A DNA stretch of 64,000 nucleotides from assembly GCA_026391255.1 (NCBI GenBank), contig JAPLDU010000055.1:925-64924 (forward strand). The letters are read 5' to 3'. The notes beneath the pieces were generated by a model. The model had not been told where the DNA came from, made no database searches, and saw nothing but the letters and a program-made list of their open reading frames with translations. This DNA comes from Bacteroidia bacterium. GTDB lineage: Bacteria; Bacteroidota; Bacteroidia; Bacteroidales; JAPLDU01. The translations under genes and the position numbers were made by a program. Of the stretch, positions 1-64,000 are shown one piece after another (position 1 is the first letter of the stretch; the number at the start of each line of letters is the position of its first letter).

Positions 1-1
1 T

Positions 2-568
2 AATAATCAAATATTCAGCATGATAATCGATGAATTGTCTTTGAAAGGACAGCATAATGTTTACAATTCCATGGCTGCGGCCAGTACTGCTTGTGCCTTA
101 AATATCAGGAAAGAAACTATCAGAGAGTGTCTTACTGATTTCCAGGGAGTTGAACACCGACTTGAACCGGTCCTGCAGATACATGGTATCATGTTTATCA
201 ATGATTCCAAGGCTACGAATATCAATTCGACCTGGTATGCCCTTGAAAGCATGAAAACAAAAGTCATCTGGATTGTCGGTGGTATTGACAAAGGAAATGA
301 CTATGCCATGTTGTCTGACCTTGTACGACAAAAAGTAAAAGCCATTGTATGCCTCGGTGTTGATAATTCGAGGATACATGAAGCATTCGATGGAATGGGG
401 ATTACAATTGCCGATACAAAGTCTATGAAAGAAGCAGTGAGAAGTTCATACTACCTGGCAAAAAACGGGGACACTGTATTGCTCTCACCTGCATGTGCGA
501 GCTTTGATCTGTTCGAAAATTACGAAGACAGGGGAAAACAGTTTAAACTCTATGTGAGGGAACTTTAA
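2..568 (+). CDS. murD: UDP-N-acetylmuramoylalanine--D-glutamate ligase, C-terminal part (5' end lies upstream of the window)
   Basis: The frame is open from nt 2. Mur-ligase C-terminal domain strings are present (GVEHRLE, NDSKATN, LLSPACASFDLFENYEDRG). It is the first gene in a murD-ftsW-murG-murC-ftsQ-ftsA-ftsZ order. Confidence 0.9.
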   Translation, partial: NNQIFSMIIDELSLKGQHNVYNSMAAASTACALNIRKETIRECLTDFQGVEHRLEPVLQIHGIMFINDSKATNINSTWYALESMKTKVIWIVGGIDKGNDYAMLSDLVRQKVKAIVCLGVDNSRIHEAFDGMGITIADTKSMKEAVRSSYYLAKNGDTVLLSPACASFDLFENYEDRGKQFKLYVREL

Positions 569-569
569 A

Positions 570-1708
570 ATGGAAAAGAAATTACTACGGTATCTGAAGG
601 GAGATATCAGTATCTGGATCGTTGTCCTTTTTCTGTCCGTTATTTCGATCATGGTGGTATATAGTTCTACCGGAAGCCTGGCTTATAAAAACGCGGGAGG
701 TAATACATTTTATTTCCTTTTCAGGCATTCTATCATGCTGTTTATCGGGATCATCATCATTTTTCTTGTTCACCGGTTTGAATACAGGTACTTTTCAAGG
801 ATATCACAGATACTGCTTTATATTTCGATACCGTTACTGTTCCTGACCCTCATGTTTGGCGTGAGAGAAAATGAAGCCATGCGCCGTCTGTCATTATTCG
901 GGTTTACATTTCAGACTTCCGATCTCGCAAAACTTGCACTGATCATGTATCTTGCAAGGATATTATCTCAGGCACAGGATGATAAGGAAAAGCTTCAGAA
1001 AGTATTTAAAAAGGCCATTATTGCCATTGGATTGGTATGCCTGCTGATCGTACCGGCCAATTTTTCCACGGCAGCACTGGTTTTTCTTACATCGTGGGTA
1101 TTGATGTTCATTGCCCGCATTCCCTGGAAACCTTTGCTGGGAACACTCCTGGTGCTGATCATGTTAATCGGTGCATCCTATTTTGTTGGTAAGGCATATC
1201 CGAAATTATGGCGGTTCGGAACCGTCGCGAGCAGGATAGATACCTTTATGGGGAAAGCCACTGTTGATGAAGACAAATACCAGGTAAAACAGGCGAAAAT
1301 AGCAGTTGTAACAGGTGGATTATTTGGTAAAGGTCCCGGTCACAGTACACAACGTAATTATTTACCACATTCCTACTCTGATTTCATTTATGCAATCATC
1401 GTTGAGGAGTATGGTATCCCAGGGTCTGTGTTAGTTTTACTTTTATATCTGATCATCCTTTACCGGGCCGGGGTGATCATCAGGAAATCCCCGACTTTTT
1501 TCGGGGGTTTCCTTGCCGTGGGATTCTTATATTCCAGGCATTTATAAATATGGCCGTTTCGGTAAGCCTCTTTCCTGTAACCGGTCAGCCTCTGCCGTAC
1601 ATAAGTATGGGCGGTACCTCAATCCTGTTTACCAGCATTGCCATCGGATGTATTTTAAGCGTGAGTAAATATACCCAAAACCCGGAAGAAAATGCAGAAA
1701 TCGCTTAA
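570..1708 (+). CDS. ftsW: SEDS-family peptidoglycan glycosyltransferase FtsW, interrupted by an apparent 1-nt frameshift near 1520-1523
   Basis: The 325-aa ORF 570-1547 is a polytopic FtsW/RodA-like protein that stops at ...FLAVGFLYSRHL*. The +2 frame continues with the conserved SEDS C-terminus GILIFQAFINMAVSVSLFPVTGQPLPYISMGGTSILF... to the TAA at 1706-1708. The switch point is next to the GGG run at 1520-1522. Confidence 0.85.
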
Positions 1709-2795
1709 GGTAATCATCTCGGGTGGAGGAACAGGAGGCCACATCTTTCCTGCTATTTCCATTGCCAATGCTTTGAAACTGATTGATCCTGCCATCGAAA
1801 TATTATTTGTCGGGGCAAAGGGCAGGATGGAAATGGAAAAGATACCTCAGGCAGGGTATAAAATTCAGGGATTGTCAATCAGTGGTCTGCAACGTCGGCT
1901 GACCTACAAGAATTTCATTCTGCCATTTAAGATCACAAATAGCCTGCGACAGGCTGCAGGTATATTAAAGTCATTTAAGCCTGATGCTGCCGTCGGAGTA
2001 GGCGGTTATGCCAGTGGTGCACTTCTTTACATGGCTTCACGTAGGAAAATTCCTTACCTGATTCAGGAGCAAAATTCCTATCCCGGGATCACAAACCGGA
2101 TACTGGCTAAAAAAGCCCGGAAGATATGCGTTGCATACGATGGCATGGATAAGTATTTCCCTGCTGAAAAAATCATCATGACTGGCAATCCTGTGAGGCA
2201 GGATCTTGAAAATATTCATGACAAAAAAGAAGAAGCTATTCATTTCTTCGGGCTTGATATAGCAAAGAAAACTTTGCTGGTCATTGGAGGAAGCCTTGGT
2301 GCAAGGACGATTAACCAGAGTCTCCTGCAAAATATCGGGATATTGAAAAATGCCGGCATACAGGTCATCTGGCAGACTGGAAAGGGATATTACAGGCAAG
2401 CTAAATCACAGGCTGATCATCATGGTTTGGATAATCTGCATGTGCATGATTTCATCAACCGCATGGACCTGGCATATTCGGTTGCCAATGTGGTGATCTC
2501 AAGGGCAGGCGCAGGAACCATTTCAGAACTTTGCCTGGTAGGAAAGGCCTGCATTCTGGTGCCATCGCCCAATGTAGCTGAAGATCACCAGACAAAAAAT
2601 GCCATGGCTCTTGTAAACGAACATGCAGCCATGATGGTACCTGATGTTGAAGCGCCTGCAAGGTTGATCCAGGCTGCCCTGACCCTGATGGCTGACCGGG
2701 AATTAACGGAAACATTATCAGCCAATATCCGTAAACTGGCAATCAGGGATTCTGCCCGTAAAATCGCGGAAGAAGTGTTACAGATCATTCAGTAA
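1692..2795 (+). CDS. murG: UDP-N-acetylglucosamine--N-acetylmuramyl-(pentapeptide) pyrophosphoryl-undecaprenol GlcNAc transferase
   Basis: GT28 N-terminal motif SGGGTGGHIFPA and the C-terminal ISRAGAGTISE motif are present. The gene sits in the expected dcw position. Confidence 0.95.
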   Translation: MQKSLKVIISGGGTGGHIFPAISIANALKLIDPAIEILFVGAKGRMEMEKIPQAGYKIQGLSISGLQRRLTYKNFILPFKITNSLRQAAGILKSFKPDAAVGVGGYASGALLYMASRRKIPYLIQEQNSYPGITNRILAKKARKICVAYDGMDKYFPAEKIIMTGNPVRQDLENIHDKKEEAIHFFGLDIAKKTLLVIGGSLGARTINQSLLQNIGILKNAGIQVIWQTGKGYYRQAKSQADHHGLDNLHVHDFINRMDLAYSVANVVISRAGAGTISELCLVGKACILVPSPNVAEDHQTKNAMALVNEHAAMMVPDVEAPARLIQAALTLMADRELTETLSANIRKLAIRDSARKIAEEVLQIIQ

Positions 2796-2812
2796 AATCA
2801 GTAAAATAAGAG

Positions 2813-4186
2813 ATGCGGCCATTTGATAACATAAAAACTATTTACCTGCTTGGGGCCGGTGGTATCGGGATGAGCGCCCTTGCCCGTTATTTCAGGCTTA
2901 TGGGCAAAATAGTCACCGGTTACGACCGTACTCCGACCTCTCTCACCGATGAACTGATATCAGAAGGTATTGACCTGCATTTTGAGGAAGATTTGAAAAT
3001 TGCTGCCGGATATAAGCCTGATGAAACACTGGTGATCTATACACCCGCTGTTCCGCCTGATCATGCAGAACTGGACTGGTTCAGGATGAATAATTTCACA
3101 GTCATGAAAAGGGCGGAAGTGCTTGGAGTATTGTCAGCTGAAAAAGATACTGTCGCTGTTGCCGGCACACATGGAAAGACTACCGTCAGTACTATGATTG
3201 CCCATATTCTTAAGTGTTCGGATAAAGATTGTTCCGCCTTCCTGGGAGGCATCTCTAAAAATTACAACACCAATTTTCTTTATTCCGGGCATTCAGATAT
3301 CGTGGTAACAGAAGCCGACGAATTTGACCGGTCATTCCTTCATCTCAGTCCTCAAATTGCCGTGGTTACTGCAACAGACGCCGATCACCTCGATATTTAC
3401 GGTGATCTCAGGGAACTCAGAAAATCCTTCAGCCTGTTCACTTCAAAAATAAAAAACGGAGGTCACCTGGTTTATCATAAGGGCATTGATCTGCAAATAA
3501 ATGTTGACAGTTCGGTCAAAGTACATTCTTATTCTGCAAGTGAAGAAGCTGATTTTTATGCACGGAATATCAGCCTGCAGAATGGTTTTTTCCATTTTGA
3601 CCTTGTCTTGCCCGGTAACAGGTCGATCCCTGGTATTTCTTTACAGGCGCCGGGCAGGATAAATGTGGAAAATGCCGTGGCGGCAGCCGCAGCTGCATGG
3701 CTTGCCGGCGCCGGACAGGAATCAGTTAAAACTGCATTGCAGAGTTTCACCGGGGTAATACGCAGGCTTGACATCAGGATCGATCGTAACGACTTAATAT
3801 ATATCGATGATTATGCCCATCATCCGGAAGAACTCAGGGCTGCCATCAGTTCAGTGAAAGAAGTCTGGCCCGGCAAAAAAATCACCGGTATCTTCCAGCC
3901 TCATTTATACAGCCGTACCCGTGATTTTGCAACAGAATTTGCACAAAGTCTCGACCTTCTTGACGGGCTTCTGTTGCTCGAAATATATCCCGCCCGTGAG
4001 TCAGCCATCCCGGGTGTTGATTCAGGCTTGATATTCAACAAGATGAAACTTAAAAACAAAATATTATGTACAAAAGACCAGGTGATTGATATTCTGAAAA
4101 ATAAAAAACCGGAAGTATTGATGACACTTGGCGCTGGTGATATTGACGGACTGGTTGATCCTATTATTGATTTATTTTCAGAATGA
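2813..4186 (+). CDS. murC: UDP-N-acetylmuramate--L-alanine ligase
   Basis: N-terminal GAGGIGMSALA, Mur-ligase P-loop AGTHGKTT and the DDYAHHPEE motif are present. The gene sits in the expected dcw position. Confidence 0.95.
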   Translation: MRPFDNIKTIYLLGAGGIGMSALARYFRLMGKIVTGYDRTPTSLTDELISEGIDLHFEEDLKIAAGYKPDETLVIYTPAVPPDHAELDWFRMNNFTVMKRAEVLGVLSAEKDTVAVAGTHGKTTVSTMIAHILKCSDKDCSAFLGGISKNYNTNFLYSGHSDIVVTEADEFDRSFLHLSPQIAVVTATDADHLDIYGDLRELRKSFSLFTSKIKNGGHLVYHKGIDLQINVDSSVKVHSYSASEEADFYARNISLQNGFFHFDLVLPGNRSIPGISLQAPGRINVENAVAAAAAAWLAGAGQESVKTALQSFTGVIRRLDIRIDRNDLIYIDDYAHHPEELRAAISSVKEVWPGKKITGIFQPHLYSRTRDFATEFAQSLDLLDGLLLLEIYPARESAIPGVDSGLIFNKMKLKNKILCTKDQVIDILKNKKPEVLMTLGAGDIDGLVDPIIDLFSE

Positions 4187-5046
4187 TCAGAAAAATACTT
4201 GAAATATTGAACTGGTTGGTCATCATTGCTTTCCTTGTGATCACTCTCGGCTTTGCCACTACACGGCAGGGTGAAATCACCTGCAAGGCAACATATGTCA
4301 CAATTACCAATAACTCAGAAAATAAATTTGTCGATTCAGATGATATTATTGAATTATTAAAGAATAAAAGCAGAAAGCTGATAGGTACTCCCATAGATCA
4401 AATCAACCTGTCATGGATCGAAAAAGCAATTATGACACATCCTGCGGTAAAAAAGGCAAATGCATGGCTGACAATTGACGGCAGGTTACACATTGACGTG
4501 GAGCAAAGAAGACCCATTATCAGGATCATCAGGAGTAATCTTGAGAGCTTTTATATTGACGACCAGGGAAAGCTGATGCAATTGTCGGAAAAATATGCTG
4601 CCAGGGTATTGGTGGCGAACGGAAATATTATCGAGCCATTTATAAGGTATTATAAAACCAGGTTGCCGGATGATCCCGGTGAATTGTATAAATGCGGCAT
4701 AATCCAGGACCTGGTTTTCCTTGCATGTTTCATCGATCATAATACATTCTGGCGTTCACAGATTGAACAGATCTATGTAAACGACAGGAATGAATTTGAA
4801 CTGATACCCCTGGTGGGTAAACAAACCATTATTCTGGGAAGCATCGACAATTTCGGGAAGAAGTTCAGGTACCTGAAAGCCGTGTATGACAAAGGATTCA
4901 GCAAGACAGGCTGGAGCATTTATAATACCATCAATTTGAAATATGAAAACCAGGTTATTTGCACCAGGACGGATGCAAAGCCTGAGAATCCGGTTGATTC
5001 CATTAAAGTGAACATTCTTCCTCAGGCCGGTGGAAAACATAAATAA
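4183..5046 (+). CDS. ftsQ: cell division protein FtsQ
   Basis: It has a single N-terminal TM helix and lies between murC and ftsA. Its start overlaps the murC stop by 4 nt (ATGA). Confidence 0.8.
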   Translation: MIRKILEILNWLVIIAFLVITLGFATTRQGEITCKATYVTITNNSENKFVDSDDIIELLKNKSRKLIGTPIDQINLSWIEKAIMTHPAVKKANAWLTIDGRLHIDVEQRRPIIRIIRSNLESFYIDDQGKLMQLSEKYAARVLVANGNIIEPFIRYYKTRLPDDPGELYKCGIIQDLVFLACFIDHNTFWRSQIEQIYVNDRNEFELIPLVGKQTIILGSIDNFGKKFRYLKAVYDKGFSKTGWSIYNTINLKYENQVICTRTDAKPENPVDSIKVNILPQAGGKHK

Positions 5047-5054
5047 TTTCGGAT

Positions 5055-6332
5055 ATGAAAGATTATTTGGTAGCAGTTGATATTGGTACAACCAAAACAC
5101 TCGCACTGGCAGGCAGGAAAGATGCTTCGGGCCTGCTCGAGATTATTGGTGGTTGTTCTTTACCTTCAGAAGAAGGCATCAAAAGAGGCAATGTCATTAA
5201 TATTGAGGTCACGGCACAGGCAATCAAAGCTGTTACTGATAAACTGAAACAGACGGCAGGAATAGATTTTAATTCTGTGATTACCTGTATTTCCGGCCAG
5301 TACATCAAAGCTTTGGTGAACAGGAGTTCAAAATATATTGATTCACCGGAAAGTGAAATCCGCTTAAAGGATACAACAGATCTTGCTGCCGATATGCATA
5401 AAATTTCATTAGAACCGGGCGACAAGATTCTGCATATTATTCCTCAAAGCTATATTGTAGATAATGAGGCAGGAATTAAAAATCCGGTGGGAATTTTCGG
5501 TAAAAGACTGGAGGGAAATTTTTATATAGTGGTTGGTCCGGAAATGTCGGTGAAAAACATCGGGAAATGTTTCAGCCGTGCCGGTCTCGATGTTGCTGAC
5601 CTGGAATTTGTTCCTCTGGCAGCGGCAAATGCAGTTCTCAGCCAGGACGAAAAAGATGCGGGAGTAGTATTGGTTGATTTTGGCGGAGGTACAACCAGCC
5701 TGGCTATTTATTATGACGGAATAATCAGGCATACTGCCGTAATTCCCTTTGGTGGTAATGCCGTTACAAATGATATCAAGGAAGGTTGTTCAATTCTTCC
5801 CCGCCAGGCCGAATCACTGAAACTCCAGTATGGTTCTGCCATGGGCGATGCAGCCGACGAGAACAAGGTGGTTTCAATTCCAGGTATCAGTGGCCGTAAG
5901 CCCAGGGAAATTTCCTTCCGTAACCTGGCATTTATTATTCAGGCAAGGATGGAAGAGCTGATCGAAATGGTATCAAAAGAGGTTGAAAGCTCCGGCATAG
6001 CTTCAAAACTGAGCGCAGGCATGGTTATTTCAGGTGGTGGCGCTATGTTACCCGGTCTGCCTGAACTGATCAGCTTTCATACAGGGATGGATGTCAGGAT
6101 TGGCATACCAGATGAGAAAATATCCAAAAACAGCAGGGAAGAGTTTCTGAAAACCAGCCATGCTGTCGGTATAGGCCTGTTGATGTATGGCTTTGAAAAA
6201 GGACTCGTTCTGCCTGACCCGGTCGTGGAAGAAGAAGAAGAGAATTCAGAACCTGTTGGAAAGAAAACAGGACTGTTTGGCTTGTTCGGTAGGAAAATAA
6301 AAGGAATAATGGATGAGGATAATATTCATTGA
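5055..6332 (+). CDS. ftsA: cell division protein FtsA (actin-like ATPase)
   Basis: Phosphate-binding motifs VDIGTTK and VDFGGGTT are present. The C-terminus ends in a hydrophobic/basic tail, GLFGLFGRKIKGIM, typical of the FtsA membrane-targeting helix. Confidence 0.93.
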   Translation: MKDYLVAVDIGTTKTLALAGRKDASGLLEIIGGCSLPSEEGIKRGNVINIEVTAQAIKAVTDKLKQTAGIDFNSVITCISGQYIKALVNRSSKYIDSPESEIRLKDTTDLAADMHKISLEPGDKILHIIPQSYIVDNEAGIKNPVGIFGKRLEGNFYIVVGPEMSVKNIGKCFSRAGLDVADLEFVPLAAANAVLSQDEKDAGVVLVDFGGGTTSLAIYYDGIIRHTAVIPFGGNAVTNDIKEGCSILPRQAESLKLQYGSAMGDAADENKVVSIPGISGRKPREISFRNLAFIIQARMEELIEMVSKEVESSGIASKLSAGMVISGGGAMLPGLPELISFHTGMDVRIGIPDEKISKNSREEFLKTSHAVGIGLLMYGFEKGLVLPDPVVEEEEENSEPVGKKTGLFGLFGRKIKGIMDEDNIH

Positions 6333-6362
6333 TAAGTGACTGATCAGGCGGAAAGGCTTATA

Positions 6363-6395
6363 TTAGTTATGAGTTATGAATTATGAGTGATGAGT
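6363..6395. repeat. 'TTATGAG' word repeat; near-identical inverted copy at 23447-23478
   Basis: TTAGTTATGAGTTATGAATTATGAGTGATGAG compares with the reverse complement of 23447-23478, TTAGTTATGAGTTATGAATTATGAGTTATGAA. They differ at 2 of 32 positions. Confidence 0.85.
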
Positions 6396-6445
6396 AATTT
6401 AAATAAATATCAGGTTTTAGGTATCAAGTATTAGGACTTATTAAC

Positions 6446-6510
6446 CATGACGTTCATGACGTCCATGACGTTCATGACGATCATGACTAATGACTTACGA
6501 CTGTTGACTA
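6446..6510. repeat. 9-nt tandem repeat (CATGACGTN)x4-5, decaying into GACTTACGACT words
   Basis: The sequence is CATGACGTT CATGACGTC CATGACGTT CATGACGAT CATGAC TAATGACTTACGACTGTTGACTA. It lies upstream of ftsZ-A. Confidence 0.9.
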
Positions 6511-6551
6511 TTATCAATGACCTTATTTGTTATGATAACAATTTTTTGAGA

Positions 6552-7805
6552 ATGAAAGAGAAAAATTTATTTCCTGAAATAGTGGATAAACCTGATGATC
6601 TGATTGATTTTGCATTTACAGAATTCAGTCCCTCCATTATCAAAGTAATCGGGGTCGGTGGAGGTGGCAGTAATGCAGTGAACCACATGTTTGAAACCGG
6701 CATTGAGGATGTGGAATTTGTCGTGTGTAATACCGATTCGCAGGCTTTGGCCAATAGCCCGGTAAGAACGAAAATCCAGTTAGGAACCGGCATCACTGAA
6801 GGCAGAGGGGCAGGAAGCGATCCGGGTGTCGGAGAACAAGCCGCCCGTGAAAACCTGCAGGATATCATTAATGTACTCGAGAATAATACAAAAATGGTGT
6901 TTATCACAGCAGGAATGGGAGGTGGTACCGGTACCGGGGCTGCTCCGGTGATCGCAGAAGAAGCCAGATCAAGAAAAATCCTCACGGTCGCTATTGTTAC
7001 GATTCCTTTTAAGACTGAAGTAGGTAACCGTTACAAACAAGCACTGGCTGGGATAAAAAAATTGCAAACACATGTTGATTCCCTGATCGTCATTGATAAT
7101 GAGCAGATAAACAAGAATTACGGTGATTCATCCTTTTCCGAAGCATTTAAGGAGGCAGATAAAATTTTGGGAACTGCAGCAAAAGCCATTGTGCAGATTA
7201 TCAAGATACATGGAATGTGGAATGTTGATTTCAATGACGTGAAAAAGGTAATGACCGACAGTGGTGTAGCCCTTATGGGAATTGGTGTTGCCAGTGGTGC
7301 TGACAGGGCCGTTACGGCTGTGGAAAATGCATTGAAATCGCCCCTTCTGAATAATAATAATATCAGGGATGCAAAAAAGATTTTACTGAATATTATTTCA
7401 GGAACAAATGAAATTCTGATGAGGGAGACACAGGATATTTGCCTGGCCCTGCAAAAAGAAACAGGGAGTGATCAGGAAGAATTCATCATGGGTGTGGCCA
7501 GGGATATGGGCCTGGGGGAAAACATATGTGTCACAGTAATAGCTACTGGATTTAAATCAGTTAACCCGGAGGATTACCGTAAACCTGAAGAACCTGAGAA
7601 TTTGATCCCTCCTGTTCCGGAAGAACCACCTGTTCCGGATGAAACTTCTTTTCAGGAAGAAATACAGCCGGAAGAGCCGGTTCAGGAGGACATACATCCT
7701 GAAGAACCAAAAATGAAGAAAAAGAAAATAAAAGACAAAAATCAGTTGAGTCTGTGGGAGAAATTCATGGAGAGTAAAAAGATATTTAATGAAGATATTA
7801 ATTAG
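6552..7805 (+). CDS. ftsZ: FtsZ paralog A (most divergent; acidic Pro/Glu-rich linker, basic/amphipathic C-terminus)
   Basis: FtsZ motifs GVGGGGSNAVNHM, NTDSQAL, GMGGGTGTGAAP (tubulin signature), NVDFNDV (T7) and VTVIATGF are present. The preferred start is ATG 6552 (MKEKNLF...). The longer ORF from 6447 begins inside a 9-nt tandem repeat (MTFMTSMTFMT). Confidence 0.9.
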   Translation: MKEKNLFPEIVDKPDDLIDFAFTEFSPSIIKVIGVGGGGSNAVNHMFETGIEDVEFVVCNTDSQALANSPVRTKIQLGTGITEGRGAGSDPGVGEQAARENLQDIINVLENNTKMVFITAGMGGGTGTGAAPVIAEEARSRKILTVAIVTIPFKTEVGNRYKQALAGIKKLQTHVDSLIVIDNEQINKNYGDSSFSEAFKEADKILGTAAKAIVQIIKIHGMWNVDFNDVKKVMTDSGVALMGIGVASGADRAVTAVENALKSPLLNNNNIRDAKKILLNIISGTNEILMRETQDICLALQKETGSDQEEFIMGVARDMGLGENICVTVIATGFKSVNPEDYRKPEEPENLIPPVPEEPPVPDETSFQEEIQPEEPVQEDIHPEEPKMKKKKIKDKNQLSLWEKFMESKKIFNEDIN

Positions 7806-7834
7806 TCATAAGTCGTAAGTCATAAGTCATAAGG
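7805..7834. repeat. 9-nt tandem repeat (GTCATAAGT-like)x3; related words at 6485-6510 and 61366-61396 (inverted)
   Basis: The sequence is GTCATAAGTCGTAAGTCATAAGTCATAAGG and starts at the ftsZ-A stop codon. Confidence 0.85.
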
Positions 7835-7903
7835 CAAAAGTTATAAGACAAAAGGGAATAAGGAGTACGTAGTAATGCTATTGGAAATATGCAGAAAAAT
7901 CAG

Positions 7904-7936
7904 GTAATTGTAATTCGTAAATCGTAATTCTAAAAT
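7904..7936. repeat. inverted copy of the 'TTAGAATTACGA' head of the 13781/17212/24402 element family
   Basis: The sequence is GTAATTGTAATTCGTAAATCGTAATTCTAAAAT. It ends 8 nt before the ftsZ-B ATG. Confidence 0.75.
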
Positions 7937-7944
7937 AATATAGT

Positions 7945-9303
7945 ATGGCAGAAACTGAAAATATCAGCGCACCGGTAAGCCAGTCTTCCATAATAAAAGT
8001 AATGGGAGTAGGCGGAGGAGGCAGCAATGCTGTGAACCATATGTTCAGGCAGGGCATCAGAGATGTTGATTTCCTGGTTTGTAATACCGATGCACAGGCA
8101 TTATTGCTCAGTCCCGTGCCTGCTAAAGTACAGATCGGTGAATCTCTCACCGATGGAAGAGGCGCCGGAAACAACCCTGAGATCGGATGCAAAGCAGCCC
8201 TTGAAACAGAGGAATCACTGAGGACTATCCTTTCAGAAAACACTAAAATGCTTTTTATAACGGCAGGAATGGGAGGTGGAACAGGTACGGGCGCAGCGCC
8301 TGTGATCGCACGAATTGCACACGAACTCGATATTCTTACCGTGGGCATAGTAACAATTCCTTTCAGATTTGAAGGAAATGTGAGGATCAGGCAAGCCGTG
8401 GCTGGTATTGAAGAACTTGAGAAATATGTCGACTCATTGCTGGTTGTCAACAATGAGAAACTCAGGAGTATGTTCGGCGATCAGAGGATTTCCGAAGCTT
8501 TTGAGAATGCTGATAATATCCTGACGGCTGCTGCAAAAGGAATTGCTGAGATTATCACCCTGCCCGGTTATGTCAATGTTGACTTTGCCGATGTTCATAC
8601 CGTAATGCATAAGAGTGGTGTGGCCATCATGGGATCTGCCAATTCCACAGGCGAGAACCGTGCTATGCATGCAATCCGCAAAGCGCTCAGTTCTCCCTTG
8701 CTGAACAGCAACCATATTACGGGGGCAAAAAATGTCCTGCTGAATGTGACCTCGGGAACCGAAGAATTCAGACTTGATGAATTATGCGAGATCACCGATT
8801 TTGTACAAAGCGAGGTTGAAGATAATGTCCAGATAATCTGGGGTCACGGAATTGATCCGCGGCTTGGCGATAACATATGCGTCACGGTGATTGCCACTGG
8901 TTTTGAAAAGGAAAATGTTCATGATGTTTTCATTGAAAAAGAAAAACTTGACAGTGCAGAGATTCACAGGCTCATTGATAAGATCGACCTGGAAATAATC
9001 AGCAAAAAATCAGAAGTTGCTATTGCCTCTGATCCGGAAGATTACAGGAAGGTTTTTCCTGAACAAATAACCCAAATTCCGGAAGAAGAAAAGCAGGAGT
9101 CGAAAAAAGCAGAAATTCTGGAGGAACTGATGACAGTTCATCTCAAACCGGAACATATTTTTGCAGATGTTCAGGAAAAGAAGGAAGAGGTAAAAACAGA
9201 AAGCATGTTTTCAAAAAGTCACAGACCGAAAGTAAAAAAAGCAAAAGAAGACAGGGAGAAAGGCTGGATACAGACCACCATCGAAGGATTCTTTACATCA
9301 TGA
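7945..9303 (+). CDS. ftsZ: FtsZ paralog B
   Basis: GVGGGGSNAVNHM, NTDAQAL, GMGGGTGTGAAP, PFRFEG, NVDFADV and VTVIATGF are present. It has a long charged C-terminal extension ending in GWIQTTIEGFFTS. Confidence 0.92.
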   Translation: MAETENISAPVSQSSIIKVMGVGGGGSNAVNHMFRQGIRDVDFLVCNTDAQALLLSPVPAKVQIGESLTDGRGAGNNPEIGCKAALETEESLRTILSENTKMLFITAGMGGGTGTGAAPVIARIAHELDILTVGIVTIPFRFEGNVRIRQAVAGIEELEKYVDSLLVVNNEKLRSMFGDQRISEAFENADNILTAAAKGIAEIITLPGYVNVDFADVHTVMHKSGVAIMGSANSTGENRAMHAIRKALSSPLLNSNHITGAKNVLLNVTSGTEEFRLDELCEITDFVQSEVEDNVQIIWGHGIDPRLGDNICVTVIATGFEKENVHDVFIEKEKLDSAEIHRLIDKIDLEIISKKSEVAIASDPEDYRKVFPEQITQIPEEEKQESKKAEILEELMTVHLKPEHIFADVQEKKEEVKTESMFSKSHRPKVKKAKEDREKGWIQTTIEGFFTS

Positions 9304-9518
9304 TCAATAGTTCATCAGAATTGAAAATAAAGCCCCAGTAAGAATAAATTGTACTGTACTATATAATAAAATGTTACAATCAATATAATCACTATTTTGT
9401 GTGACTTAGTGTAATCCTTTGTGTTCCTTTGTGGTTAATAAAAAAAGTTTTACCACAAAGGACGCTAAGGATGTCACAAAGGTTTACAAAGGAATTTTAA
9501 CAGAAAGTCAAAAAAATT

Positions 9519-10949
9519 ATGTTAGGAAAAATCCATATCGGAAAGAATGGTGCATCCACCATCAAAGTGATCGGAGTAGGAGGCGGAGGAAGCAATGCAG
9601 TGAATCACATGTACAACGCCGGGATAGCGGAAGTGGTTTTTGCTGTGTGTAACACTGATGTCCAGGCATTGAAAATAAGCCCGGTGCCAATAAAGATACA
9701 ACTGGGAGCGACACTGACAGGAGGCAGGGGAGCAGGGAACAAGCCTGAAACCGGCAGGATGTCTGCCGTAGAAACCATTGACCAGATTGACGAAATATTG
9801 AAAGACGACACCAGGATGGTATTTATCACTGCAGGAATGGGAGGAGGTACCGGTACCGGCGCAGCGCCTGTCATTGCAAAAACTGCCAGGGAAAGAGGTA
9901 TCCTGACCATCGGAATCGTCACTTTACCTTTCAGATTTGAGGGAAAGCGCAGGATTGACCAGGCAATCAAGGGAATCCGGGAACTGCAGGATTATGTAGA
10001 CTCATTGCTGGTCATCAATAATGAGAAGTTAAGAGAGATGTATGGTAACCTGAAAATATCCGATGCATTCCTGGTGGCCGACAATATTCTTACCATTGCT
10101 GCGCGAAGCATTGCAGAGATTATCACTATCCAGGGCTATGTAAATGTTGATTTTTCCGATATTAAAACAGTAATGAAAGACAGCGGCCTGGCCATCATGG
10201 GTTCGGCTACTGCATCCGGCGAAGGCCGGGCTGAAAAGGCCGTCCGCAATGCAATCAGCTCACCTCTGCTTGATAATAATGAAATTGCAGGAGCTAAAAA
10301 TATCCTGCTTCACGTATCGTCCGGTACACAAGAGGTAACCATGGATGAAATAGGGATCATTTCTGATTTTCTGCAGGAACAGGCCGGCGCACAGACAAAT
10401 ATCATCTGGGGTAACAGCATCAATCCTGCATTGGGAGAACAGTTATCAGTGACCATTATCGCAACCGGTTTCAAATCAGAAGTTGTACCTGATCTCTATG
10501 TCGCTGAGCATTATAACCGGTCTGTTTATGAACTGGGTAAAAACTCAGATGACAATCAACAAGCATCAGGAAACTCAAAAAAAGAAAAGGCTGCAATGAT
10601 TGATAATGCAATGACCAGTTCTCAACCGAAAACCACATTTACGGGAAGCGATGCAAAAATCAAGACTGACAGGGCTGAAACCGGTACTGAAGTGACAAAG
10701 AATCCGGCTAAGGATGAATCATTGATTAAAGAAGAAAAATTAAAAAAAACTACCGATGGTCTGAATTACCGTAAAGATATCAATGAAATTGAATCCATTC
10801 CAGCATACCTGAGAAAACAGGCTTTAAAAAAAATATTAGAAGAAAAAGCAAACAACCAGGAATTATCTGACAGGGTCTTGCATAGTAATGACAAAGGGCA
10901 GGTGGTCATTGGTGAAAACCCGTTTATCGGGAAAAAGAAAGTTGACTGA
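9519..10949 (+). CDS. ftsZ: FtsZ paralog C (carries the canonical C-terminal FtsA-binding peptide IPAYLRKQ)
   Basis: GVGGGGSNAVNHM, NTDVQAL, GMGGGTGTGAAP, PFRFEGKRR, NVDFSDI and VTIIATGF are present. The conserved peptide ESIPAYLRKQ is encoded at 10797-10820 and is followed by about 42 more residues. Confidence 0.93.
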   Translation: MLGKIHIGKNGASTIKVIGVGGGGSNAVNHMYNAGIAEVVFAVCNTDVQALKISPVPIKIQLGATLTGGRGAGNKPETGRMSAVETIDQIDEILKDDTRMVFITAGMGGGTGTGAAPVIAKTARERGILTIGIVTLPFRFEGKRRIDQAIKGIRELQDYVDSLLVINNEKLREMYGNLKISDAFLVADNILTIAARSIAEIITIQGYVNVDFSDIKTVMKDSGLAIMGSATASGEGRAEKAVRNAISSPLLDNNEIAGAKNILLHVSSGTQEVTMDEIGIISDFLQEQAGAQTNIIWGNSINPALGEQLSVTIIATGFKSEVVPDLYVAEHYNRSVYELGKNSDDNQQASGNSKKEKAAMIDNAMTSSQPKTTFTGSDAKIKTDRAETGTEVTKNPAKDESLIKEEKLKKTTDGLNYRKDINEIESIPAYLRKQALKKILEEKANNQELSDRVLHSNDKGQVVIGENPFIGKKKVD

Positions 10950-10958
10950 AATTCCTCT

Positions 10959-11831
10959 CTACCCCAGATCAGAGATCAGATCATTAATATCTTTAAGCTT
11001 CTGGGAATAGCCCATTTTCTCGTATGAGAATGCGAGATATTGAAGTAGCCGGCGGATGGTTTCAATATTACTGCATGGGATATAATACGATTTATCAGAA
11101 CTTAGTTTCTGCTGCTTGATAAAGAGGTCGATTTCCTTTCTGCCGAAAACCATGCCTTTGTTAAAAGGATTGATATAAAACAGGATATCTTCGTTTTCAT
11201 CTTCATTACCGGCATGCAGCGATGATATCTCATCACGGTAAGCAAGTACGAAGTTTTTGGGAAGATTAACCCCGTAAACAGGGAGATTCAGGCGTTGGGC
11301 AACTACGGAATAAATGATGGACAAGGTTACGGGATTACCCTTTTTTGTCTCAAATACCTGGTTGATATAAGAATTCAGAGGTGAGTCGAAATTGGCAATA
11401 TTGCCCGACAGTTTATTTACATCAAACATTATATGATTTATGATCTTGACTTTCTCAAGCGCCGTGAGGTTACTGTTAAGTTCAAGCCAGACATCGTGCT
11501 TAAGTTTTTCTATTTGTTTATCAATGTCTTCGTACCTGATTTCGCTGAACTGGTAACGTGCAACCCAGAAAGCGCCTTCGAGCAGGTTGTTTTCACGTGT
11601 GGTGGCCCAGGCCACTAAGTTCTGCCTGACATTTGCAAATTGTATCTTCTGAATGAGCTGCTCAATCCTGTGCTGAAGCAACAGGTTGAGTGTTCCTTCC
11701 CAGGTTCTTTCCAGTTCATCAATCACCGGCAGACCGATATCAAACAACATTGATTCAACCTGGGTGAAAATATCCTCATCCGGGTCATCAAGCAGTCTTA
11801 TCAATGCATTTATGCGTTCATTTGAAACCAT
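10959..11831 (-). CDS. transglutaminase-like / SirB1-family protein
   Basis: The 290-aa protein resembles, by eye, the transglutaminase-like-plus-TPR family (...GNPVTLSIIYSVVAQRLNLPVYGVNLPKNFVLAY...). It converges on ftsZ-C with a 9-bp gap. Confidence 0.55.
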   Translation of the reverse strand: MVSNERINALIRLLDDPDEDIFTQVESMLFDIGLPVIDELERTWEGTLNLLLQHRIEQLIQKIQFANVRQNLVAWATTRENNLLEGAFWVARYQFSEIRYEDIDKQIEKLKHDVWLELNSNLTALEKVKIINHIMFDVNKLSGNIANFDSPLNSYINQVFETKKGNPVTLSIIYSVVAQRLNLPVYGVNLPKNFVLAYRDEISSLHAGNEDENEDILFYINPFNKGMVFGRKEIDLFIKQQKLSSDKSYYIPCSNIETIRRLLQYLAFSYEKMGYSQKLKDINDLISDLG

Positions 11832-11867
11832 AAATCAAAATAAATTATCAGAATAACCACGGAGACA

Positions 11868-11918
11868 CTAAATTAATTTGAAAATTTGAAAATGTGCAAA
11901 TTTGAAAATGAAATCCGT
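11868..11918 (-). promoter_or_regulatory. 51-bp repeat module upstream of the transglutaminase-like gene (copy 1), promoter-like
   Basis: CTAAATTAATTTGAAAATTTGAAAATGTGCAAATTTGAAAATGAAATCCGT differs from 23362-23412 at one base. On the minus strand it reads TTTG, then 21 nt, then TAATTTAG. It ends 36 nt upstream of the start codon. Confidence 0.5.
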
Positions 11919-11934
11919 CCTCATTTTCACTAAT

Positions 11935-12822
11935 TCAGATAATTAATTTTCTACTCAGATTATCGAGGGTCGAAACAATCATCTTTTCTACAGCTGACTT
12001 ATAATCATCAAGAAATTTACGGCTTGCCCGGTTGGCAATCACTGTGCAAAAGGTGGCGGCTTTATGCCCGAGAAGCGCTGATAATCCATAGATGGCCGAG
12101 CATTCCATTTCAAAATTGGTGATCATTCTTCCCTGGTATCTGAAGTTCTCAATTTTATTGTTCAGTTCCGGATCAGCCACCGGCAGCCTGAGTACTCTTC
12201 CCTGCGGGCCATAGAATCCGGGAGCAGAGATGGTCAATCCTTCAATTCTGTTTTTTTTCAGGCGATCGTACAATTCCTGGTCAGCATTCACAAAATAAGG
12301 TTTGGCAAGAAGAGGATTCCAGTTGGTAAATTCGAGAAAAGCCTTTTCAAACCCGGCATCGGAAATGGTGTTTCTTCCTTCATAAAAGTTCAGGAGGCCA
12401 TCAAAACCAATGGCTGTGCGGGTAGCAAGTATGCTGCCGGGTTCGATATCAGCCTGCAGTGCACCGGTAGTACCAAGCCTGATGAGTTCAAGACAATTGT
12501 GACTGTCTTTTATAGTTCTTTTTTCGAGGTCAATATTTACCAGTGCATCCAGTTCATTCAGAACAATATCAATATTATCTGTGCCAATGCCCGTAGAAAT
12601 TACGCTTATGCGCCTGTTCCGGTAATAACCTGTATGAGTTACGAATTCACGGTTATGCATTGTGAATTCGACCCGGTCGAAATATTTTGATATTTCAGGA
12701 ACCCTGTCGGGATCACCTGCCAGAAGTATAGTATCTGCAATGTCCTCAGGCCGCAGGTGCAGATGATATATGCTACCATCAGAATTGATCATCAGTTCCG
12801 ATGGTTCAATGAACTTCCTCAT
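11935..12822 (-). CDS. nucleoside phosphorylase (PNP/UDP family, uridine-phosphorylase-like)
   Basis: Family pattern strings GDPDRV, ISVISTGIGTDNIDIVLNEL and NFEMECSAIYGL are present. The start is taken at MRKFIEPSEL (12822). The ORF track extends to 12858. Confidence 0.75.
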   Translation of the reverse strand: MRKFIEPSELMINSDGSIYHLHLRPEDIADTILLAGDPDRVPEISKYFDRVEFTMHNREFVTHTGYYRNRRISVISTGIGTDNIDIVLNELDALVNIDLEKRTIKDSHNCLELIRLGTTGALQADIEPGSILATRTAIGFDGLLNFYEGRNTISDAGFEKAFLEFTNWNPLLAKPYFVNADQELYDRLKKNRIEGLTISAPGFYGPQGRVLRLPVADPELNNKIENFRYQGRMITNFEMECSAIYGLSALLGHKAATFCTVIANRASRKFLDDYKSAVEKMIVSTLDNLSRKLII

Positions 12823-12872
12823 CTGAAAAATGTTTATTTTCGTGAGATTTTTATTCAAAATTAGTCAAAAAT

Positions 12873-13748
12873 ATGAATACGACAAGCAGCATACTTGTAC
12901 CGGTTGATTTTTCCGAACAGTCGATTATCGGACTTGAACAATCGTATAATCTTGCAAAATTCTCTAAATCAATGCTCATTCTTTTGCATGTAATTAAAAT
13001 GAATAAGACAATCTGGGATTTTCTTGGTAATAAAGAACAGATCAGCTTCCGGAAAAAAATCTGTGCAAAATTAAGTGATCTTGGCAAGCAGGTTTCAAAA
13101 TCGCAGGATATTCCAGTTAAGCACCTTGTGAAGATGGGAAAGCTGGTTGACAATATCCTGCAGGTTTCAGCAAAATACAATACTGATTATATTGTAATGG
13201 GGACAACACCTTCAGACAATATCACCAAAAAAATTATAGGGTATAATGCGCTTAGGGTGGTAAAAGAATCTAAATGTCCGGTGATCACTATTAAAGGAAA
13301 GCATCACAAAAATGGTTGTGAAAATATCATTCTTCCTCTTGACCTTACCAGGGAAACACGGCAGAAAGTGACCAATGCCATTGACTTTGCAAAGCTTTTT
13401 CATGCTAAGATACAGGCTATTTCGATGATATCAACATCAGATACCAGGCAGGTTCAGAAACTTGGCCTATTGATGCAGCAGGTTTGCCGGTACATTGCCC
13501 GTAATGGAGTTGATTGCCATACCGATGAAATTAAAGTATCAGGAAATGACGAGAAAATTGCCAAAAAGCTCATTGAGTATTCCCATCAAAAAGACGGTGA
13601 CCTGATCGTGGTAATGACACAGCAGGAAACAGAAATCACCGATTTCTTCCTTGGATCGCCTGCCCAGGAACTCATTTACCACTCTGATATTCCTGTGCTG
13701 AGTATTGTACCCAGGCTTAAGTATAATTATGATAGTGTGGTTTTTTAA
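12873..13748 (+). CDS. universal stress protein (two tandem UspA domains)
   Basis: ILVPVDFSEQS opens domain 1, which also contains IVMGT...CPVITI. The second domain contains LIVVMTQ...IPVLSI. Confidence 0.75.
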   Translation: MNTTSSILVPVDFSEQSIIGLEQSYNLAKFSKSMLILLHVIKMNKTIWDFLGNKEQISFRKKICAKLSDLGKQVSKSQDIPVKHLVKMGKLVDNILQVSAKYNTDYIVMGTTPSDNITKKIIGYNALRVVKESKCPVITIKGKHHKNGCENIILPLDLTRETRQKVTNAIDFAKLFHAKIQAISMISTSDTRQVQKLGLLMQQVCRYIARNGVDCHTDEIKVSGNDEKIAKKLIEYSHQKDGDLIVVMTQQETEITDFFLGSPAQELIYHSDIPVLSIVPRLKYNYDSVVF

Positions 13749-13780
13749 TCTGATGGAAATTGTCTGAACCACTGATTATT

Positions 13781-13877
13781 TTAATTTTAGAATTACGAAT
13801 TACGATTTACGAATATAATCAAATGATATTTAGTGGATTAAACAATATTTATGGATTAAATAAATTTCGGTTTAATC
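13781..13877. repeat. ~100-bp intergenic element, family 'TTAATTTTAGAATTACGA...AATTTCGGTTTA' (copy 1)
   Basis: Three colinear copies are alignable by eye at 13781-13877, 17212-17307 and 24402-24509. Confidence 0.8.
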
Positions 13878-13978
13878 AAAAATGATTTACTTGATCACCG
13901 TGATTATTAAATGAAAACTGACAATTAATAATCATTCAGTTATTCAGTCTGAAAGCTAATAGTCTAAAAGACTTCAGC

Positions 13979-14719
13979 CTAAATTCCGGAGTTCTTAGTT
14001 TGTTTTATTCCTGAATATAATGCAGCTATTCCGAAACTTAAAGAAATATACTCTACTTTTTTGAACCCTGCTTCTTCAAGTTTTTGCAGGAATGCTTTTC
14101 CTTCAGGAAATGCAGCTACCGATTCAGGCAGGTAGGAATAGGCTGTGCGATCCTTAGAAATTAAACGGCCGACAAAAGGCAATATGAGGCGGAAGTAGCA
14201 TTGAAAAAGTTGTTTCACCGGGAAGGCTGAAGGCTTGGAAAACTCAAGTACCACAAATATTCCACCTGGTTTAATTACCCTGAAAATCTCAAATAGTCCT
14301 TTTTCCAGGTTTTCAAAGTTACGAACGCCAAAGGCTACTATTGCAGAATCAAAGGATTGTGCTTCAAATGGAAGGTTTTCAGAATCTGCCTGCAGCAACT
14401 CAATCACATGGCTGAGTTTCCTTTTAATTATTTTGTCTCTGCCAATCTTCAGCATTTCGGCCGAAATGTCTATTCCGGTGATCTTAACAGGATTAAGCTT
14501 CATAGCTTCAATGGCAAGATCACCGGTACCTGTGGCAACATCGAGTATTGTGAGGGGATGATGATCTTTCAGCAGTGAAATGGCTTTTCTTCGCCAGAGC
14601 CTGTCAATATTCAGAGATAATAAATGATTCAGAAAATCGTAATGGCCTGCAATGTTATCAAACATCCGGGCTACCTGTTCCTTTTTGCTTTTATCTGCTG
14701 ACCTGTATGGAAGAACCAA
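13979..14719 (-). CDS. ubiE: demethylmenaquinone / ubiquinone C-methyltransferase UbiE/MenG
   Basis: The N-terminal sequence KKEQVARMFDNIAGHYDFLNHLLSLNIDRLWRR and the SAM motif LDVATGTGDLA are present. Confidence 0.92.
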   Translation of the reverse strand: MVLPYRSADKSKKEQVARMFDNIAGHYDFLNHLLSLNIDRLWRRKAISLLKDHHPLTILDVATGTGDLAIEAMKLNPVKITGIDISAEMLKIGRDKIIKRKLSHVIELLQADSENLPFEAQSFDSAIVAFGVRNFENLEKGLFEIFRVIKPGGIFVVLEFSKPSAFPVKQLFQCYFRLILPFVGRLISKDRTAYSYLPESVAAFPEGKAFLQKLEEAGFKKVEYISLSFGIAALYSGIKQTKNSGI

Positions 14720-14738
14720 TGGTTTATTTTATTTCTCA

Positions 14739-14889
14739 GTTTGTAAAGTTCATAAAGTTTATAAAGTTCATAAAGTTTTTAAATACAAATTATTGCTATA
14801 CATTGAAATATTCACAATATATTAAATGATAAATGATTGATTATTTGTTTATATTATCAACTTTTAACTATCAACTTAATAAACTTTAT
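14739..14889. repeat. ~150-bp element with inverted arms built from (GTTCATAAA)n words (copy 1, inverted relative to copies 2 and 3)
   Basis: The left arm is GTTTGTAAAGTTCATAAAGTTTATAAAGTTCATAAAGTTT. The right arm is CAACTTTTAACTATCAACTTAATAAACTTTAT. The core aligns to the reverse complement of the 42338-42473 core. Confidence 0.75.
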
Positions 14890-14942
14890 TTTCTCTCTCT
14901 TTTGAATATATGACCGGAATTCATGGAACAAAGGCTGAACCC

Positions 14943-17168
14943 TTATTCTATCATACTTTCAATTGCTTTTAAGTAATCTCTTTTTGCATCTTCGATAAAG
15001 CCGTATGACTCATCGTCTACCCGCATTTCACCTCGTGTGACATGACCTAGTGTAGAAAAGGGGAATTTTTTATCAATCATAAAATCAATAAATTCATTTT
15101 CACGGTGAGGTGTTACAGTCACAATTACCCTACCCTGGGATTCTCCGAAAAGGAAGGCATCAGCCCTGATCTCGGCATCAGAAGTGATATCAAATCCAAG
15201 GCTGAACTGAATGGAAGATTCGAGAAGAGTCATGAACAGTCCGCCGTCAGAAATATCATGCACCGAATTGACTAAATTATGCCTGATAAGCTCAGATATC
15301 ACCTGGTGCAGACGCAGTTCAAAGTCAAAATCAAACCACGGAGTCGGTGAGTTTATAATTTTATGATATGAAATCAGGTATTCGCTGGAAGAAATATCAT
15401 TTTTTGATTCCCCGATGAGGTAGATCATATTTCCTTTATTCTTGAATGATAAAGACATGATATGATTTTTATCTTCGATGATTCCGAGCATACCAATGGT
15501 AGGTGTCGGATATACCGGTTCAACTTTATTACCGATGGAAGTCTGGTTATAGAAGCTGACATTACCACCGGTCACTGGCGTGCCAAATATACGGCAGGCA
15601 TTGCCCATGCCTTTCACAGCTTCTTTAAACTGCCAGAATACCTCGGGGTTGTAAGGGTTTCCGAAATTCAGGCAATTTGTAATGGCAACAGGTTTTCCAC
15701 CGGCACACACAATATTTCGGGCGGCCTCGGCAACAGCAATGGAAGTTCCCATTTCAGGGTTTGCATGGACGTACCGCGGGTTACAGTCAACCGTGAGTGC
15801 AAGCGCCTTATTGGTTCCTTTCAGATTTACAACTCCTGCTCCGGCAGGAAAATTTGTCGTCAGATTAGCGGTACCGACCATTGTGTCGTATTGTTCGATC
15901 ACCCATCGCTTGGATGCCAGGTTAGGTTGCTTCAGCAGGAACCAAGCAACTTCTTTCAGACTTTCAGGCTCTATGATATTATCAATTGAAAATTTTTTAA
16001 TATCTGCAATGTAAGCCGGTTCTGAAAATTCACGGTCATAAACCGGAGCACCTCCACCTAATACAAGATCAGATGCAGGAACATCGGCTACCAGTTGATC
16101 ACCCATGTAAAAATAAAGCCTGTCTTCGTCGATCACTTCTCCTATCTGAACAGAGTTCAGGTCCCATTTGCCCAGAATATTGTTCACAATTTCTTCTTTG
16201 CCTTTTTCAGAAACGAGGAGCATACGTTCCTGGGATTCCGATAATAAGATTTCCCAGGCATCGATATTTTGCTGACGCAACGGAACTTTGTCAAGCCATA
16301 TCTTCATGCCGCATTTTCCGCGTGCAGACATTTCGGAGGTCGAACAAATAATACCGGCAGCTCCCATATCCTGCATACCAATGATTACTCCCGCTTTGTT
16401 CAGCTTAAGAGTGGCTTCGAGAAGTTTTTTCTCCTGGAATGGATCACCTACCTGTACCGAAGGAATATCATCTGCGGAATTTTCATGCAGATCGGCGGAA
16501 GCAAAAGTAGCGCCGTGAATGCCATCTTTGCCCGTGGAAGAACCGATAATGAACACCGGGTTTCCGGTTCCCCTGGCAGTTGCAGAAATGAGACGATCTT
16601 TCTTCACTATGCCTACTGACATGGCATTTACAATCGGATTGGAATTGTAAGAATCATCGAAAAATACCTCACCGGCTACCACCGGTACCCCGAACGAGTT
16701 GCCGTAATCGCCGATCCCTCTGACAATGCCTTTCATCAGCCATTTTGTACGGTCAAGACTCAGGTTTCCAAAGCGCAGAGAGTTTAACTGTGCAATAGGC
16801 CTGGCGCCCATGGTAAAAATATCACGGTTAATGCCTCCCACGCCGGTGGCAGCTCCCTGGTAAGGCTCTACAGCACAGGGATGATTATGAGATTCGATTT
16901 TGAAAGCACAGGCCAGACCATCACCCAGGTCTACCAGCCCGGCATTTTCCTCACCGGCGCCCTTGAGTATCTGACTACCTTCACGAGGTAAGGTTTTGAG
17001 CCATTTGATCGAATTTTTATACGAAGCATGTTCCGACCACATGACTGAAAAAATGCTCAGTTCAGTAAAATTTGGAAGCCTTCCAAGTATTTTCCGGATA
17101 CTTTCAAATTCATCGGCTAAAAGTCCTAAACTTTTGGCTGTTTCAAGGTTCACATCGATGTTCGGCAT
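14943..17168 (-). CDS. purL: phosphoribosylformylglycinamidine synthase subunit PurL
   Basis: PurL/AIR-synthase-like repeats are present ([28 protein letters not shown]). The start is taken at [11 protein letters not shown] (17168). The longer ORF to 17249 runs into an intergenic repeat element. Confidence 0.93.
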
Positions 17169-17211
17169 AAGAATAATATACTGGTAATTATTAGCAAAGA
17201 TAGATATTATA

Positions 17212-17307
17212 TTAATTTTAGAATTACGAATTTCGATTTTAGAATACAATCAAATGAATTCTATGGGTTAAACAAAAATTATGTAATAAATTAATTTCGG
17301 TTTATTA
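17212..17307. repeat. ~100-bp intergenic element, same family (copy 2)
   Basis: The sequence is TTAATTTTAGAATTACGAATTTCGATTTTAGAATACAATCAAATGAATTCTATGGGTTAAAC...TTAATTTCGGTTTATTA. It lies upstream of purL. Confidence 0.8.
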
Positions 17308-17555
17308 TAATTGCATATAGCTTAAGACTTACCCGGTAATATAAAAATGATGGAATTTAGAAAATAAGTTAAAGAATGAGTCTGTTCCGAAAAGTCAAAA
17401 ATAATAATAATGCCACTAAGACTCAAAGACACCAAGAATCACAAAGTCTTTATTTCCATAATATTAAATTTAGTGAAACTTTGTGTCATTGTGCCTTTGT
17501 GGCGATAATTTCTTTTTGGGAATGGAATCAAGATTCAAATCTGCGGATTTTCAGA

Positions 17556-20204
17556 TTATCTCACTGTGATTGTTCCCTTTAACCGCACATCCTTTGATGA
17601 TGCACCGATCATGATCTGAAAATCACCGGGCTCGATCACGGTATTAAGGTCTTTGTCAAGCATAGAAAGCATTTCAGGGCTGATTTCAAAACTGATGGTT
17701 TGTATTTCACCTTTTTTGAGGTGTATACGCTGGAAGGCCTTCAGTTCAATTACAGGACGGGCTACTGAGGCCAGCACATCATGAATATATAACTGTACCA
17801 CTTCGTCGCTATCCAGGTTTCCGGTGTTTTGAAGCTGAAAATGAACAATGGTTTTTTCACTCGCAGTAATAATGTTTTTGTCAAACTTCAGGTTATCGTA
17901 TGAAAATGAAGTATAGCTCAAGCCATAGCCAAAAGGGTACATGGCCTGCCCGGTCATATTGAGGTAATCATCGCCGCGGCCGGTGGGCTTATGGTTGTAT
18001 ACCAGCGGCAGTTGGCCTTCAAATACGGGAAATGTGATGGGTAATCTTCCCGCAGGATTGTAATCGCCAATGAGAATATCTGCTATGGCATCGCCGCCTT
18101 CTTCGCCCGGGTACCAGGCATCAAGAATGGCTGATGTATGTGATGGCCAGTCATTCGTAGCTGTCACAGCGCTTCCGGCCACAAGAATTACAATCACAGG
18201 TTTCCCTGTGGCACATAGCCTGCTGATCAGTTCTTCCTGTTTTCCGGGGAGGGAAAGATGTGCCCTGTCCCTGAATTCACCTTCCTCGATCCCTGCTACA
18301 AAAATAATGGCATCACATGGAGAGGCCATACTTACGGCAAAATCCTCATTCAATTTGCTCTGATCCCTGATTCCGGCGTTCCATACCAGGCTGAACCAGG
18401 CATTACCAGTCGGTTCATAGAATTCAATTCTGATGTCATATTCAGCATCTCTAAAAAAAAGATAATCCACAAGAGTTGATTGCCTGGTAATTTTTTGCCA
18501 CCTGTCAATTATTAGTTTATTGTTGATAAAAAGCCGGTAGCCATCATTTCCGTCTATCCCGATTTTGTAAGTGCCTGTACCGGGAGATTTTAGTTTCCCT
18601 GCCCATCGGACTGAATAATAACCATAGTCAAGACATTGCGGATCAGGTGAAAATAATGTCCATTGGAAATTGATTTCTTTATCATACCTGGTAAATTCTG
18701 GTGTACCCTCAAGTCTGACATTGTTGAAATATTCGCCTTTCAGACCGGGTTTCAGACTGTCATTTTCCTGATGAAGAAGGTAGCTGCCTGGAATTGTGAT
18801 GTATTCTCTGGTTGTTCTTTCACATCCTTTGATATACCTGATATTGACCGAACTTCCGAGCTTATTTTGTATACCTTTCAGAATGCTTATCTTATCATTC
18901 CCCGGGCCGCTGTAACCGCCCAGCCTGGCTTCATCGGCATCCGGGCCGATAACGGCTATACTTTTGATATCTTTTGAAAGAGGAAGTATATTATTATCAT
19001 TTTTAAGCAGTACTATGGATTCGAGGGCTGCCTTTTTTGCCAGCTCACGATGATCTGGATTTTTGTTCAATAGTTCTGCGTCATTAGTTTTGACATAAGG
19101 ATCGGAGAACAGTCCAAGCCTGAATTTTGCCCTCAGAACCCGGGCAACTGCGCTATCAATGACCGGAACAGGTATTTTACCCTCTTCAAACGCTTTGTAG
19201 AACAGGGGATAATGATCATATGAAGTTTGTAAAATAACGTCAAGACCGCTATTAAGAGAATTGATGGTTGCTTCTTCATAATCTTTTGCGGTCATATGAA
19301 GGACATTGGCTCCTCCGACTGCACCGGCATCCGATATCACGAATCCTTTAAACCCATATTCTTTTTTCAGTATCTGATTAATCAGGTGATCATTGGCGCT
19401 GCATGGACTTCCGTCCAGTGAATTATAGGACGTCATGACAGAGGTGGAGCCACCTTCAGTAATGCAGGTTTTGAAAGGAGGGAGGTAAATTTCCCTGAGC
19501 AGGCGATCGTTAAAATGGATAGGATAACTATCCCTGCCACCATCTCCTACATTTGCCAGGAAGTGCTTGGGAGTAGTAATTACTCCCTGTTTTTCAAATT
19601 CACTGACAAAAGCTTTAGCCATTACAGAGCAGAGATAAGGATCTTCTCCGTAAGTTTCTTCTGTGCGTCCCCAGCGTACATCGCTTGCTATGTTTACCAC
19701 CGGTGACAGAACCTGCCTGATGCCCCTGCTCCTGCACTCACTGGCAATAGCCGCTGATACCTGGTGCATCAGTGAATCATCGAAACTGGCCGCCAGGCCG
19801 ATAGATTGCGGGAAAGAGGTCGCTCCGGGCTGCACAAGCCCATGCAGGGCTTCCTCAAAAGGGATAATGGGAATTCCAAGCCTGGTGTTTTCCCTGAACC
19901 ATTTCTGCATGGAATTGACCTTCAAAGATATATCATACCGGGGATTTGAATTATCTGGTAATTCACCTACTCTTATCTGTATTCCGAAAATTCCATGACT
20001 GAACCTGCCCTTGTCTTTCATGAAATCATCAGGGATCATAAAGAGCTGCCAGAACTTTTCTTCCATGGTCATGCGTGAAAGCAGGTCTTTCACCCTTGTT
20101 TCGACTGGCAGTGATTCGTCTTTATAAGGCTGGGCCTGAACACCTGACAGTCCGGTGATCAGACAATAAATAAAAATAAAGGTCTTTGTTGATATTATCT
20201 TCAT
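17556..20204 (-). CDS. secreted glycoside hydrolase family 3 beta-glucosidase with PA14 insert
   Basis: There is a signal peptide. GH3 N-terminal and C-terminal domains are present, including the GFVISDAGAV nucleophile region. A PA14-like insert is present (GLKGEYFNNVRLEGTPEF...). Confidence 0.88.
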   Translation of the reverse strand: MKIISTKTFIFIYCLITGLSGVQAQPYKDESLPVETRVKDLLSRMTMEEKFWQLFMIPDDFMKDKGRFSHGIFGIQIRVGELPDNSNPRYDISLKVNSMQKWFRENTRLGIPIIPFEEALHGLVQPGATSFPQSIGLAASFDDSLMHQVSAAIASECRSRGIRQVLSPVVNIASDVRWGRTEETYGEDPYLCSVMAKAFVSEFEKQGVITTPKHFLANVGDGGRDSYPIHFNDRLLREIYLPPFKTCITEGGSTSVMTSYNSLDGSPCSANDHLINQILKKEYGFKGFVISDAGAVGGANVLHMTAKDYEEATINSLNSGLDVILQTSYDHYPLFYKAFEEGKIPVPVIDSAVARVLRAKFRLGLFSDPYVKTNDAELLNKNPDHRELAKKAALESIVLLKNDNNILPLSKDIKSIAVIGPDADEARLGGYSGPGNDKISILKGIQNKLGSSVNIRYIKGCERTTREYITIPGSYLLHQENDSLKPGLKGEYFNNVRLEGTPEFTRYDKEINFQWTLFSPDPQCLDYGYYSVRWAGKLKSPGTGTYKIGIDGNDGYRLFINNKLIIDRWQKITRQSTLVDYLFFRDAEYDIRIEFYEPTGNAWFSLVWNAGIRDQSKLNEDFAVSMASPCDAIIFVAGIEEGEFRDRAHLSLPGKQEELISRLCATGKPVIVILVAGSAVTATNDWPSHTSAILDAWYPGEEGGDAIADILIGDYNPAGRLPITFPVFEGQLPLVYNHKPTGRGDDYLNMTGQAMYPFGYGLSYTSFSYDNLKFDKNIITASEKTIVHFQLQNTGNLDSDEVVQLYIHDVLASVARPVIELKAFQRIHLKKGEIQTISFEISPEMLSMLDKDLNTVIEPGDFQIMIGASSKDVRLKGTITVR

Positions 20205-20208
20205 TAGA

Positions 20209-20397
20209 GAAAATTTGAAAATTTGAGGATTTGAAAATTATTAGATGTGAGTTGAACAATTATGAACAATTGAAAATAAGAGCAATTGAACAAATAAATA
20301 TATGAAATATAGAATATTATCAAACCGATAATTATCAAATTATCAACTTGCCTAATTATCACATTGTCAAATTATCACATTATCATATTATCACATT
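20209..20397. repeat. spacer composed of consecutive word arrays (TTTGAAAAT)n, (GAACAATT)n, (AATTATCAC)n
   Basis: The spacer contains GAAAATTTGAAAATTTGAGGATTTGAAAATT, then GTTGAACAATTATGAACAATTGAAAATAAGAGCAATTGAACAA, then AATTATCAAATTATCAAC..AATTATCACATTGTCAAATTATCACATTATCATATTATCACATT. Confidence 0.85.
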
Positions 20398-23327
20398 TTC
20401 AAATCATTTACCAGTGCATCGTACAATATCTCTGCCGGATGATAGGCTCTGCGGCTGGTTCCGTCGGCAATCTGGTGGCGGCAGCTCGTGCCGGGGGCAC
20501 AGATGAGCACGTCTTCATCGGTTTTTCTGATTTCTGGGAACAAGACTAATTCACCGATCTTCATTGAGACATCGTAATGTTCTTTTTCATAACCGAATGA
20601 ACCTGCCATTCCGCAACATCCTGAAGGAATTTCTTCAACGGTGTAGTTTTCCGGAAAAGAAAGGATTTTTTTTGTCGGAGAGGTAGAAGCAATAGCCTTT
20701 TGCTGGCAGTGACCGTGCAGCCTGATGTGCAGCTTGTTGCCGGTGAATGAGGATTTATCAATATTACCTTTCTCAATTTCCTTTTCAAGGAACTCTTCCA
20801 GCATGAATGAATTTTCAGCAATTTTCCTTGCGGAATCTCTCAGTTCATCCGGAACAAGTTCAGGGTATTCATCCCTGAAAGCCAGGATAGCTGAAGGTTC
20901 GATACCGATCAGCGGAGTAGACGGGCTGATAATGGATGATAATAGCGCCACATTCTTTGAGGCAATTTTTTTTGCTTTTCGAACCAGTCCTTTTGACAGG
21001 TAAGCTCTTCCGCTTTCAAGATGCCGGGGAATAATGACTGTGTAACCAAGTTTTTCAAGTAACAATATGGCTTTTATACCGATTTCAGGTTCGTTGTAAT
21101 TGGTGAATTCATCGTTGAAAAGGTATACTTTTCCTTTTGAACCGGATTTGTTTTCAGGTTCGGTTTTTTTCTTCATCCATGCACCAAGTGTAAGTCCTGA
21201 CAGGTGTGGTATCTGCCGTTCACGGGCAAAACCAAGCCAGCGTTTCAGTAATCCTGATGCTGTTTTGTTTTTGAAAAAGAAGTTGGTTAGGTCCGGAACT
21301 AATGAACCTATTTTGCTGATGGATGAGATATGGGCGATCATCCATGCCCTGAAAGGAATTCCATTGGCATCATAGTAATGCTGCAGGAACTCAGCTTTGA
21401 ATTTAGCCATATCGACTCCCGAAGGGCACTCTGATTTGCAGGCTTTACAGGAAAGGCAGAGGTCCATCACTTCATAAATCTCTTTATGGTTTAATGGGTC
21501 TTTACTCCCGGGGCGGTAGATAAAATCCCTGAGAATATTGGCCCTGGCCCGGGTGGTATCATATTCATTCCGGGTAGCCATGTAACTCGGACACATGGTG
21601 CCTCCGATCACTTCAGTTTTGCGGCAATCAGCCGATCCGTTGCACTTTTCAACAGCGCGTACAAAACCTTCCGTTGATGAATAGTCGAAATATGTTTTGA
21701 TTTGTGGTGGTAATGTCCCAGGTTCTACCCTGAACGAGGAGGTGATGGATGGTGTATCGGTAATTTTCCCGGGATTAAAAATGTGGTCAGGATCCCAGGT
21801 TTGTTTAATTTCTTTGAGCAGGCGGTAATTTTTCTCACCGATCATAAAAGGAATAAATTCACCGCGCAGCCTGCCATCACCATGCTCACCGCTGAGTGAG
21901 CCCCTGTATTTTTTAACGAGAACGGCAATCTCAGAGGCAATGGTATGAAACAGATCCACATCTTTTTTATCCTTCAGATTGAGGACAGGCTTCAGGTGCA
22001 ATTCTCCGGAACCTACATGCGCATAATAAACACAGGTCAGATGATGTTTTGCCAGAATTTTCTGAAACTCCTCAATATATGCAGGAAGCGATTCGCAACT
22101 CACTGCGGTATCTTCTATCACCGCTACGCTCTGTGCATCGCCCGGGATGTTCGACAGCAATCCAAGTCCAGCTTTCCGGAGGTCCCACACCTTTTTTGTT
22201 TCCGGTATAAAGAGCAATGGGAAATAATAGCCAAGCCCGGCGTTTCTCATCTCAGTTTCCATGGATGATGCCAGTTGCTGAATTTCTTCCCTGGTTTCAC
22301 GGGCGAACTCGATCATCAGGATTGCTCCCGGATCACCTTTGACAAAAAACCGGTTTTTGCTGTGTTCTATGCTGTACCTGGTGCAATCAAGGATGATCTT
22401 ATCCATGAGTTCCACTGCACCGGGTTTGTACTTCAAAGCAATCAGGTTGGCCAGTAATGCCTGGTTCACCGTATCGAAATGTGCGGCCACCACGCCTGTT
22501 TCTGAAGGTGGCAAAGGTACCAGGTTCAGTTTTATTTCTGTGATGAAGGCAAGAGTACCTTCTGATCCGGCTATCAGCTTTGTCATGTTGAAAGGCTTGC
22601 CATTGCCGGTAAAGGGATCGGTCTCGAGCAGGATATCGATCGCATAACCGGTATTGCGGCGATGCAAGGCAGGATCAGGAAATTCCTTGCGTATTTCTTC
22701 CTGGTTCAGTCTGTCCGACAATACCTGCCTGAGTTGCCTGTAAATCCTGTTTTCAAGATTATCACCAAAACATTTCTGATCAAATTCTTCCTTTGATAAA
22801 GGTTTGAATTCCACTTCGGAACCATCGCTGAGAAATGCATTTACAGAAATGGTATGATCCCTGGTGCTGCCGTATATAATGGAATGTGAGCCACATGAAT
22901 TATTTCCCACCATACCTCCGATCATGCAACGGTTAGAAGTGGATGTTTCCGGTCCGAAAAATAACCCGGAAGCAGCCAGGTATTTGTTCAGTTCATCAAG
23001 CACCACCCCTGGTTCCACCTTTACCCAATGTTCAGCAACATTCAGTTCGATGATTTTATTCAGGTGCTTTGACACATCCACTACGATACCGTTACCGACT
23101 ACCTGGCCGGCCAAAGAGGTGCCGGCAGTTCGCGGGATAACTGGTATTTTGAACTTTCCCGAAAAATCAAGGATTTTTCTGATGTCATTTTTGTTGCGAG
23201 GAATGGCAACTGCAAGCGGTAATTCCTTGTAAACCGAAGCATCTGTTGCATATAAGAGCCGCATGGTTTGGCCGGTATGAAATTCCCCTTCCAGCGAATG
23301 GCCGAGCTCTGTAAGTTTTTGGTGCAT
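20391..23327 (-). CDS. FAD-binding and (Fe-S)-binding oxidoreductase (GlcD-GlcF fusion, YdiJ-like 2-hydroxyacid dehydrogenase)
   Basis: The N-terminus is an FAD PCMH-type domain. A central ferredoxin-like cluster motif (CLSCKACKSECP) is present, and the C-terminus has Cys-rich CCG-like repeats. The start is taken at MHQKLTEL (23327). The ORF track extends to 23351. Confidence 0.8.
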   Translation of the reverse strand: MHQKLTELGHSLEGEFHTGQTMRLLYATDASVYKELPLAVAIPRNKNDIRKILDFSGKFKIPVIPRTAGTSLAGQVVGNGIVVDVSKHLNKIIELNVAEHWVKVEPGVVLDELNKYLAASGLFFGPETSTSNRCMIGGMVGNNSCGSHSIIYGSTRDHTISVNAFLSDGSEVEFKPLSKEEFDQKCFGDNLENRIYRQLRQVLSDRLNQEEIRKEFPDPALHRRNTGYAIDILLETDPFTGNGKPFNMTKLIAGSEGTLAFITEIKLNLVPLPPSETGVVAAHFDTVNQALLANLIALKYKPGAVELMDKIILDCTRYSIEHSKNRFFVKGDPGAILMIEFARETREEIQQLASSMETEMRNAGLGYYFPLLFIPETKKVWDLRKAGLGLLSNIPGDAQSVAVIEDTAVSCESLPAYIEEFQKILAKHHLTCVYYAHVGSGELHLKPVLNLKDKKDVDLFHTIASEIAVLVKKYRGSLSGEHGDGRLRGEFIPFMIGEKNYRLLKEIKQTWDPDHIFNPGKITDTPSITSSFRVEPGTLPPQIKTYFDYSSTEGFVRAVEKCNGSADCRKTEVIGGTMCPSYMATRNEYDTTRARANILRDFIYRPGSKDPLNHKEIYEVMDLCLSCKACKSECPSGVDMAKFKAEFLQHYYDANGIPFRAWMIAHISSISKIGSLVPDLTNFFFKNKTASGLLKRWLGFARERQIPHLSGLTLGAWMKKKTEPENKSGSKGKVYLFNDEFTNYNEPEIGIKAILLLEKLGYTVIIPRHLESGRAYLSKGLVRKAKKIASKNVALLSSIISPSTPLIGIEPSAILAFRDEYPELVPDELRDSARKIAENSFMLEEFLEKEIEKGNIDKSSFTGNKLHIRLHGHCQQKAIASTSPTKKILSFPENYTVEEIPSGCCGMAGSFGYEKEHYDVSMKIGELVLFPEIRKTDEDVLICAPGTSCRHQIADGTSRRAYHPAEILYDALVNDLKM

Positions 23328-23361
23328 AAATGAAATAAAAGCCAATTGCAAAAATAAGAAG

Positions 23362-23412
23362 CTAAATTAATTTGAAAATTTGAAAATGTGCAAATTTGAA
23401 AATTAAATCCGT
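23362..23412 (-). promoter_or_regulatory. 51-bp repeat module upstream of the YdiJ-like oxidase gene (copy 2), promoter-like
   Basis: It has the same sequence and orientation as 11868-11918. It ends 34 nt upstream of ATG 23327. Confidence 0.5.
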
Positions 23413-23446
23413 TTCACGGAATAAGATTATCGACAACAGTTGGTAT

Positions 23447-23478
23447 TTCATAACTCATAATTCATAACTCATAACTAA
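23447..23478. repeat. inverted copy of the 6363-6395 word repeat
   Basis: See the 6363-6395 entry. This copy lies in the divergent spacer between the YdiJ-like gene and yqeY. Confidence 0.85.
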
Positions 23479-23557
23479 AATCCTTATCTTTGGGGATGCG
23501 GTGAAAAGCACCGGCAAAAATAAATATCATTAGTAATTAATTGATTAATTGTTTGTC

Positions 23558-24007
23558 ATGAATCTAACTGAACGGATAAATGAAGACATCAGGCTGGCTA
23601 TGAAAGCCGGTGAGAAAGAGAAACTGGATGCTCTGCGTGCTGTAAAAGCAGCGATTTTGCTGGCAAATACCGAAAGAAAAGGGGCTCAGTTATCTCAGGA
23701 TGATGAATTAAAGCTGCTTCAGAAGCTGGTTAAACAGAGAAAGGAAGCGGCAGATATTTACAGGCAGCAATCAAGGGAAGATCTCTTTAAAGTTGAGGAT
23801 TATCAAGCAAAAGTAATAGAAAAGTACCTGCCAGAACAATTGTCCGGTGAAGAAATTGATGTAATTATCAGGCAAATAATTGCCTCAACAGGTGCCAGCT
23901 CACAAAAGGATATGGGAAAGGTAATGGGTCTGGCGTCAAAGCAATTGGCTGGCAAAGCCGATAATAAAATGCTTGCTGAAAAAGTGAAGAGCCTGCTTGG
24001 CGCCTGA
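23558..24007 (+). CDS. GatB/YqeY domain-containing protein
   Basis: The sequence follows the YqeY family pattern (MNLTERINEDIRLAMKAGEKEKLDALR...). The ATG at 23558 lies inside a TTG-initiated ORF. Confidence 0.85.
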   Translation: MNLTERINEDIRLAMKAGEKEKLDALRAVKAAILLANTERKGAQLSQDDELKLLQKLVKQRKEAADIYRQQSREDLFKVEDYQAKVIEKYLPEQLSGEEIDVIIRQIIASTGASSQKDMGKVMGLASKQLAGKADNKMLAEKVKSLLGA

Positions 24008-24018
24008 TGTTCAGGTTA

Positions 24019-24348
24019 TTATTTAATCTGTTGCGAATTACCATCTTCCTGCCCCGATTCACTCAGAATGGTATTGATCCTGCTGCAGATAAGAAATAAC
24101 ACTCCAATGAGTACCAATGGTCCTGAAAGGTACAATACCCTGAGAATGCTAAGTTGGCTCCAAACCATAATAGTGTAACCAAGCCCGAGAGCTATGAAAA
24201 GCATTCCGCCCGTAAACTCCTTTTTCCAGGCGATGGTTTTAATACTGAAGGCATCAAATGAAAAAGAGGCAAGGAAGAGCGCCATTGCAATAGCCAGGAT
24301 GCGGGGAGAATAATATAATATCTTATAAGCAAGTGATTTGTCTTTCAT
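24019..24348 (-). CDS. small integral membrane protein, unknown function
   Basis: Three to four predicted hydrophobic helices are present. No family was recognised. The start is taken at MKDKSLAYK. Confidence 0.45.
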   Translation of the reverse strand: MKDKSLAYKILYYSPRILAIAMALFLASFSFDAFSIKTIAWKKEFTGGMLFIALGLGYTIMVWSQLSILRVLYLSGPLVLIGVLFLICSRINTILSESGQEDGNSQQIK

Positions 24349-24401
24349 TCTGTTTATTATTAAATCAGGTGCAAATAAAATAAATATCTTAACCAATTAC
24401 A

Positions 24402-24509
24402 TTAATTTTAGAATTACGATCCGCCGGAGGCGGAACGATTTACAAATATAAACAAATGACATTTAGTTGATTAATCAATATTTAAGTAATAAATAAATCT
24501 CGGTTTAAT
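24402..24509. repeat. ~100-bp intergenic element, same family (copy 3), carrying an inserted GC mini-palindrome at 24420-24434
   Basis: The sequence is TTAATTTTAGAATTACGA[TCCGCCGGAGGCGGA]ACGATTTACAAATATAAACAAATGACATTTAGTTGATTAATC...ATCTCGGTTTAAT. Confidence 0.8.
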
Positions 24510-24525
24510 ATAATTTAATATCACA

Positions 24526-25272
24526 ATGAATATTTCTTTTAAAGAAAAATTCCGGCAACTCTGGAAACAGTACTTTAAAAATGCAGAACTGCCCATTGCT
24601 TACTATTTTACTGATGAGGAGGTTCCCGGCGTAAAAAAAGCAGTGCCTACCCAAAAGTGGAACTGCCTGATTTGTGAATTGTCGAAAGTAAGGAATGGAG
24701 AATCCCTGTCTTTCAATTTAGAATCCCTGGGATGTACCGGTGCCAGGAGATACCTGGGATATACGGACAAATTGCGTCCCGGTTTTGAGTATTTTCTTTC
24801 CTGTGGGAATGAGAAAATGGAAGGAGAGAGGTATAAACAATCACCGGAATTGGTTGAGGCATTACTTAAAAACCAGAGAAAAATGCCGGCTCATATTAAG
24901 AATATAGTTTTCCGTCCCTGGGATCAGCTTACTGAGACAGACAATCCGGAGATGGTGGTATTTTTTGCCAAAGCAGATGTACTGGCCGGTTTGTTCACAC
25001 TGGCCAACTATGACCAGGAGGAACCGGATGGTGTGTTTGCTCCGTTTTCAGCCGGTTGCGGGTCAATTGTGTACTTTCCTTATTTTGAGAGTATTTCAAA
25101 GCGTCCCAGGGCTGTGCTGGGTATGTTTGATATTTCGGCACGTCCCTATGTACCTGCAGATACCCTTAGCTTTACAATTCCAATGATCAAATTTGAGAAA
25201 ATGGTTGACTTTATGGATGAAAGCTTCCTGATCACCAACTCATGGAAAAACATAATGAAACGATTGGATTAA
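24526..25272 (+). CDS. DUF169 domain-containing protein
   Basis: The pattern is typical of DUF169 (…LESLGCTGARRYLGY…, …FSAGCGS…), judged by eye. Confidence 0.65.
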   Translation: MNISFKEKFRQLWKQYFKNAELPIAYYFTDEEVPGVKKAVPTQKWNCLICELSKVRNGESLSFNLESLGCTGARRYLGYTDKLRPGFEYFLSCGNEKMEGERYKQSPELVEALLKNQRKMPAHIKNIVFRPWDQLTETDNPEMVVFFAKADVLAGLFTLANYDQEEPDGVFAPFSAGCGSIVYFPYFESISKRPRAVLGMFDISARPYVPADTLSFTIPMIKFEKMVDFMDESFLITNSWKNIMKRLD

Positions 25273-25366
25273 TCACGCAGAGACGCTAAGACGCAAAGAA
25301 AATTATCTAATCTTATCGAATAATATAGATCGATATTTTTATGAATAGCCTCTCAATTTATCTTGG

Positions 25367-25590
25367 TATCTTATTTCTAAAATCGTGATGCGTTTTGGCA
25401 AAAAATTCCAAAAAACAAATCACAAAAAACAAATAATAAACAATCTGCCACGGCGGACAAAATTTCAAATACGAAACAAACTATTTTGAATTTGTCATTT
25501 TGTTGATTGATATTTATTTGTGATTTGTTCCGCCACGGCGGATTGAGATTTGTGATTTCTTGTTTGGTTCTGGCTTGTCCAGGTTAGGGT
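25367..25590. repeat. ~225-bp palindromic (MITE-like) element E1, in a convergent spacer
   Basis: It is colinear with 49174-49468. The left arm (...TTTTGGCAAAAAAT..CACAAAAAACAAATAATAAACAAT...) is an imperfect inverted repeat of the right arm (...ATTGATATTTATTTGTGATTTGT...GAGATTTGTGATTTCTTGTTTGG). Each arm carries a (T)CCGCCACGGCGGA-type mini-palindrome. Confidence 0.8.
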
Positions 25591-25614
25591 AAACGAAACA
25601 CAGATGGAGATATA

Positions 25615-26478
25615 TTACACCATTAAATCAATAATGGTAAAAATGGCAAAAATTACGCTGGCAATCCCATTGGTTGTGAAGAATGCCATGTTAAGCCGTG
25701 AAAGATCATCCGGCTTAACTAAAGTATGCTGGTAAAATAACAATCCAATGAAAAGCAATGCCCCGGCTAAATATAAAAAACCGAAATAGGGATGAAATCC
25801 TGCTAATAATACAATGACCGCAGCTATTGAATGTAAAATAAGCGAAAGGTTTAATGCTGCTTTATTTCCCAAGTGTACCGGCAGGGATTTAAGGTTTTCA
25901 TTTTTATCAAAGTCCTTATCTTGTAATGCATAAATGATATCAAAACCACTCACCCAGAAAATAACAACTAAGGAATATAAGATTGGCAGCATGCTGAAAT
26001 TACCGTTTACTGACAGGTATGCGCCTATGGGGGCAAGAGACAGACCCAGTCCAAGAATGAAATGTGACAGAGCCGTGAATCGCTTGGTGAGGCTGTAACA
26101 CAGTATTACGAGCAATGCAATCGGCGACAGGTAAAAAACCAGAGAATTAATAAACCAGGTGGAAACAATAAAAAGACTAGCATTAACAATAACAAAAATC
26201 AATACTGACAAAGCCCTGAGCCGTCCGGCAGGAATCTCGCGTGAAGCTGTCCTTGGATTCTTCTTATCAAAATACCTGTCAGTATAACGGTTAAATCCCA
26301 TGGCAGCGTTCCTGGCAAAGATCATACACAGAATGATATAAATAAAAATTTTCCAGTTAATGGTCTGTGAATCTCTTACTCCGATAAAAAATCCAATAAA
26401 GGCGAAAGGCATGGCAAATATCGTGTGAGAAAAGGTCACCAGGGAGAAATATTTCTTTAAAGAATCAATAATAGCCAT
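25615..26478 (-). CDS. UbiA-family polyprenyltransferase (4-hydroxybenzoate/menaquinone-type)
   Basis: The protein is polytopic. It has two Asp-rich motifs, NRYTDRYFD (NxxxDxxxD) and QDKDFDKNE. Confidence 0.85.
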   Translation of the reverse strand: MAIIDSLKKYFSLVTFSHTIFAMPFAFIGFFIGVRDSQTINWKIFIYIILCMIFARNAAMGFNRYTDRYFDKKNPRTASREIPAGRLRALSVLIFVIVNASLFIVSTWFINSLVFYLSPIALLVILCYSLTKRFTALSHFILGLGLSLAPIGAYLSVNGNFSMLPILYSLVVIFWVSGFDIIYALQDKDFDKNENLKSLPVHLGNKAALNLSLILHSIAAVIVLLAGFHPYFGFLYLAGALLFIGLLFYQHTLVKPDDLSRLNMAFFTTNGIASVIFAIFTIIDLMV

Positions 26479-26503
26479 TGTAATTATTTTGATTTAAAAA
26501 TAC

Positions 26504-26531
26504 AAAAAAAGCCTGCATCAGCAAGCTTTTT
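26504..26531 (-). terminator. intrinsic terminator after the kor gamma subunit gene
   Basis: On the minus strand the sequence reads AAAAAGCTTGC-TGAT-GCAGGCTTTTTTT. The stem has one mismatch and is followed by a T-run. Confidence 0.6.
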
Positions 26532-26552
26532 GAAAAATAAACCATCAAAAAT

Positions 26553-27098
26553 TCATTTTATTTCATTGACAGATTCCATCCCTTTATTTACAGCTGCTTC
26601 ATTAAGTGGTATCAGTTTATGGTGGCGTACAGGCAGTGATTTTTTTAATCCTTTGATCACATTCTCCATTTTCACCATCGGTTTTATCTTCAGGTAAGCG
26701 CCCAGGACGATCATGTTAAAAATCTTGGTGTTTCCCATCTCAGTGGCTTTTGCAACCGCTTCAACCTGGTAAATATGAATATCTTTGCGCTGGGGATGGT
26801 GTGAAATTCCGTTTGGATCGTAAAGTAATGCACCACCTGGTTTCACTGTCTTTTCAAATTTATCCATTGATTGCTGGTTCAGGATGATGGCAGTGTCGTA
26901 TTCATTCAGGATCGGTGAACTGATTCGTTCATCACTCAGGATCACGGTGACATTTGCCGTTCCGCCCCTCATTTCAGGTCCATAAGATGGCATCCAGCTA
27001 ACTTCCTTGTTCTGCATGATGCCTGAATATGCCAGTATCTTACCCATTGACAGCACTCCCTGCCCTCCAAAACCTGCTATAATAATCTCTTCAGTCAT
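26553..27098 (-). CDS. 2-oxoacid:ferredoxin oxidoreductase, gamma subunit
   Basis: The N-terminus IIIAGFGGQGVLSMGKIL is typical of the POR/KOR gamma domain. It is the last gene of a delta-alpha-beta-gamma cluster. Confidence 0.88.
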   Translation of the reverse strand: MTEEIIIAGFGGQGVLSMGKILAYSGIMQNKEVSWMPSYGPEMRGGTANVTVILSDERISSPILNEYDTAIILNQQSMDKFEKTVKPGGALLYDPNGISHHPQRKDIHIYQVEAVAKATEMGNTKIFNMIVLGAYLKIKPMVKMENVIKGLKKSLPVRHHKLIPLNEAAVNKGMESVNEIK

Positions 27099-27126
27099 TA
27101 TATTAATATTTTATGATCATAATATT

Positions 27127-27262
27127 AGTTCATAAAGTTCATAAAGTTCATAAAGTTTATAAAGGAAAAAGTTTCGACAAATAATAATTAATCAAAAATT
27201 TATAATTTTATGTATCCGGAATATTTAAGAACTATACAGACTTTATAAACTTTTAACTTTAT
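27127..27262. repeat. same element family (copy 2), located inside the kor operon between the beta and gamma subunit genes
   Basis: The left arm is AGTTCATAAAGTTCATAAAGTTCATAAAGTTTATAAAGG. The right arm is GACTTTATAAACTTTTAACTTTATAA, and its end supplies the korB stop codon. Confidence 0.75.
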
Positions 27263-28047
27263 AAACTATCCTCCGGTACTTTAATATCTCCTAGAGGATA
27301 AAATGGAAACATATTTTCTTCCATCCAGATATTGGCCTGGTTTGGTGTCATTTTCCAACCGGAGTTACAATTTGAAACCACTTCAACAAAGGAGACGCCC
27401 TTATTCAGCTTTTGATTTTCAAAGGCTTTCCGAATGGCTTTTTTGCATTTTCTGACGGCAGCAGGAGTATGAACTGCCTGTCGGGTGACATAATAAGTGC
27501 CGGGCAATTGGGCGACTAATTCCGTCATTTTAATAGGGTTACCCATCATCGCAGTATTTCTTCCGTAAGGACTGGTCGATGTTACCATACCCGCAAGAGT
27601 TGTAGGAGCCATCTGGCCGCCAGTCATTCCATAAATGCCATTATTGATGAAGATTATTGTGATATTCTCACCCCTGTTGCAGGCGTGAATGGTTTCTGCA
27701 GTACCAATAGCTGCAAGGTCACCGTCACCCTGGTAGGTAAATACAAACTTTTCGGGCATTACTCTTTTAATACCTGTTGCAACTGCCGGAGCCCTTCCGT
27801 GTGCAGCTTGCTGCATATCAATGTCCATGAACTGGTAGGCTAATACTGAACAGCCGACGGGAGCAACACCAATGGTTTGCGATTGTATACCCATTTCTTC
27901 AATAGTTTCCATAATCAGCCTGTGTACAGTGCCATGGCCGCAACCCGGGCAATAGGACAAAATATTTTCTGTCAGTAAAGGTGTTCTTTTGTAAATGAGG
28001 TTTTCAGCCTTGATAATATCCGTTACTTCCATGTTACTTTCCTCCAA
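27259..28047 (-). CDS. 2-oxoacid:ferredoxin oxidoreductase, beta (TPP-binding) subunit
   Basis: CPGCGHG and the TPP motif GDGDLAAIG...NNGIYGMTGGQ are present. It overlaps the alpha subunit gene by 14 nt. Confidence 0.9.
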   Translation of the reverse strand: MEESNMEVTDIIKAENLIYKRTPLLTENILSYCPGCGHGTVHRLIMETIEEMGIQSQTIGVAPVGCSVLAYQFMDIDMQQAAHGRAPAVATGIKRVMPEKFVFTYQGDGDLAAIGTAETIHACNRGENITIIFINNGIYGMTGGQMAPTTLAGMVTSTSPYGRNTAMMGNPIKMTELVAQLPGTYYVTRQAVHTPAAVRKCKKAIRKAFENQKLNKGVSFVEVVSNCNSGWKMTPNQANIWMEENMFPFYPLGDIKVPEDSL

Positions 28048-29107
28048 TTATTTTTTCTTCAAGGGCATTAAGAACTTCTGAAGGCGATGGTATAACACCG
28101 CCAAGTCTACCAAAATATTCGACTTTCACTTTACCGTTAACCGCCAGCCTGACATCTTCAACCATCTGGCCTGCATTCATTTCAACAGTCAGGATACCTT
28201 TCAATTTGTCTGCCATTTCTTCAATGGGTTTTGAAGGATAAGGGAAAAGGGTAATCGGCCTGAATAATCCGACTTTTATACCTTTCCCCCGGGCTACATG
28301 AACGGCTTTTTCGCAGATGCGTGCACTGGAACCAAAGGCAACTATCATGTATTCAGCATCATCACATAAGATCTTTTCATATCTCACTTCTTCTTCCTGC
28401 ATTCTCTTATATTTTGCCTGTATCCTGATATTGATAAGTTCCTGTTTATGAGCATCAAGTTCGAGAGATGTGATAATATTCCGCTGCCGATCAGGTGTTT
28501 TGCCTGTAGTACTCCAGTTTTCATATTCAGTCAGTCTTTTACGTTGCGGTTTCAGTTCCACTTTTTCCATCATCTGGCCAATAACACCATCGCTTAGTAT
28601 CAGGACAGGGTTACGGTATTTAAAGGCCAGATCGAAGGCTAGTTCAACAAAATCAGATGATTCCTGAACGGAAGCTGGTGCTAATACCAACAGCCTGTAA
28701 TCACCATGCCCTCCTCCCTTCGTCGACTGGAAATAATCAGATTGTGAAGGCTGAATAGTTCCGAGTCCGGGGCCTCCTCTTACCACATTTACGATCAGGC
28801 AGGGTAATTCGGCACCGGCAATGTATGATATTCCTTCCTGTTTAAGACTGATTCCTGGACTTGAAGAGGAAGTCATCGCTCTGCGTCCGCAAGCAGCTGC
28901 ACCATAAACCATATTTATAGCTGCAATTTCACTCTCAGCCTGAAGTACCACCATTCCGGTTCTGTCATATGCCTTTTCAGCCATCAGGTACTCGATAATT
29001 TCAGACTGCGGTGTAATAGGATAACCATAATAGGCATCGGCACCGGCACGGATTGCTGCCTCGGCAATGGCTTCATTGCCTTTCATTAATCTAAAATCTC
29101 TCTCCAT
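28034..29107 (-). CDS. 2-oxoacid:ferredoxin oxidoreductase, alpha subunit
   Basis: The sequence follows the POR/KOR alpha pattern (MKGNEAIAEAAIRAGADAYYGYPITPQSEI...). Confidence 0.9.
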   Translation of the reverse strand: MERDFRLMKGNEAIAEAAIRAGADAYYGYPITPQSEIIEYLMAEKAYDRTGMVVLQAESEIAAINMVYGAAACGRRAMTSSSSPGISLKQEGISYIAGAELPCLIVNVVRGGPGLGTIQPSQSDYFQSTKGGGHGDYRLLVLAPASVQESSDFVELAFDLAFKYRNPVLILSDGVIGQMMEKVELKPQRKRLTEYENWSTTGKTPDRQRNIITSLELDAHKQELINIRIQAKYKRMQEEEVRYEKILCDDAEYMIVAFGSSARICEKAVHVARGKGIKVGLFRPITLFPYPSKPIEEMADKLKGILTVEMNAGQMVEDVRLAVNGKVKVEYFGRLGGVIPSPSEVLNALEEKIIGGK

Positions 29108-29133
29108 TCTGTGCGTTTTTAAGATCAGTTAGC

Positions 29134-29358
29134 TCAAACTTTTACACGGTAAACACTTATCACTCCATCAGGGCATACGATACCGCAATTGGCACATCCC
29201 GTACATTCTTCAGGTTTTACCATGTAGGCAAATGGATATCCCCTGCCATTCACTTCTTTTGAAATGGCGATTACCTCAAAAGGACAGGAAGGAATGCATA
29301 CCTCACATCCTTTACACCTCTCTATGTCAATAACAATCGCACCTCTGACTTTTGCCAT
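29134..29358 (-). CDS. 2-oxoacid:ferredoxin oxidoreductase, delta subunit (2x[4Fe-4S] ferredoxin)
   Basis: Two cluster motifs are present, CKGCEVCIPSCP and CTGCANCGIVCP. The protein is 74 aa. Confidence 0.88.
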   Translation of the reverse strand: MAKVRGAIVIDIERCKGCEVCIPSCPFEVIAISKEVNGRGYPFAYMVKPEECTGCANCGIVCPDGVISVYRVKV

Positions 29359-29631
29359 GATCCTTATTGTTTTAATAATGCATCAAAGGAAATTAATTTC
29401 TGTATAAATGCTTATGTTATTTATCAGATTTTAAAAACAAAGTGCTGGCTTATCTTAATACTGGAATAATACGAGTGCCTGACTTAGAAAACCTATGCGG
29501 CTGTAGCCTTTACATAATATTGTAAATGATGCAAATACTTCAGATGAAATCATTATCGTAACAGAATGGTTTTGATTTTTTTCTTTTAATAAATTTCACC
29601 AATATTGCAGTTTACGAATTATTTTTAATTC

Positions 29632-30327
29632 ATGGATAAAAACAAGATTCTCATTATTGAAGATGAACCCAAAGTTGCATTTTTTATAAAAAAAGGCCTC
29701 GAAGAACAATCTTACAAAGTTGATGTTGCCAACGATGGGTATATCGGAAAGAAAATGATCATTTCCAATAAGTACGACCTGATCATTGCCGATGTTAATT
29801 TGCCAAAGCTCAATGGGTTTCAGCTTTGCATTGAGATCAGGGAAATGAATATCAATATTCCTATTCTGATGCTGACAGCCTTGGGTACAACAGATGATAA
29901 AATTTCCGGGTTTGAATCAGGGGCCGATGATTATCTTGTTAAACCATTTGAATTCAGGGAATTAATTGCAAGGGTTAAGGTGCTGCTGAAAAGAACAAAA
30001 ATTGAATCTCCAATTGAGAATATCTTAAAATGTACTAACCTTGAAATGAATCTTGACAGGAAAACAGTGACCCGCGACAATAAATTTATTGATTTAACAG
30101 CAAAGGAATTCATGTTGCTTGAGTATCTCCTCAGGAATAAAAACAGGGTAATTTCGAGGTCTGATATTGCCGAAAAGATATGGGAGATTAAATTTGATAC
30201 CGGCACAAATGTGATAGATGTTTACATCAATTTTCTGAGAAAAAAGATTGACAGGGACTTTTCTCCAAAGTTGATTTTCACACATATAGGGCTTGGGTAT
30301 ATGCTAAAAGAGGAATCTGAATTATGA
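29632..30327 (+). CDS. OmpR-family response regulator
   Basis: The receiver domain has ILIIEDEP and DLIIADVNLP. The C-terminus is a winged-helix output domain (LTAKEFMLLEYLLRN). Confidence 0.92.
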   Translation: MDKNKILIIEDEPKVAFFIKKGLEEQSYKVDVANDGYIGKKMIISNKYDLIIADVNLPKLNGFQLCIEIREMNINIPILMLTALGTTDDKISGFESGADDYLVKPFEFRELIARVKVLLKRTKIESPIENILKCTNLEMNLDRKTVTRDNKFIDLTAKEFMLLEYLLRNKNRVISRSDIAEKIWEIKFDTGTNVIDVYINFLRKKIDRDFSPKLIFTHIGLGYMLKEESEL

Positions 30328-31694
30328 GGATAAAAACCAAACTGACGTTTCAGTTTGCTATCATAACGGCATCCATATTGTTCCTGTTCTCTGTAGCTAT
30401 TTACTATTTTTCATCAAACTACCGCAAGCAACAATTTGAAAGCAGGTTAAGAGAAAGGGCATTAACTGCCATGAATTTACTGATTGATGTAAAACAGATT
30501 GACACAAACCTGCTGGATATTATTAATAAAAGCAATATCCCTATCAGAGAAGAAGTAATACAGATATGGAATCCTGATAACGAAAAGATTTATTCAAGTT
30601 TGCTCAATAATAGCTTTAAGGTTAAAGAGGCTCAATTAAATACAATCAGAAAAAAAGGAGACTATTATTTTAACGTTAAGGATAAGGAAGCCGTAGGAAT
30701 CAGCTATCCCACACTGGAAGGCGATTACGTTGCCATCATTGCTGCTTATGATATTTACGGCCTTGGAAAACTGGGATACCTGAGGATTATTTTATTAACA
30801 GGTATGTTGGTATTCTTCGGATTGGCATTGCTTGCCGGCAGGTTTTATTCCGGTCAGGCCATCAAACCGATCGAAAATATAGTGTCCCAGGTGGAAAAGA
30901 TCACTTATTCGAATCTCAACTCCAGGGTTGATGAAGGAAATGGTAAAGATGAAATTGCTGAACTGGCCATTACGTTTAATAAAATGCTTGGACGTTTGCA
31001 ATCAGCCTTCGATATGCAGCGCAGTTTTGTTTCCAATGCCTCGCACGAACTCAGAACACCACTGACCTCAATAACCGGTCAGATTGAAGTGACACTCATG
31101 TCAAAACGTGATATTTCTGAATACGAGGTTACATTGAGATCAATTCTGGATGATATCAGAAGCCTGAATAAACTTACTAACGGCTTGCTCGATCTGGCGT
31201 TGGTCGAACTGGATATTTCCGAAATCAAGTTCAGAAATATCAGGATAGATGAATTGCTTTGGCAGTCGAGGATCGATCTGATTAAACTTCATGGCAATTA
31301 TACTATTGATATTACTTTTGAAGAAATCCTGCTTGAAGAAAACTCGTTGATTGTTGAAGCAAACGAACATCTGTTGAAAACAGCTTTTATCAATTTGATG
31401 GATAATGCCTGTAAGTATTCAGAAAATAAGCATGTGAATGTCGTGTTGGAAAGTTCCTCTAAATATGTCAATATTTTATTTAAGGACAGTGGAATAGGTG
31501 TCAGCGAGGATGAAATCAAAAAAATATTTCAACCATTTTACAGGGCAGATAATTCAAGAAATATCAGCGGTCATGGGATTGGAATACCATTGACTTCAAA
31601 AATCATTTCCATGCACAATGGAGAAATGAAGTTTCATTCAGTTATTAATCAGGGTACCACGGTCACTGTTTCTTTTCCTTCTGTTGAAACATAG
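30324..31694 (+). CDS. sensor histidine kinase (2 TM, HAMP, HisKA, HATPase_c)
   Basis: The H-box FVSNASHELRTPL is present. The N, G1 and G2 boxes are NLMDNACKY, DSGIGV and GHGIGIP. The gene overlaps the response regulator gene by 4 nt. Confidence 0.92.
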   Translation: MRIKTKLTFQFAIITASILFLFSVAIYYFSSNYRKQQFESRLRERALTAMNLLIDVKQIDTNLLDIINKSNIPIREEVIQIWNPDNEKIYSSLLNNSFKVKEAQLNTIRKKGDYYFNVKDKEAVGISYPTLEGDYVAIIAAYDIYGLGKLGYLRIILLTGMLVFFGLALLAGRFYSGQAIKPIENIVSQVEKITYSNLNSRVDEGNGKDEIAELAITFNKMLGRLQSAFDMQRSFVSNASHELRTPLTSITGQIEVTLMSKRDISEYEVTLRSILDDIRSLNKLTNGLLDLALVELDISEIKFRNIRIDELLWQSRIDLIKLHGNYTIDITFEEILLEENSLIVEANEHLLKTAFINLMDNACKYSENKHVNVVLESSSKYVNILFKDSGIGVSEDEIKKIFQPFYRADNSRNISGHGIGIPLTSKIISMHNGEMKFHSVINQGTTVTVSFPSVET

Positions 31695-31798
31695 TGATTT
31701 ATAAAATTTTAACCCAAAATTAATTCTGTTTTAAGCAATATCTAATAATTATTAATTAACCTTGTCGCTGTTCGAAAAATATTACAAACGACGGGTTA

Positions 31799-33634
31799 AT
31801 GAGGTATTCTTTATTTACTTTTTTCATTGTTTTTGCTTTTTCTGGATTTTCCCAGCAGAATATCTATTACCTTAGTTCTACCGATTCAGTGTTTTCCTGC
31901 AATATTAACCAGGTTTACCTTGATGGATCCCTGATGATTGAACACGATACTGCTGTTGTTACACCTGTTGTTCCAAGCTTAATTTCTGAGGACCATACTG
32001 CTGAGGGCTTTATGGTAACTTTATCCACCGGTGCTATTGTGCATTTTTTTCGCATTGATCCCGGCTATTGGGGAAATCATACGGGAAATAATGCCCGTAT
32101 CGTTAAAAGAACAACTTATAACGATGGAGTTACCTGGGGCCCAATCGAAGAAGTTTTCAATGACACTAATTATGACGATCGTAATGTGCACGGAGGATTG
32201 GTAGGACAGGATTCCATTGTGTTATTCTGGAGAAGATATAATGCCACTTATTCCCAACAGATTGACCTGAATTATATTTACAGCTTAGATGGAGGACAGA
32301 CCTGGTCTCAGCGGACTGTGATCAATTCAATATCCAATGGAACTCCCGGTTCAAATAAAATACAGAAAATTCCGGGAAGAGGATGGCTGATGAGCATTGC
32401 AGGTGCATACTATGTTGAAATCAGGATCAGTTCAGATGGCCTTACCTGGAATAATAATGTTGCTTATGTATGGAATTATAGTTATAACTTTCAGCATTAT
32501 ATTCATGAACCATGTTTCGCATACATCGGCAGTGGTTTAATTATCGGGTTGATGCGTAATAATGGCAGTGCCTATGGATGTACTTATTTTAAGGTAACTT
32601 CAACAGATAATGGATATACATGGTCAGGACCGGACAGCACCAATATGGCCACCCCTTTTTTCTGTCCATCGCCATTGATTTTTTATGATGTGAATCATAA
32701 AGATATTTGGTCAATTGCTACTGATCGCAGGAACCAATGTGGCGCATATCTGGCTGATTCTTCTTCAGTCTGGATATATAAAAATACTGTTGGTGAAATA
32801 TTTAACAACCCCAATGGATTTAGTCTATATTCTTATTATCACAGGCCTCAGCCTTCATGGTATATGTTTTATGGCTATTCCTGTTCAACCCGGACATCAG
32901 GCGGAAACGAACTGGTTGTTTTTACTGAAAGTCACAAAAAACCAAATTTCCTTGAAGATGCTGACCTCTACCAGTATTCAATACAGTATATGCCAATGCA
33001 TTATTCCAGTACCCACTACATATGGAATACAGGAGATACCTCTGAAGTCACTCATGCCGATACTTCCGGTGTCTATTTTGTTACTGTAAGCGATGATTAT
33101 GGTCATTCCAGGAAAGATAGCATATTTGTAAGCCTGATCAAAAATGCCATCCAGGATACTTCTTTTACTATTCAGCAGGGTAATAACATAATTCTGCATT
33201 CTGACACAAGTCTTATTGGTCCTTTATACACTTATAACTGGTCAACAGGGGAAACTACATCAAGTATTGAAGTTTCTCCCCAGGAAACAACCTCATATTA
33301 TATTACAATTAATAATGGATTCTTTAATTGTTCTGATAGTGTTACTATTCATGTAAATCCTGTGATAACGGCAATCAAGAATAATGATGTCAAAGATTTT
33401 AATGTACAGCCCAATCCATTTATCCAGGTAACTGAAATTTACTTCCCGAATCCCGGAAACGAGAGATTCAGACTGATGATGTATGACCTTTTAGGCAATC
33501 TGGTAAGAAAGCAAGATAATATTACCGGGAATCATTATACCCTGAACAGGGACTTGTTAAAAGACGGTATTTATATGGTAGAGATCAGTTCTGCCAGCGC
33601 TTCTTACCATTCTGATGTAATCATCGGGAATTAA
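31799..33634 (+). CDS. secreted BNR/sialidase-like beta-propeller protein with T9SS C-terminal sorting domain
   Basis: There is a signal peptide. BNR (Asp-box) motifs are present: NDGVTWGP, SLDGGQTWS, SSDGLTWN and STDNGYTWS. Two W(N/S)TG(D/E)T repeats are present. The C-terminal region (...NVQPNPF...GIYMVEI...) resembles a T9SS CTD. Confidence 0.75.
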   Translation: MRYSLFTFFIVFAFSGFSQQNIYYLSSTDSVFSCNINQVYLDGSLMIEHDTAVVTPVVPSLISEDHTAEGFMVTLSTGAIVHFFRIDPGYWGNHTGNNARIVKRTTYNDGVTWGPIEEVFNDTNYDDRNVHGGLVGQDSIVLFWRRYNATYSQQIDLNYIYSLDGGQTWSQRTVINSISNGTPGSNKIQKIPGRGWLMSIAGAYYVEIRISSDGLTWNNNVAYVWNYSYNFQHYIHEPCFAYIGSGLIIGLMRNNGSAYGCTYFKVTSTDNGYTWSGPDSTNMATPFFCPSPLIFYDVNHKDIWSIATDRRNQCGAYLADSSSVWIYKNTVGEIFNNPNGFSLYSYYHRPQPSWYMFYGYSCSTRTSGGNELVVFTESHKKPNFLEDADLYQYSIQYMPMHYSSTHYIWNTGDTSEVTHADTSGVYFVTVSDDYGHSRKDSIFVSLIKNAIQDTSFTIQQGNNIILHSDTSLIGPLYTYNWSTGETTSSIEVSPQETTSYYITINNGFFNCSDSVTIHVNPVITAIKNNDVKDFNVQPNPFIQVTEIYFPNPGNERFRLMMYDLLGNLVRKQDNITGNHYTLNRDLLKDGIYMVEISSASASYHSDVIIGN

Positions 33635-33763
33635 CTTTCCTCCCGGAAAGGTTATTGTTGACTATTTTGTCTGTCTTTAATGTCATTCCTTCTTGATTTA
33701 AGAACAAGGATTATTCACAACATTTTTTATTTTTTAAGGTGTTCATGAGGTCGCTTCGCTAAG

Positions 33764-33982
33764 TTAACGATTTTTGATTGATGAATTATGTTTAAACATC
33801 TGATTAATGATAAGATCAGAAATCTAAAATCGTTAATGGATATACGTCAATCAAAATATTAAACATTATAGACAGACTCTACTTAGTCCCTAAGCATATT
33901 TATAAAGTCAGCTATACTTATATTAAAACATCAATTAACGAATAATGATTTAAGATGTGACTGGTAATCTGAAATCGTTAAT
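33764..33982. repeat. three copies (one inverted) of an 'AAATCGTTAA'-centred ~20-60 bp unit in a 400-bp convergent spacer
   Basis: TTAACGATTTTTGATTGAT (33764-) pairs with ATCAGAAATCTAAAATCGTTAA (-33837). A direct copy, TAATCTGAAATCGTTAATCGATA, lies at about 33965-33987. Confidence 0.6.
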
Positions 33983-34035
33983 CGATATTCTTAAATCAAA
34001 AGTTACTATTTTATGGACAAAAATTAATTAACCTT

Positions 34036-37000
34036 CTAAAGACCTTTGGTTGTATACATCTTATAAAGATTGTTGAACTTAGCTTCCAGGTCTTTCTGCA
34101 ACTCAGGCTGGTTATGACGTTTGATCATTTTTACCAATTCATTCATTAAGGCAAGTTGTCTTTCCATATCTTCCTGAATCCAGCTTATTCTTTCTTTGTC
34201 GAGGCTGAAATAATAGAGCAATTCTTTATTTGCATTATCAGCCAGTATTTTGACGATGTCATTTGCCTTGTTACTTTCACTCAGATTATAGTAAACTTCA
34301 GCTATCTGGGCATTGAAGTAATTATAAGGAATCAGGTTATTGGGCATTAATTGCTGGCAGCGGTCGCACACTTCTTTTGACTTGTCTTTTTTGTTTTCAA
34401 TATACAATTGGGTTGCCAGGCGTGCCAGGTTACTCTTGAAGTTCATCAGCATCCTCTGAATATTTTCATCAAGATAAACATGAGGATTATCAATTCCCCC
34501 CCATCTGAATTTATGCATCATATTATCGTACATCTTTTCGGTTTCCATACGGCCGATATGTCCTGCCTGGGATTTCGTTTTGATGGGCACCAAACGGTAC
34601 GCAAGGCCCTCAATCTGAAAATAATCTTCTAATTTAAGGTAATTACTGCTGCCAACAGTAATGGCAAAATAAACAGGACGGTTCCAGTCGTTGTTTGCCA
34701 GTAAGTCGAGGATCATCAGGTCGTTTTTCATGATATAATTCTTCCCTATCCTCCATTTAATGGAATCAACGATTAACTTTTCGTCTTTTTTACTCAGCAC
34801 TCCTTTCCTGATTATTTCGGCCGAATCAACCGGAATGCAGAAATTCTTGGAAGGTATATAATTGATAGCATCATCTTCAGATACCTGGCGCAAAGCTTTC
34901 GGGTTATCACTGGTCACAAATTTCATGGCAGATTTCAGGTTGAGATAACCTTTTGATTTGTCATACAATGGAACGTAATCTCTTTTCCCCTCGACATACT
35001 GGTCGCTGGTCATACCGAAGGGGACAGGATCTGAATCATATGCCTTGCGTTTCATCTGATCTATGTACCAGTCAGTTGCCAGGTAGCTGAGATTACAAAC
35101 CCTGATATCGGTTCGGATTCCTTCAACTTCCTGGGCATACCATAATGGGAAGGTATCGTTATCGCCGTTTGTAAACAGGACGGAATTGGGAGCACAGGAG
35201 TTCAGGTAATCGTAAGCAAAATCACGGCAGGTAAAACGTCCGGACCTGTCATGATCGTTCCAGTTTTCTTTTGCCATTATACGTGGTACCAGCAACAGGC
35301 AGATCAATGTGACAGCCACTGCCGAAATAAGTTCAGGTATATGTTTTTTGAGAAATTCATAAATGGCAAGTACTCCGAGACCAATCCAGATTGCAAAAGC
35401 ATAAAAAGAACCAACATAAGAATAATCCCGTTCACGGGGTTGCAGGGGATACTGATTCAGATACAATACAATAGCGATACCAGTAAAGAAAAACAACAGC
35501 ACGATCACTGTGAAGTTTCTTTTATCTCTCAGGTAATGATAAACGAGCCCTATAATTCCAAGAAGCAGGGGCAGCATATAATAAACATTATGTCCCTTGT
35601 TTTTGGTAATAAAATCAGGCAGGTTGTCCTGAGGGCCGAGCCTTGCCTGGTCAATAAATCTGATGCCTGATATCCAGTTTCCTTTGGTACACTCGCCACT
35701 TCCCTGTAAGTCGTTTTGCCGCCCGGCAAAGTTCCACATGAAATATCTTAAATACATAAATCCTATCTGGTACTTGAAAAAGAATTTCAGGTTCTCCCCG
35801 AATGTCGGGCAATATATGGTTTCCTCCTCGCCATTACGGTTGGTTGCTTTTACGGGCCTGCCAACAATATTTGCCCACTTTTTGTATTCAGTTATATGAT
35901 CTTCCTGGTCGCTGTACATACGTGGGAAGAATGTACAGAACCTTGAGTCATAATTATATGTTTGTTTATAATTGGATATCACATAGATTCCGTCTTTTTT
36001 GATATATTTTGGCGAACCTTTTGAAACCGGATTTTCGGCATCATATACAGCGTTGTAATACTGTCCGTATAAAAGTGGTCTGTCGCCATACTGTTCCCTG
36101 CTGAGGTAATAGAGGAGGTGGAAAACATTATCCGGGTTGTTCTGGGCCATGGGTGGTTTGGAAACTGACCGGATCACCACAATGGCATAAGAGGAATAGC
36201 CGATCAGGATGGCGGTAACAGCAAGAAGTGTTGTATTAAGTATGACTTTACCTCTTTTATAAGTATAATATAAACTCCAGATGATCAATCCGAGTAAAAT
36301 GACAATGTAAAACAATACACCGGAATTATATGGCAGTCCGAATCCGTTGACAAATAACAGTTCAAACCATGATGCGGCAATAATAACCCCATGTATGATT
36401 CCATACATGACGGCAGCCAGAATAATAACAGCAATAATGGAAGTATAAAAGATTCCTTTTTTTGAAACCTTGAATTTTCTGAAATAGAAGACAAATACCA
36501 TAGCCGGTATAGCAAGCAGGTTGAGCAAATGGACACCGATTGAAAGACCAACAAGAAAAGCAATAAGTATGATCCATCGGGTAGCATGTTTATCATCCGC
36601 TTCTTCTTCCCATTTTAAAATAGCCCAGAATACCAATGCAGTAAAGAGAGAAGAACTGGCAAACACGATTGCTTCGACCGCCGAAAACCAGAAACTATCA
36701 GAAAAGGTAAATGCAAGGGCTCCGACCAGTCCGCTTCCTATAACAGCAGCAATTTTACCGGGAGTATATTCCTCGTTTTTTATCACTAATTTCTTAGCCA
36801 TGTGAGTGATGCTCCAGAAAAGAAATAATATGGTAAATCCGCTGGCAGTAGCTGACAAGATATTTATCATTGTAGCCACATGCTGGGGGTTTGCAGCAAA
36901 CAGGGTAAAAAACCTGGCCATCAGCATGAAAAATGGAGCTCCGGGAGGATGACCAACCTCAAGCCTGTATGCAGCAGTGATGAACTCACCACAATCCCAG

Positions 37001-37098
37001 AAACTGGCAGTTGGCTCAATAGTCAGGATATACACCATAGAGGCAATAATAAATACTATCCAGCCTGTAATGTTATTAATCAATCTGTACTGTTTCAT
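34036..37098 (-). CDS. DUF2723 domain-containing large membrane protein (GT-C-like glycosyltransferase fold)
   Basis: The N-terminus TIEPTASFWDCGEFITAAYRLEVGHPPGAPFF is characteristic of DUF2723. The protein has many TM helices and a large C-terminal soluble region. Confidence 0.8.
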   Translation of the reverse strand: MKQYRLINNITGWIVFIIASMVYILTIEPTASFWDCGEFITAAYRLEVGHPPGAPFFMLMARFFTLFAANPQHVATMINILSATASGFTILFLFWSITHMAKKLVIKNEEYTPGKIAAVIGSGLVGALAFTFSDSFWFSAVEAIVFASSSLFTALVFWAILKWEEEADDKHATRWIILIAFLVGLSIGVHLLNLLAIPAMVFVFYFRKFKVSKKGIFYTSIIAVIILAAVMYGIIHGVIIAASWFELLFVNGFGLPYNSGVLFYIVILLGLIIWSLYYTYKRGKVILNTTLLAVTAILIGYSSYAIVVIRSVSKPPMAQNNPDNVFHLLYYLSREQYGDRPLLYGQYYNAVYDAENPVSKGSPKYIKKDGIYVISNYKQTYNYDSRFCTFFPRMYSDQEDHITEYKKWANIVGRPVKATNRNGEEETIYCPTFGENLKFFFKYQIGFMYLRYFMWNFAGRQNDLQGSGECTKGNWISGIRFIDQARLGPQDNLPDFITKNKGHNVYYMLPLLLGIIGLVYHYLRDKRNFTVIVLLFFFTGIAIVLYLNQYPLQPRERDYSYVGSFYAFAIWIGLGVLAIYEFLKKHIPELISAVAVTLICLLLVPRIMAKENWNDHDRSGRFTCRDFAYDYLNSCAPNSVLFTNGDNDTFPLWYAQEVEGIRTDIRVCNLSYLATDWYIDQMKRKAYDSDPVPFGMTSDQYVEGKRDYVPLYDKSKGYLNLKSAMKFVTSDNPKALRQVSEDDAINYIPSKNFCIPVDSAEIIRKGVLSKKDEKLIVDSIKWRIGKNYIMKNDLMILDLLANNDWNRPVYFAITVGSSNYLKLEDYFQIEGLAYRLVPIKTKSQAGHIGRMETEKMYDNMMHKFRWGGIDNPHVYLDENIQRMLMNFKSNLARLATQLYIENKKDKSKEVCDRCQQLMPNNLIPYNYFNAQIAEVYYNLSESNKANDIVKILADNANKELLYYFSLDKERISWIQEDMERQLALMNELVKMIKRHNQPELQKDLEAKFNNLYKMYTTKGL

Positions 37099-37169
37099 TT
37101 TCTATGAATTTCTTGGCTTTAATGCTGACAAAGTTAATTTTTATTTAAATTTTGCAAAAAACCGGGTTT

Positions 37170-37955
37170 TCAGTAAATCCCGATCCTGTAATCCTTCATT
37201 GCTTTATCCAATCCACGGGCATCACCGCTGACATTATCAAGTAAATGCCAGAATTTTGCACTATGATTTTTATGAACTGTATGGCAAAGTTCATGAAGTA
37301 TGATATAATCCCTGAGCTGTTCCGGCAATCTCATCAGGTGCAGGGAAAAATTCAGGTTGTTCTGAGTAGAGCAACTGCCCCATCTTGTTTTTGCATTTTT
37401 TATTGAAATACCCTGAAACCTGAATCCATGCAAGGCAGCGAGTTCTTTTACCTTCGCCGGGATAAATTTTGCCGCTTCCATTCTCCAGGCCTTTTCAATA
37501 CCCGCCCTGATGATGTTTTGAACACGCGGGTCTCTTACATCCATTCCGAATGGATAAAATACCTCAATCTTTCCCGGGGAAATCCTCGCCGTCAGCTTGT
37601 CATTGCTGCTGGGGTGAATTTCAAGCCTGTGTTCGAATGTAGTGAATTCAACCGAATGATCAAAAACTGTGAGATCATTTTCTGTCCGGGACGTTTTCTC
37701 GAGGTTTTTCCTGATCCATTCTTTTTTTGACAAAACAAACTTCTCAGCCTGGGAAAACCCGGAATTTAGCGGTAATGTGACTTTTATTCCAGTAAATGGT
37801 TTGATAGATATGCTGATACGTCGTATCCCTGATTTCTTTACCATCAGTACTTTTCCTACTCCATCCAACACTATTTCTTTACTGATCTGAACGATTTTTC
37901 TTTTTGGCTTTATTTCCTGCTTGCCGAATAACCTGAGTTGCAATCCGAAAGTCAT
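37170..37955 (-). CDS. YgjP-like (DUF45/M48-like) zinc metallopeptidase
   Basis: The HExxH motif is present in ILHELCHTVHKNHSAKFW. The protein is 261 aa. Confidence 0.8.
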   Translation of the reverse strand: MTFGLQLRLFGKQEIKPKRKIVQISKEIVLDGVGKVLMVKKSGIRRISISIKPFTGIKVTLPLNSGFSQAEKFVLSKKEWIRKNLEKTSRTENDLTVFDHSVEFTTFEHRLEIHPSSNDKLTARISPGKIEVFYPFGMDVRDPRVQNIIRAGIEKAWRMEAAKFIPAKVKELAALHGFRFQGISIKNAKTRWGSCSTQNNLNFSLHLMRLPEQLRDYIILHELCHTVHKNHSAKFWHLLDNVSGDARGLDKAMKDYRIGIY

Positions 37956-37968
37956 AAATGGTAAAAAA

Positions 37969-38703
37969 TTAATATATGAGTTTTGGTTGTGACAACTCTG
38001 AATAAACGAATTTATCCTTCACTGACGGAACATTGGCGTCAGCTCCCCTTGTTGTGATCAGCCTTGATACTGTCCAGGCATCCATTTGATTTTCATCATA
38101 TGGTTTAAGCAGTGACAATGCATCTTCAATGCTGATTGTATTATCAAGCCATATTGTTTCATTTTCAGGTGTAAGTATGGCAGGCATTCTTTTTTTCCGG
38201 TTATGAATCTCAGCAAGCAGTGGGTTGGCTTCAACGGTGATAATGGTAAATGTCTTTTTGATTTCACCGGTAACATGGTTAGTCCAGGTATCTGTCAGTC
38301 CAGCCAGGCCAAACAATTGCAGGTTTTTCAGGCAAATATACCAGGGATACTTTTTCCCTTTCATTTCCTGAAATTCAAAAAATCCATCTGCAGGAACCAG
38401 GCAACGGTGATCATTCACCAGGTGTCGGAAAGAAGGTTTCTCTGTCAGAGTTTCGGTTTTAGCATTTACAGTATTGAGCCTTAGATCCCTGGCCGTTTTT
38501 TCATCTTTTACCCAAAAAGGAATCAGTCCCCATTCATAAAAATCAATGATGGCCGGTTGTGGTTGAGTGATGGCAGGAAGCAAGGGGTTTGAAAATGCAG
38601 AAGCTTGAAAAACAGGCTTATAATCAACCTTTTTATTGGCTTCCGCCCTGAACCTTTTCTCCAAAGCTTCAATTTCCTTACTGATTGATATAAAAACACA
38701 CAT
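37969..38703 (-). CDS. SOS response-associated peptidase (SRAP/YedK family, abasic-site processing)
   Basis: The N-terminus is Met-Cys. WGLIPFW, NTVNAKTETLTEKPSFR, RCLVPADGFFEF and RMPAIL are present. Confidence 0.85.
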   Translation of the reverse strand: MCVFISISKEIEALEKRFRAEANKKVDYKPVFQASAFSNPLLPAITQPQPAIIDFYEWGLIPFWVKDEKTARDLRLNTVNAKTETLTEKPSFRHLVNDHRCLVPADGFFEFQEMKGKKYPWYICLKNLQLFGLAGLTDTWTNHVTGEIKKTFTIITVEANPLLAEIHNRKKRMPAILTPENETIWLDNTISIEDALSLLKPYDENQMDAWTVSRLITTRGADANVPSVKDKFVYSELSQPKLIY

Positions 38704-38812
38704 AGCTATTTGACGGACAGCATAAAATGAAAATGTCTTCTGTATTTATCTGACTGAAGAAGGAAATTTAAAGCAATAGGAAGATATTATGAATGAAGAA
38801 TTCCGGGAAAAA

Positions 38813-39211
38813 TCAGTCGTTCATCTTAAATTTTTCTGCTGTCTCTTTACGGATCAGTCCCAGTATCAGGAGTTCAGCGCTTGCATAATTCGTAGCAAGA
38901 GGAATCACAAGGTTGTCGCATGCATCCAGCAGGCGCTGGATATCCTCATGGTATTGTTCTTTAACGATGGGATCACGGAAAAAGATAACAATATCCACCT
39001 CCTTATTTTCGATCATTCGGGTGATCTGGTTATATCCTCCCGAACGTCCGGGACTCATGTGCTTAACAGTAATACCTTTGTCTTCAATATATTCGGCCGT
39101 GCGGCCTGTGGCAACAAAACTGACTCCCTGCACCCATTCTTCACGTTCCTTTAAAAATCTTGCCAATTCAGGTTTTTTGGCATCATGAGCAATAACAACA
39201 ATATTTTTCAT
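38813..39211 (-). CDS. mgsA: methylglyoxal synthase
   Basis: IAHDAKK, ATGRTA, GGYNQI and IFFRDP follow the MGS-family pattern. The protein is 132 aa. Confidence 0.9.
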   Translation of the reverse strand: MKNIVVIAHDAKKPELARFLKEREEWVQGVSFVATGRTAEYIEDKGITVKHMSPGRSGGYNQITRMIENKEVDIVIFFRDPIVKEQYHEDIQRLLDACDNLVIPLATNYASAELLILGLIRKETAEKFKMND

Positions 39212-39336
39212 CCTTTATAAATTACTTAAATAAATCATAGTGATTGCTGCAAATTTATATCATTTCCAGGACAATAGCAAACTGATAAATCATAAGTAAT
39301 TATTCAGGTTGTTCAGGCGATGAGTTTAAATCGAGA

Positions 39337-39464
39337 GTCACAAGTCACTGGTCACGAGTGATGAGGTGATGAAGTGATGAAGTGATGAAGTGACGAAGTG
39401 ACGAAGTGACGAAGTGATGATGAGATTTGAACCTGATACCTGATACCTGATACCTGATACCTGA
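39337..39464. repeat. composite microsatellite: GTCAC words, (GTGA[TC]GAA)x8 8-mers, then (ACCTGAT)x4 7-mers
   Basis: The sequence is GTCACAAGTCACTGGTCACGAGTGATGAGGTGATGAAGTGATGAAGTGATGAAGTGACGAAGTGACGAAGTGACGAAGTGATGATGAGATTTGAACCTGATACCTGATACCTGATACCTGA. Confidence 0.9.
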
Positions 39465-39504
39465 CTTATAACTCATAAAAGCCTATCTGCCTGAGAAATT
39501 TCAA

Positions 39505-39780
39505 TTATTCATTTTCAGGCATTTTATTCTTTTTTCTGACAATGTATTTCAATTTACCACCGGCAACCTGACCGGTAAAGAAGGAAGCTACCAATATCGG
39601 ATAAGTGATGAATGCAAAGCCTATCTCGAAATAGAACCGGAAAAACACCACCAGTAAAACCGGAAGGTGAATAGCCAGGAACCAGTTTCTTGAGTATTTC
39701 CCTGACATTGCCCTCCAGTATCCGAAAGGAAGATTTGTCAGCAGTATTGAAACTGCTGCTTTAATTATATTAATTGTCAT
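39505..39780 (-). CDS. small membrane protein, unknown function
   Basis: The protein is 91 aa with 3 hydrophobic segments and a basic C-terminus. No family was recognised. Confidence 0.4.
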   Translation of the reverse strand: MTINIIKAAVSILLTNLPFGYWRAMSGKYSRNWFLAIHLPVLLVVFFRFYFEIGFAFITYPILVASFFTGQVAGGKLKYIVRKKNKMPENE

Positions 39781-40019
39781 TTAAATTCAGATGCTTAGGT
39801 AGTGTACAAATTGTAATCATTTATGTTCATTGGCATTGCTGGTAATTAAGGATAAATTTACATCTTATTTCATCAATTCGTAAATATTTATTTTTATGGC
39901 TCTTTTCTATAATATGGTTGTTAGGTAAATTCAGTTCAAAAGCAAACATATTATTTTATCATAAATATCATGTTATTAACTTATTGTAATGATTACAAGT
40001 AATTCATGTTCTTTTTGCT

Positions 40020-40390
40020 TAGACCAAAAAGAACCAAAAAGTCAAGGCAAAACGATGCTCCACCCCACAAGGCTAACGCCGGCTCGCCGTTTTGCCGGGC
40101 TCACGCGCTTTAAAGCCTGCGGCTTTATTTAGGAATAGCTTTCCATGAAAGCCTTCGTGCGTTGGCTGTCCACGAACGGCGCGGAATACAACATGCCATT
40201 TCGACAGGCTCAATGGCCGGTTACCAAAAGAAGTGGGCGTTGAGCTTGTCGAAACGTCTTGTTCGTGGTGTCCTTTTGCTTTTGGACAAACAAAAGAAGA
40301 ATAGAACTTAGCGAAGTGATCACATGAGACTCCTGTCTGACGGAGGACAAGCGACCTTGAATGTACAATCAAATCATAGATTTGAGCCAT
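40020..40390. other. GC-rich multi-hairpin island (candidate structured ncRNA or REP-like element cluster) inside an 807-bp gene-free spacer
   Basis: Hairpins read directly from the sequence are listed here. GGCAAAACG 40046-54 pairs with CGTTTTGCC 40088-96. AAAGCC-TGC-GGCTTT lies at 40112-26. GCTTTC-CAT-GAAAGC lies at 40138-52. TTCGTG 40154-59 pairs with CACGAA 40171-76. A 20-bp stem joins TTTCGACAGGCTCAATGGCC 40199-218 to GGGCGTTGAGCTTGTCGAAA 40235-54, with 2 GU pairs and 1 mismatch. Confidence 0.5.
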
Positions 40391-40527
40391 TTTTATCTAT
40401 TGTGTGTTTATGGTATATCTTGCGTTATAAAAATAAAAGCAAATGGCGCTAATGAACAGGTCGGAAAATTAATACATCTTCCCATTATTAAGTAATTTAA
40501 GTAAAAAATATTTATTTGACATGTTCA

Positions 40528-40556
40528 TTTGTATTTATGAAAATAAATTATCTTTG
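40528..40556 (+). promoter_or_regulatory. candidate Bacteroidota-type promoter for rpmE (-33 TTTG, 17-nt spacer, -7 TATCTTTG)
   Basis: TTTG lies at 40528-40531 and TATCTTTG at 40549-40556. The motif ends about 31 nt upstream of the ATG. Confidence 0.4.
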
Positions 40557-40587
40557 CAGCCCGAATTTTTATTAAATTTGATTTCTG

Positions 40588-40851
40588 ATGAAAGCAGACA
40601 TACATCCAAAAAATTACAGGTTGGTAGTGTTTAAAGACATGTCAAACGGTACGACCTTTATTTCGAGGTCAACCGTTGCAACCAGAGAAACAACGGTACT
40701 TGACGGAGTCGAATATCCGCTTTATAAACTTGAAATTTCAAATACTTCCCATCCCTTTTTTACCGGGAAGATGAAGCTTGTTGATACTGCCGGCCGGGTG
40801 GATAAATTCATGAATAAGTACCAAAAGCACATGGATAAACGCAAAAGTTAA
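40588..40851 (+). CDS. rpmE: 50S ribosomal protein L31, type B (no CxxC zinc motif)
   Basis: [10 protein letters not shown]...[11 protein letters not shown]...[10 protein letters not shown] is present. A promoter-like motif lies upstream and a terminator lies downstream. Confidence 0.93.
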
Positions 40852-40877
40852 TTCTTTTTCATAGTGTTAATTTTTTT

Positions 40878-40910
40878 AAGCTCCAGAACTCGTTTTTGGA
40901 GCTTTTTTTA
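40878..40910 (+). terminator. intrinsic terminator after rpmE
   Basis: AAGCTCCA...TGGAGCTT forms a hairpin followed by a T7 tract. Confidence 0.75.
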
Positions 40911-41116
40911 TTTAGTTTTGCCTTTAATATTCAGGTTATTTAGGCTGTAGTCTGTTAGAATATCAGGTTTACATTTATTGCCAAAAACCTTCAGTCTTAA
41001 AGCCTTAAGAAACGATTTAATTTGGCTATAGGTTGTCAGACTATTATTTTTCCATTTATTGCCTAAAAGCCTACAGTCTAAAAGCCTGCAGCCTATTACT
41101 CAACAACAGAACAAAT

Positions 41117-42328
41117 ATGAAAAATTTAATTCTTTTCGATGATAACAGTTGGGCAGAATTATTACCTCTTACCTACACCCGGCCTGTCGCAGAAATCAGG
41201 ACAGGTATTCTGACCATTCGTGAGAAATGGGAAAAAATGACGGGAACAATGTGTTCCTGGTTCACACAGGACTATCTGCAAGAGAAATTCAGGTTAATAA
41301 CGGGCAGTGATAATATACTGATCAATGGATCTGTAATACCAGATGAACATTTAGTTGCTGAAGTCATGAAACTGGTTAACGGGGAAGCCCTGGTCAGGGA
41401 AGACTGTCTGATTGCAGCCGCTATGGATGAATCAATGGTTGAAGATTTTCGTAATAAAGATAATTGTGAATTTAAGAATATTACTTACCCGATTCCTTTC
41501 CTTAAACTCAATAATCTGTGGGAAATTTTCTGTCTGAACGGGGAACTGATTAAGGCCGATTTCAAAATGATCATCCATGGCAGAGTATCACAACCTGTAA
41601 GCAAAACCGTAAATGTTATCAATCCCGGGAATATCTTTATTGAAGAGGGCGCCAGGCTGGAGTTTGTGACCCTTAATGCCGAGAATGGTCCAGTTTACAT
41701 TGGAAAGAATGCAGAAATAATGGAAGGTTCGCTGATACGGGGACCCTTTGCGCTTTGTGAAAATGCTGTGGTAAAAATGGGCGCCAAAATATACGGGCCA
41801 ACCACGATCGGACCTTATTCAAAAGCAGGCGGAGAAATCAATAATTGTGTGCTGTTCAGCTATTCAAACAAGGCACACGATGGCTTTCTGGGTAATTCGG
41901 TTATCGGGGAATGGTGTAACCTTGGTGCCGACAGCAATAATTCGAACCTGAAAAACAATTATGCTGAAGTGAAGCTGTGGAGTCATTCCAAAGAGAGGTT
42001 TATGTCCACTGGCCTTCAGTTCTGCGGCTTGATCATGGGTGACCATTCCAAATGCGGCATCAATACTATGCTCAATACAGGAACAGTGGTAGGTGTGTTT
42101 GTAAACCTTTTCGGATCAGGGTTTCCCCGCAATTTTATCCCATCGTTTTCGTGGGGTGGTCCGAATTCAGGATACACAACCTATAACAAAACTGCTGCCT
42201 TTTATGTTGCCAAAACAGTGATGGAAAGACGCGATCTTATTTTCGACGAAACAGAAAAGAAGATATTAAACGCTGTATTCGATATGACGATATCTCACCG
42301 CAACATGGAACCGGCTAATCCGTTATAA
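41117..42328 (+). CDS. GlmU-like putative sugar nucleotidyltransferase with left-handed beta-helix (hexapeptide repeat) domain
   Basis: The N-terminus is MKNLILFDDNSWAELLPLTYTRPVAEIRTGILT. The C-terminus has hexapeptide-like repeats. The ATG at 41117 lies inside a TTG-initiated ORF that crosses intergenic repeats. Confidence 0.65.
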   Translation: MKNLILFDDNSWAELLPLTYTRPVAEIRTGILTIREKWEKMTGTMCSWFTQDYLQEKFRLITGSDNILINGSVIPDEHLVAEVMKLVNGEALVREDCLIAAAMDESMVEDFRNKDNCEFKNITYPIPFLKLNNLWEIFCLNGELIKADFKMIIHGRVSQPVSKTVNVINPGNIFIEEGARLEFVTLNAENGPVYIGKNAEIMEGSLIRGPFALCENAVVKMGAKIYGPTTIGPYSKAGGEINNCVLFSYSNKAHDGFLGNSVIGEWCNLGADSNNSNLKNNYAEVKLWSHSKERFMSTGLQFCGLIMGDHSKCGINTMLNTGTVVGVFVNLFGSGFPRNFIPSFSWGGPNSGYTTYNKTAAFYVAKTVMERRDLIFDETEKKILNAVFDMTISHRNMEPANPL

Positions 42329-42337
42329 CATGAACCA

Positions 42338-42473
42338 GAGTTTATAAAGTTTGTAAAGTTGAAAGTTAAAAGTCGATAGCAAATAACCAATCATTTATTT
42401 AGAATGTCCAAAATATTTCGAATTTTTTAATTATTTGTATTTAACACTTTATATCTTTTTACTTTACGAACTC
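42338..42473. repeat. same element family (copy 3)
   Basis: The left arm is GAGTTTATAAAGTTTGTAAAGTTGAAAGTTAAAAGT. The right arm is ACACTTTATATCTTTTTACTTTACGAACTC. Confidence 0.7.
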
Positions 42474-42492
42474 TGTGGATTAACCTTATACC

Positions 42493-43959
42493 ATGTTAGC
42501 ACCAAAATATTTTATCCCGTTCATTATCATTGTTTTTACAATTGTAATCAGTGTATTTCCTGTTTCCGCCCAGAAACTTGTTAATAAATCAATGATCATC
42601 GATACAGATTGTGCTACGGACGACCTGCGTGCCATCTGTTTGTTGCTTGCCCAGAAGGAAACTTCGATTGCTGCAATCACTGCTGCTGATGGCAGCCTCG
42701 CTCCGGAAGAAGGATACATCAAGGTGAAATCATTACTTACTGACCTTAACATGTCAGACATACCAGTTGGAACCGGTCGCAGACTTGACAATCCTCCTCC
42801 ATCATGGAGAAAATTCTGTTCAGAAACCAGATGGGGTAATGAAACCAATATAAAGAGCAACAGTATTACAGCATTACAACTTATATTTGGAGTTCTTGAT
42901 GCAGCAACAAATCCGGTTACCATTATCTGTCTCGGTCCGTTGACCGATATCTCTGATGTCCTGAAATCGAAACCTCAGATTTCATCAAAAATTAGCCGGA
43001 TACTTTGGTACAATGACTCATTTGATCCTCTGAAAGGATTTAATTATGAGGCAGATACAATTGCAGCCAAATTTATTATATCATCAGCCATATCTATGGA
43101 TATAATATGTTCAGTCGAACCGTCATGTAACCTGTCTGACAAAGATTTTCTTCAATCACTTGACCGCATCAATACTGTTTTCGCCAAAAAAGTTGTAACA
43201 AGCATGCATGAAGATTCAGGAGGAGGACATCCCCGGAATGGGCATTTGAAATTATATGACGAATTGGTGGCTGTATACTTCCTGTTTCCTGATGTATTTG
43301 ATATGAAACAGGATATTTTTCACCCCGAACATAAATTCTCCACAGCCTATCAATGCCCTACGGTAAGAGAAGATATGTTTGATATCTATGCCCAGACATA
43401 TTCGTTGGAAAAAAATATCTGTTTTGTACGTTTTCCCGTTGATACTTCTGTATATCAGCCAGATGTCAGAGAAATTGCCAGGGAAACATTAAATAAATTT
43501 GGCACAGAAGAATGGAAGGCCTGCGTCCTGACCAACGAAATACATGGCCACCTGGGTATTTATTCAATCGTAGGTGCAAAAATGGGTGTAAAGGCAAAAG
43601 AACTGCTTGGTGCTGAGACAGACAGGATGGAGGTGGTATCATATGCCGGGAAAGATCAACCGCTTAGTTGCATGAATGATGGATTACAGGTGAGCACAGG
43701 TGGTACCATGGGTGTTAATATGATCAGCCTGAAGGAAACCGGAAAATTTATACCTGAAGCTGAATTCACCTGGAAAGGGAAACACATTAAACTGAAACTG
43801 AAAGATCAGTACATCAGTCAGGCGGAAAAAGATATTCAGAATGGAATTGTTAAATACGGTAACCTAAGCTCAGGTTATTGGAAACTGGTGAGAAAGCTTG
43901 CAATCCTATACTGGAATTCATGGAGCAGGGATGAAATCTTTGAAATAATAAATGACTAA
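42493..43959 (+). CDS. secreted inosine/uridine-preferring nucleoside hydrolase-like domain fused to an FmdE-like domain
   Basis: There is an N-terminal signal or TM segment. The IUNH signature IIDTDCATDD is present. The C-terminus (HGHLGIYSIVGAKMG...PLSCMNDGLQVSTGGTMG) matches, by eye, the FmdE pattern HGHxCPG...CxxDxxQxxTGCTxG. Confidence 0.55.
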   Translation: MLAPKYFIPFIIIVFTIVISVFPVSAQKLVNKSMIIDTDCATDDLRAICLLLAQKETSIAAITAADGSLAPEEGYIKVKSLLTDLNMSDIPVGTGRRLDNPPPSWRKFCSETRWGNETNIKSNSITALQLIFGVLDAATNPVTIICLGPLTDISDVLKSKPQISSKISRILWYNDSFDPLKGFNYEADTIAAKFIISSAISMDIICSVEPSCNLSDKDFLQSLDRINTVFAKKVVTSMHEDSGGGHPRNGHLKLYDELVAVYFLFPDVFDMKQDIFHPEHKFSTAYQCPTVREDMFDIYAQTYSLEKNICFVRFPVDTSVYQPDVREIARETLNKFGTEEWKACVLTNEIHGHLGIYSIVGAKMGVKAKELLGAETDRMEVVSYAGKDQPLSCMNDGLQVSTGGTMGVNMISLKETGKFIPEAEFTWKGKHIKLKLKDQYISQAEKDIQNGIVKYGNLSSGYWKLVRKLAILYWNSWSRDEIFEIIND

Positions 43960-45078
43960 GTGAACAAACACCTGCATGTTATATCGTTTGACGTTCCATA
44001 CCCGCCTGATTATGGTGGAGTGATTGATATTTTTTTTAAAATTAAAGCTCTGCATGAATTAGGGATACTCATTCACCTCCACTGCTTTGAATACAAGAGA
44101 AACAGGCATCCTGAGACAGAAAAGTATTGTCATTCGGTCGATTATTATTCAAGGCCATTGGGACTGAAGTATTTTTTCAGCCGACTGCCCTATATTGTCA
44201 ACACAAGATCAGACAAGGATCTTGTTCATAATTTATTGAAGGATAATTATCCAATCCTTGCCGAAGGGTTGCATTCGTCCTGGTTTCTTACTGACAAAAG
44301 GTTTTCAGGCAGGAAAGTAATGATCAGGATGCACAATATTGAACATGAGTATTACCGGCAACTGGCTGCAGTGGAAAAGAATCCTTTCAGAAAATTCTAT
44401 TACTTGATGGAATCGAAGAAGCTGAAAGATTTTGAAACTATTCTGCACAAAGCCTGGATCATTGCTGCCATTTCTCAGGTTGATGCACATTATTATCAGG
44501 CAAAATTTCCCAACGTTTTCTACATACCACCCTTTCATCCTTTTAATACCTGCAATTCCCCGGCCGGTGAAGGTAATTATGCAATATACCATGGGAATTT
44601 ATCAGTTGCTGAGAACCATCATACAGCAATGATGCTGATCAAAAGAGTATTCCCAAAGGTGAAATCACCCTGTGTGATCGCCGGAAAAAACCCTGGCAAG
44701 CAACTTATCAAAGCGGCAGAATCAGTGAGCAATATACGTATTATTGCCGATCCGGGGGAAGAAGAAATGAAGACCCTGGTAGCAGGAGCAGGTGTAAATG
44801 TCATACCGTCTGTGTCATCCACGGGCATGAAGCTGAAATTGTTAACAGCGCTTTTTACTGGCAGACATTGCCTTACCAATCATAATATGGTAGAAAATTC
44901 CGGGCTTGGCGAGCTTTGTATAATTGCTGAAACAGAACAGGAAATGATCAGTCTGATTGATTCATTGATGAATATTAATTTCAGCACAGAAATGATTGAT
45001 GAACGTTGTAAACTTCTGATGAGAAATTTTTCTAATCATTCCGGTGCGGAAAAAATTATTTCATCATTGTTTGATTGA
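43960..45078 (+). CDS. glycosyltransferase (GT-B fold, family 1/4-like)
   Basis: The GTG start immediately follows the upstream stop. HVISFDVPYPPDYGGVIDIF and the C-terminal GMKLKLLTALFTGRHCL are GT-B-like. Confidence 0.6.
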   Translation: MNKHLHVISFDVPYPPDYGGVIDIFFKIKALHELGILIHLHCFEYKRNRHPETEKYCHSVDYYSRPLGLKYFFSRLPYIVNTRSDKDLVHNLLKDNYPILAEGLHSSWFLTDKRFSGRKVMIRMHNIEHEYYRQLAAVEKNPFRKFYYLMESKKLKDFETILHKAWIIAAISQVDAHYYQAKFPNVFYIPPFHPFNTCNSPAGEGNYAIYHGNLSVAENHHTAMMLIKRVFPKVKSPCVIAGKNPGKQLIKAAESVSNIRIIADPGEEEMKTLVAGAGVNVIPSVSSTGMKLKLLTALFTGRHCLTNHNMVENSGLGELCIIAETEQEMISLIDSLMNINFSTEMIDERCKLLMRNFSNHSGAEKIISSLFD

Positions 45079-45183
45079 GGAATGCCGGAAGATGGTAAAA
45101 AGCCCTGCAATGATTCTTTTGGTGGGCTATTCGTTGTTTTGCAGATAAAAAGGAAATACCGTCGCGATCCGTAGGAAGAATCA

Positions 45184-45324
45184 ACAAACCATTGCAAACG
45201 AAGGGCTGCACCTTGTCATTTTTTATTATTTATCCGCTTTCGGAAGCAAATTATTGACAATACGGAACAAAAAAAAATAACCCAACTGGGTCATTTGCAA
45301 TGGCTTGGCGGAGAAAGAGGGATT
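45184..45324. repeat. direct repeat copy A: duplicate of the tRNA-Ser downstream region, terminator hairpin and last 19 nt of the tRNA
   Basis: The sequence is ACAAACCATTGCAAACGAAGGGCTGCACCTTGTCATTTT...ACCCAACTGGGTCATTTGCAATGGCTTGGCGGAGAAAGAGGGATT. The segment 45306-45324 is identical to 45472-45490. Confidence 0.85.
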
Positions 45325-45351
45325 ACTGGCATGATCCCGTCAAGAGGGGCT

Positions 45352-45490
45352 ACAAACCATTGCAAATGAAGGACTGCGCCCTGTCATTTTTGTTATTTTT
45401 CCGCTTTCAAAAGCAAGCTTTTGACGCTACAAAACAAATAAAATGACCCAACTGGGTCATTTGCAATGGTTTGGCGGAGAAAGAGGGATT
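45352..45490. repeat. direct repeat copy B (the copy continuous with the intact tRNA-Ser)
   Basis: It is colinear with copy A at a period of about 168 bp. A weaker third relic is visible at about 45095-45135 (GCCCTGCAATGATTCTTTTGGTGGGCTATTCG). Confidence 0.85.
45428..45462 (-). terminator. hairpin plus T-tract downstream of tRNA-Ser
   Basis: ATGACCCA/TGGGTCAT form a stem. On the minus strand it is followed by TTTTATTTGTTTTG. The same hairpin recurs in the duplicated unit at about 45279-45296. Confidence 0.5.
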
Positions 45491-45561
45491 CGAACCCCCG
45501 GTCCAGTTACCCGGACAACGGTTTTCAAGACCGCCGCATTCGACCGCTCTGCCATTTCTCC
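45472..45561 (-). tRNA. tRNA-Ser (anticodon UGA), class II with long variable arm, CCA encoded
   Basis: The reverse complement reads GGAGAAATGGCAGAGCGGTCGAATGCGGCGGTCTTGAAAACCGTTGTCCGGGTAACTGGACCGGGGGTTCGAATCCCTCTTTCTCCGCCA. The acceptor stem is GGAGAAA/TTTCTCC. The anticodon loop is CTTGAAA. The T-loop is GGTTCGAATCC. Confidence 0.93.
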
Positions 45562-45736
45562 GGTGCAAAAATACCAAATTTTCATTTATAATCAAAAATT
45601 TAATGTGATTTTAATGAATGCTTGTCACTGCTTATATTTTAATAACTTAATAAGGTCGAAAACCATGGTCTCACAGGAAATTTTATTAACAAACCGGCCA
45701 GTTATTAACAATTACAACGTTTTTTTGATAAAATAA

Positions 45737-45767
45737 TTTGCAAGTGTCAATAATTACTATATATTTG
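45737..45767 (+). promoter_or_regulatory. Bacteroidota sigma-A type promoter for hup (-33 TTTG, 19-nt spacer, -7 TATATTTG)
   Basis: TTTG lies at 45737-45740 and TATATTTG (TAnnTTTG) at 45760-45767. The motif ends about 48 nt upstream of the ATG. Confidence 0.55.
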
Positions 45768-45815
45768 CACATGTTAGAAATGTTATTATTAACCTAAACC
45801 CTAAATTTTAAGGTT

Positions 45816-46085
45816 ATGAATAAATCGGAATTAATTGATGAAATGGCTAAATCAGCCAGTATGACGAAAGTTGATGCTAAAAAAGCATTGGATTCGTTTA
45901 CAAGTGTTATCACTAAAGCTTTGAAAAAAGGCGACAGAGTAGGACTTGTCGGCTTTGGTTCATGGTCAGTTGTTAAACGTAGTGCCAGAACGGGAAGAAA
46001 CCCAAAAACAGGAAAAGAATTAAAAATTCCTGCAAAGAAAGTTGTTAAGTTCAAAGCAGGTAGTGATTTAGGCAACGTGAAATAG
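45816..46085 (+). CDS. hup: HU family DNA-binding protein
   Basis: MNKSELIDEMA...GFGSWSVVKRSARTGRNPKTGKELKIPAKKVVKFKAG is present. The protein is 89 aa. Confidence 0.95.
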   Translation: MNKSELIDEMAKSASMTKVDAKKALDSFTSVITKALKKGDRVGLVGFGSWSVVKRSARTGRNPKTGKELKIPAKKVVKFKAGSDLGNVK

Positions 46086-46102
46086 CTTTTACCAAGGTGC
46101 TA

Positions 46103-46136
46103 AAAAAAAGGAGTACAACAGTGCTCCTTTTTTTTT
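46103..46136 (+). terminator. intrinsic terminator after hup
   Basis: The GGAGTAC-AACA-GTGCTCC hairpin is flanked by an A-run and followed by a T9 tract. Confidence 0.7.
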
Positions 46137-46275
46137 AAATGTACTTGGTAAATTGCCTGCAAGCCTTCATATTCCTTGACTTTGTCCTAGTCTTTATTAT
46201 TTTCAAAATCTGACTAAGACTAAGTCAAAGACTAAGATTAAAACAAACGATCATTTTTCTAAATAACTGACAGCT

Positions 46276-46947
46276 ATGAAAAATAATGAGGATCTGATCA
46301 ATCATCTATCTCTTTTCGTCACAGATCATAAGCTGAAACTTTTTAGTGAACTGATCGGCTACAGAACCCGGTATCTTACGGTTGTACTTGAAGATATTTA
46401 CCAGTCGCAGAATGCATCCGCAGTCATGAGAACATGTGATTGCCTTGGTATTCAGGATATTCATATCATAGAGAATAAAAATAAGTACACCTTTAATCCG
46501 GATGTTGCACTTGGTTCTGTCAAATGGATTAATATGATCAGGTATAATGAAATGGAAAATAATACTCTTTCAGCTATCAGCCACTTACGTAATTCTGGCT
46601 ATCGTATAGTCGCAACATCACCCCATAATGAAGGAACTGAACTGAATGATTTTGACCTGAACAGTGGAAAGACCGCATTATTTTTTGGAACTGAACTCGA
46701 AGGCTTGTCACCCATAGTACTTGACAATGCCGATGAATTCATGACTGTCAGGATGTTCGGATTCACAGAGAGCTTTAATATTTCGGTTTCTGCAGCAATT
46801 ATTCTTCATCATTTAACTGAAAAACTTCATAATTCCAGCATTATTTGGGAACTCAATAATGAAGAAAAATCAGATGTATTGCTTGCCTGGCTAAGGAATA
46901 CCGTTCCCCGGGCTGATATTATTGAAAAAGAATATTTTAATATTTGA
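46276..46947 (+). CDS. SpoU/TrmH-family RNA 2'-O-methyltransferase
   Basis: LTVVLEDIYQSQNASAVMRTCDCLGIQDIHII, FGTELEGLS and SFNISVSAAIILH are SPOUT motifs. Confidence 0.85.
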   Translation: MKNNEDLINHLSLFVTDHKLKLFSELIGYRTRYLTVVLEDIYQSQNASAVMRTCDCLGIQDIHIIENKNKYTFNPDVALGSVKWINMIRYNEMENNTLSAISHLRNSGYRIVATSPHNEGTELNDFDLNSGKTALFFGTELEGLSPIVLDNADEFMTVRMFGFTESFNISVSAAIILHHLTEKLHNSSIIWELNNEEKSDVLLAWLRNTVPRADIIEKEYFNI

Positions 46948-47191
46948 AAAATAAATGATTGCATCCGCTGCTGATAGTGGTTATTATTTTGATGTTTTGA
47001 TTTAATGCGATGCACTACGTTACCCTAGTTAAATTAAGTAAGTCGATAATGGAGTTTATACTTGATTTGAGTATTTAATTTAATACTGTTTGGAATTTAC
47101 TCAGAATCTGAAAATCTTCAAATTTTCAATTTAATTTTTATACCCGTAGTTCTTTTAAATTAATTACTTATTTTTACCACATACATAGTAA

Positions 47192-47914
47192 ATAATATTT
47201 ATAAACTGCATTGTCATTGAAGATGATCCTGTTTCGTCAAAAGTACTGGAAAATTATATCTTAAAAACTGATTTTCTTCATTTGGTTAATTCATATTCAA
47301 GCGCCGTTGATGCCTTGAATAATTTTAAAAATGAAGTGGAAATTCATTTGATTTTCCTAGATATTGAAATGCCGGAAATGAATGGTATTGAGTTCATGAA
47401 CAGTCTGACCAATTTTCCCCAGATCATTATTGTATCAGCTAAAGAAAAATATGCATTGGAAGCATTCCTTTACAATGTCACTGACTACCTGTTAAAACCT
47501 GTTAGCTATTCACGTTTTTTTAAGGCTGTTAATAAAGCCAGAATTGTTATAACCAACAAAAAAGAAATTCATGAAATTCCTGAAAACAAGGAAATATTTG
47601 TTAAAAATGGTAATGCTCTTATAAGGATATTATTTAAAAATATTCTGTATATTGAAGCACTTGAAAATTATGTGATTATATCAACATATAAAGAAAAATA
47701 CACCATTCATTCCACCATGAAAATGGTGGTTGAAAAACTTCCCTCTGCTGACTTCATCCGTATTCACCGCTCTTTCATTATTAATATCAAAAAGATTCAT
47801 AACATCGAAGAGAATTCAGTATCTATCAGAACAATTTTTGGCTTAAAAACAATCCCGATCGGAAAATCATACAAGAGCGCCTTGATGGCTAACATTTATA
47901 GGTTTACCACCTGA
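47192..47914 (+). CDS. LytTR-family response regulator (start codon unresolved; the ORF track starts at TTG 47282)
   Basis: The receiver domain has IFLDIEMPEMNG, and a LytTR output domain is present (IHRSFIINIKKI). In-frame sequence upstream of 47282 encodes the expected beta-1 strand (NCIVIEDDPVSSKVLENYI) back to the stop at 47189-47191. No ATG, GTG or TTG occurs in that stretch. Confidence 0.8.
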   Translation: MIFINCIVIEDDPVSSKVLENYILKTDFLHLVNSYSSAVDALNNFKNEVEIHLIFLDIEMPEMNGIEFMNSLTNFPQIIIVSAKEKYALEAFLYNVTDYLLKPVSYSRFFKAVNKARIVITNKKEIHEIPENKEIFVKNGNALIRILFKNILYIEALENYVIISTYKEKYTIHSTMKMVVEKLPSADFIRIHRSFIINIKKIHNIEENSVSIRTIFGLKTIPIGKSYKSALMANIYRFTT

Positions 47915-47951
47915 TTATTTGTTCATTCAATGTCTGCATTTTTTACTGACC

Positions 47952-49139
47952 ATGATCAATAATGAGCGTTTATTATTTCTGAATCATCTGGCTCAAACCA
48001 GTAAAAATCCGGTTTTATTACAAGTTCATGATGCTAATGGAATTTATGTTTCGGATAATAATGGCAAAAAATATATTGACCTGATTTCAGGTGTTTCAGT
48101 GTCAGTTCTGGGACACAAAAACCCTGAAATTATCAAGGCTGTGAAGGAGCAGGCCGATAAATACATGCACCTGATGGTTTATGGGGAATATATTCAATCT
48201 CCCCAGGTTCAGTTTGCAAAGCTCCTGTGTTCATTACTGCCTTCCTCCCTTAACCAGGTGTATCTTGTAAGTTCTGGCAGTGAAGCAATGGAAGGTGCAC
48301 TGAAACTGGCTAAGAAATTCACAGGGAGAACTGAGATCATTTCAATGATAAACGCATATCATGGCAGCACACACGGCACTTTGAGCATTATGGGAAATGA
48401 GACCCTGAAAAACCCATTCAGGCCATTATTGCCTGATGTCAGATTCATTAAGTTTAACTATTGGCCGGATATTGATAAGATAACAGAGAAAACAGCCTGC
48501 GTGACCGTTGAACCAATCCAGGGAGAGGCAGGTATTAATAATCCCGAACCTGGTTACCTGCAGCAGCTACGAAACAGGTGTGATCAGACAGGGACTGTGC
48601 TTATTTTTGATGAGGTTCAGACAGGATTTGGCCGGACCGGATCATTATTTGCTTTTCAGCATTACCAGGTAGTACCTGATATACTGGTAATTGCAAAGGC
48701 AATGGGCGGAGGGCTGCCACTGGGGGGGTTCATTGCATCAGTCGAAATGATGCAATGCCTGGCCGAAGACCCGGCATTGGGTCACATAACCACTTTTGGC
48801 GGGCACCCCTTATCATGTGCCGCTGCTATTGCCAGTCTGACTCAGTTGACCAGGGAAAATTATATCAGGGATGTACCTCAGAAGGAAGAATTATTTCGAA
48901 TGATGCTCATTCACCGAAATATAAAAACTATCAGAGGAATAGGACTGTTACTTGCTGTTGAAATTGCCAGTGAAATTGATATTGCAGGCTTCCGGGAAAA
49001 ATGTCTGAAACATGGCATTCTTACAGATTGGTTCCTGTTTTGTGATAATTCATTCAGAATATCCCCTCCACTCACCATCACCCTGGATGAAATAAGCCTT
49101 TGTTGCAAGCTGCTTCTTAATGCTCTGGATGAATATTAA
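47952..49139 (+). CDS. class-III (acetylornithine/GABA-type) PLP-dependent aminotransferase
   Basis: SGSEAMEGALKLAKK, FDEVQTGFGRTG and the Schiff-base Lys context VIAKAMGGGLPLG are present. The start is taken at MINNERL. Confidence 0.85.
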   Translation: MINNERLLFLNHLAQTSKNPVLLQVHDANGIYVSDNNGKKYIDLISGVSVSVLGHKNPEIIKAVKEQADKYMHLMVYGEYIQSPQVQFAKLLCSLLPSSLNQVYLVSSGSEAMEGALKLAKKFTGRTEIISMINAYHGSTHGTLSIMGNETLKNPFRPLLPDVRFIKFNYWPDIDKITEKTACVTVEPIQGEAGINNPEPGYLQQLRNRCDQTGTVLIFDEVQTGFGRTGSLFAFQHYQVVPDILVIAKAMGGGLPLGGFIASVEMMQCLAEDPALGHITTFGGHPLSCAAAIASLTQLTRENYIRDVPQKEELFRMMLIHRNIKTIRGIGLLLAVEIASEIDIAGFREKCLKHGILTDWFLFCDNSFRISPPLTITLDEISLCCKLLLNALDEY

Positions 49140-49173
49140 ATATTTAAACTGTTGTGTTAAATGCATTTGTTAG

Positions 49174-49468
49174 TATCTAATTTCTGAAATCTTGACGCGT
49201 TTTGGCAAAAAATCACAAAAAACAAATAATAAACAATTTCAAAATTTCAAATATGAAACAAACTACTTTGATTTTTCAATAATTGAAGAAATTATTTTTT
49301 TCAATTGAACGGCTTCATCATGCATTTCAATTCCTTCCTTCTCAAATTCAGGGGAGTTCGATTCATGGTTCGGTTTTGAATTTGTCATTTTGTCAATTGA
49401 TATTTATTTGTTATTTGTATTTTGAGATTTGTGATTTCTTGTTTGGTTCTTGCTTGTCCGGGTTAGGA
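49174..49468. repeat. ~295-bp copy E2 of the same palindromic element, with ~105-bp central insert and no GC mini-palindromes
   Basis: It shares arms with E1 and ends in the same terminal sequence, CTTGTTTGGTTCT(G/T)GCTTGTCC(A/G)GGTTAGG. It lies between the aminotransferase and murF stops. Confidence 0.8.
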
Positions 49469-49489
49469 TATTATTAAATGCAATTGACA

Positions 49490-50818
49490 CTAAAGCCAGT
49501 CCTTAATTTTTTCAAGTTTAATACCTCTTGATCCTTTCACGAGAATAAAAGCAGATTGTATCCTGTGTTGAGGAAGCCATTCAAGAAAATCATCCACCTG
49601 ATCAAAACTTGGATAAAGGGCATTATTTGCAATTGATTTATACATTTTGCCGATCAGAATACCTGGTATTGAATGACTCAGCAGGAAATTATATATCTTC
49701 CTGTGTTCTTCCTCAGCATATTCCCCAAGTTCCAGCATGTCTCCCAGGATTACCATTTTATTTTCTGTCTTAATATGAAGTAAGTTCTGCAATGCCGCCT
49801 CAGTACTGGAAGGATTGGCATTGTAGGCATCCAATAATATGGTATTGGAACCGCTGTGAATGATTTGTGACCTGTTGTTCTGTGGTTTATAATTTTCAAC
49901 TGCTTTTTTGATAGAGGATGATTCAATACCAAAATGATTCCCGATACTTATTGCTGCCAGAATATTTTCGAAATTGTATCTTCCCGGAAGCATGGTTTCT
50001 ATTAACGAATCTGTAACTAATTCTTTATCATGACACAATGCTCCGTTATTACTCCATCTTATACTTACAAACGGATCAGCAGAAATAATACGGGCTGAAT
50101 AATGATATTTATCCGACATACCATATTTAATTACATTCTCTGGTGCTGTAAGAGCGTTAAGAACCGGGTTGTCGGCATTTTTAAATACAGTAGCCTTCTT
50201 TTCTGCCAGATAAAGATAAAGTTCAGCTTTTGTTTTTATCACTCCCTCAAAAGAACCAAATCCTTCCAGGTGAGCTTTTCCAATATTGGTAATCAATCCA
50301 TGGGTCGGTTCGGCAATACGGCAAAGAAAATTAATCTCCCCCAAGTGGCTTGCTCCCATTTCAACCACTGCAAATTGGTCTGATTGCTTCATTGCAAGCA
50401 AAGTCAGAGGGACTCCGATATAATTATTCAGATTTCCAATGGTTGCCGTAAGCTGGTATTTCTCTGATAAAACACATACTATCAATTCTTTTGTGGTAGT
50501 CTTGCCGTTACTACCCGTAATAGCTATTACAGGTATGGCAAACTGTCTTCTGTGATAATTTGCCAGTTTCTGTAATGTTTCCAGTACATTTGTCGTAAGA
50601 ATACAACGTTTGTCAGTCAGAGCATCAGGTTCATCAACAACAGCATATGAACAACCCCTATCAAGTGCCTGACCGGCAAAATTGTTACCATTAAAATTGT
50701 CTCCTTTCAGAGCGAAGAAAATACTGCCTTTTTCAATTTTTCTTGAATCAGTGGTAACTACAGGATGATCAAGGTATATCCGGTATAATTCATCAAGATT
50801 AATAATTGCATTTCTCAT
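49490..50818 (-). CDS. murF: UDP-N-acetylmuramoyl-tripeptide--D-alanyl-D-alanine ligase
   Basis: TDSRKIEKGSIFFALKG and the P-loop TGSNGKTTTKE are present. The start is taken at MRNAIINLDELY (50818). The longer ORF to 50860 would be translated from the gldJ terminator hairpin. Confidence 0.92.
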   Translation of the reverse strand: MRNAIINLDELYRIYLDHPVVTTDSRKIEKGSIFFALKGDNFNGNNFAGQALDRGCSYAVVDEPDALTDKRCILTTNVLETLQKLANYHRRQFAIPVIAITGSNGKTTTKELIVCVLSEKYQLTATIGNLNNYIGVPLTLLAMKQSDQFAVVEMGASHLGEINFLCRIAEPTHGLITNIGKAHLEGFGSFEGVIKTKAELYLYLAEKKATVFKNADNPVLNALTAPENVIKYGMSDKYHYSARIISADPFVSIRWSNNGALCHDKELVTDSLIETMLPGRYNFENILAAISIGNHFGIESSSIKKAVENYKPQNNRSQIIHSGSNTILLDAYNANPSSTEAALQNLLHIKTENKMVILGDMLELGEYAEEEHRKIYNFLLSHSIPGILIGKMYKSIANNALYPSFDQVDDFLEWLPQHRIQSAFILVKGSRGIKLEKIKDWL

Positions 50819-50840
50819 AAAGAAATCCGGCATATAATCA

Positions 50841-50867
50841 ATAAAAAACCCCATTTTCATGGGGTTT
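50841..50867 (-). terminator. intrinsic terminator after gldJ
   Basis: On the minus strand the sequence reads AAACCCCAT-GAAA-ATGGGGTTT followed by a T-run. It lies between the gldJ stop and the murF start. Confidence 0.65.
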
Positions 50868-50876
50868 CGTATATTT

Positions 50877-52379
50877 TTATTTATTACCTTTTGGACTTCC
50901 CACCCTGGTCATGGCACATCTGAAACCCAGATCTGCCTGAGAACGGTTTTCATCCAGGAACCTGCGGGTACCTGGCACCAACCAGTATACACGATCAGCC
51001 CATGACCCGCCTTTGTACACTCTGGCACGGTCGCTGATCAGGGTTCTTGCTTTTGAATCCTTTTGTGCATTGGGAACGCGATACATATTATCGGTCTTCC
51101 ATGCAGAGGACTTAGTTTCATCATTATAGTTACTCGTATTTTCCTGTAAACTGGAAGCAAAGTCACCATCCAGGAAATTACGGTTATCGGATTTACGGTA
51201 ATTTGTCCTGTCCATGGCTTCCTGGTCAGTAACATCACGCCACTGGATATTACCAAGGCTGTCCTTTTCCTGTATCAGTCCTTCTTCATCGAGTACTTTT
51301 GTTTTAAACACATTACCCCTGAACGGGCGGAATTCTTCACTGACTTCAAATGACATAGGACGGTATACATCCATTACCCATTCATTTACATTACCGGCCA
51401 TGCAATACAGTCCATAATCGTTTGGCCAGTATGAATTCACCGGGGCAGTAATATCGGCATTATCGTTAAGGTAACCGGCTACTCCCATAGCATCTCCACG
51501 GCCTCTGAAGGCATTGGCATTCCATTTACCGGTTTCCGATTGACTCGGGTTTCTTCTCACATAATGACCGTTCCAGGGATAAAGCTTTCTTTCGTAAATA
51601 CGCTCATTCACTGAGTTTCCGATTAGAGCCAGCGCTGCGTATTCCCATTCGGCTTCGGTTGGCAGACGGTATTCCGGAAGGAAAATCCCGTCTTCCATTC
51701 TGACTTTACGTGTCTTATGGTTGGGATCAAGATCATTCAGGTCTTGTTTTACTTCGCCTTCATACTGGCTTGCTAAATAGGCTTCGGTATCGAAATGGTC
51801 GTCAGCGGTCTGGTTAGGATTCATATACAGAATTCCGTAACGTATTAGAATATCTTCGTTCACACGGTCAGTACGCCATTTGCAATAAGCAGTCGCCTGG
51901 TTCCAGCTGACTCCGACAACAGGGTATTCACGGTATGCAGGGTGCCTGAAATAATTTTCAACATAGGGCTCATTATAGGCCAGTGTTCTTCTCCAGCAAA
52001 GGGTATCAGGAAGAGCTTTCCTGTAAATATCAGGATAATCGGCATATACACGTTTTAACCAATAAAGATATTCACGGTAATCAACATTCCTCACCTCTGT
52101 TTCATCCATATAAAATGATGAAACAGTGACTCTTCGCGGTATGTTATTCCAGTCGTACAACACATCCTGTTCTACTCTTCCCATGCTGAATGATCCTCCT
52201 TCGATAAGAACCAACCCGGGACCTGTCTGCTGTTCAACAAAATTACCATATTCAAAACCACCATTCTTGGGATTATCATAATTCCAACCGGTGGTAGCTG
52301 ATTGTTTTCCACGGCACGACATAAGCGCCAGTAATCCGAAGAAAATTACCGAAACAATCAAAAAAGATTTAATCTTCAT
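50877..52379 (-). CDS. gldJ: gliding motility / T9SS lipoprotein GldJ (SUMF1/FGE-like domain)
   Basis: The lipoprotein signal is LALMSC. TGWNYDNPKNGGFEY...QQTGPGLVLIEGGSFSMG...FYMDETEVRNVDYREYLYWLKRVY resembles F. johnsoniae GldJ as recalled from memory. murF adjacency is also recalled for flavobacteria. Confidence 0.85.
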   Translation of the reverse strand: MKIKSFLIVSVIFFGLLALMSCRGKQSATTGWNYDNPKNGGFEYGNFVEQQTGPGLVLIEGGSFSMGRVEQDVLYDWNNIPRRVTVSSFYMDETEVRNVDYREYLYWLKRVYADYPDIYRKALPDTLCWRRTLAYNEPYVENYFRHPAYREYPVVGVSWNQATAYCKWRTDRVNEDILIRYGILYMNPNQTADDHFDTEAYLASQYEGEVKQDLNDLDPNHKTRKVRMEDGIFLPEYRLPTEAEWEYAALALIGNSVNERIYERKLYPWNGHYVRRNPSQSETGKWNANAFRGRGDAMGVAGYLNDNADITAPVNSYWPNDYGLYCMAGNVNEWVMDVYRPMSFEVSEEFRPFRGNVFKTKVLDEEGLIQEKDSLGNIQWRDVTDQEAMDRTNYRKSDNRNFLDGDFASSLQENTSNYNDETKSSAWKTDNMYRVPNAQKDSKARTLISDRARVYKGGSWADRVYWLVPGTRRFLDENRSQADLGFRCAMTRVGSPKGNK

Positions 52380-52416
52380 ATGATGAATTTTAATTCAGAT
52401 TCTAATTATTTATAAA

Positions 52417-53403
52417 CTAAAATGATGGACATTTAATTGCATTCCATGTCTTCTTCTTTTGGAAACAAGGGAACATATAGGAGAATGAAATCTCATGAGC
52501 ACCAAGAGTTTCTTTTGCTAATTTGGATATTGTGATGTCGTAACTGTAAGCAAGTTTGAAATTATCCTGCACAAAGCCAAGCATAATAATAAATGCATCA
52601 TAATTAAACTGAATGTTTTGTCTGAGCCAGAAACCAGCTGTGACTCCTCTTCGTGAAAGGTAAAGCCCATAGTTGAACTGTTCAAAGTCCTGTTGCTTCT
52701 GGTACATGAAGTTTGGTGATAATTGCAGTTCTCCGCGTTTAATATTATCACCGGTGAGTGGAATTATAAAACCCACATGAGCCGTATATTTTCTGGGGAG
52801 AACGGCATCGCTGCTGTTATTGAATGATTCAACAGGTTCGGCAAGATGATGGACTGCAATTCCAAAATAATAATTAGTGCCAAAACCAAGCAATCCGGTA
52901 GAAAAATCAAAATAGCTTTTATTCGCATCTTTGGGATACTGTTCATTGGTCCGGTAAATTACACCGTACAATGCATCAATCATATCAGGGAAAATGAGTC
53001 TATTCCAGTCAAGTTTACGCTGAATCCATGAAGTTTGAAAACCTCCGGTTAATGAAAAACTTCTTGTTACGCGCAAGGTATAAGCATACATGGCATCCAC
53101 ATTCGTGGTTTTGATTGTTCCATCTCCCTGCTGGTCATTCATGAAATGAAACCCGACCCCACCTTGCACAACATCAAGATATCCGTCAACAGAAGCATTA
53201 TAAGTAATAAAGGTATTGTGCAGTGCCGGCCATTGATTCCTGTAATTGAGCGACAATCTTGGGCAAATGGCTGAACCGGCAAACGCAGGATTAAGATAAA
53301 GCTGGTTTGCATAGAACTGCGAGAATTCAGGATCCTGTCCGAATCCCAGTTCCGATAACCCAATGAATAAGGTGAATATTAGTAATATCTTCGGCTTGAC
53401 CAT
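52417..53403 (-). CDS. type IX secretion system membrane protein, PorP/SprF family
   Basis: There is a signal peptide followed by DPEFSQFYANQLYLNPAFAGS, the N-terminal signature of PorP/SprF beta-barrels. Confidence 0.88.
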   Translation of the reverse strand: MVKPKILLIFTLFIGLSELGFGQDPEFSQFYANQLYLNPAFAGSAICPRLSLNYRNQWPALHNTFITYNASVDGYLDVVQGGVGFHFMNDQQGDGTIKTTNVDAMYAYTLRVTRSFSLTGGFQTSWIQRKLDWNRLIFPDMIDALYGVIYRTNEQYPKDANKSYFDFSTGLLGFGTNYYFGIAVHHLAEPVESFNNSSDAVLPRKYTAHVGFIIPLTGDNIKRGELQLSPNFMYQKQQDFEQFNYGLYLSRRGVTAGFWLRQNIQFNYDAFIIMLGFVQDNFKLAYSYDITISKLAKETLGAHEISFSYMFPCFQKKKTWNAIKCPSF

Positions 53404-53601
53404 TTCGTTACAAGAGTTTGACTTTCCTTAATGTTGTTTCAAGATAATCTGCAATAATAAGTATTTTCGTTGAATTCCGATAACAATGATTTCAAAATCA
53501 ACACTACAATATTAGATGAAAATTTTTGTTAAAAAAAATCTTCTCAATTAGTTTTTTATTTTTAAGCACGAATAACAACATTTAAAATAATTGTTAATTA
53601 G

Positions 53602-56600
53602 ATGTTATTTAATAATTTGACAAGTTATAAAATATTTTTTCTGTTCTTCTTTTTATTCTTTTTACGCCCGGTTTTTTTTTACGGGCAGGAAAAAATTATT
53701 CAAAGAAAGATCAATTGGAATAAAAATATTGCTATCAAACATAACCCGGCATACCATAATAATCAGCCTAAGCTTCAAAAAGGTAATGGAAAGATTCTGA
53801 ACATCCCGGTATATACCGAGAAATTCAGACTGGCAAATTCTTTTGGAAGTCAATGCCAGGCGGAATTTCTCAGGGAAGATTTTGAAAGTGTTGCTAAAGA
53901 GGAATATGCAGATGTACAGGAATCTAATGAGGTTGCCAATGAAATAATCCCGGAATACCATATTTCTTTTGAGCGTAAATCTCCTTATTTTATCCTGTCA
54001 TTTGTTCCGTTCAGAAAGAATCCGTCAACAGGTAAACTTGAAAAACTGAAATCTTATTCCCTGAAAGTTTCTTCTAAGAATCCAAAACCAGGCGGAAAGA
54101 AAGTTTACAGAAATTATTCATCACATTCAGTCCTAAGTTCAGGATTGTGGTTAAAAATAAGTATAAGCGAGGATGGGATATATTCAATAAGTTTTGATAA
54201 ACTGAAAGAGGAAGGATTTGACCAGCCTCAGGACATCCGGTTATTTGGAAATGGCAGCGGAATGCTGCCCCAAAACAGCTCACTACCGTATTATGATGAT
54301 CTCCGCGAGAATGCAATTTGGGTTTACCAGCAGGCAATCTATTTTTATGCCCAAGGCCCCGTGAAATGGACTTATGACAGCACCTGGCAGGAATTTACTC
54401 ACGAGTTGAATAATTATACGAAAACGTGCAGTTATTTTCTTACCGAACAGTCCGGAATAAAAAAGCGAATTTCCATATCTCCCGTCGTTCAGGCAACAGG
54501 GGTCATTGATGTGAGTTCATTTAATGATTATGTCTATCATGAAAAAGAGATCACGAATCTGCTTAAATCCGGCTCTGAATGGTACGGAGAAGAATTTGAT
54601 GATGTCACGGGTTTAAACCTGAAGTTTATATTTCCGGGTATTCAGCAGGGCGCATCCCTGGTGATTTCAGACCGGTTTGTTGCCAGAGCATCTGATCCAA
54701 GTAGCTATACAGTTCAGGTCAACGGAACAACAGTGCAACAAATCAATATGACAGCGGTTATTCTGGATAATCCGAGTCTCGCTTATGCTTCGGTCAGTTC
54801 AGCCAGAAATATTATTCAGGCACAAACTGATACAGTATCTGTTGATATCAGTTACAATAAACCCGCGAACATGCCTTCGGCCATTGGCTGGCTTGACTTT
54901 GTGCGGTTAAATACCAGGCGGAAACTTATTTATCATGGATCACAGATGAAATTCAGGGATATCCAATCTGTTGGTACAAAACAAAAAGCAAGTTTTCATA
55001 TTCAAAATCCAAAACCCGGCCTGCATATCTGGGATATCACTCATCCTTCCGATATTATTGAGATTCCTGCAAACCTGAATGGCAGCCTGCTTGATTTTAC
55101 GGTTCATACCGATTCGTTGAAAGAGTTTATCATTTTTGATCCGGCTACCTGTATTTCTCCTGTAATATCAGGACCGGTAGCAAACCAGGATCTGCATTCA
55201 TGCGGACAGCCTGACCTGGTGATAATTACTCATCCCGACTTTTTAGAATCAGCCATACAATTAGCCAATGAACATAAGAATAATGATCATCTGAACGTAG
55301 TTCTTGCCACAACGAGCCAGGTATATAATGAATTTTCATCAGGTTCGCCAGACATCAGCGCAATAAGGAATTTTATGAAAATGCTCTATGACAGGGCTAC
55401 CAGCCAGGAATATCTGCCACATTACCTTTTATTGGTGGGCGATGGCTCTTATGATAATATTTCCGATTCTCCGGGAAATACAAATTATATTCTCACTTAT
55501 CAGTCTGATAATTCACTGGTCCCTACCGAATCCTACGTTTCAGACGATTATTTTGGATTGCTTGATGACGGGGAAAATATTTCGACAGGATTACTTGACA
55601 TTGGCGTGGGCAGATTACCTGTAAAATCATCGTTAGAAGCCCAGAATGTCGTAAATAAAATCATTCATTACCAGGAACCTGCTTCTTATGGAAACTGGCG
55701 TAATAAATTGTGTTTTACTGCTGATGACGGGGATAATAACCTTCATTTATCCCAGGCGGAGAGTATGGCCGGGTATGTGGATATGAGTTACTCTGCCATC
55801 AACATCAATAAAATATACCTGGACGCTTATCCTCAGGAAACAGGGCCTTCAGGGGAAATATGTCCGATGGCTGAAGAAGCCATTTCAAATACCATCAACC
55901 GGGGATGCCTGATATTTAATTATACCGGGCATGGCAGTGAAACCGGCCTTACTGCGGAACATATTGTAAGCCTGAGTGATATTGGTTCATGGACAAATTT
56001 TGACCACCTCCCACTGTTTATGACGGCCACCTGCGAATTCAGCAGATTCGATAACTATTCCGAGGTCTCTGGTGGTGAACTGGTTCTTCTGAATCCAAAC
56101 GGAGGAGCAATCGGCCTGTTTACAACGACAAGGCTGATGTACTCAACTCCTAATTACCTGTTAAACAAGATATTTTACGAATATGTTTTCAGTGACAGTA
56201 CAAATACCCGCAGGGCCGGTGATATTATGAGGCTAACCAAAAATGATGCGGGATCCAGCGTGAACAAACTGAATTTTACTTTACTGTGTGATCCTGCTCT
56301 CAGGATTGCCTATCCCGTAATGTCAGTCGTTACCGATAAGATCAATAACCTGCCGGCTGATTTACAGAAAGACACACTCAAGCCTGGCGGGAAAATTACC
56401 ATATCGGGTCATATCGTTGATAAAAAAGGAAATATGTTGAGTTCATTCAATGGTACAATTTGGCCTGAAATTTACGACAAGCCCCTGCATCACATCACAC
56501 TTGGTACTGAGGGCGATGATGTATATGATTTTTATACCCAGGAAAATATTATCTTTAAAGGAAAAGCCAGCGTGAAAGACGGCAGGTTCAGCTTTACTTT

Positions 56601-57417
56601 CATTGCTCCCCGGGATATTAATCCAGGTATTGGGTCAGGAAAGATAAGCTATTATGCTGATAATGTTTCTGTTCAGACTACAATGCAGAAAACTGATGCC
56701 GGAGGCTATTACCGGAAGCTATTGATAGGAGGATCACTGACCGGCACAACCCATGATAAACTTGGACCTGAAATAGTTGTTAAACTTGATAATGAGAATT
56801 TTAATTTTGGAGGAATTACCGGGCCTGATCCTGAACTCATCATCAGGTTCACCGATTCATCGGGAATCAATGCAACCGGCAACGGAATAGGACACGATAT
56901 TACTGCCATTATCGATAATAATACATCATCAACAATCGTGCTGAATGATTATTATGAAGCCGACCTTGACAGCTACCAGAGCGGAAGGGTAGAATATAAG
57001 CTCAGCGGACTAAGTGACGGTAGTCACAGCATCAGGGTAAAAGCCTGGGATGTATTTAATAATCCATCGGAAGCCTATATTGAATTTTTTGTCAGTTCAA
57101 CCAAAGAGTTATTTATTGATCACCTGTTTAACTACCCAAACCCGTTTACCAACAATACCACATTTTATTTCAGTCATAATCTCGACAACCAGGAAGTACA
57201 CCTGCTGATCCGTATATTTACAGTCAGCGGAAAATTTGTCAAAAGTCTGGAGAGTACAATATTGGCTGAGAAAGGAAAATTAGCCGGGTTATCATGGGAC
57301 GGACTGGATGATTTTGGAAACAGGATTGGCAGGGGTGTGTATTTTTACAAGGTGACTGTAAGGACCAACTATGGCAGTACTGTGGAGAAAACGGACAAGC
57401 TGGTCATTCTCAAATAA
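53602..57417 (+). CDS. porU: type IX secretion system sortase PorU (C25 gingipain-like peptidase)
   Basis: The protein is 1271 aa. It has a C25-like core (YLLLVGDGSYD, IFNYTGHGSE, LFMTATCEFSRFD) and a C-terminal CTD-like beta-sandwich (NYPNPF...GVYFYKV). Confidence 0.88.
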   Translation: MLFNNLTSYKIFFLFFFLFFLRPVFFYGQEKIIQRKINWNKNIAIKHNPAYHNNQPKLQKGNGKILNIPVYTEKFRLANSFGSQCQAEFLREDFESVAKEEYADVQESNEVANEIIPEYHISFERKSPYFILSFVPFRKNPSTGKLEKLKSYSLKVSSKNPKPGGKKVYRNYSSHSVLSSGLWLKISISEDGIYSISFDKLKEEGFDQPQDIRLFGNGSGMLPQNSSLPYYDDLRENAIWVYQQAIYFYAQGPVKWTYDSTWQEFTHELNNYTKTCSYFLTEQSGIKKRISISPVVQATGVIDVSSFNDYVYHEKEITNLLKSGSEWYGEEFDDVTGLNLKFIFPGIQQGASLVISDRFVARASDPSSYTVQVNGTTVQQINMTAVILDNPSLAYASVSSARNIIQAQTDTVSVDISYNKPANMPSAIGWLDFVRLNTRRKLIYHGSQMKFRDIQSVGTKQKASFHIQNPKPGLHIWDITHPSDIIEIPANLNGSLLDFTVHTDSLKEFIIFDPATCISPVISGPVANQDLHSCGQPDLVIITHPDFLESAIQLANEHKNNDHLNVVLATTSQVYNEFSSGSPDISAIRNFMKMLYDRATSQEYLPHYLLLVGDGSYDNISDSPGNTNYILTYQSDNSLVPTESYVSDDYFGLLDDGENISTGLLDIGVGRLPVKSSLEAQNVVNKIIHYQEPASYGNWRNKLCFTADDGDNNLHLSQAESMAGYVDMSYSAININKIYLDAYPQETGPSGEICPMAEEAISNTINRGCLIFNYTGHGSETGLTAEHIVSLSDIGSWTNFDHLPLFMTATCEFSRFDNYSEVSGGELVLLNPNGGAIGLFTTTRLMYSTPNYLLNKIFYEYVFSDSTNTRRAGDIMRLTKNDAGSSVNKLNFTLLCDPALRIAYPVMSVVTDKINNLPADLQKDTLKPGGKITISGHIVDKKGNMLSSFNGTIWPEIYDKPLHHITLGTEGDDVYDFYTQENIIFKGKASVKDGRFSFTFIAPRDINPGIGSGKISYYADNVSVQTTMQKTDAGGYYRKLLIGGSLTGTTHDKLGPEIVVKLDNENFNFGGITGPDPELIIRFTDSSGINATGNGIGHDITAIIDNNTSSTIVLNDYYEADLDSYQSGRVEYKLSGLSDGSHSIRVKAWDVFNNPSEAYIEFFVSSTKELFIDHLFNYPNPFTNNTTFYFSHNLDNQEVHLLIRIFTVSGKFVKSLESTILAEKGKLAGLSWDGLDDFGNRIGRGVYFYKVTVRTNYGSTVEKTDKLVILK

Positions 57418-57447
57418 TATTGGTGTTTGATAATAAAATATTTATAA

Positions 57448-57509
57448 CACATAGTCACATAGAATACATAGTCACTTAGAAAGACAATGTATAACTATGT
57501 GACTATGTG
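57448..57509. repeat. perfect 15-bp inverted repeat built from CATAGTCA words, 32-nt loop, downstream of porU
   Basis: CACATAGTCACATAG (57448-57462) pairs with CTATGTGACTATGTG (57495-57509). The loop contains a further CATAGTCAC word. Confidence 0.85.
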
Positions 57510-57692
57510 GTTTAAATAATAAGCCCATATTCATTGAGGATTACAATATTGCTATTCTTGTCAATCTTTGAAAATTGCCAGGTAAATGAAGTAGATAAAT
57601 TCACCGGCTTTTTAGACTTACTTACCGGTTAAACCACAGGACCTGTCAAATAATACTTTTGAAAATTCACATTTCGTTTATCTTTGGCCGCT

Positions 57693-60137
57693 ATGAGGAA
57701 CATTTCTGTCATTATTCTGCTTACTGTTCTTCCGGTTATAATGTTTGCCCAGCAGGCAAAAAAAGTGGCTGAAGCTTCACGCACACCTTCTCCTCCGGTT
57801 ATTGACGGGATACTGAATGACCAGGTCTGGCAGAATGCAAAAGTAATCAGTGATTTCAGGCAGAGTGATCCAAGATTTGACACAGATCCTTCCTTTAAGA
57901 CAGAGGTAAGAATACTCTATGATGACCATGCCATTTATTTCGGGGCAATGATGTACGATCCGCATCCCGACAGTATTCTTCACCAGCTTGGGAACAGGGA
58001 TGATGCTAATCTGAATACTGATCAGTTTGAATTTAAATTCGATACCTACCATAATCAGCTTGATGCCTATATCTTCACTGTAAGCGCTGCAGGTGTACAG
58101 GCTGATTCACGGGCTTGTGATGCCACATATAATGCAGTCTGGGAAAGCTGTACTAAAATCAATGATCAGGGGTGGACGGCCGAGATCAGGGTTCCCTATT
58201 CAGCTATTCGTTTCCCTTCAAACGATGAGCAAACATGGGGACTTCAGATATTCAGGGTAATCAGGCGGTCCCGCGAACAAGACCAGTGGTCGCTAGAGAT
58301 GAAAGACATAGCAAACGCCATGACATGCTGGGGGGTTTTAAAAGGGATAAGTAAAATAGATGCCCCGGTCAGATTATCTTTATTTCCTTATCTGTCGGTA
58401 TATGGTGAGCATTTTCCTTACAATACCAAGGAAATCAGCAATTATTCCGGTGGTTTCAGCGGGGGGTTGGACCTTAAGTACGGACTGAATGAAAGTTTTA
58501 CATTCGACATGACTTTGCTTCCTGATTTCAGCCAGGTGAAATCAGACGATAAAATAAAGAACCTCACCGCGTTTGAAACCGTCTATCCTGAACAAAGGCC
58601 TTTTTTCCAGGAAGCTGTGGACTTATTCGAAAAGGGAAATCTTTTTTATACACGAAGAATCGGAGGACTTCCATTGCTTTTTGATTCAGTATCTTCCAAA
58701 TTAAAAGACGGTGAATTCATAGAAAAAAATCCTATGCAGGCAAAGTTGTTAAATGCTGCAAAATTTTCTGGAAGAAACAAGAAAGGCCTGGCCATCGGTG
58801 TTTTCAATGCTATTACTGACAATACCTATGCTGTGATTGAAGATTCAACAGGTAACCAGCATAAGGTGCTGTCTGATCCGATGACCAATTACAATATCAT
58901 CGTCCTGGACCAGGCACTGAAATATAATTCATCCGTTTATCTTATCAATACAAATGTTGCCAGGACGCATGGGTTTAACAATGCCAATGTTACGGGAACA
59001 GGGCTCAGTCTTTTTGATAAAAAAATCCATTATCAGTTTTCTGCAGGAGGCGCTGTCAGCCGGATTTTTCATAAAACCGACAGCATCAATGTCTCTTCAA
59101 TAAATACAGGTACCAACTATTTTGTCCAGCTGCATAAAGCATTCGGACAGTTCAGGGCGCTGCTGAACCATACTGTCATGGACAGCTGTTTTAATGCGAA
59201 TGATCTCGGAATTACCCTGAAAAATAATTATATTTCAGACAACCTGATACTTCAGTACAATTATTATCTTCCGGTCTGGAGGTTCAGGGAACAATTCAAC
59301 CAACTGACCATCAGCGATGAAAAACGGTATACCAATAAAAAAGTCACCGGAACTGATATCAGCATTGATTCGTGGGGTACATTCAGGAATTATCTGACAA
59401 TATCGGCAGACGCATATTACCGGCCCTGGGAAGTACTGGATTATTATGAACCCAGGGTAAGTGGCCGATATTATGTTAGTCCCGGGGCTTTTTCATGCAC
59501 GGCAGGTTTTTCATCTGACTACAGAAAACCTTTTGCCCTTGATGGTCAATCAAGCTGGACAACTGCCAAGAGAGATGATTATAATTCATTCTCAGCAACT
59601 CTTGCCCCTATTATCAGAGTCAGTGATAAACTGCTGTTCAAATACAGTTTTAATTTTACCAGATCATTCAACGATCAGGGTTATGTCACTGCTGTTTCAA
59701 ATGATAGCATCATTTTTGGCCGCAGGAACCTTGCTACCTGGGAAAATATCCTGACCGGGAAATTTCTGTTCAGTAACTACCTGTCGCTTAGTCTGAACAT
59801 AAGACAATATTGGATGAGTGGCGTATACAAACGGTTTTACCTGCTCAAACAGGATGGATATCTTGACCCGGATGTGAATTATTCTGAAAATGCAAATTTC
59901 AGTTTTAATACATTCAATATTGATCTATTGTTTAACTGGGAATTTGCACCCGGAAGTAATCTTTCTGTTTCTTATAAAAATGATGTTGAAAGGGATGAAA
60001 GCTCCATCATCAATAGTTTTTCCGGGAACTTCAGGCATACGATCAATTCGCCGCAGACCAACAGCATCTCGGTAATATTTCTTTATTACCTTGATTACCA
60101 GGAATTGATAAGAAGAAAATCAGGCAATAGGCAATAG
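57693..60137 (+). CDS. DUF5916 / carbohydrate-binding family 9-like outer-membrane protein
   Basis: There is a signal peptide. PPVIDGILNDQVWQNA is a CBM9-like start. The C-terminus is long and rich in beta-strands. The ATG at 57693 lies inside a TTG-initiated ORF. Confidence 0.7.
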   Translation: MRNISVIILLTVLPVIMFAQQAKKVAEASRTPSPPVIDGILNDQVWQNAKVISDFRQSDPRFDTDPSFKTEVRILYDDHAIYFGAMMYDPHPDSILHQLGNRDDANLNTDQFEFKFDTYHNQLDAYIFTVSAAGVQADSRACDATYNAVWESCTKINDQGWTAEIRVPYSAIRFPSNDEQTWGLQIFRVIRRSREQDQWSLEMKDIANAMTCWGVLKGISKIDAPVRLSLFPYLSVYGEHFPYNTKEISNYSGGFSGGLDLKYGLNESFTFDMTLLPDFSQVKSDDKIKNLTAFETVYPEQRPFFQEAVDLFEKGNLFYTRRIGGLPLLFDSVSSKLKDGEFIEKNPMQAKLLNAAKFSGRNKKGLAIGVFNAITDNTYAVIEDSTGNQHKVLSDPMTNYNIIVLDQALKYNSSVYLINTNVARTHGFNNANVTGTGLSLFDKKIHYQFSAGGAVSRIFHKTDSINVSSINTGTNYFVQLHKAFGQFRALLNHTVMDSCFNANDLGITLKNNYISDNLILQYNYYLPVWRFREQFNQLTISDEKRYTNKKVTGTDISIDSWGTFRNYLTISADAYYRPWEVLDYYEPRVSGRYYVSPGAFSCTAGFSSDYRKPFALDGQSSWTTAKRDDYNSFSATLAPIIRVSDKLLFKYSFNFTRSFNDQGYVTAVSNDSIIFGRRNLATWENILTGKFLFSNYLSLSLNIRQYWMSGVYKRFYLLKQDGYLDPDVNYSENANFSFNTFNIDLLFNWEFAPGSNLSVSYKNDVERDESSIINSFSGNFRHTINSPQTNSISVIFLYYLDYQELIRRKSGNRQ

Positions 60138-60199
60138 GCAGTAGGCAGTAGGCTATAGTCAAAAGTAAATAGTCAGTAGTAATAAGTTAATGCATTATG

Positions 60200-60330
60200 C
60201 TTGATACCTGATACTTGATACCTGATACCAGTGACTCATGACTTGTCACCCCGTCACTCCATCACCCTGTCACTTTGTCACTTTGTCACCGCGTCACTTC
60301 GTCACTTCGTCTCTCAGTCTCTCTGTCACC
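60200..60330. repeat. composite microsatellite made of the same modules in a different order and orientation: (TGATACC)n, AGTGACTCATGACTTGTCAC, (NNNGTCAC)x9
   Basis: The sequence is CTTGATACCTGATACTTGATACCTGATACCAGTGACTCATGACTTGTCACCCCGTCACTCCATCACCCTGTCACTTTGTCACTTTGTCACCGCGTCACTTCGTCACTTCGTC... Confidence 0.9.
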
Positions 60331-60336
60331 CAATTC

Positions 60337-61212
60337 TCACGCTTTGCCAAGCGCCCTGGCCATGGTGATCCCAATCTCGGCGGGCGATTCGACCACATGA
60401 ATACCGCATTCGCGCATGATCTTCATCTTGGCAGCAGCAGTATCATCAGCGCCACCGATAATAGCGCCGGCATGACCCATACGGCGTCCTTTCGGCGCTG
60501 TCTGCCCGGCGATGAATCCCACCACCGGTTTATTACCATTTTCTTTGATCCAGCGGGCAGCTTCGGCTTCCATATTGCCGCCAATCTCACCTATCATGAT
60601 AACGCCTTCTGTTTCGGGGTCATTCATCAACAATTTCACTGCATCAAGAGTAGTTGTCCCGATGATAGGATCACCGCCAATTCCAATGCAGGTAGATTGC
60701 CCCATTCCGGCCTTGGTAACCTGGTCAACCGCTTCGTAAGTGAGAGTGCCGGAGCGGGAAACGATGCCAATGCTCCCTTTGCGGTGAATAAAACCGGGCA
60801 TTATTCCGACTTTAGCTTCACCGGGAGTAATGATACCCGGACAATTGGGACCTACCAGCCTCACATTTTTGTCGGAAATGAACTCTTTTACCTTCACCAT
60901 ATCAGCAGTAGGTATTCCTTCGGTGATGGCAACAATGACCTTCACACCGGCATCCGCAGCTTCCATGATAGCATCGGCAGCAAATGAAGGAGGAACAAAT
61001 ATGACAGAAACATCGGCGCCGGTTGATTTCACGGCATCAGATACTGTATTGAAAACAGGACAACCAAGATGCATCGTGCCTCCTTTGCCCGGTGTAACAC
61101 CACCCACTACATTCGTACCGTATGCAATCATCTGCGATGCATGAAAACTACCTTCGTGCCCGGTAAATCCCTGGACAATCACCTTTGAATTCCTGTTGAC
61201 TAAAACACTCAT
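60337..61212 (-). CDS. sucD: succinate--CoA ligase [ADP-forming] subunit alpha
   Basis: [32 protein letters not shown] and the phosphohistidine loop MGHAGAII are present. The start is taken at [10 protein letters not shown]. Confidence 0.95.
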
Positions 61213-61365
61213 GTTTGAAGAATTTGTTCTTAAATAATCTTTCAAAAATATATTTTTCATTGATAAATCTTGTTGTCAGTTCGATTTTACTTTCCTTTCA
61301 ATAAGAATATTTTCATTTTTTCAATCTGGCAATAATCTGATTACAATAATGTTTTATGGTATTAA

Positions 61366-61396
61366 CTGACGACTTATGACTTACGACTGACGACTA
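61366..61396. repeat. GACTTA(T/C)GAC word repeat (inverted relative to 7805-7834)
   Basis: The sequence is CTGACGACTTATGACTTACGACTGACGACTA. It lies in the sucD/mnmE divergent spacer. Confidence 0.8.
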
Positions 61397-61453
61397 AATA
61401 ATCTGAATTCCAGCTTTCACTTAATTTCCATAATTTTGCAAAAAATATCTGTA

Positions 61454-62848
61454 ATGATTGACGATTCAACCATTTGTGCAATTTCGACACCATCCGGAAG
61501 CGGGGCAATAGCCATTATCAGGCTTTCGGGACCAGATGCTGTAAATATCTGTGAGTCGCTTTTTATTTCTGCCATTCCCGGGAAAAAACTAAAAGACCAA
61601 AAACCAAATACCATTCATTTAGGAACCATCACTCATAACGGATCGCCTGTAGATGAGGTCCTGGTATGCCTTTTCAGGGCTCCACATTCTTATACGGGAG
61701 AAGATATGATCGAGATATCCTGCCATGGCTCGGTATTTATCCAGAAGGAAATACTGAAATCACTTATATCATCCGGTGCAAGAATGGCCCTGGCAGGGGA
61801 GTTTACCCAGCGCGCATTTTTGCATGGCAAGCTTGATCTTTCCCAAGCCGAAGGAGTTGCCGATCTGATAATGGCTGAGTCTGCCGCATCACACAGGCTT
61901 GCACTCAGCCAGATAAGAGGAGGTTTCTCAACCGAGATCAATGAGTTGAGAACTAAATTACTTAATGTGGTATCATTAATAGAACTGGAACTCGATTTCA
62001 GCGAAGAAGATGTGGTATTTGCCGACCGTGATCACCTGAAGCAGCTTCTGACAGAAATAATAACACTGGTCAACAGGCTGGTCAGTTCCTTTGATCTTGG
62101 AAACGTGATCAGGACTGGAGTACCGGTTGTGATCGCCGGAGCACCCAATGTAGGAAAATCCAGTCTTCTGAATGCTATATTAAATGAAGAACGGGCTATT
62201 GTGACAGAGATCGCAGGAACCACCCGTGATTACCTGGAAGACATGATCACATTGGAAGGCATCAGCTTCCGGTTCATTGATACTGCCGGTATACGCGAAT
62301 CGGATGAAAAGATTGAAAAGCTGGGAATTGAACAGACATTCCGCAAAATTAAAGAAGCCAGGATCATCATCCTGGTGCTTGAGGCTATTACAGATTCAAT
62401 AAAAAACATAGAAATTATCAATGATATTCAAAAAAAGATCAGCACACAAAAACTGATCATCGCATTAAATAAGACCGACCTGGTAACTGACCCTCAAGCA
62501 TCTGCATCCCGCATTCTCAAAGAGTATCCGGGTATCCCGTTATTCCTGATCTCAGCCAGGGAAAAAACCGGCATACAGGAATTAATATCCGGATTGACCG
62601 GACAATTTGATCTTTCTTCTTTTGACAACGATTCAGTGATCGTTACCAACGCCAGGCATTACGAGGCACTGATGCATACCGGTGAAGCCATAGAACGGTT
62701 GATTGCCGGACTGGAACAGAATATCAGCAACGATTTCCTTGCTCAAGACATACGGGAAGCCATTCATTACCTGGGTCTGATCACAGGAACCATCAGCAAT
62801 GACGAAGTGCTTGGGAATATATTTAAGAGTTTTTGCATCGGAAAATAG
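61454..62848 (+). CDS. mnmE: tRNA uridine-5-carboxymethylaminomethyl(34) synthesis GTPase MnmE
   Basis: DTICAISTPSGSGAIAIIRLSG is present. The G1, G3 and G4 motifs are GAPNVGKSS, DTAGIR and NKTD. The C-terminus has the CIGK motif. Confidence 0.95.
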   Translation: MIDDSTICAISTPSGSGAIAIIRLSGPDAVNICESLFISAIPGKKLKDQKPNTIHLGTITHNGSPVDEVLVCLFRAPHSYTGEDMIEISCHGSVFIQKEILKSLISSGARMALAGEFTQRAFLHGKLDLSQAEGVADLIMAESAASHRLALSQIRGGFSTEINELRTKLLNVVSLIELELDFSEEDVVFADRDHLKQLLTEIITLVNRLVSSFDLGNVIRTGVPVVIAGAPNVGKSSLLNAILNEERAIVTEIAGTTRDYLEDMITLEGISFRFIDTAGIRESDEKIEKLGIEQTFRKIKEARIIILVLEAITDSIKNIEIINDIQKKISTQKLIIALNKTDLVTDPQASASRILKEYPGIPLFLISAREKTGIQELISGLTGQFDLSSFDNDSVIVTNARHYEALMHTGEAIERLIAGLEQNISNDFLAQDIREAIHYLGLITGTISNDEVLGNIFKSFCIGK

Positions 62849-63182
62849 AAGCTATAAATTAACCAGATGGTAAACAGGTAATGAAACTATACTACATCCT
62901 GATTATCTGGCATTTTCAGTATCACCATCAGATCGACTTTGTGGTCAACCCTGGTACTCATTAGATAATTGTTTTAGGTAAAGCATCTGACTAATTGAAT
63001 ATCTATGCACTTTCAGAATATTTTGATAAAAATTTATCAGCAAAATAGCTGTATCTAATTAACAATTTAATGATTACGAATATTTTGTCATGTACTTTGT
63101 AAATATTTATGAGATTTTGTTGAATATTCAGATTAATATTTAGACTTTTATAGTTATAAATAACTCTAAATTCTTATACAAA

Positions 63183-64000
63183 ATGAAAAATATTTATTTT
63201 CAGTTACTATTTGTGCTCTCCATGATTGGATTGAGCTTTGTGGCAGGAGCCACTGTGATCACGGTAAGTAACAGTGTTGTTTCTGCTGCGCAATACAGCA
63301 ACCTTCAAACTGCACTCGACAACTGCAATGTAAATGATACCATCTATGTACTGGGTTCTGTCACCAGTTATGGTACCATACACATCAAAAAAAGAATAAC
63401 CCTGTTTGGAGCAGGTTATGATCCCTACACCACGCAATTGAGTCTTCAAACAAAAATCGGTACGGTTTATATTGATACACTGACCTTTCCGATCAGCGGA
63501 ATGAAAATATGCGGATTTCAAATTGAAGGAATGATAAATAATAGTAATACTGCGGTAAAATCTGTCACTATTGAAAGAAACCGGATCAACTCAAGCGGCC
63601 CGGCAGTGAATGTTGGAGGAAACAACTGGGTTATAAGGAATAATATTTTAGGAAACTGGGTCTCTTCTATTAATGTGAACTATTATTCCAATATCCTGAT
63701 ATTGAATAATTTTATTTATTATGGGGCTGTTGTAAATTCAAGTTCTTCCAGTGTACTTATATCTAACAATATTTTTTATAATTTCACTTCATTTAGTAAT
63801 GTGTCCAATGCAATTTTTACAAATAACATATTCCTGGGAGCAGTGGTTAGCGGATGTTCATTATGCAGTTTCAGCAGTAATATTACTTATAATTCGGGAA
63901 GTTTACCTGATGGAAATAACTCCGGCGCTGGAAATTTCAATAATATGAATCCATTGTTTGTATCTGCAAACATTCCTATGTCAGGCGTTGACTGGCTTAG
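63183..64000 (+). CDS. secreted right-handed parallel beta-helix repeat protein (3' end beyond the window)
   Basis: This ORF is not in the supplied track because it is open to the window end. It starts at ATG 63183 with a signal peptide (MKNIYFQLLFVLSMIGLSFVAGA). Periodic Asn-rich turns follow (IRNNIL, ILNNFI, ISNNIF, FTNNIF). No stop codon was found in frame on manual translation. Confidence 0.65.
   Translation, partial: MKNIYFQLLFVLSMIGLSFVAGATVITVSNSVVSAAQYSNLQTALDNCNVNDTIYVLGSVTSYGTIHIKKRITLFGAGYDPYTTQLSLQTKIGTVYIDTLTFPISGMKICGFQIEGMINNSNTAVKSVTIERNRINSSGPAVNVGGNNWVIRNNILGNWVSSINVNYYSNILILNNFIYYGAVVNSSSSSVLISNNIFYNFTSFSNVSNAIFTNNIFLGAVVSGCSLCSFSSNITYNSGSLPDGNNSGAGNFNNMNPLFVSANIPMSGVDWL

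Follow-up and report, generated by a model that had tools for sequence, protein, structure and literature searches.

Three tandem ftsZ paralogs with partitioned terminal peptides in uncultured Bacteroidia

Are three consecutive ftsZ genes downstream of a single ftsA all genuine FtsZs, and if so, how do they share the interactions of one ancestral protein? The question is raised by a 64,000-nucleotide stretch of DNA (the window) from an uncultured organism represented by a MAG. Its NCBI name, 'Bacteroidia bacterium', is consistent with the placement in Bacteroidota made by an earlier reading of the DNA without database searches (the sequence-only reading), and that placement held. The window also encodes a type IX secretion (T9SS) cargo protein bearing the sorting tail of that system, which fits Bacteroidota.

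Three intact FtsZ paralogs downstream of ftsA

ftsA (5055–6332, + strand, 425 aa; Pfam FtsA and SHS2_FTSA) is directly followed on the same strand by ftsZ-A (6552–7805, +, 417 aa), ftsZ-B (7945–9303, +, 452 aa) and ftsZ-C (9519–10949, +, 476 aa). An ORF starting at 6447 would lengthen ftsZ-A only by a translated 9-nt tandem repeat, and the NCBI call is likewise 417 aa. The next gene, transglutaminase-like (10959–11831), lies on the other strand, which makes the triplet the end of the dcw cluster. ORFs and translations thus bear out exactly the sequence-only claim of three full-length, same-strand ftsZ genes after ftsA with spacers of 139 and 215 bp, and its claim of a dcw-terminal position held as well. 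The 219-bp ftsA–A spacer (6333–6551) is full of 7-nt and 9-nt tandem repeats (TATGAGT x5, CATGACGTT x4.7), and the 139-bp A–B spacer (7806–7944) carries the arrays AGTCATA x6.3 and AATCGTA x3, the former being an inverted copy of the array upstream of A (28 nt, 89%). The 215-bp B–C spacer (9304–9518) contains a hairpin (9425–9462), and promoter and terminator signals sought in it did not rise above chance. Spacers measure 10–130 bp in relatives versus 139–219 bp, filled with repeats, in the window, so that co-transcription is not assured here.

All three proteins match Pfam Tubulin (PF00091, E ~1e-45) and FtsZ_C (PF12327, E 2e-17 to 2e-24), and the best PDB and database matches of the paralog cores are all FtsZ (PDB match at E 3e-76 for ftsZ-A). 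Every GTP-binding, T7 and C-terminal motif said to be kept was located, at the expected site, in A, B and C: GVGGGGSNAVNHM, NTDxQAL, GMGGGTGTGAAP, NVDF(N/A/S)D(V/I) and VT(V/I)IATGF. Among 150 columns that are at least 90% conserved in canonical FtsZ, A is changed at 6 and B at 3; none of these changes affects a residue of the GTP-binding or T7 motifs listed above, and the only one in the T7 loop is at the variable x of NVDFxD. Inactivating changes, named beforehand as refuting, were not seen on alignment to canonical FtsZ, nor were frameshifts or internal stops in A, B or C. Computed local protein identities are 49% (A–B), 56% (A–C) and 62% (B–C), in agreement with by-eye estimates of 55–65% for B–C and less for A. 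Purifying selection is strong (pN 0.11–0.30 with saturated pS; dN/dS 0.07–0.11 where estimable), and the evolutionary rates of A and B equal that of C or lie below it. All three are therefore intact paralogs under selection. The earlier view that they are polymerisation- and GTPase-competent is supported by the motifs, the conserved columns and the purifying selection; that all three are active, polymerising FtsZs remains an inference.

The paralogs share only 65–68% DNA identity and are therefore not assembly repeats. In addition, the window is matched at 100% identity over 7805–11893 and 7657–10550 by Logan assemblies of runs ERR15302191 and SRR20698651, of which one is possibly the read set behind the MAG itself; these matches span the A–B, B–C and C–downstream junctions. 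The claim of non-repetitive DNA without assembly duplication thus also held.

Distribution and orthology of the array

The ftsA-A-B-C array was found in at least nine other diverged lineages (L083, L087, L091, L094, L095, L097, L098, L100 and L101) drawn from NCBI MAGs, JGI, ENA and Logan, so that the proposed synteny check gives at least 10 lineages with the window included; in each, A, B and C follow ftsA immediately within the dcw cluster. Among 5.8 billion proteins there are ~15 A-type and ~20 B-type clusters at 90%. In neighbour-joining trees each of the three paralogs forms a clade of its own (bootstrap 100, 100 and 79–87 for A, B and C, respectively) with identical internal topologies, and MurG+MurC+FtsA unites the triplet genomes in a single clade (96%). 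A related two-gene form (Z1 + Z2) is common in cultured Prolixibacteraceae. The deep branching, for which only neighbour-joining trees are available, is unresolved: B groups with C at ~50% bootstrap and A with Z1 at 78–88%, a grouping that may reflect long-branch attraction. Taken as part of the best overall explanation, these observations lead us to favour, with some reserve, a three-gene FtsZ module that has been conserved and passed on vertically within a clade of uncultured Bacteroidia.

All three genes are already labelled 'FtsZ' in public MAGs and the two-gene form is common in Prolixibacteraceae genomes; multi-FtsZ Bacteroidota are therefore already in databases, though undiscussed. No paper describing the triplet or the Prolixibacteraceae two-gene form was found among 8 million searchable papers, so that the finding also survived the search for a prior description in the clade.

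Terminal peptides and tails of A, B and C

All of the ~70 single-copy Bacteroidales FtsZ proteins examined have an N-terminal peptide (NTP), (I/L)MNFDLP. Among the three paralogs its counterpart (LxDFAF) is retained by A only, as DLIDFAF (6597–6617, +), and throughout the A family F20, A21 and F22 do not vary. At the other end, every single-copy FtsZ whose tail was inspected, and likewise every Prolixibacteraceae Z2 protein inspected, carries an E(N/D)(I/V)PAYxR(K/R) peptide. This FtsA-binding type of conserved C-terminal peptide (CTP; IPAYLRKQ) is kept by C only, as ESIPAYLRKQ (10791–10820, +), together with the C-terminal extension that follows it (10821–10946, +), of the Bacteroidia type ...SRYSL...DNSYLHDNVD and diverged in the window copy to ...ENPFIGKKKVD. 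ftsZ-C, which has a complete core and linker and no NTP, is thus putatively the canonical FtsA-binding copy, an assignment made from sequence alone without binding data. ftsZ-A consists of the NTP, a complete core, a ~65-aa linker, a Lys-rich stretch and a novel helical tail, without CTP; ftsZ-B, with neither NTP nor CTP, has a complete core, a ~120-aa linker, a basic stretch and a conserved WIQTT tail. The ancestral FtsZ interaction peptides are therefore divided among A, B and C. This new observation strengthens the earlier idea of a functionally partitioned divisome; the accompanying heteropolymer idea is still inferred only.

Where the CTP would be, A and B end in a Lys-rich stretch and a short hydrophobic helix. 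The A tail (7710–7802, +) is KMKKKKIKDK followed by LSLWEKFMESKKIFNEDIN, in which the A-family motif (G)(I/L)Qxx(I/L)NFFD(D/E) has diverged; the A-tail HMM matches the window's A at E 1e-6, and AlphaFold2 places a helix at residues 401–413 with low confidence, the models being built from shallow alignments with low-confidence tails. The first paralog of L100 has no hydrophobic FFD(D/E)-type end, and the same HMM matches its Lys-rich region (E 2e-5). The B tail (9223–9300, +) is a basic stretch, RPKVKKAKEDREK, followed by GWIQTTIEGFFTS, with the family motif W(I/F)QT(T/K)(I/L/F)(D/E)x(F/L)F, in which W441, Q443, T444 and F450 are invariant across 18 B-family proteins. Shuffled tails have a helical hydrophobic moment at least as high as that of the real A and B tails, and acidic residues come after the helix, so that the sequence fits a protein-binding peptide just as well.

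The FtsA C-terminus is membrane-targeting in Escherichia coli and Bacillus subtilis, which is the basis for the role inferred here. The tail of the window's FtsA, GLFGLFGRKIKGIMDEDNIH (6270–6329, +), viewed with the family-wide pattern of Bacteroidia FtsA tails, is taken for a membrane-targeting amphipathic helix with an acidic end behind it. In hhalign comparisons of 30-aa tail profiles, A matched B (probability 87%, P 4e-6), B matched Z1 (70%, P 4e-5) and Z1 matched FtsA tails from genomes with a single ftsZ (75%, P 2e-5); with the C tail as control, probabilities were 0.2% or less. Column permutations never reached the real score for B–Z1, Z1–FtsA and A–FtsA (0/100 each) and did so once for A–B (1/100, an outlier with score 131 that is probably an artefact of parsing). 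Z1 tails are the top non-FtsA matches of the FtsA-tail HMM (E 0.003), sub-threshold matches of the Z1-tail HMM are nearly all extreme C-termini of FtsA, and same-genome Smith-Waterman scores exceed shuffles for FtsA and Z1 (z up to 5.0) and for A and B (z up to 4.8), with flat controls. Direct likeness to FtsA is weak for A and B (hhalign 13% and 3%; Smith-Waterman not significant). On these profile comparisons, the link of the A and B tails to FtsA goes via Prolixibacteraceae Z1; convergence cannot be excluded, given 30-residue biased segments.

A model for the triplet and its rivals

We propose that the ancestor was a single FtsZ with four parts: NTP, core, FtsA-binding CTP and C-terminal extension. 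C, with CTP and extension, would be tethered via FtsA; in A and B the CTP would have been replaced by a basic stretch and a short, hydrophobic FtsA-tail-like helix, which we predict to confer direct membrane binding and so to make each of them a natural 'FtsZ-mts'. As none of the paralogs holds every ancestral module by itself, we infer that the three act jointly at the division ring, probably in mixed or co-aligned filaments. The array may have arisen by staggered tandem duplications with the left breakpoint at the 3' end of the upstream gene (ftsA first, ftsZ-A later), where its tail is encoded, and the right one in the disordered ftsZ linker, each duplication leaving the downstream copy intact and giving the upstream copy its neighbour's membrane helix. 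The gene order fits this prediction (tail-swapped copies upstream, intact copy last), as do a B core closest to C (65% identity), a B tail closest to A, and the lack of an NTP in both B and C. Pairs of direct-binding and adaptor-bound FtsZs have precedents in Odinarchaeota (FtsZ1/FtsZ2, PMC12583498) and plastids (FtsZ1/FtsZ2, PMC11285052), and in Mycoplasma FtsZ an amphipathic helix replaces the CTP, a cited precedent for direct binding (bioRxiv 10.1101/2023.08.29.555414). The genes, their conservation and selection, the orthology groups, the motif partition and the tail similarities are shown; membrane binding, co-assembly and the duplication mechanism are inferred, with no expression, localisation or biochemical data. 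On balance we lean towards self-anchoring A and B beside an FtsA-anchored C.

The rival that survives best, although unlikely, also makes A and B ring components and takes their tails for short linear motifs docking an unknown protein (anchor, bundler or regulator). In its favour are the acidic tail ends and unremarkable hydrophobic moment, the invariant W, Q, T and F of the B tail, more typical of a specific peptide–protein contact than of a generic amphipathic helix, and the canonical CTP, itself a docking peptide. Against it, Lys-rich stretches precede the tails as in many membrane-targeting sequences, the profile likeness is to the extreme C-terminus of FtsA, a membrane-targeting helix in model bacteria, and no conserved candidate partner gene lies beside the triplet, the downstream genes varying among the lineages compared.

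We also doubt that A and B are dispensable tuners of a C-built ring, modulating its dynamics or inhibiting assembly like Agrobacterium FtsZ1. This reading is supported by the extra FtsZ of Hyphomicrobiales, which is dispensable and becomes inhibitory on over-expression (bioRxiv 10.1101/2025.09.29.679267), and by the restriction of the FtsA-binding peptide to C. However, the Hyphomicrobiales paralogs are truncated, whereas A and B have kept the C-terminal domain in full, with a long linker and a terminal motif that is conserved, and they evolve no faster than C; their T7 and nucleotide-face motifs are intact, which excludes cappers, and the loss from C of the NTP, found in every single-copy relative and kept only in A, suggests that C is not by itself equivalent to the ancestral FtsZ.

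Separate structures (for an alternative division mode, cell shape or a developmental stage) rather than a single mixed ring are less likely still. Archaeal CetZ and magnetotactic FtsZm are tubulin-family paralogs recruited to non-division roles, and the long window spacers could house separate promoters; nevertheless, the constant position in dcw after ftsA, the short spacers of relatives and the typical division-type cores speak against this reading, and the complementary way in which the ancestral peptides were lost points to cooperation more than to independence. Finally, an assembly or binning artefact, conceivable since strain-variant mis-assembly in a MAG can in principle yield tandem paralogs, or decay of two copies, is refuted for practical purposes by the low DNA identity, identical assemblies from other read sets, the same array elsewhere with a clade for each paralog, dN/dS of at most ~0.1 and uninterrupted reading frames.

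If the model of two self-anchoring FtsZs beside an FtsA-anchored one is true, the triplet would represent an undescribed multi-FtsZ division system in bacteria.

Three ftsZ genes in the dcw cluster

The distal part of the division and cell-wall (dcw) gene cluster lies on the + strand of the window, where the ORF list and Pfam searches identify ftsW (570–1547), murG (1692–2795), murC (2813–4186), a putative ftsQ (4183–5046; an ORF without a Pfam match, assigned by position only) and ftsA (5055–6332). Three FtsZ ORFs follow on the same strand: ftsZ-A (6552–7805; 417 aa, with a linker of ~65 aa), ftsZ-B (7945–9303; 452 aa, linker ~120 aa) and ftsZ-C (9519–10949; 476 aa), hereafter A, B and C. The spacers measure 219 bp (ftsA–A), 139 bp (A–B) and 215 bp (B–C), and the gene 3' of ftsZ-C is convergent. 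The proteins correspond to MCX6257707.1, MCX6257708.1 and MCX6257709.1, encoded on an 81.5-kb contig of a MAG that NCBI calls 'Bacteroidia bacterium', and each is annotated by NCBI as 'cell division protein FtsZ'. A longer A ORF of 452 aa, starting at 6447, was dropped, since its extra 35 residues are a translated 9-nt tandem repeat and the NCBI product has 417 aa. The other genes of the window are ordinary housekeeping ones, apart from that of a cargo protein bearing a sorting tail for type IX secretion (T9SS).

All three proteins match PF00091 (E ~1e-45) and PF12327 (FtsZ_C; E 2e-17 to 2e-24), and A matches FtsZ chains of the PDB over residues 27–334 (E 3e-76). The T1 (GGGGxN), NTDxQAL, T4 (GGGTGTG) and T7 (NxDxxD) motifs are found in A, B and C, and the nucleotide-binding loops and T7 loop are invariant among 14 A-type and 18 B-type proteins. 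The three proteins thus belong to the division-type FtsZ family; that they polymerise in a GTP-dependent manner and hydrolyse GTP is inferred from sequence alone. A and B are not distant tubulin paralogs of the TubZ, CetZ, FtsZl or BtubA/B kind, as FtsZ_C is present and the genes lie in a dcw context, and their nearest database relatives are all Bacteroidia FtsZ (50–77% identity). Nor are they of the truncated Hyphomicrobiales FtsZ1 type, given their long linkers, conserved terminal motifs and dcw location. Comparison of orthologs gave pS values of 0.67–0.84, which are saturated, pN values of 0.11–0.30, and a dN/dS of 0.07–0.11 where dS could be estimated; A, B and C are all under purifying selection.

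A sequence-only reading of the window had claimed three intact, diverged ftsZ genes carrying the main FtsZ motifs, with B and C 55–65% identical by eye, A lower, and non-repetitive DNA. These claims held: every motif it quoted is found in all three proteins, the Pfam searches are positive in all, local protein identity is 62% for B–C, 56% for A–C and 49% for A–B, and the copies share 65–68% DNA identity without long repeats. It had also accepted that it would fall with a chimeric assembly or with inactivating changes in A or B. The first was not borne out, as Logan assemblies of two sequencing runs, ERR15302191 and SRR20698651, match the window at 100% identity over 7805–11893 and 7657–10550, respectively, and GC content is even throughout the region. 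For the second, we compared 150 core columns with 90% or higher conservation across canonical Bacteroidia FtsZ and found no inactivating change: family-wide changes occur at six columns in A only and at three in B only, a few others fall at columns changed too in B or in the upstream FtsZ of Prolixibacteraceae (Z1, see below), and no residue of the quoted GTP-binding and T7 motifs is affected.

Several of the A changes are grouped in helix H7 and the T7 loop (A->V, T->K, V->I, and NVDFADV->NVDFNDV), which hints, no more than tentatively, at a modified lower (synergy) face in the A family. The column of window C residue R172 holds an invariant Arg in canonical Bacteroidia FtsZ and in B, Asn in the A family and His in Z1. 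We take this column, on our own alignment, to be that of Escherichia coli FtsZ L169. The L169R change in E. coli FtsZ enhances bundling, so the paralogs could conceivably differ in lateral association. C itself is the faster-evolving copy in the subclade of the window and loci L083 and L087, with whole-protein identities of 56–67% versus 66–79% for A and B, and its C-terminal extension (...SRYSL..DNSYLHDNVD) is degraded in these three genomes (e.g. ...ENPFIGKKKVD). Part of C may have come under relaxed constraint once A and B existed.

Conservation of the array and its spacers

The closest relatives of A are proteins of 396–427 aa with 50–77% identity. Exact look-up of six of them, and of three B relatives, returned murG-murC-ftsQ-ftsA followed by three FtsZ genes every time. 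Triplets (ftsA-A-B-C) were found at loci L083 (JGI 3300045117), L087 (ENA ERZ27250635), L091/L092, L094 (GCA_024762835.1), L095/L096 (GCA_018401015.1 and GCA_018400275.1), L097, L098 (a 245-kb 'Bacteroidales' contig), L100 (GCA_034721995.1) and L101. The array is thereby recovered in related MAGs and metagenomes by the synteny search first proposed as a check, and in the phylogeny proposed with it A, B and C each form their own clade, all clustering inside Bacteroidia FtsZ. Bootstrap support is 100, 100 and 79–87% for A, B and C (neighbour-joining, 305-column core), the internal topology is identical in all three clades, and a MurG+MurC+FtsA tree places the triplet genomes in one clade (96%). 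This congruence, together with the monophyly of the triplet genomes on neighbour genes, indicates that the triplication predates the clade and was vertically inherited; ongoing gene conversion among the copies is ruled out, as paralogs group by type and not by genome. All trees are distance-based only. Among 5.8 billion proteins, we counted ~15 A-type and ~20 B-type clusters at 90% identity. These prevalence figures rest on protein searches. A word-pattern scan of genome contigs with A gave no triplet in the best 80 of 247 loci, a result due to the method and its cap that does not mean absence, since exact look-up did find triplets in NCBI MAGs.

A related arrangement, ftsA-ftsZ1-ftsZ2, was found by tblastn of 80 GTDB loci in Prolixibacteraceae, at L003, L019, L045, L065, L066, L069, L072, L073 and L077, in genomes that include Mariniphaga, Maribellus maritimus, Sunxiuqinia elliptica, Draconibacterium and 'Bacteroidales bacterium 6E'. 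A Sunxiuqinia Z1 query yielded more than 120 protein clusters with the Z1 tail (P0229–P0348), from isolates of Sunxiuqinia, Gaoshiqia and Mangrovibacterium and from many MAGs, all labelled FtsZ only. In the neighbour-gene tree the doublet clade (100%) is separate from the triplet clade, and their sisterhood is unresolved (30% bootstrap). In the core tree A groups with Z1 (78–88%) and B with C at only ~50%; the A+Z1 grouping may be an artefact because both branches are long. Shared derived core residues among A, B and Z1 are too few to decide for or against a common origin (1–2 columns per pair, with differing residues).

Spacers are 10–130 bp in most related triplets and up to ~280–400 bp in L098; those of the window (139–219 bp) are far longer than the 10–130 bp usual in its relatives because of tandem arrays. 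Spacers throughout the window are full of short arrays with units of 7–9 nt (72 Tandem Repeats Finder rows), for example at 6361–6395, 6446–6487, 7804–7855, 7906–7934, 20330–20404, 39357–39464 and 60122–60327, with units such as AGTGATGA (x8), AATTATCA (x9.4) and ACCTGAT (x4.9). The arrays flanking ftsZ-A belong to this genome-wide habit. A 28-nt inverted repeat (6483–6510 and 7803–7830; 89% complementary, made of ATGACTN heptamers) brackets ftsZ-A exactly, one arm closely preceding its start region and the other covering its stop codon. Such a repeat may have arisen by chance among the heptamer arrays, or it may record recombination or movement of the spacer repeats. Within ftsZ-A, an 18-nt unit repeated 2.9 times at 7611–7662 encodes PPVPEE-like hexapeptide repeats in the disordered linker, which evolves via repeat expansion. 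The B–C spacer contains a hairpin at 9425–9462 with a 14-bp stem (TCCTTTGTGGTTAA...TTTACCACAAAGGA) and more CTTTGTG/CACAAAG copies alongside; a simple scan did not call it a terminator, and it may serve regulation or processing between the two genes. Scans of the spacers for sigma-70 promoters, terminators and the Bacteroidetes -7 motif TAnnTTTG gave nothing above chance. Elsewhere, a 166-bp unit forms a direct repeat (x1.8, 85% identity) at 45184–45490, ending at or overlapping the only tRNA gene of the window (45475–45561, - strand); it might be an integration-site remnant or a duplicated tRNA-flanking segment.

Terminal peptides and tails of the paralogs

The ~70 single-copy Bacteroidales FtsZ taken from the scan possess an N-terminal peptide (NTP), (D/E)(I/L)(M/I)NFDLP, and every single-copy FtsZ whose C-terminus was displayed carries the FtsA-binding C-terminal peptide (CTP), E(N/D)(I/V)PAYxR(K/R), and an extension, ...SRYSL...DNSYLHDNVD. 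In triplet genomes the NTP is present only in A, as LLDFAF with F20, A21 and F22 invariant, and is absent from all B and C, while the CTP and extension are present only in C (ESIPAYLRKQ at 10791–10820 in the window). B has neither peptide in any triplet genome, and no PA(Y/F) peptide was found in the ~15 A-type or ~20 B-type proteins. Instead, the A family has, after a Lys-rich stretch, the terminal motif (G)(I/L)Qxx(I/L)NFFD(D/E), of which the window A tail is a diverged form (LSLWEKFMESKKIFNEDIN). The motif of the B family, likewise preceded by a Lys-rich stretch, is (G)W(I/F)QT(T/K)(I/L/F)(D/E)x(F/L)F, in which W, Q, T and F are invariant. Because no paralog keeps the full ancestral peptide set, this partition, which is new, has the signature of subfunctionalisation. 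We read it as the strongest sequence-level argument that A, B and C act jointly, an inference for which sequence is the only support. In the Prolixibacteraceae doublet, the downstream copy (Z2) is complete, with NTP, CTP and extension; Z1 keeps the NTP, lacks the CTP and ends with a basic stretch followed by (V/I)DNWFxxxF..(L/F)F(D/E)D. Doublet and triplet are alike in that copies without CTP, ending in a basic stretch and a new tail, lie upstream of a canonical copy, and in the doublet this tail resembles that of the same genome's FtsA; they differ in gene number, in clade and in that both doublet copies bear the NTP.

The first ftsZ of GCA_034721995.1 (L100:4596–5969; 457 aa) ends in ...DDKNPESDAFNKN and has no hydrophobic end of the FFD(D/E) type; its Lys-rich region is nevertheless matched by the A-tail HMM (E 2e-5), and B and C of this genome are typical. 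The A-family end may have been lost in this lineage, or a frameshift or another kind of tail may account for the difference. In addition, three Bacteroidota FtsZ-like proteins without CTP, P0146 (523 aa), P0086 (420 aa) and P0192 (384 aa), have other C-termini (e.g. ...KKIQKMVDTGRQISLKFLD), perhaps more independent tail replacements in the phylum.

FtsA tails in these genomes are basic at first, become hydrophobic and helix-like, and finish with acidic residues (...FSQQISLMFNDDDGNMQS in the doublet locus L077, the Z1 tail of which is ...NWFVRRFSKFFEDDDQNM). The equivalent FtsA segment is a membrane-targeting helix in model bacteria. In same-genome Smith-Waterman comparisons against composition-preserving shuffles, FtsA and Z1 tails gave a mean z of 1.6 (up to 5.0), and A and B tails a mean of 1.3 (up to 4.8), with flat controls against canonical tails; FtsA–A and FtsA–B comparisons were not significant, nor was the direct HMM likeness of A or B tails to FtsA tails. 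On 30-residue tail profiles, hhalign gave 87% for A–B (P 4e-6), 70% for B–Z1 (P 4e-5), 75% for Z1 versus the FtsA tails of single-copy genomes (P 2e-5), 13% for A–FtsA and 3% for B–FtsA, all controls against C tails being <=0.2%. Reversed or column-permuted alignments never reached the real score for B–Z1, Z1–FtsA and A–FtsA (0/100 each); for A–B one trial in 100 did, and its score of 131 is an outlier and probably a parsing artefact. When an HMM built on the FtsA tails of single-copy genomes was run on 1,130 ORFs, its best non-FtsA matches were Z1 tails at the extreme C-terminus (E 0.003), and nearly all sub-threshold matches of the Z1-tail HMM were extreme C-termini of FtsA. These results define a chain of similarity from the FtsA tail to the Z1 tail, the B tail and the A tail. 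Our interpretation is that A, B and Z1 end in membrane helices of the FtsA type, with the reservations that the direct link of A and B to FtsA is weak and that there are no lipid-binding data. The A and B tails combine a basic stretch with a short hydrophobic segment of i, i+1, i+4/5, i+8/9 pattern. The helical hydrophobic moment did not discriminate (mean 0.52 for shuffled tails versus 0.44–0.75 observed); AlphaFold2 placed a low-confidence helix in the A tail, and its model of B (pLDDT 56.8, from an 18-sequence alignment) was uninformative.

Origin, alternatives and meaning

A tandem duplication with its left end in the last ftsA codons and its right end in the ftsZ linker would leave ftsA intact and yield an upstream FtsZ made of core, partial linker and FtsA tail, followed by an intact FtsZ, an inferred outcome that matches the Z1–Z2 arrangement exactly. 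B would come from a second duplication that ran from the ftsZ-A tail (left end) into the canonical copy's linker (right end), and is expected to combine a C-like core with an A-like tail; the absence of the NTP from both B and C would need one loss, in their common ancestor. Core identity is 65% for B–C versus 55% for A–B, and gene order, core identities, tail similarities and NTP distribution all agree with this model. A staggered origin is thus inferred, not proven, and it is still possible that a tail-swapped copy was simply duplicated and that the copies then evolved at unequal rates. In the mechanism we propose, C would be tethered by FtsA via its CTP, A and B would attach directly to the membrane by their own helices, and A would also bear whatever partner the NTP binds. 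Because both longitudinal faces are kept in all three, we infer that A, B and C could co-assemble or form co-aligned midcell filaments.

Comparable divisions of labour are known elsewhere. Plastid FtsZ2 keeps a C-terminal peptide that binds the membrane protein ARC6, and FtsZ1 lacks that contact and has its own membrane-binding C-terminal motif (PMC11285052); FtsZ1 raises the dynamics of the ring and FtsZ2 gives it stability (PMC12343686, PMC8142252). Like FtsZ1/FtsZ2 of the green lineage and FtsZA/FtsZB of red algae, the triplet consists of duplicated full-length FtsZs, which would share one ring. It differs in being an independent duplication, in a free-living bacterium, of three copies in tandem within the dcw operon, with the NTP also partitioned and a new tail like that of the neighbouring FtsA, functions being inferred without biochemistry. 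In archaea (Haloferax volcanii, Odinarchaeota), FtsZ1 and FtsZ2 are likewise paralogs with divided labour, but of an ancient duplication that preceded archaeal diversification, and their genes are not adjacent. OdinFtsZ1 binds the membrane directly by an amphipathic helix and OdinFtsZ2 is recruited by SepF via its C-terminal tail (PMC12583498); unlike in the triplet, whose paralogs cluster inside Bacteroidia FtsZ, the helix is N-terminal and the adaptor is SepF instead of FtsA. FtsZ of Mycoplasma group 1E lacks the FtsA-binding peptide and binds liposomes through an amphipathic helix at its terminus (bioRxiv 10.1101/2023.08.29.555414), but it is the sole FtsZ of wall-less cells, whereas the putative self-anchoring forms of the triplet coexist with FtsA and a CTP-bearing FtsZ in a walled diderm. 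The engineered FtsZ-mts, in which the CTP is replaced by the MinD amphipathic helix, reportedly self-tethers in vitro and needs no FtsA to form rings that constrict (Osawa, Anderson and Erickson 2008). It shares the design of core, linker and membrane-targeting helix, a role only inferred for the helix of A and B, but is an artificial construct, whereas A and B are natural proteins beside FtsA and a canonical FtsZ. Finally, bacterial ftsZ underwent 'at least five independent duplications', mostly giving truncated copies outside dcw, and the alphaproteobacterial duplicates (Agrobacterium FtsZ1/FtsZ3, Rhizobiaceae/Phyllobacteraceae, Bradyrhizobium) are lineage-specific and long retained (bioRxiv 10.1101/2025.09.29.679267).

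Of the rival readings, the one that survives best takes the tails for protein-docking motifs; the likeness of the tails to FtsA tails, indirect for A and B, speaks against it. A and B could also be non-essential tuners, as are the alphaproteobacterial modulators. Those are mostly a GTPase domain with a short linker, encoded outside dcw, whereas every copy of the triplet is full length, lies inside dcw and has a distinct conserved terminal motif. The paralogs might instead build separate structures, a reading against which the peptide partition argues. An artefact can be set aside almost entirely, a chimeric assembly being all but excluded by the two Logan assemblies.

Starting again from the staggered-duplication model, a bolder reading is that a walled bacterium divides by an obligate three-component FtsZ system. 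The membrane helix of the upstream gene (ftsA, then ftsZ-A) would have been fused by staggered duplications to give a natural FtsZ-mts, and NTP and CTP would then have been subfunctionalised, so that no single protein can replace the ancestor. We hold this reading less likely than not as matters stand. If true, it would mean that bacteria converged on what archaea and plastids have, FtsZ pairs of the 'direct-binding plus adaptor-bound' kind, and that the Prolixibacteraceae doublet is a culturable intermediate stage.

That no tandem triplet had been described in Bacteroidota, as first supposed, held within the literature searched, where we found no description of tandem or multiple ftsZ in this phylum and no paper with both 'ftsZ' and 'Prolixibacteraceae'; most subscription-journal papers were outside its scope, and absence is not proof. 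A survey of FtsZ evolution (PMC9871819) and one of bacterial duplications (bioRxiv 10.1101/2025.09.29.679267) are silent on multi-ftsZ Bacteroidota. Automatic annotation hides such systems because every copy is labelled just 'cell division protein FtsZ'. Multi-FtsZ systems are already known; what is new here is a bacterial one, inside dcw, threefold, with partitioned termini and an FtsA-like tail. Models of bacterial cytokinesis assume one FtsZ, tethered by adaptors such as FtsA. To our knowledge, multi-FtsZ rings have not been studied beyond archaea and plastids, and in those groups the duplications are old and the ancestral state no longer exists. One bacterial class here holds the ancestral state with one gene, an intermediate with two (seen in cultured Prolixibacteraceae, for which complete genomes exist) and the derived state with three, and one can still read which copy received which peptide. 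The cultured doublet genera offer an experimentally tractable entry point. Questions that become testable in bacteria are why two tethering modes were repeatedly selected, what the poorly understood NTP does, whether self-anchored FtsZ filaments can function beside FtsA in vivo, and how duplication breakpoints that capture a neighbour's 3' end may create new protein termini.

Follow-up and report, generated by a model that had tools for sequence, protein, structure and literature searches.

How cells fasten the Z-ring to the membrane, and why two differently attached FtsZ proteins persist in some lineages, has been approached mainly through artificial FtsZ-mts constructs, chloroplasts, archaea and, recently, mycoplasmas. 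The window analyzed here, a stretch of 64,000 nucleotides from a Bacteroidia bacterium, raises the same question in a bacterial division locus. In it, three full-length ftsZ genes, A, B, and C, stand in tandem after ftsA (Table 1), and these paralogs differ in the adaptor-binding C-terminal peptide (CTP), which is present in C but absent from A and B. What do A and B carry in its place, and could it hold them at the membrane?

Table 1. Genes of the ftsA-ftsZ locus and the segments of their C-terminal tails, in positions of the window
Feature	Position	Strand	Remarks
ftsA	5055..6332	+	425 aa; TIGR01174 341 bits; FtsA and SHS2 Pfam domains
ftsA tail, GKKTGLFGLFGRKIKGIMDEDNIH	6258..6329	+	basic, amphipathic segment, acidic end
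ftsZ paralog A	6552..7805	+	417 aa from likely start; TIGR00065 332.6 bits
Pro/Glu-rich acidic linker of A	7572..7709	+	net charge -14; AlphaFold2 disordered, pLDDT about 40-50
Polybasic cluster of A, KMKKKKIKDKNQ	7710..7745	+	+6
Hydrophobic-periodic segment of A, LSLWEKFMESKKIF, then acidic NEDIN	7746..7802	+	putative membrane-targeting helix
ftsZ paralog B	7945..9303	+	452 aa; TIGR00065 375.0 bits
Basic stretch of B, HRPKVKKAKEDREKG	9220..9264	+	+4
Terminal motif of B, WIQTTIEGFF-TS	9265..9300	+	putative membrane-targeting helix, possibly partner-binding motif
ftsZ paralog C, canonical copy	9519..10949	+	476 aa; TIGR00065 362.9 bits
FtsA-binding C-terminal peptide of C, DINEIESIPAYLRKQ	10776..10820	+	CTP profile 19.8 bits

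All three paralogs score above the curated FtsZ cut-off of TIGR00065 (295.2 bits), and the Tubulin and FtsZ_C domains (PF00091 and PF12327) were found in each. The G-box GGGTGTG (as GGGTGTGAAPVIA) occurs in A, B, and C alike, and the T7 loops (NxDFxD) read NVDFND in A, NVDFAD in B, and NVDFSD in C. Every GTPase and T7-loop motif of canonical FtsZ is kept in B. In A, PFKTEVGNR replaces PFxFEGxxR, a PF(x)(S/T)E(I/V)G change that is common to the whole A clade. Judged by these motifs, A and B are intact FtsZ proteins, with G-box and T7 loop. The open reading frame of A opens at 6447, inside a 9-nt ATG-containing repeat; its true start is most likely at 6552 (MKEKNLFPEIVDKPDDLIDFAF), in agreement with the LLDFAF N-termini of A orthologues, a peptide that within the triple is kept by A alone. 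The stop codons of A and B lie at 7803-7805 and 9301-9303, respectively. Between the three ftsZ genes, no plus-strand terminator was found, and a sigma-70 promoter scan, with a model ill-suited to Bacteroidota promoters, gave nothing above shuffles.

The CTP of canonical, FtsA-tethered FtsZ follows the linker and has the form (D/E)(I/V)PA(F/Y)xR(K/R). A CTP profile was trained on 94 canonical Bacteroidales C-terminal peptides; on this scale, canonical FtsZ proteins have a median of 27.6 bits and a minimum of 14.2. Paralog C was matched with 19.8 bits at residues 420-434. There were no profile matches in A, and B gave only 1.1 bits, off-target, inside the globular domain. Beyond its CTP, C has a 42-residue extension whose final residues are NPFIGKKKVD; its terminal N(S/P)YLHDNVD-type end is also present in canonical Bacteroidales FtsZ. 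The translated C-terminus of A is ...PEEPENLIPPVPEEPPVPDETSFQEEIQPEEPVQEDIHPEEPKMKKKKIKDKNQLSLWEKFMESKKIFNEDIN, and that of B is ...HRPKVKKAKEDREKGWIQTTIEGFFTS. A preliminary description of this DNA had quoted both tail ends, had noted a lysine cluster combined with a hydrophobic segment in each, and had reported no (D/E)IPxFLR(K/R) motif in either. Translation reproduces both ends exactly, and the charge layout is borne out (+6 in A and +4 in B). The motif is absent from A and B both by regular expression and by the 94-peptide profile, and the profile search turned up no cryptic FtsA-binding motif in either protein. The helical segments themselves carry a net charge of about +1 in A and -1 in B, with the acidic end next; a low-charge helix followed by an acidic end is unusual for a lipid anchor. 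A K/R cluster comparable to that of A sits before the hydrophobic end in other CTP-less FtsZ and FtsA tails.

Both tails have a history that extends beyond this genome. A forms a clade with the A-type copies of family f32 (SH-aLRT 99), B forms one with the B-type copies of that family (SH-aLRT 100), and C groups with the CTP-bearing copies of f32 and of G100 (SH-aLRT 94). Family f32 and metagenomes both supplied orthologues of A and B, in the identical order ftsA-A-B-C, and the three-gene arrangement predates the split between the family of this genome and family f32. Across these orthologues, the final 10-14 residues are conserved but the linkers are unalignable, so the tails are more than a product of chance. 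In the B clade (19 sequences), the tail motif is W[IF]QT[TK]Φ[DE]xΦF, with W441, Q443, T444, and F450 of B invariant in 19/19 sequences, while linkers of roughly 110 residues are not conserved; K-rich runs as in HRPKVKKAKEDREKG occupy the equivalent place. The invariance of Q and T in this clade is a tighter constraint than amphipathicity requires. A tail-only homology search, with B residues 395-452 against a database of 5.8 billion proteins, matched only B itself; the B tail is too short for E-values in that database, and the orthologues were therefore gathered by whole-protein searches. The tail consensus of the A clade is G(I/L)Q(K/R)(L/F)IxFFD(D/E)E or, more loosely written, G(I/L)Qxx(I/L)xFFD(D/E)E. 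From clade to clade the residues vary, with LSLWEKFMESKKIF in A of the window, PIQTMLGFLEDVF in its nearest relatives, NWFYKNFGLGKLF in Prolixibacteraceae, and AITRLMGSLF in family f19. With the pattern kept while the residues differ, a physicochemical constraint accounts for these tails better than one binding pocket would.

We then considered whether the tails are amphipathic helices. The median hydrophobic moment of the best 12 residues within the last 30 was 0.58 for CTP-less FtsZ (n = 40), 0.35 for canonical FtsZ (n = 105), and 0.68 for FtsA tails. The A tail reached 0.61 over KNQLSLWEKFME, which starts three residues upstream of LSLWEKFMESKKIF, and the B tail had a single-sequence moment of 0.42. 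Neither value was above those of shuffles of its own tail (A, p = 0.26; B, p = 0.60), and since the single-sequence moments of A and B are non-significant, the argument for amphipathicity is carried by the clade profiles. The column-averaged hydrophobicity of these profiles peaked at 80-120 degrees per residue, with the B profile peaking at 90 degrees, and there was no peak at 160-180 degrees, the range of beta-strand periodicity. In an AlphaFold2 model of A, the core had a pLDDT above 90, and a low-confidence helix (pLDDT about 45) was placed at residues 400-410 (SLWEKFMESKK), after the disordered linker. The model of B, built from a 19-sequence alignment, was poor (mean pLDDT, 58.7), with a tail helix of 3 residues only. 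The amphipathicity that the preliminary description had read from the two tails is thus upheld as helical periodicity at the level of clade profiles, but A and B individually do not exceed their shuffles. On the related matter of whether the tails are predicted to be disordered, A receives its low-confidence helix, and the B model is too poor to lean on.

As a class, these tails resemble the C-terminus of Bacteroidales FtsA. The FtsA tail is known as a membrane anchor from E. coli, B. subtilis, and T. maritima, and we extend this role to Bacteroidales by analogy. Pichoff and Lutkenhaus reportedly described the C-terminal membrane-targeting sequence of FtsA in 2005. The consensus of Bacteroidales FtsA tails is K-rich...GF(F/M)xxLKKxFxx(I/F)F(D/E)E(D/E)D, and in the FtsA of the window the 12-residue hydrophobic moment is highest over LFGLFGRKIKGI, at 0.66. 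CTP-less FtsZ tails share the design of this terminus: a basic cluster or stretch comes first, then a predicted amphipathic helix patterned ΦxxxΦxxΦF, then an acidic end; the difference is that FtsA is an actin-fold protein, whereas here the tail is borne by a tubulin-fold protein. A hidden Markov model (HMM) was trained on 64 FtsA tails, all from Bacteroidales genomes with one ftsZ, and run against 3462 proteins. CTP-less FtsZ tails took ranks 1-7 and 10-13 of 3462 (best E-value, 0.003), and the best canonical FtsZ came at rank 86. Of 36 matching rows labelled as lacking the CTP (35 CTP-less FtsZ and one mislabelled canonical copy, L013), 33 matched no more than 15 residues from the C-terminus. 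The match was strong in the two-copy clades, weak in A of the window (2.9 bits, rank about 50), and absent in B; the FtsA of the window itself scored -1.9 bits. The proposed resemblance to the membrane-targeting helix of FtsA accordingly stands for the class, through its leading ranks, but is faint for A and was not recovered for B.

The same tails recur in other Bacteroidales. CTP-less tailed ftsZ copies were verified in 19/401 sampled genomes of the order, from 9 GTDB families, and in 18 of these 19 the copy lies in tandem with a canonical ftsZ; cultured carriers include isolates of Tangfeifania and Mariniphaga. In the 18 tandem loci, it is the copy nearest to ftsA that carries this tail instead of the CTP, and PAYKRK is present in the last copy. 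The two-copy arrangement seen in Prolixibacteraceae and further Bacteroidales families follows the same rule, with a K-rich stretch, NWFYKNFGLGKLFEDED, and no CTP in the ftsA-proximal copy and a canonical distal copy. The window and family f32 differ from it in that ftsZ is present three times and the CTP-less copies belong to two separate clades (A and B), and A differs further in its altered PFxFEG segment. Outside Bacteroidales, 57/57 genomes from other orders of the class carry one ftsZ. The extra ftsZ of family f163, from another class, was considered as a further instance and rejected, since its copies are unlinked and those read keep PAYLRR.

Our literature search turned up no account of tandem ftsZ paralogs in Bacteroidales. 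According to a published survey, the few bacteria with two ftsZ genes have the extra copy outside the dcw cluster (PMC9871819); the tandem copies inside the dcw cluster described here contradict that generalization. As to origin, the tree requires at least 6 changes of the CTP label, or as few as one once its starred branches are allowed for, and a single clade of all CTP-less FtsZ is not rejected by an AU test (p = 0.106). We may speculate that the tail was captured by a tandem duplication at whose junction the 3' end of ftsA was fused to the linker of ftsZ. With a core identity of 55-62% among the paralogs, the duplications are too old for a DNA-level trace of tail capture.

Taken together, we favor, with modest confidence, the reading that A and B are functional FtsZ GTPases and self-anchoring paralogs in which a putative FtsA-type membrane anchor stands instead of the CTP. 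The suggestion of the preliminary description, that A and B may bypass FtsA by holding to the membrane themselves or by using another partner, is supported in this sense. In each, the disordered linker would lead into a Lys/Arg cluster and a short amphipathic helix (ΦΦxxxΦxxΦF), with several acidic residues closing the chain. Anionic lipids would attract the basic cluster, and the helix would bury its W/F/L/I face in the inner leaflet of the cytoplasmic membrane, so that filaments containing A or B could be tethered to the membrane without FtsA. The IPAYLRK peptide of C would link the ring to FtsA and thence to the rest of the divisome. A, B, and C would most likely co-assemble, or act in succession, at the division site, and the two jobs of a single ancestral FtsZ would be split into direct tethering (A and B) and adaptor recruitment (C). 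More tentatively, and leaning toward doubt, we suggest that Bacteroidales have evolved a natural self-anchoring FtsZ by placing an FtsA-type tail on dcw duplicates, that the present case would form a three-FtsZ ring with A and B membrane-tethered and C FtsA-coupled, and that this would be an independent bacterial counterpart of chloroplast and archaeal FtsZ1/FtsZ2.

Several of the observations above can also be read as the marks of a short linear motif that docks a protein partner, such as another anchor, a regulator, or a binder of the acidic-ended Bacteroidales FtsA tail, with A and B recruiting this partner or being recruited by it. The polar Q443 and T444, invariant in the B clade beside W and F, possibly indicate such a partner for B, and an acidic run directly after the hydrophobic segment, in FtsZ and FtsA tails alike, single-sequence moments that stay within shuffles, and the missing FtsA-tail HMM match in B all point the same way. 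Because the pattern is kept while residues change between clades, because a polybasic cluster always lies upstream of the motif, and because no candidate partner gene accompanies the paralogs in the loci read, we consider docking unlikely, although it is the rival that deserves most weight. A particular partner, FtsA itself, would be implied if the tails were divergent, cryptic FtsA-binding peptides, tethering A and B through FtsA at its usual 2B-subdomain site or elsewhere. Like the canonical peptide, each tail is a putative short hydrophobic helix at the terminus, after a disordered linker, and ftsA lies directly upstream as the sole anchor gene seen in these loci. The CTP profile nevertheless finds nothing in A and only its weak off-target match in B, against at least 14.2 bits for canonical copies, and the tails have neither the Pro-Ala-aromatic core nor the basic pair after it. 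The standard peptide of C in the same cell would moreover mean that two alternative FtsA-binding tails had been maintained for long, and the tails resemble FtsA's own tail rather than FtsA's ligand, all of which makes this version improbable.

That the tails have no function, A and B being redundant or decaying duplicates whose ends look amphipathic by chance, would agree with hydrophobic moments inside the shuffle range and with the low AlphaFold2 confidence in that region. Yet both paralog clades are old and common to another GTDB family, every catalytic motif is kept in A and B, the terminal motif persists while about 45-110 linker residues drift past alignment, and the same rule holds in 9 families; we therefore give this explanation hardly any credence. 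If the self-anchoring reading is right and the tails bind the membrane, these loci would provide a natural FtsZ-mts beside normal FtsZ and FtsA in free-living, walled diderms. Some such bacteria are cultivable (Tangfeifania, Mariniphaga, and Draconibacterium), which would open to genetic study the questions of what direct tethering contributes beyond tethering through FtsA and whether filaments of mixed composition adjust the density of anchors. Should the ligand prove to be a protein, the tails would indicate a new Bacteroidales division factor, which may also recognize the FtsA tail.

Among natural FtsZ proteins, those of Mycoplasma genitalium and M. pneumoniae have a C-terminal amphipathic helix that bound liposomes and brought the core of E. 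coli FtsZ to membranes (Dutta et al., bioRxiv 10.1101/2023.08.29.555414). M. genitalium FtsZ resembles A and B in lacking the canonical FtsA-binding peptide and in ending with a short amphipathic helix, which here is predicted. It is, however, the sole FtsZ of a wall-less, minimal-genome cell, and its helix has a cholesterol-recognition motif, whereas the tailed FtsZ proteins described here are extra copies in a walled diderm, in tandem with a canonical FtsZ in the dcw cluster; their tails follow the local FtsA-tail design. In the engineered FtsZ-YFP-mts, reportedly made by Osawa, Anderson, and Erickson in 2008, the C-terminal peptide was swapped for the membrane-targeting sequence of MinD. 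Its architecture is the one proposed for A and B, in which the FtsZ core and linker lead to an amphipathic membrane-targeting helix where the FtsA-binding peptide would otherwise stand; that construct is artificial, whereas A and B would be natural equivalents alongside canonical FtsZ and FtsA.

Paralogs with divided roles have been described elsewhere. OdinFtsZ1 has a membrane-binding N-terminal helix (PMC12583498), and in the same paper direct membrane binding is cited for chloroplast FtsZ1, via a C-terminal motif of AtFtsZ1, as is the work of Liu 2022 and An 2024. The chloroplast and archaeal pairs are independent duplications in other lineages; here the adaptor is FtsA, the putative anchor is C-terminal and FtsA-like, and there are three paralogs, two of them without the peptide. 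What these systems have in common is the division of tethering that we propose for A, B, and C: in each chloroplast or archaeal pair, one paralog keeps the adaptor peptide (for ARC6 or SepF), and the other, which lacks it, reportedly binds the membrane directly.

All three ftsZ genes encode proteins with Tubulin and FtsZ_C Pfam domains, and their scores against the FtsZ equivalog model TIGR00065 (332.6 bits for A, 375.0 bits for B, and 362.9 bits for C) exceed its curated cut-off of 295.2 bits. The G-box and T7 loop are kept in A, B, and C alike. No further FtsZ matches were found in the whole 4.08-Mb assembly (97.5% complete). Since the cores share only 55 to 62% pairwise identity, the three genes are old paralogs and reflect neither a recent duplication nor an assembly artefact. 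The open reading frame (ORF) of A opens at 6447, within a tandem repeat that reads MTFMTSMTFMTIMT and inflates the apparent gene by 35 codons; because alignment with A-type orthologues begins only at M36 (MKEKNLFPEIVDKPDDLIDFAF), position 6552 was taken as the start of A. Upstream, the ftsW ORF encodes 325 residues, compared with 382 for the orthologue in a close relative (L117), which suggests a frameshift or assembly error close to the ftsW 3' end.

Features of the ftsZ locus, with the order of elements in the A and B tails taken from the translation
Feature	Position	Strand	Content
dcw cluster, distal part	left end of window	+	murD (partial), ftsW, murG, murC, ftsQ, ftsA
ftsW region	570-1710		ftsW ORF at 570-1547
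ftsA	5055-6332	+	directly before three complete ftsZ genes
Tandem repeat	6447-6551		9-nt unit containing ATG
ftsZ A	6552-7805	+
A, N-terminal region	6552-6640		LIDFAF
A, nucleotide segment	7005-7031		around TIPFKTEVGNRY
A, tail		+	Pro/Glu-rich linker (net -14), KMKKKKIKDKNQ (+6), LSLWEKFMESKKIF, NEDIN
ftsZ B	7945-9303	+
B, tail		+	HRPKVKKAKEDREKG (+4), WIQTTIEGFF-TS
ftsZ C	9519-10949	+
C, region with second C-terminal motif	10821-10946		NPFIGKKKVD

The FtsA-binding C-terminal peptide (CTP) occurs, among A, B, and C, in C only. A CTP profile was built from 94 distinct C-terminal peptides of canonical Bacteroidales FtsZ, which themselves score a median of 27.6 bits and a minimum of 14.2 bits. 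C matched this profile with 19.8 bits at residues 420 to 434 (DINEIESIPAYLRKQ), while the search returned zero matches in A and, in B, a match of 1.1 bits inside the globular domain. The ends of A and B quoted in the preliminary description match the translation exactly, and its claim that both lack an FtsA-binding peptide is borne out, the profile having found none at either tail. Canonical Bacteroidales FtsZ (loci L004 to L116 of the comparison set) also carry a second conserved motif, N(S/P)YLHDNVD, at the extreme C-terminus, about 35 to 45 residues past the FtsA-binding peptide; the table gives the version found in C.

CTP-less tails were then sought among 401 Bacteroidales genomes by inspecting those with at least two FtsZ matches; the window's genome belongs to the same order and is the sole member of its family among the genomes searched. 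Such tails were verified, with their loci fetched, in 19 genomes of 9 families (f1, f15, f19, f32, f77, f101, f108, f131, and f132). Throughout the tandem sets, the CTP is missing from the copy or copies that adjoin ftsA, each of which terminates in a K/R cluster, then a stretch of 10 to 14 residues patterned in W/F/L/I and ending in (L/F)F, and then acidic residues; the last copy carries PAYKRK together with the Bacteroidales terminal motif. This gene order is a recurring rule; in f132, the CTP-less copy lies at another genomic site and not in tandem. The two-copy form is present in the cultured, named Tangfeifania diversioriginum DSM 27063 and Mariniphaga sediminis SY21, as well as in metagenome-assembled genomes labelled as Draconibacterium or other Prolixibacteraceae; the tail of this group is NIDNWFYKNFGLGKLFEDEDQ. 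The order ftsA-A-B-C recurs in family f32 and in two metagenomic contigs (L117 and L120) that are nearer to the window's genome.

Several variants were seen alongside these sets. The ftsA-proximal, peptide-lacking FtsZ of f101 (L018, G100:C184, 2998-4458, minus strand) runs on for about 28 residues past its basic amphipathic stretch (KKKNGFIKKIGRTIVEF) instead of ending with it. Many two-copy Prolixibacteraceae (L071, L072, L076, L082, L089, L094, L095, and L100) have an atypical FtsA tail (PWIKNVVQGVLDYVDDDDD), and their ftsA-proximal copy, FtsZ1, ends in LFEDED, the usual ending of FtsA elsewhere in the order. Three f90 genomes contain unlinked ORFs of 228 to 270 residues that match FtsZ in the N-terminal GTPase half only (G089:C5:37506-38099, G218:C1:238501-239082, and G325:C108:30517-31089). 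A divergent FtsZ-like protein of 494 residues (L032, G256:C62, 1605-3089) scored 262 bits, short of the cut-off; its C-terminal region is unrelated, and its gene has no dcw linkage. In a phylum sample, the other orders of the class were represented by 57 genomes, each with one ftsZ and no extra copy. The extra ftsZ of f163, a family of another class, were rejected as the same phenomenon: one or two occur in some genomes, unlinked and divergent, and those inspected keep PAYLRR peptides. The dcw-type FtsZ of this family (L121 to L128) has two serial FtsA-binding-type peptides (IPAYIRR ... DTPAYLRRKNN).

A maximum-likelihood tree was built from 145 FtsZ cores. In it, A clusters with the A-type copies of f32 (SH-aLRT 99), B with the B-type copies of f32 (SH-aLRT 100), and C with those copies of f32 and G100 that bear the CTP (SH-aLRT 94). 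Since each paralog groups with its own f32 counterpart, the triplication predates the split between f32 and the family of the window's genome. The CTP-less label requires at least six changes on this tree, and a single CTP-less clade was not rejected by the AU test (p = 0.106). Across the 19 sequences of the B clade, conserved columns are almost absent from the linker (about 110 residues), and the end reads W[IF]QT[TKS][ILF][DE]x[LFMI]F, with W441, Q443, T444, and F450 invariant. The A-clade consensus is (G/S)(I/L)Q(K/R/T)(L/F)(I/L)xFFD(D/E)E; the A tail of the window and those of its nearest relatives (PIQTMLGFLEDVF and PIQAVLGFLEEV) vary in sequence and retain the hydrophobic spacing.

Elsewhere in A, the nucleotide-contacting segment, near-universally PFxFEGxxR and canonical in B and C, is replaced by PF(x)(S/T)E(I/V)G(N/D)R across the whole A clade. 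With this segment altered, GTP binding or hydrolysis by A may be different. Canonical Bacteroidales FtsZ starts with a conserved (L/I)xNFDLP-type peptide (N-termini in L015 to L120), of which A alone of the triple keeps a version, B and C having lost it; an N-terminal function may therefore also be divided among the paralogs.

The terminal motif of A and B resembles FtsA tails at the class level, with helical periodicity. The hydrophobic moment, taken as the best 12-residue stretch within the last 30 residues, had medians of 0.58 for 40 CTP-less FtsZ, 0.35 for 105 canonical FtsZ, and 0.68 for FtsA tails of the same loci (CTP-less versus canonical, Mann-Whitney p = 7e-20, for sequences related by descent). 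Individually, the tails of A (0.61, p = 0.26) and B (0.42, p = 0.60) were not above their own shuffles. Column-averaged hydrophobicity, with the terminal F as anchor, peaked at 90 degrees for the B clade, 100 to 120 for the A clade, 80 to 90 for the two-copy clades, and 90 to 100 for FtsA, with no peak at 160 to 180 degrees in any of them; hydrophobic positions -9/-8, -4, -1, and 0 are common to all four. The FtsA tail consensus from 64 single-ftsZ Bacteroidales genomes is K-rich...GF(F/M)xxLKKxFxx(I/F)F(D/E)E(D/E)Dxx(M). A hidden Markov model trained on these FtsA tails alone, and searched against 3317 ORFs of the window's genome plus 145 FtsZ, ranked CTP-less FtsZ at 1 to 7 and 10 to 13, with the best canonical FtsZ 86th. 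Of 36 matching entries labelled as lacking the CTP (35 CTP-less FtsZ and L013, canonical but mislabelled), 33 matched no more than 15 residues from the C-terminus. A scored 2.9 bits, the atypical FtsA tail of the window itself -1.9 bits, and B gave no match. AlphaFold2 modelled the core of A well (130-sequence alignment; mean pLDDT, 82), with a disordered linker and a helix at residues 400 to 410 (SLWEKFMESKK; pLDDT, ~45); the model of B (19-sequence alignment) was poor, with a tail helix of 3 residues only.

This comparative evidence supports the earlier reading of the A and B tails as self-tethering or binding another partner. We lean, with moderate confidence, toward A and B being active FtsZ subunits that end in an FtsA-type membrane anchor and attach directly. 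The polybasic stretch would be pulled electrostatically toward anionic lipids, the short helix would enter the inner leaflet with its W/F/L/I face, and A, B, or filaments containing either would be attached to the membrane directly, with C joined to FtsA via IPAYLRK. We infer membrane binding, co-assembly, and a division of labour among the three.

The tails might instead be protein-binding linear motifs, which we consider less likely. Lipid binding alone is an insufficient explanation for Q and T, invariant in B, and for the acidic run found after the helix in FtsZ and FtsA tails alike. A cryptic FtsA-binding peptide is improbable, as the CTP profile matched nothing in A and only a globular-domain segment of B. 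That the tails have no function is hardly credible: they are conserved and hence not the product of chance, the shuffle comparisons of A and B notwithstanding.

The architecture proposed for A and B is the same as that of engineered FtsZ-mts. Experimentally shown membrane anchors are the C-terminal helix of Mycoplasma genitalium FtsZ (bioRxiv 10.1101/2023.08.29.555414) and the N-terminal helix of OdinFtsZ1 (PMC12583498), and chloroplast FtsZ1 is cited in the Odin paper as binding the membrane directly. A family-wide survey located extra bacterial ftsZ copies outside the dcw cluster (PMC9871819), and our literature search found nothing published on Bacteroidales ftsZ paralogs. From the membrane-bound systems above, the present case differs in four respects: the putatively anchored FtsZ are extras beside a canonical copy, they occur as tandem copies within the dcw cluster of diderm bacteria that have a cell wall, their tail is built on the local FtsA design, and the lineage of the window possesses two distinct putatively anchored paralogs.

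Follow-up and report, generated by a model that had tools for sequence, protein, structure and literature searches.

The window analysed here, a 64,000-nt stretch of a Bacteroidales-type genome assembled from a metagenome in 161 contigs, contains a 186-nt spacer between a GH3 gene and a YdiJ-like gene (20205–20390), 60% of which is covered by tandem arrays of short words. Because both flanking genes lie on the minus strand, the spacer is tandem, neither convergent nor divergent, which corrects a preliminary description of this DNA. Using Tandem Repeats Finder, we identified two direct arrays in it. The first, (GAAAATTT)x3.9 at 20209–20239 (+), has the canonical word AAAATTTG, begins 5 nt upstream of the start codon of GH3 and gives about 150 blast alignments with the rest of the genome. 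On contig C23, two S23p gene cassettes have arms made of this word. The second, (AATTATCA/ATTATCAC)x9.4 at 20330–20404 (+), carries the canonical word AATGTGAT in reverse, overruns the stop codon of the YdiJ-like gene and yields 90–325 alignments elsewhere. The spacer had been described as three successive word arrays, of which these two stand and the middle one does not: the region 20245–20325 is nearly unique, with 1–3 matches elsewhere in the genome, and the putative GAACAATT array there amounts to 1.9 copies of the 10-mer TGAACAATTA (20253–20271) and scattered similar words.

Direct arrays occur at many other places in the window. Two of them, (AGTGATGA)x8 and then (ACCTGAT)x4.9, abut at 39357–39464 (+), where the predicted fold is not significant (z −1.55), and a string of AGGCAAT x5.9, TGATACC x4, GTCACYYC about x6 and GTCTCTCA x2.4 runs through 60122–60327 (+). 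Arrays of TATGAGT x5, a 14-mer x2 and CATGACGTT x4.7 precede the first ftsZ paralogue (6361–6487, +), and AGTCATA x6.3 and AATCGTA x3.1 lie between the ftsZ paralogues (7804–7934, +). The 9-mer array (AGTTYATAA)x5.1 at 14738–14783 (+) sits 19 nt upstream of the start of a minus-strand gene (13979–14719), and its family has more arrays at 27127–27164, 27240–27267 and 42339–42360. Tandem Repeats Finder recovered the other sites quoted at the outset, namely 39357–39464 and 60122–60327 together with 46212–46247, 41061–41095, 57448–57509, 9415–9433 and 17479–17501. The accompanying remark that no long spacer of the window was found free of arrays does not hold, as 9 of the 28 spacers of at least 100 nt have none (for example 29108–29631, 40391–41032 and 46948–47281). 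Rfam models matched one tRNA and no other known RNA family in the whole window.

Repeat load of the genome

Arrays cover 16.7% of non-coding base pairs genome-wide and 1.0% of coding DNA (Tandem Repeats Finder), whereas order-1, order-3 and order-5 Markov simulations gave a coverage of 0.8–1.1%, bearing out the impression of an unusual density. The repeats extend well beyond the window, with 3998 arrays in total and at least one in 1248 of the 1823 spacers of at least 100 nt. Their dominant period is 7 (1429 arrays), followed by 8 (795) and 9 (542), rather than the 8–9 nt initially given as the rule; there are nearly no arrays of periods 1–5, and the largest arrays reach 54 units. Strong arrays, those of periods 7, 8 and 9 among them, number 978 in non-coding and about 89 in coding DNA, where 9- and 12-mer arrays are relatively commoner, in line with the exclusion from coding sequence of unit lengths not divisible by 3.

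The family structure noticed among the window's arrays is a genome-wide property, a small recurring vocabulary in which AAAATTTG accounts for 167 arrays, ACCTGAT for 95 and AACTCAT for 81. Array boundaries have a preferred phase (CCTGATA starts 72 of the 95 ACCTGAT arrays), and neighbouring arrays keep a fixed relative orientation, with 64 of 87 in the dominant arrangement versus about 42 expected. Arrays of the AANTCRT type prefer the G-rich strand (90:35). Relative to transcription, most array words have no orientation bias; AAAATTTG arrays are biased 68:31, and the 9-mer family AAAGTTYRT, which lies 22–33 nt upstream of starts genome-wide, 12:34. The median distance from array to start is 50–230 nt, depending on the word, and array coverage is highest in convergent spacers (17.5%) and lowest in divergent ones (9.5%). 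A role in DNA curvature, one of the functions proposed earlier, is not supported: the AA/TT autocorrelation has its maxima at 7, 14 and 21 nt rather than at 10–11 nt.

Several candidate causes were considered and rejected. MutS and MutL are intact in the genome, which argues against loss of mismatch repair, and PolA is complete and retains the 5' nuclease domain, which argues against loss of flap processing. Gradual in-place diversification of neighbouring arrays is not apparent either, adjacent words being no more alike than random pairs from the vocabulary. We also located Logan contigs from different runs through exact proteins. Over a 3.4-kb stretch around the HU gene, six independent contigs share one and the same sequence, arrays included, and no length polymorphism was seen among them; other Logan contigs break at arrays. 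In the assembly itself, 24% of contig ends are no more than 150 nt away from an array, and some contigs terminate inside arrays.

Cassettes and their gene-less miniatures

The genome contains 18 matches to PF05635 (S23p, the 23S-rRNA-IVS protein family), 16 of them above the Pfam cut-off, and 8 GxxExxY genes (PF13366/TIGR04256 matches). The S23p proteins score 84–124 bits against TIGR02436, a four-helix-bundle family, and weakly match the Avd model of diversity-generating retroelements. In the cassette layout, a word array is followed by a gene of about 100–130 codons, whose product is an S23p/Avd-like four-helix bundle or a GxxExxY protein of PD-(D/E)XK fold, and then by an array of the same word in inverted orientation; arm words match within one cassette and differ between cassettes. 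Inverted arrays of an identical or related word flank 8 of 20 cassette genes; among the other small genes, 12 of 630 are flanked in this way (odds ratio 34, p = 1.7e-8), and around them there is no inverted bias (44 inverted, 58 direct). Across the genome, related-word partners 16–700 nt apart comprise 158 inverted and 33 direct pairs. All cassettes have protein-coding genes on both sides. A look for an intervening sequence in the genome's own 23S rRNA found no such gene in the assembly. The frequent words ACCTGAT, AATGTGAT and AAAGTTCAT were not seen as arms of gene-bearing cassettes in this genome.

Gene-less counterparts of the cassettes lie in the window. The element E3 (144 copies, about 95% identity) is palindromic and about 200–230 nt long, with CAAATMA heptamer arms; the copy at 25363–25590 (+) carries two small GC-rich hairpin inserts. 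E3 corresponds to the S23p cassette C76:22557–23095 minus its gene, with both arms and both termini present. A second copy (49170–49459, +) has about 96 extra nt in its centre and arrays at 49404–49445. The outer ends of E3 are asymmetric, not inverted repeats, and most copies are bounded on both sides by TTAG, either a 4-nt duplication or a piece of the element itself. We identified no transposase for E3, and the cassettes have neither a transposase nor a mechanism of mobility that is known.

Four further sites fold into hairpins. The long hairpin at 9400–9495 (+, fold z −6.2) is a miniature of a GxxExxY cassette: its arms, made of CACAAAGG-type words, both match those of C77:11081–11570. The hairpin at 17405–17515 (+, z −4.1; 6 copies in the genome) has word arms of the same CACNAAGR type. 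The hairpin at 57440–57515 (+, z −7.9), whose arms are CACATAGT / ACTATGTG, is another GxxExxY miniature and has both arms in common with the cassettes of contigs C29 and C129. Downstream of the HU gene, a weaker hairpin with GACTAAG-word arms (46170–46260, +, z −2.7) is identical in the six independent Logan contigs. These sites (cited as 9405–9490, 17410–17510, 46180–46250 and 57448–57509) had been grouped with the direct arrays as one style of repeat; as inverted-arm hairpins, at z −2.7 to −7.9, they form a separate class. Direct arrays are unstructured (fold z −0.3 and −1.6), and for no more than about 15% of arrays is there an inverted partner within 700 nt, so that hairpin termination is not supported as a general role.

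Two other dispersed families also carry word runs. E2 (68 copies, about 93% identity; 23362–23445, +, with a partial copy at 11868–11918) consists of a fixed AATTTGAAAATTTGAAAATGTGCAAATTTGAAAATT block followed by a small hairpin, TCCGTGAAACGGA. E1 (42 copies, about 91% identity; 13776–13876, +, with others at 17207–17309 and 24397–24512) opens with 2–4 GAATTAC units, and the heptamer run of one copy contains a 15-nt mini-hairpin, T-CCGCC-GGA-GGCGG-A (24421–24433). In both families unit number varies among copies. The idea of a generating process, also raised earlier, gains indirect evidence from the words in E3, E2 and E1 and from this variation in unit number, as it does from the preferred boundary phase, the fixed orientation of neighbours and the match between array words and the arms of S23p and GxxExxY cassettes.

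Distribution among relatives

Arrays of the AANTCRT heptamer superfamily occur in 95 of 301 genomes of the order, of which the present genome is the extreme case, and such words are also found outside the order, in complete single-contig genomes of the phylum; a reversed control pattern gave counts near zero. By raw counts, which ignore kinship and genome size, 90 of 236 S23p-positive genomes and 4 of 64 S23p-negative genomes have AANTCRT arrays, and the share climbs with S23p count class from 6% through 29% and 40% to 52%, a recorded count of 15 meaning at least 15. None of the 64 S23p-negative genomes has a heavy array load. Many genomes with at least 15 S23p matches have no AANTCRT arrays, and the distribution is patchy inside genera (for example 148, 0 and 0 matches in one genus). 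Around purL, array density ranges from 0 to 51 bp/kb in 80 relatives versus 36.6 bp/kb here; since this measure is confounded by GC content, we relied on pattern counts with the reversed-pattern control. Of 20 S23p loci in 17 further members of the order, 18 have 7–9-nt arrays within 300 nt, often with the same word inverted. The present genome is alone in its family among representative genomes, and we found no close relatives with orthologous spacers.

Comparison with known repeats and elements

Heptamer repeats between bacterial genes (STRR) have been known since about 1990 and have no accepted origin or function. Those of heterocystous cyanobacteria were reportedly described by Mazel et al. 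in 1990, and their words CCCCAGT, TTGGTCA and CAACAGT form no arrays in the present genome. Both systems consist of a handful of heptamer words in tandem at numerous intergenic places, in hosts rich in small dispersed elements; the arrays here, however, belong to another phylum and commonly have periods of 8 and 9 as well. Heptanucleotide repeats of Calothrix are mentioned in PMC4692102. The same source describes GGGAATC and GGGGA(C/T)T heptamers of Xanthomonas and Nostoc, which are intergenic, include some inverted pairs, vary in length and sequence between close species and, being G-rich, can form quadruplexes (Rehm et al. 2015, PMC4692102). The present arrays are likewise intergenic heptamers with some inverted pairs, but their words are AT-rich, and the GGGAATC and GGGGA(C/T)T words form no arrays in this genome.

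Long simple sequence repeats, as summarised in PMC4679880 from Mrazek, Guo and Shah (2007), have units of 5–11 nt, most commonly heptamers, are mostly intergenic and have been attributed to slippage; Bacteroidota do not appear in its list of repeat-rich genomes. The arrays described here share the head-to-tail units of 5–11 nt, the excess over compositional expectation and the mostly intergenic position. They differ in their extreme density (17% of non-coding DNA) and in having a small recurring vocabulary, fixed boundary phases and words tied to cassette arms. TAACTGA direct repeats have been reported from Beggiatoaceae, cyanobacteria and five Bacteroidetes, with "other heptamer direct repeats" beside them in Bacteroidetes (MacGregor 2015, PMC4679880). 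These too are intergenic heptamer direct repeats, and the TAACTCA found here is one base off, although TAACTGA itself has 0 arrays and 0 exact dimers in the present genome. In contrast to TAACTGA repeats, which lie forward-oriented a few nt ahead of start codons, our arrays do not cluster immediately before genes and are mostly unoriented, the AAAGTTYRT 9-mers alone lying 22–33 nt upstream.

A further point of reference is provided by modular dispersed repeats, among them the BOX elements of pneumococci and Porphyromonas BrickBuilt. Like these and like MITEs, E3 and the hairpin miniatures are short, gene-less, multi-copy and intergenic, with variable internal modules, and E3 further resembles MITEs in deriving from a longer gene-bearing element, the C76 cassette. 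The outer ends of E3 are not inverted repeats, no transposase is associated with it, and its parent encodes S23p rather than a transposase. To our knowledge, S23p-type cassettes are otherwise known only as 23S rRNA intervening sequences, inserts in a helix that RNase III cuts out of the RNA. In Coxiella burnetii, the 23S rRNA intervening sequence is a selfish, sporadically distributed element whose terminal inverted repeats form a long stem around an S23p (PF05635) gene (Warrier et al. 2016, PMC4990558). The cassettes described here resemble it in their inverted arms around a small S23p gene, and the miniatures fold at z −4 to −8. Yet they sit between ordinary genes rather than in rRNA, number at least 18 S23p genes in one genome, have arms made of tandem word arrays, occur as gene-less miniatures in up to 144 copies and house a second gene family, GxxExxY, in an identical architecture.

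Origin of the arrays

That cassette arms share their words with the arrays may explain where the repeats come from. We favour, with somewhat better than even confidence, an account in which the arrays are seeded by cassettes and then grow by replication slippage. On this view they did not arise independently of one another. Small palindromic cassettes would be the source of the vocabulary and would be mobile; they have given rise to gene-less miniatures in up to 144 copies, other dispersed elements carry fixed word runs too, and the spread and decay of all these elements would plant words at many loci. Once planted, arrays would lengthen and shorten where they lie, through slippage during replication or through unequal recombination; loops of 7–9 nt are too large for the intact MutS and MutL to repair. 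Direct arrays, which are unstructured, would be neutral filler, and inverted pairs form long hairpins. Against this account, most arrays lack an inverted partner and only 26% adjoin a non-array dispersed repeat, so that the descent of most solo arrays from cassettes, as orphan arms, is inferred rather than observed. The direction of the link could also be the reverse, with cassettes settling in array-rich DNA or recruiting existing arrays as arms.

A reading that dispenses with any causal role for cassettes treats the arrays as microsatellite-type repeats born in place by slippage. Such slippage is the standard account of 5–11-nt repeats in which heptamers dominate (Mrazek et al. 2007, as summarised in PMC4679880), and it suits a genome in which most arrays are solo, reach tens of units and lack short periods while mismatch repair is intact. 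We nevertheless consider it unlikely: chance 7-mer seeds would spread over thousands of words rather than give about 100 loci per word, and slippage alone explains neither the fixed boundary phase and neighbour orientation nor the recurrence of AANTCRT in a third of the order and beyond, with a reversed control near zero, nor why no S23p-negative genome among 64 is heavily loaded. Alternatively, the arrays might be functional, serving as binding platforms for a nucleoid protein, S1, a cold-shock protein or another post-transcriptional regulator, or as leaders and trailers that tune expression. For TAACTGA repeats, MacGregor put forward a role of this kind (PMC4679880), and the placement and bias of the AAAGTTYRT 9-mers (12:34), the 68:31 bias of AAAATTTG, the unstructured state of direct arrays and the recurrence of one heptamer superfamily across the phylum are in keeping with it. 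Most words are unoriented relative to transcription, however, convergent spacers, which have no promoters or leaders, are the most covered, the distribution within genera is patchy and the phasing is at odds with curvature, and we regard a general function as quite improbable.

The cassettes might instead encode the activity that makes the arrays, with an Avd-like S23p protein acting together with a polymerase or reverse transcriptase, or a GxxExxY nuclease starting hairpin-primed repair synthesis. The matches of S23p to TIGR02436 and, weakly, to the Avd model, the nuclease fold of GxxExxY (PF13366), the G-rich strand preference of AANTCRT arrays and the agreement of arm words within but not between cassettes all lend themselves to such a mechanism. 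We give it little credence, as neither family has a known enzyme activity, the cassettes here could not be linked to a reverse transcriptase and many genomes with 15 or more S23p matches lack AANTCRT arrays. Finally, an assembly artefact might be suspected from the fragmented metagenome assembly and the contig ends near arrays, but this is so improbable as to be negligible: six independent Logan assemblies from different runs give identical sequence, complete single-contig genomes of the phylum contain arrays of the same words, and the arrays are shorter than a sequencing read.

Seeding by cassettes and expansion by slippage could apply more widely. Tentatively, and with considerable doubt, we suggest that the 7–9-mer intergenic arrays of Bacteroidota, and possibly the heptamers of other phyla, are footprints of IVS-type cassettes, with S23p/Avd-like or GxxExxY genes, that spread outside rRNA genes and left miniatures and orphan arms behind, from which a genome's repeat vocabulary would stem. 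Repeats of this kind, long simple sequence repeats and STRR-type heptamers, are already known yet poorly understood, and the present genome is an extreme case, with one sixth of its non-coding DNA in heptamer-type arrays. In practice, arrays and cassettes interrupt assemblies made from short reads and swell the intergenic DNA of Bacteroidota genomes. The proposal offers a concrete, testable origin for heptamer repeats, in which their words are the arms of selfish cassettes and miniatures. If true, it would merge heptamer repeats and S23p/GxxExxY genes, both poorly understood, into one system, explain the patchy distribution of the repeats across genomes and indicate candidate proteins for testing.

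Word arrays fill non-coding DNA throughout the genome

The source genome is a metagenome-assembled genome (4.08 Mb, 161 contigs, 39.5% GC; the window is C83:925-64924) with Bacteroidota-type content (Peptidase C25, T9SS sorting domain, DUF5916, GH3); its PurL is at most 76% identical to PurL of uncultured Bacteroidales genomes, and it alone represents its family among the representative genomes compared. The spacer under study is bordered by two minus-strand genes, a GH3 gene (17556-20204) and a gene for an FAD-oxidase/4Fe-4S protein of the YdiJ type (20391-23351). The preliminary description read this spacer as three concatenated word arrays. Using Tandem Repeats Finder, we recovered the two outer ones, (GAAAATTT)x3.9 at 20209-20239 and (AATTATCA)x9.4 at 20330-20404, but only a 1.9-copy 10-mer between them. 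Arrays cover 60% of the spacer; the two outer arrays have 150-325 matches elsewhere in the genome, and the middle stretch is nearly unique. The same program found repeats at all the other sites that the description listed, but the impression given there that every long spacer in the window carries arrays did not hold: of the 28 spacers measuring 100 nt or more, 9 lack them.

The repeats are not confined to the window: we counted 3998 merged arrays across the genome, with period 7 the commonest (1429), followed by 8 (795) and 9 (542), and periods 1-5 almost absent. As anticipated, density was higher in non-coding than in coding DNA (16.7% versus 1.0% coverage, with ORFs of 100 aa or more serving as a crude coding mask) and exceeded a composition-matched null, non-coding DNA simulated with Markov orders 1, 3 and 5 reaching only 0.8-1.1%. 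An array is present in 1248 of the 1823 spacers of at least 100 nt. Convergent spacers are the most heavily covered (17.5%), followed by tandem (14.9%) and divergent ones (9.5%). Dispersed repeats other than arrays make up another 21% of non-coding DNA. An assembly artefact can be set aside, because six independent Logan contigs match the window over 3.4 kb including arrays, and complete genomes from the phylum contain arrays of the same words.

Two other features of the window involve repeats. A 166-nt unit (x1.8, 85% identity, 45184-45490) lies just upstream of the HU gene and ends at a minus-strand tRNA gene (45475-45561), the window's only Rfam match; independent Logan contigs break at this repeat. 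Word arrays are also present in the spacers between three tandem ftsZ paralogues (6447-10949), the last genes of a cell-division cluster.

Arrays sharing a word did not arise independently

The 3384 arrays of period 6-11 comprise 1224 canonical units, of which a few words dominate: AAAATTTG (167 arrays), AAATAAC (98), ACCTGAT (95), AACTCAT (81), AAATCAC (75), AATTACG (73), AATGTGAT (71) and AAAGTTCAT (69). Words form single-mutation networks, namely the heptamers AANTCRT, octamers CAMATYWT and nonamers AAAGTTYRT. Boundary phase is largely fixed, CCTGATA beginning 72 of 95 ACCTGAT arrays and AATTTGAA beginning 112 of 166 AAAATTTG arrays. Neighbouring arrays take their dominant relative arrangement in 64 of 87 cases (about 42 expected, maximum 49 in 200 simulations), and some words are part of dispersed elements, E1 (n = 42 copies), E2 (n = 68) and E3 (n = 144). 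Together, these observations show that arrays built from the same word did not arise independently of one another.

E1 (13776-13876, 17207-17309 and 24397-24512 in the window) is intergenic and starts with 2-4 GAATTAC units. E2, also intergenic (23362-23445 and 11868-11918), consists of a fixed octamer block and then a hairpin, TCCGTGAAACGGA, that resembles a terminator, the opposite strand carrying a T-rich run. Unit number varies from copy to copy in both elements. E3, a palindromic element with CAAATMA heptamer arms (25363-25590 and 49170-49459; 113 near-full copies genome-wide), has asymmetric outer ends and, in most copies, TTAG at both borders. The TTAG may reflect duplication of a 4-nt target or a target preference; no transposase for E3 was identified.

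A 15-nt mini-hairpin, T-CCGCC-NNN-GGCGG-A, occurs 99 times genome-wide (control patterns, 0-11), including at 24421-24433, 25446-25458 and 25530-25543. It is non-coding in 86 of 99 cases, lies within 20 nt of an array in 58, and has TCC/GGA or TGA/TCA loops. It is found inside arrays and copies of E1, E2 and E3, where it takes the place of 3 nt of host sequence and the same word resumes on either side. Similar very small dispersed hairpin repeats occur in cyanobacteria.

Inverted arrays bracket S23p and GxxExxY genes

The direct arrays are unstructured (fold z-scores -0.3 and -1.6). A second class consists of inverted word arrays forming long hairpins, with four examples in the window: 9400-9495 (z -6.2), 17405-17515 (z -4.1), 46170-46260 (z -2.7) and 57440-57515 (z -7.9). 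Both arms of the first (compared over 9380-9510) are shared with a GxxExxY cassette on contig C77, and both arms of the last (compared over 57430-57525) with GxxExxY cassettes on C29/C129.

In such cassettes a small gene sits between inverted word arrays. The genome has 18 matches to PF05635 (S23p), 16 of them above cut-off, and 8 to GxxExxY/PDDEXK_3. Where both flanks of a cassette gene are assembled, it lies between inverted arrays whose words are identical or related, for example AGGCAAT / CCTAATG (C156), GTGAATG / CACCATT x18 (C65), AATTTGAA / TTCAAATT (two instances, C23), AATTACG / TAACTCG x20 (C78), CACAAAGG (C77), ACATAGAA (C129) and nested double arms (C17). Scored strictly, inverted arms flank 8 of 20 cassette genes, compared with 12 of 630 small genes of other kinds (odds ratio 34, p = 1.7e-8); around these other genes, inverted arrays are not favoured over direct ones (44 versus 58). 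Inverted related-word arrays also enclose a few ordinary small genes, encoding PnuC-like and GcvH-like proteins, an HD-domain protein and an Rrf2-like regulator (C16:17183-17890, C61:11059-11660, C93:9425-10078 and C143:34698-35180).

E3 corresponds to the S23p cassette at C76:22557-23095 minus its gene, with both termini and both arms retained. Across the genome, 314 of 2123 arrays have a related-word partner 16-700 nt away; such partners are inverted in 158 cases versus direct in 33, and in dozens of inverted pairs the DNA between the arms is non-coding and 120-350 nt long. Of the 19 commonest words, about 13 are found in the source genome as arms of cassettes that carry a gene.

Many cassette genes lie at contig ends; S23p genes are often within a few hundred bases of them (C10, C130, C67, C45, C82, C11, C58 and C76), and 24% of contig ends have an array no more than 150 nt away. 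Because the assembly breaks at cassettes and arrays, the numbers and lengths given for them here are underestimates.

Arrays accompany S23p in other genomes

Of 301 genomes sampled from the order, 95 contain (AANTCRT)x3, representing 80 of 208 genera, with a reversed control pattern near zero; the source genome has 749 matches, and the next highest counts are 148, 146 and 126. The distribution of the pattern is patchy within genera and it is commoner in larger genomes. Across the phylum, 40 of 201 sampled genomes, some of them complete, contain the same words. In a 100-kb sample, chosen with bias, of another genome (G018), 31% of non-coding DNA lies in arrays; its vocabulary is partly its own, and ACCAGTG, one of these words, makes up the arms of an S23p cassette in that genome. 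At 18 of 20 S23p loci from 17 genomes of the order, 7-9-nt arrays lie within 300 nt, often as the same word inverted.

S23p is present in 237 of 301 genomes of the order. AANTCRT arrays occur in 90 of 236 S23p-positive versus 4 of 64 S23p-negative genomes (odds ratio 9.2, uncorrected for relatedness or genome size), and the share of genomes with such arrays rises from 6% to 52% with S23p count (capped at 15; likewise uncorrected). At least 10 AANTCRT matches were found in no S23p-negative genome.

Origin and possible roles of the arrays

A repair defect is not the cause, as MutS, MutL and PolA, including its 5' nuclease domain, are intact. MutS recognises loops longer than ~4 nt poorly, consistent with periods 7-9 being in excess and periods 1-5 nearly missing. 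Words would have dispersed first, and arrays would then have been resized by slippage; the varying unit number in E1 and E2 fits slippage after dispersal, as do the length of free arrays, up to 54 units, and the start of some contigs within an array. Arrays of the AANTCRT superfamily favour the locally G-rich (leading-strand-like) strand (90 versus 35, p about 1e-6), hinting at a replication-linked process; other words show no such bias genome-wide. Promoter or leader roles, and the DNA curvature suggested in the preliminary description, are disfavoured by array orientation, which is mostly random relative to transcription, and by AA/TT phasing at 7, 14 and 21 nt rather than 10-11 nt. The 9-mer family may be an exception, as it is located 22-33 nt upstream of starts.

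By definition, the arrays belong to the 5-11-nt class of long simple sequence repeats, and they resemble the tandem heptamer repeats (STRR) of cyanobacteria; no arrays of TAACTGA, STRR words or GGGAATC occur in the source genome. MacGregor described heptamer repeats in a few Bacteroidetes (PMC4679880), and Rehm et al. noted that little is known about heptamer repeats (PMC4692102). Within the collection of papers searched, we found none linking S23p or GxxExxY cassettes to intergenic heptamer arrays. The cassettes share stem and gene family with the intervening sequences (IVS) of 23S rRNA (PMC4990558) but, unlike these, do not sit in rRNA; no 23S gene is assembled in the source genome. The arrays are thus real and found throughout the genome, and they represent an extreme case of a repeat type already known. 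Most solo arrays are tied to cassettes by shared words only; the tests made here lend support to the idea that IVS-type cassettes and their miniatures seed the array vocabulary.
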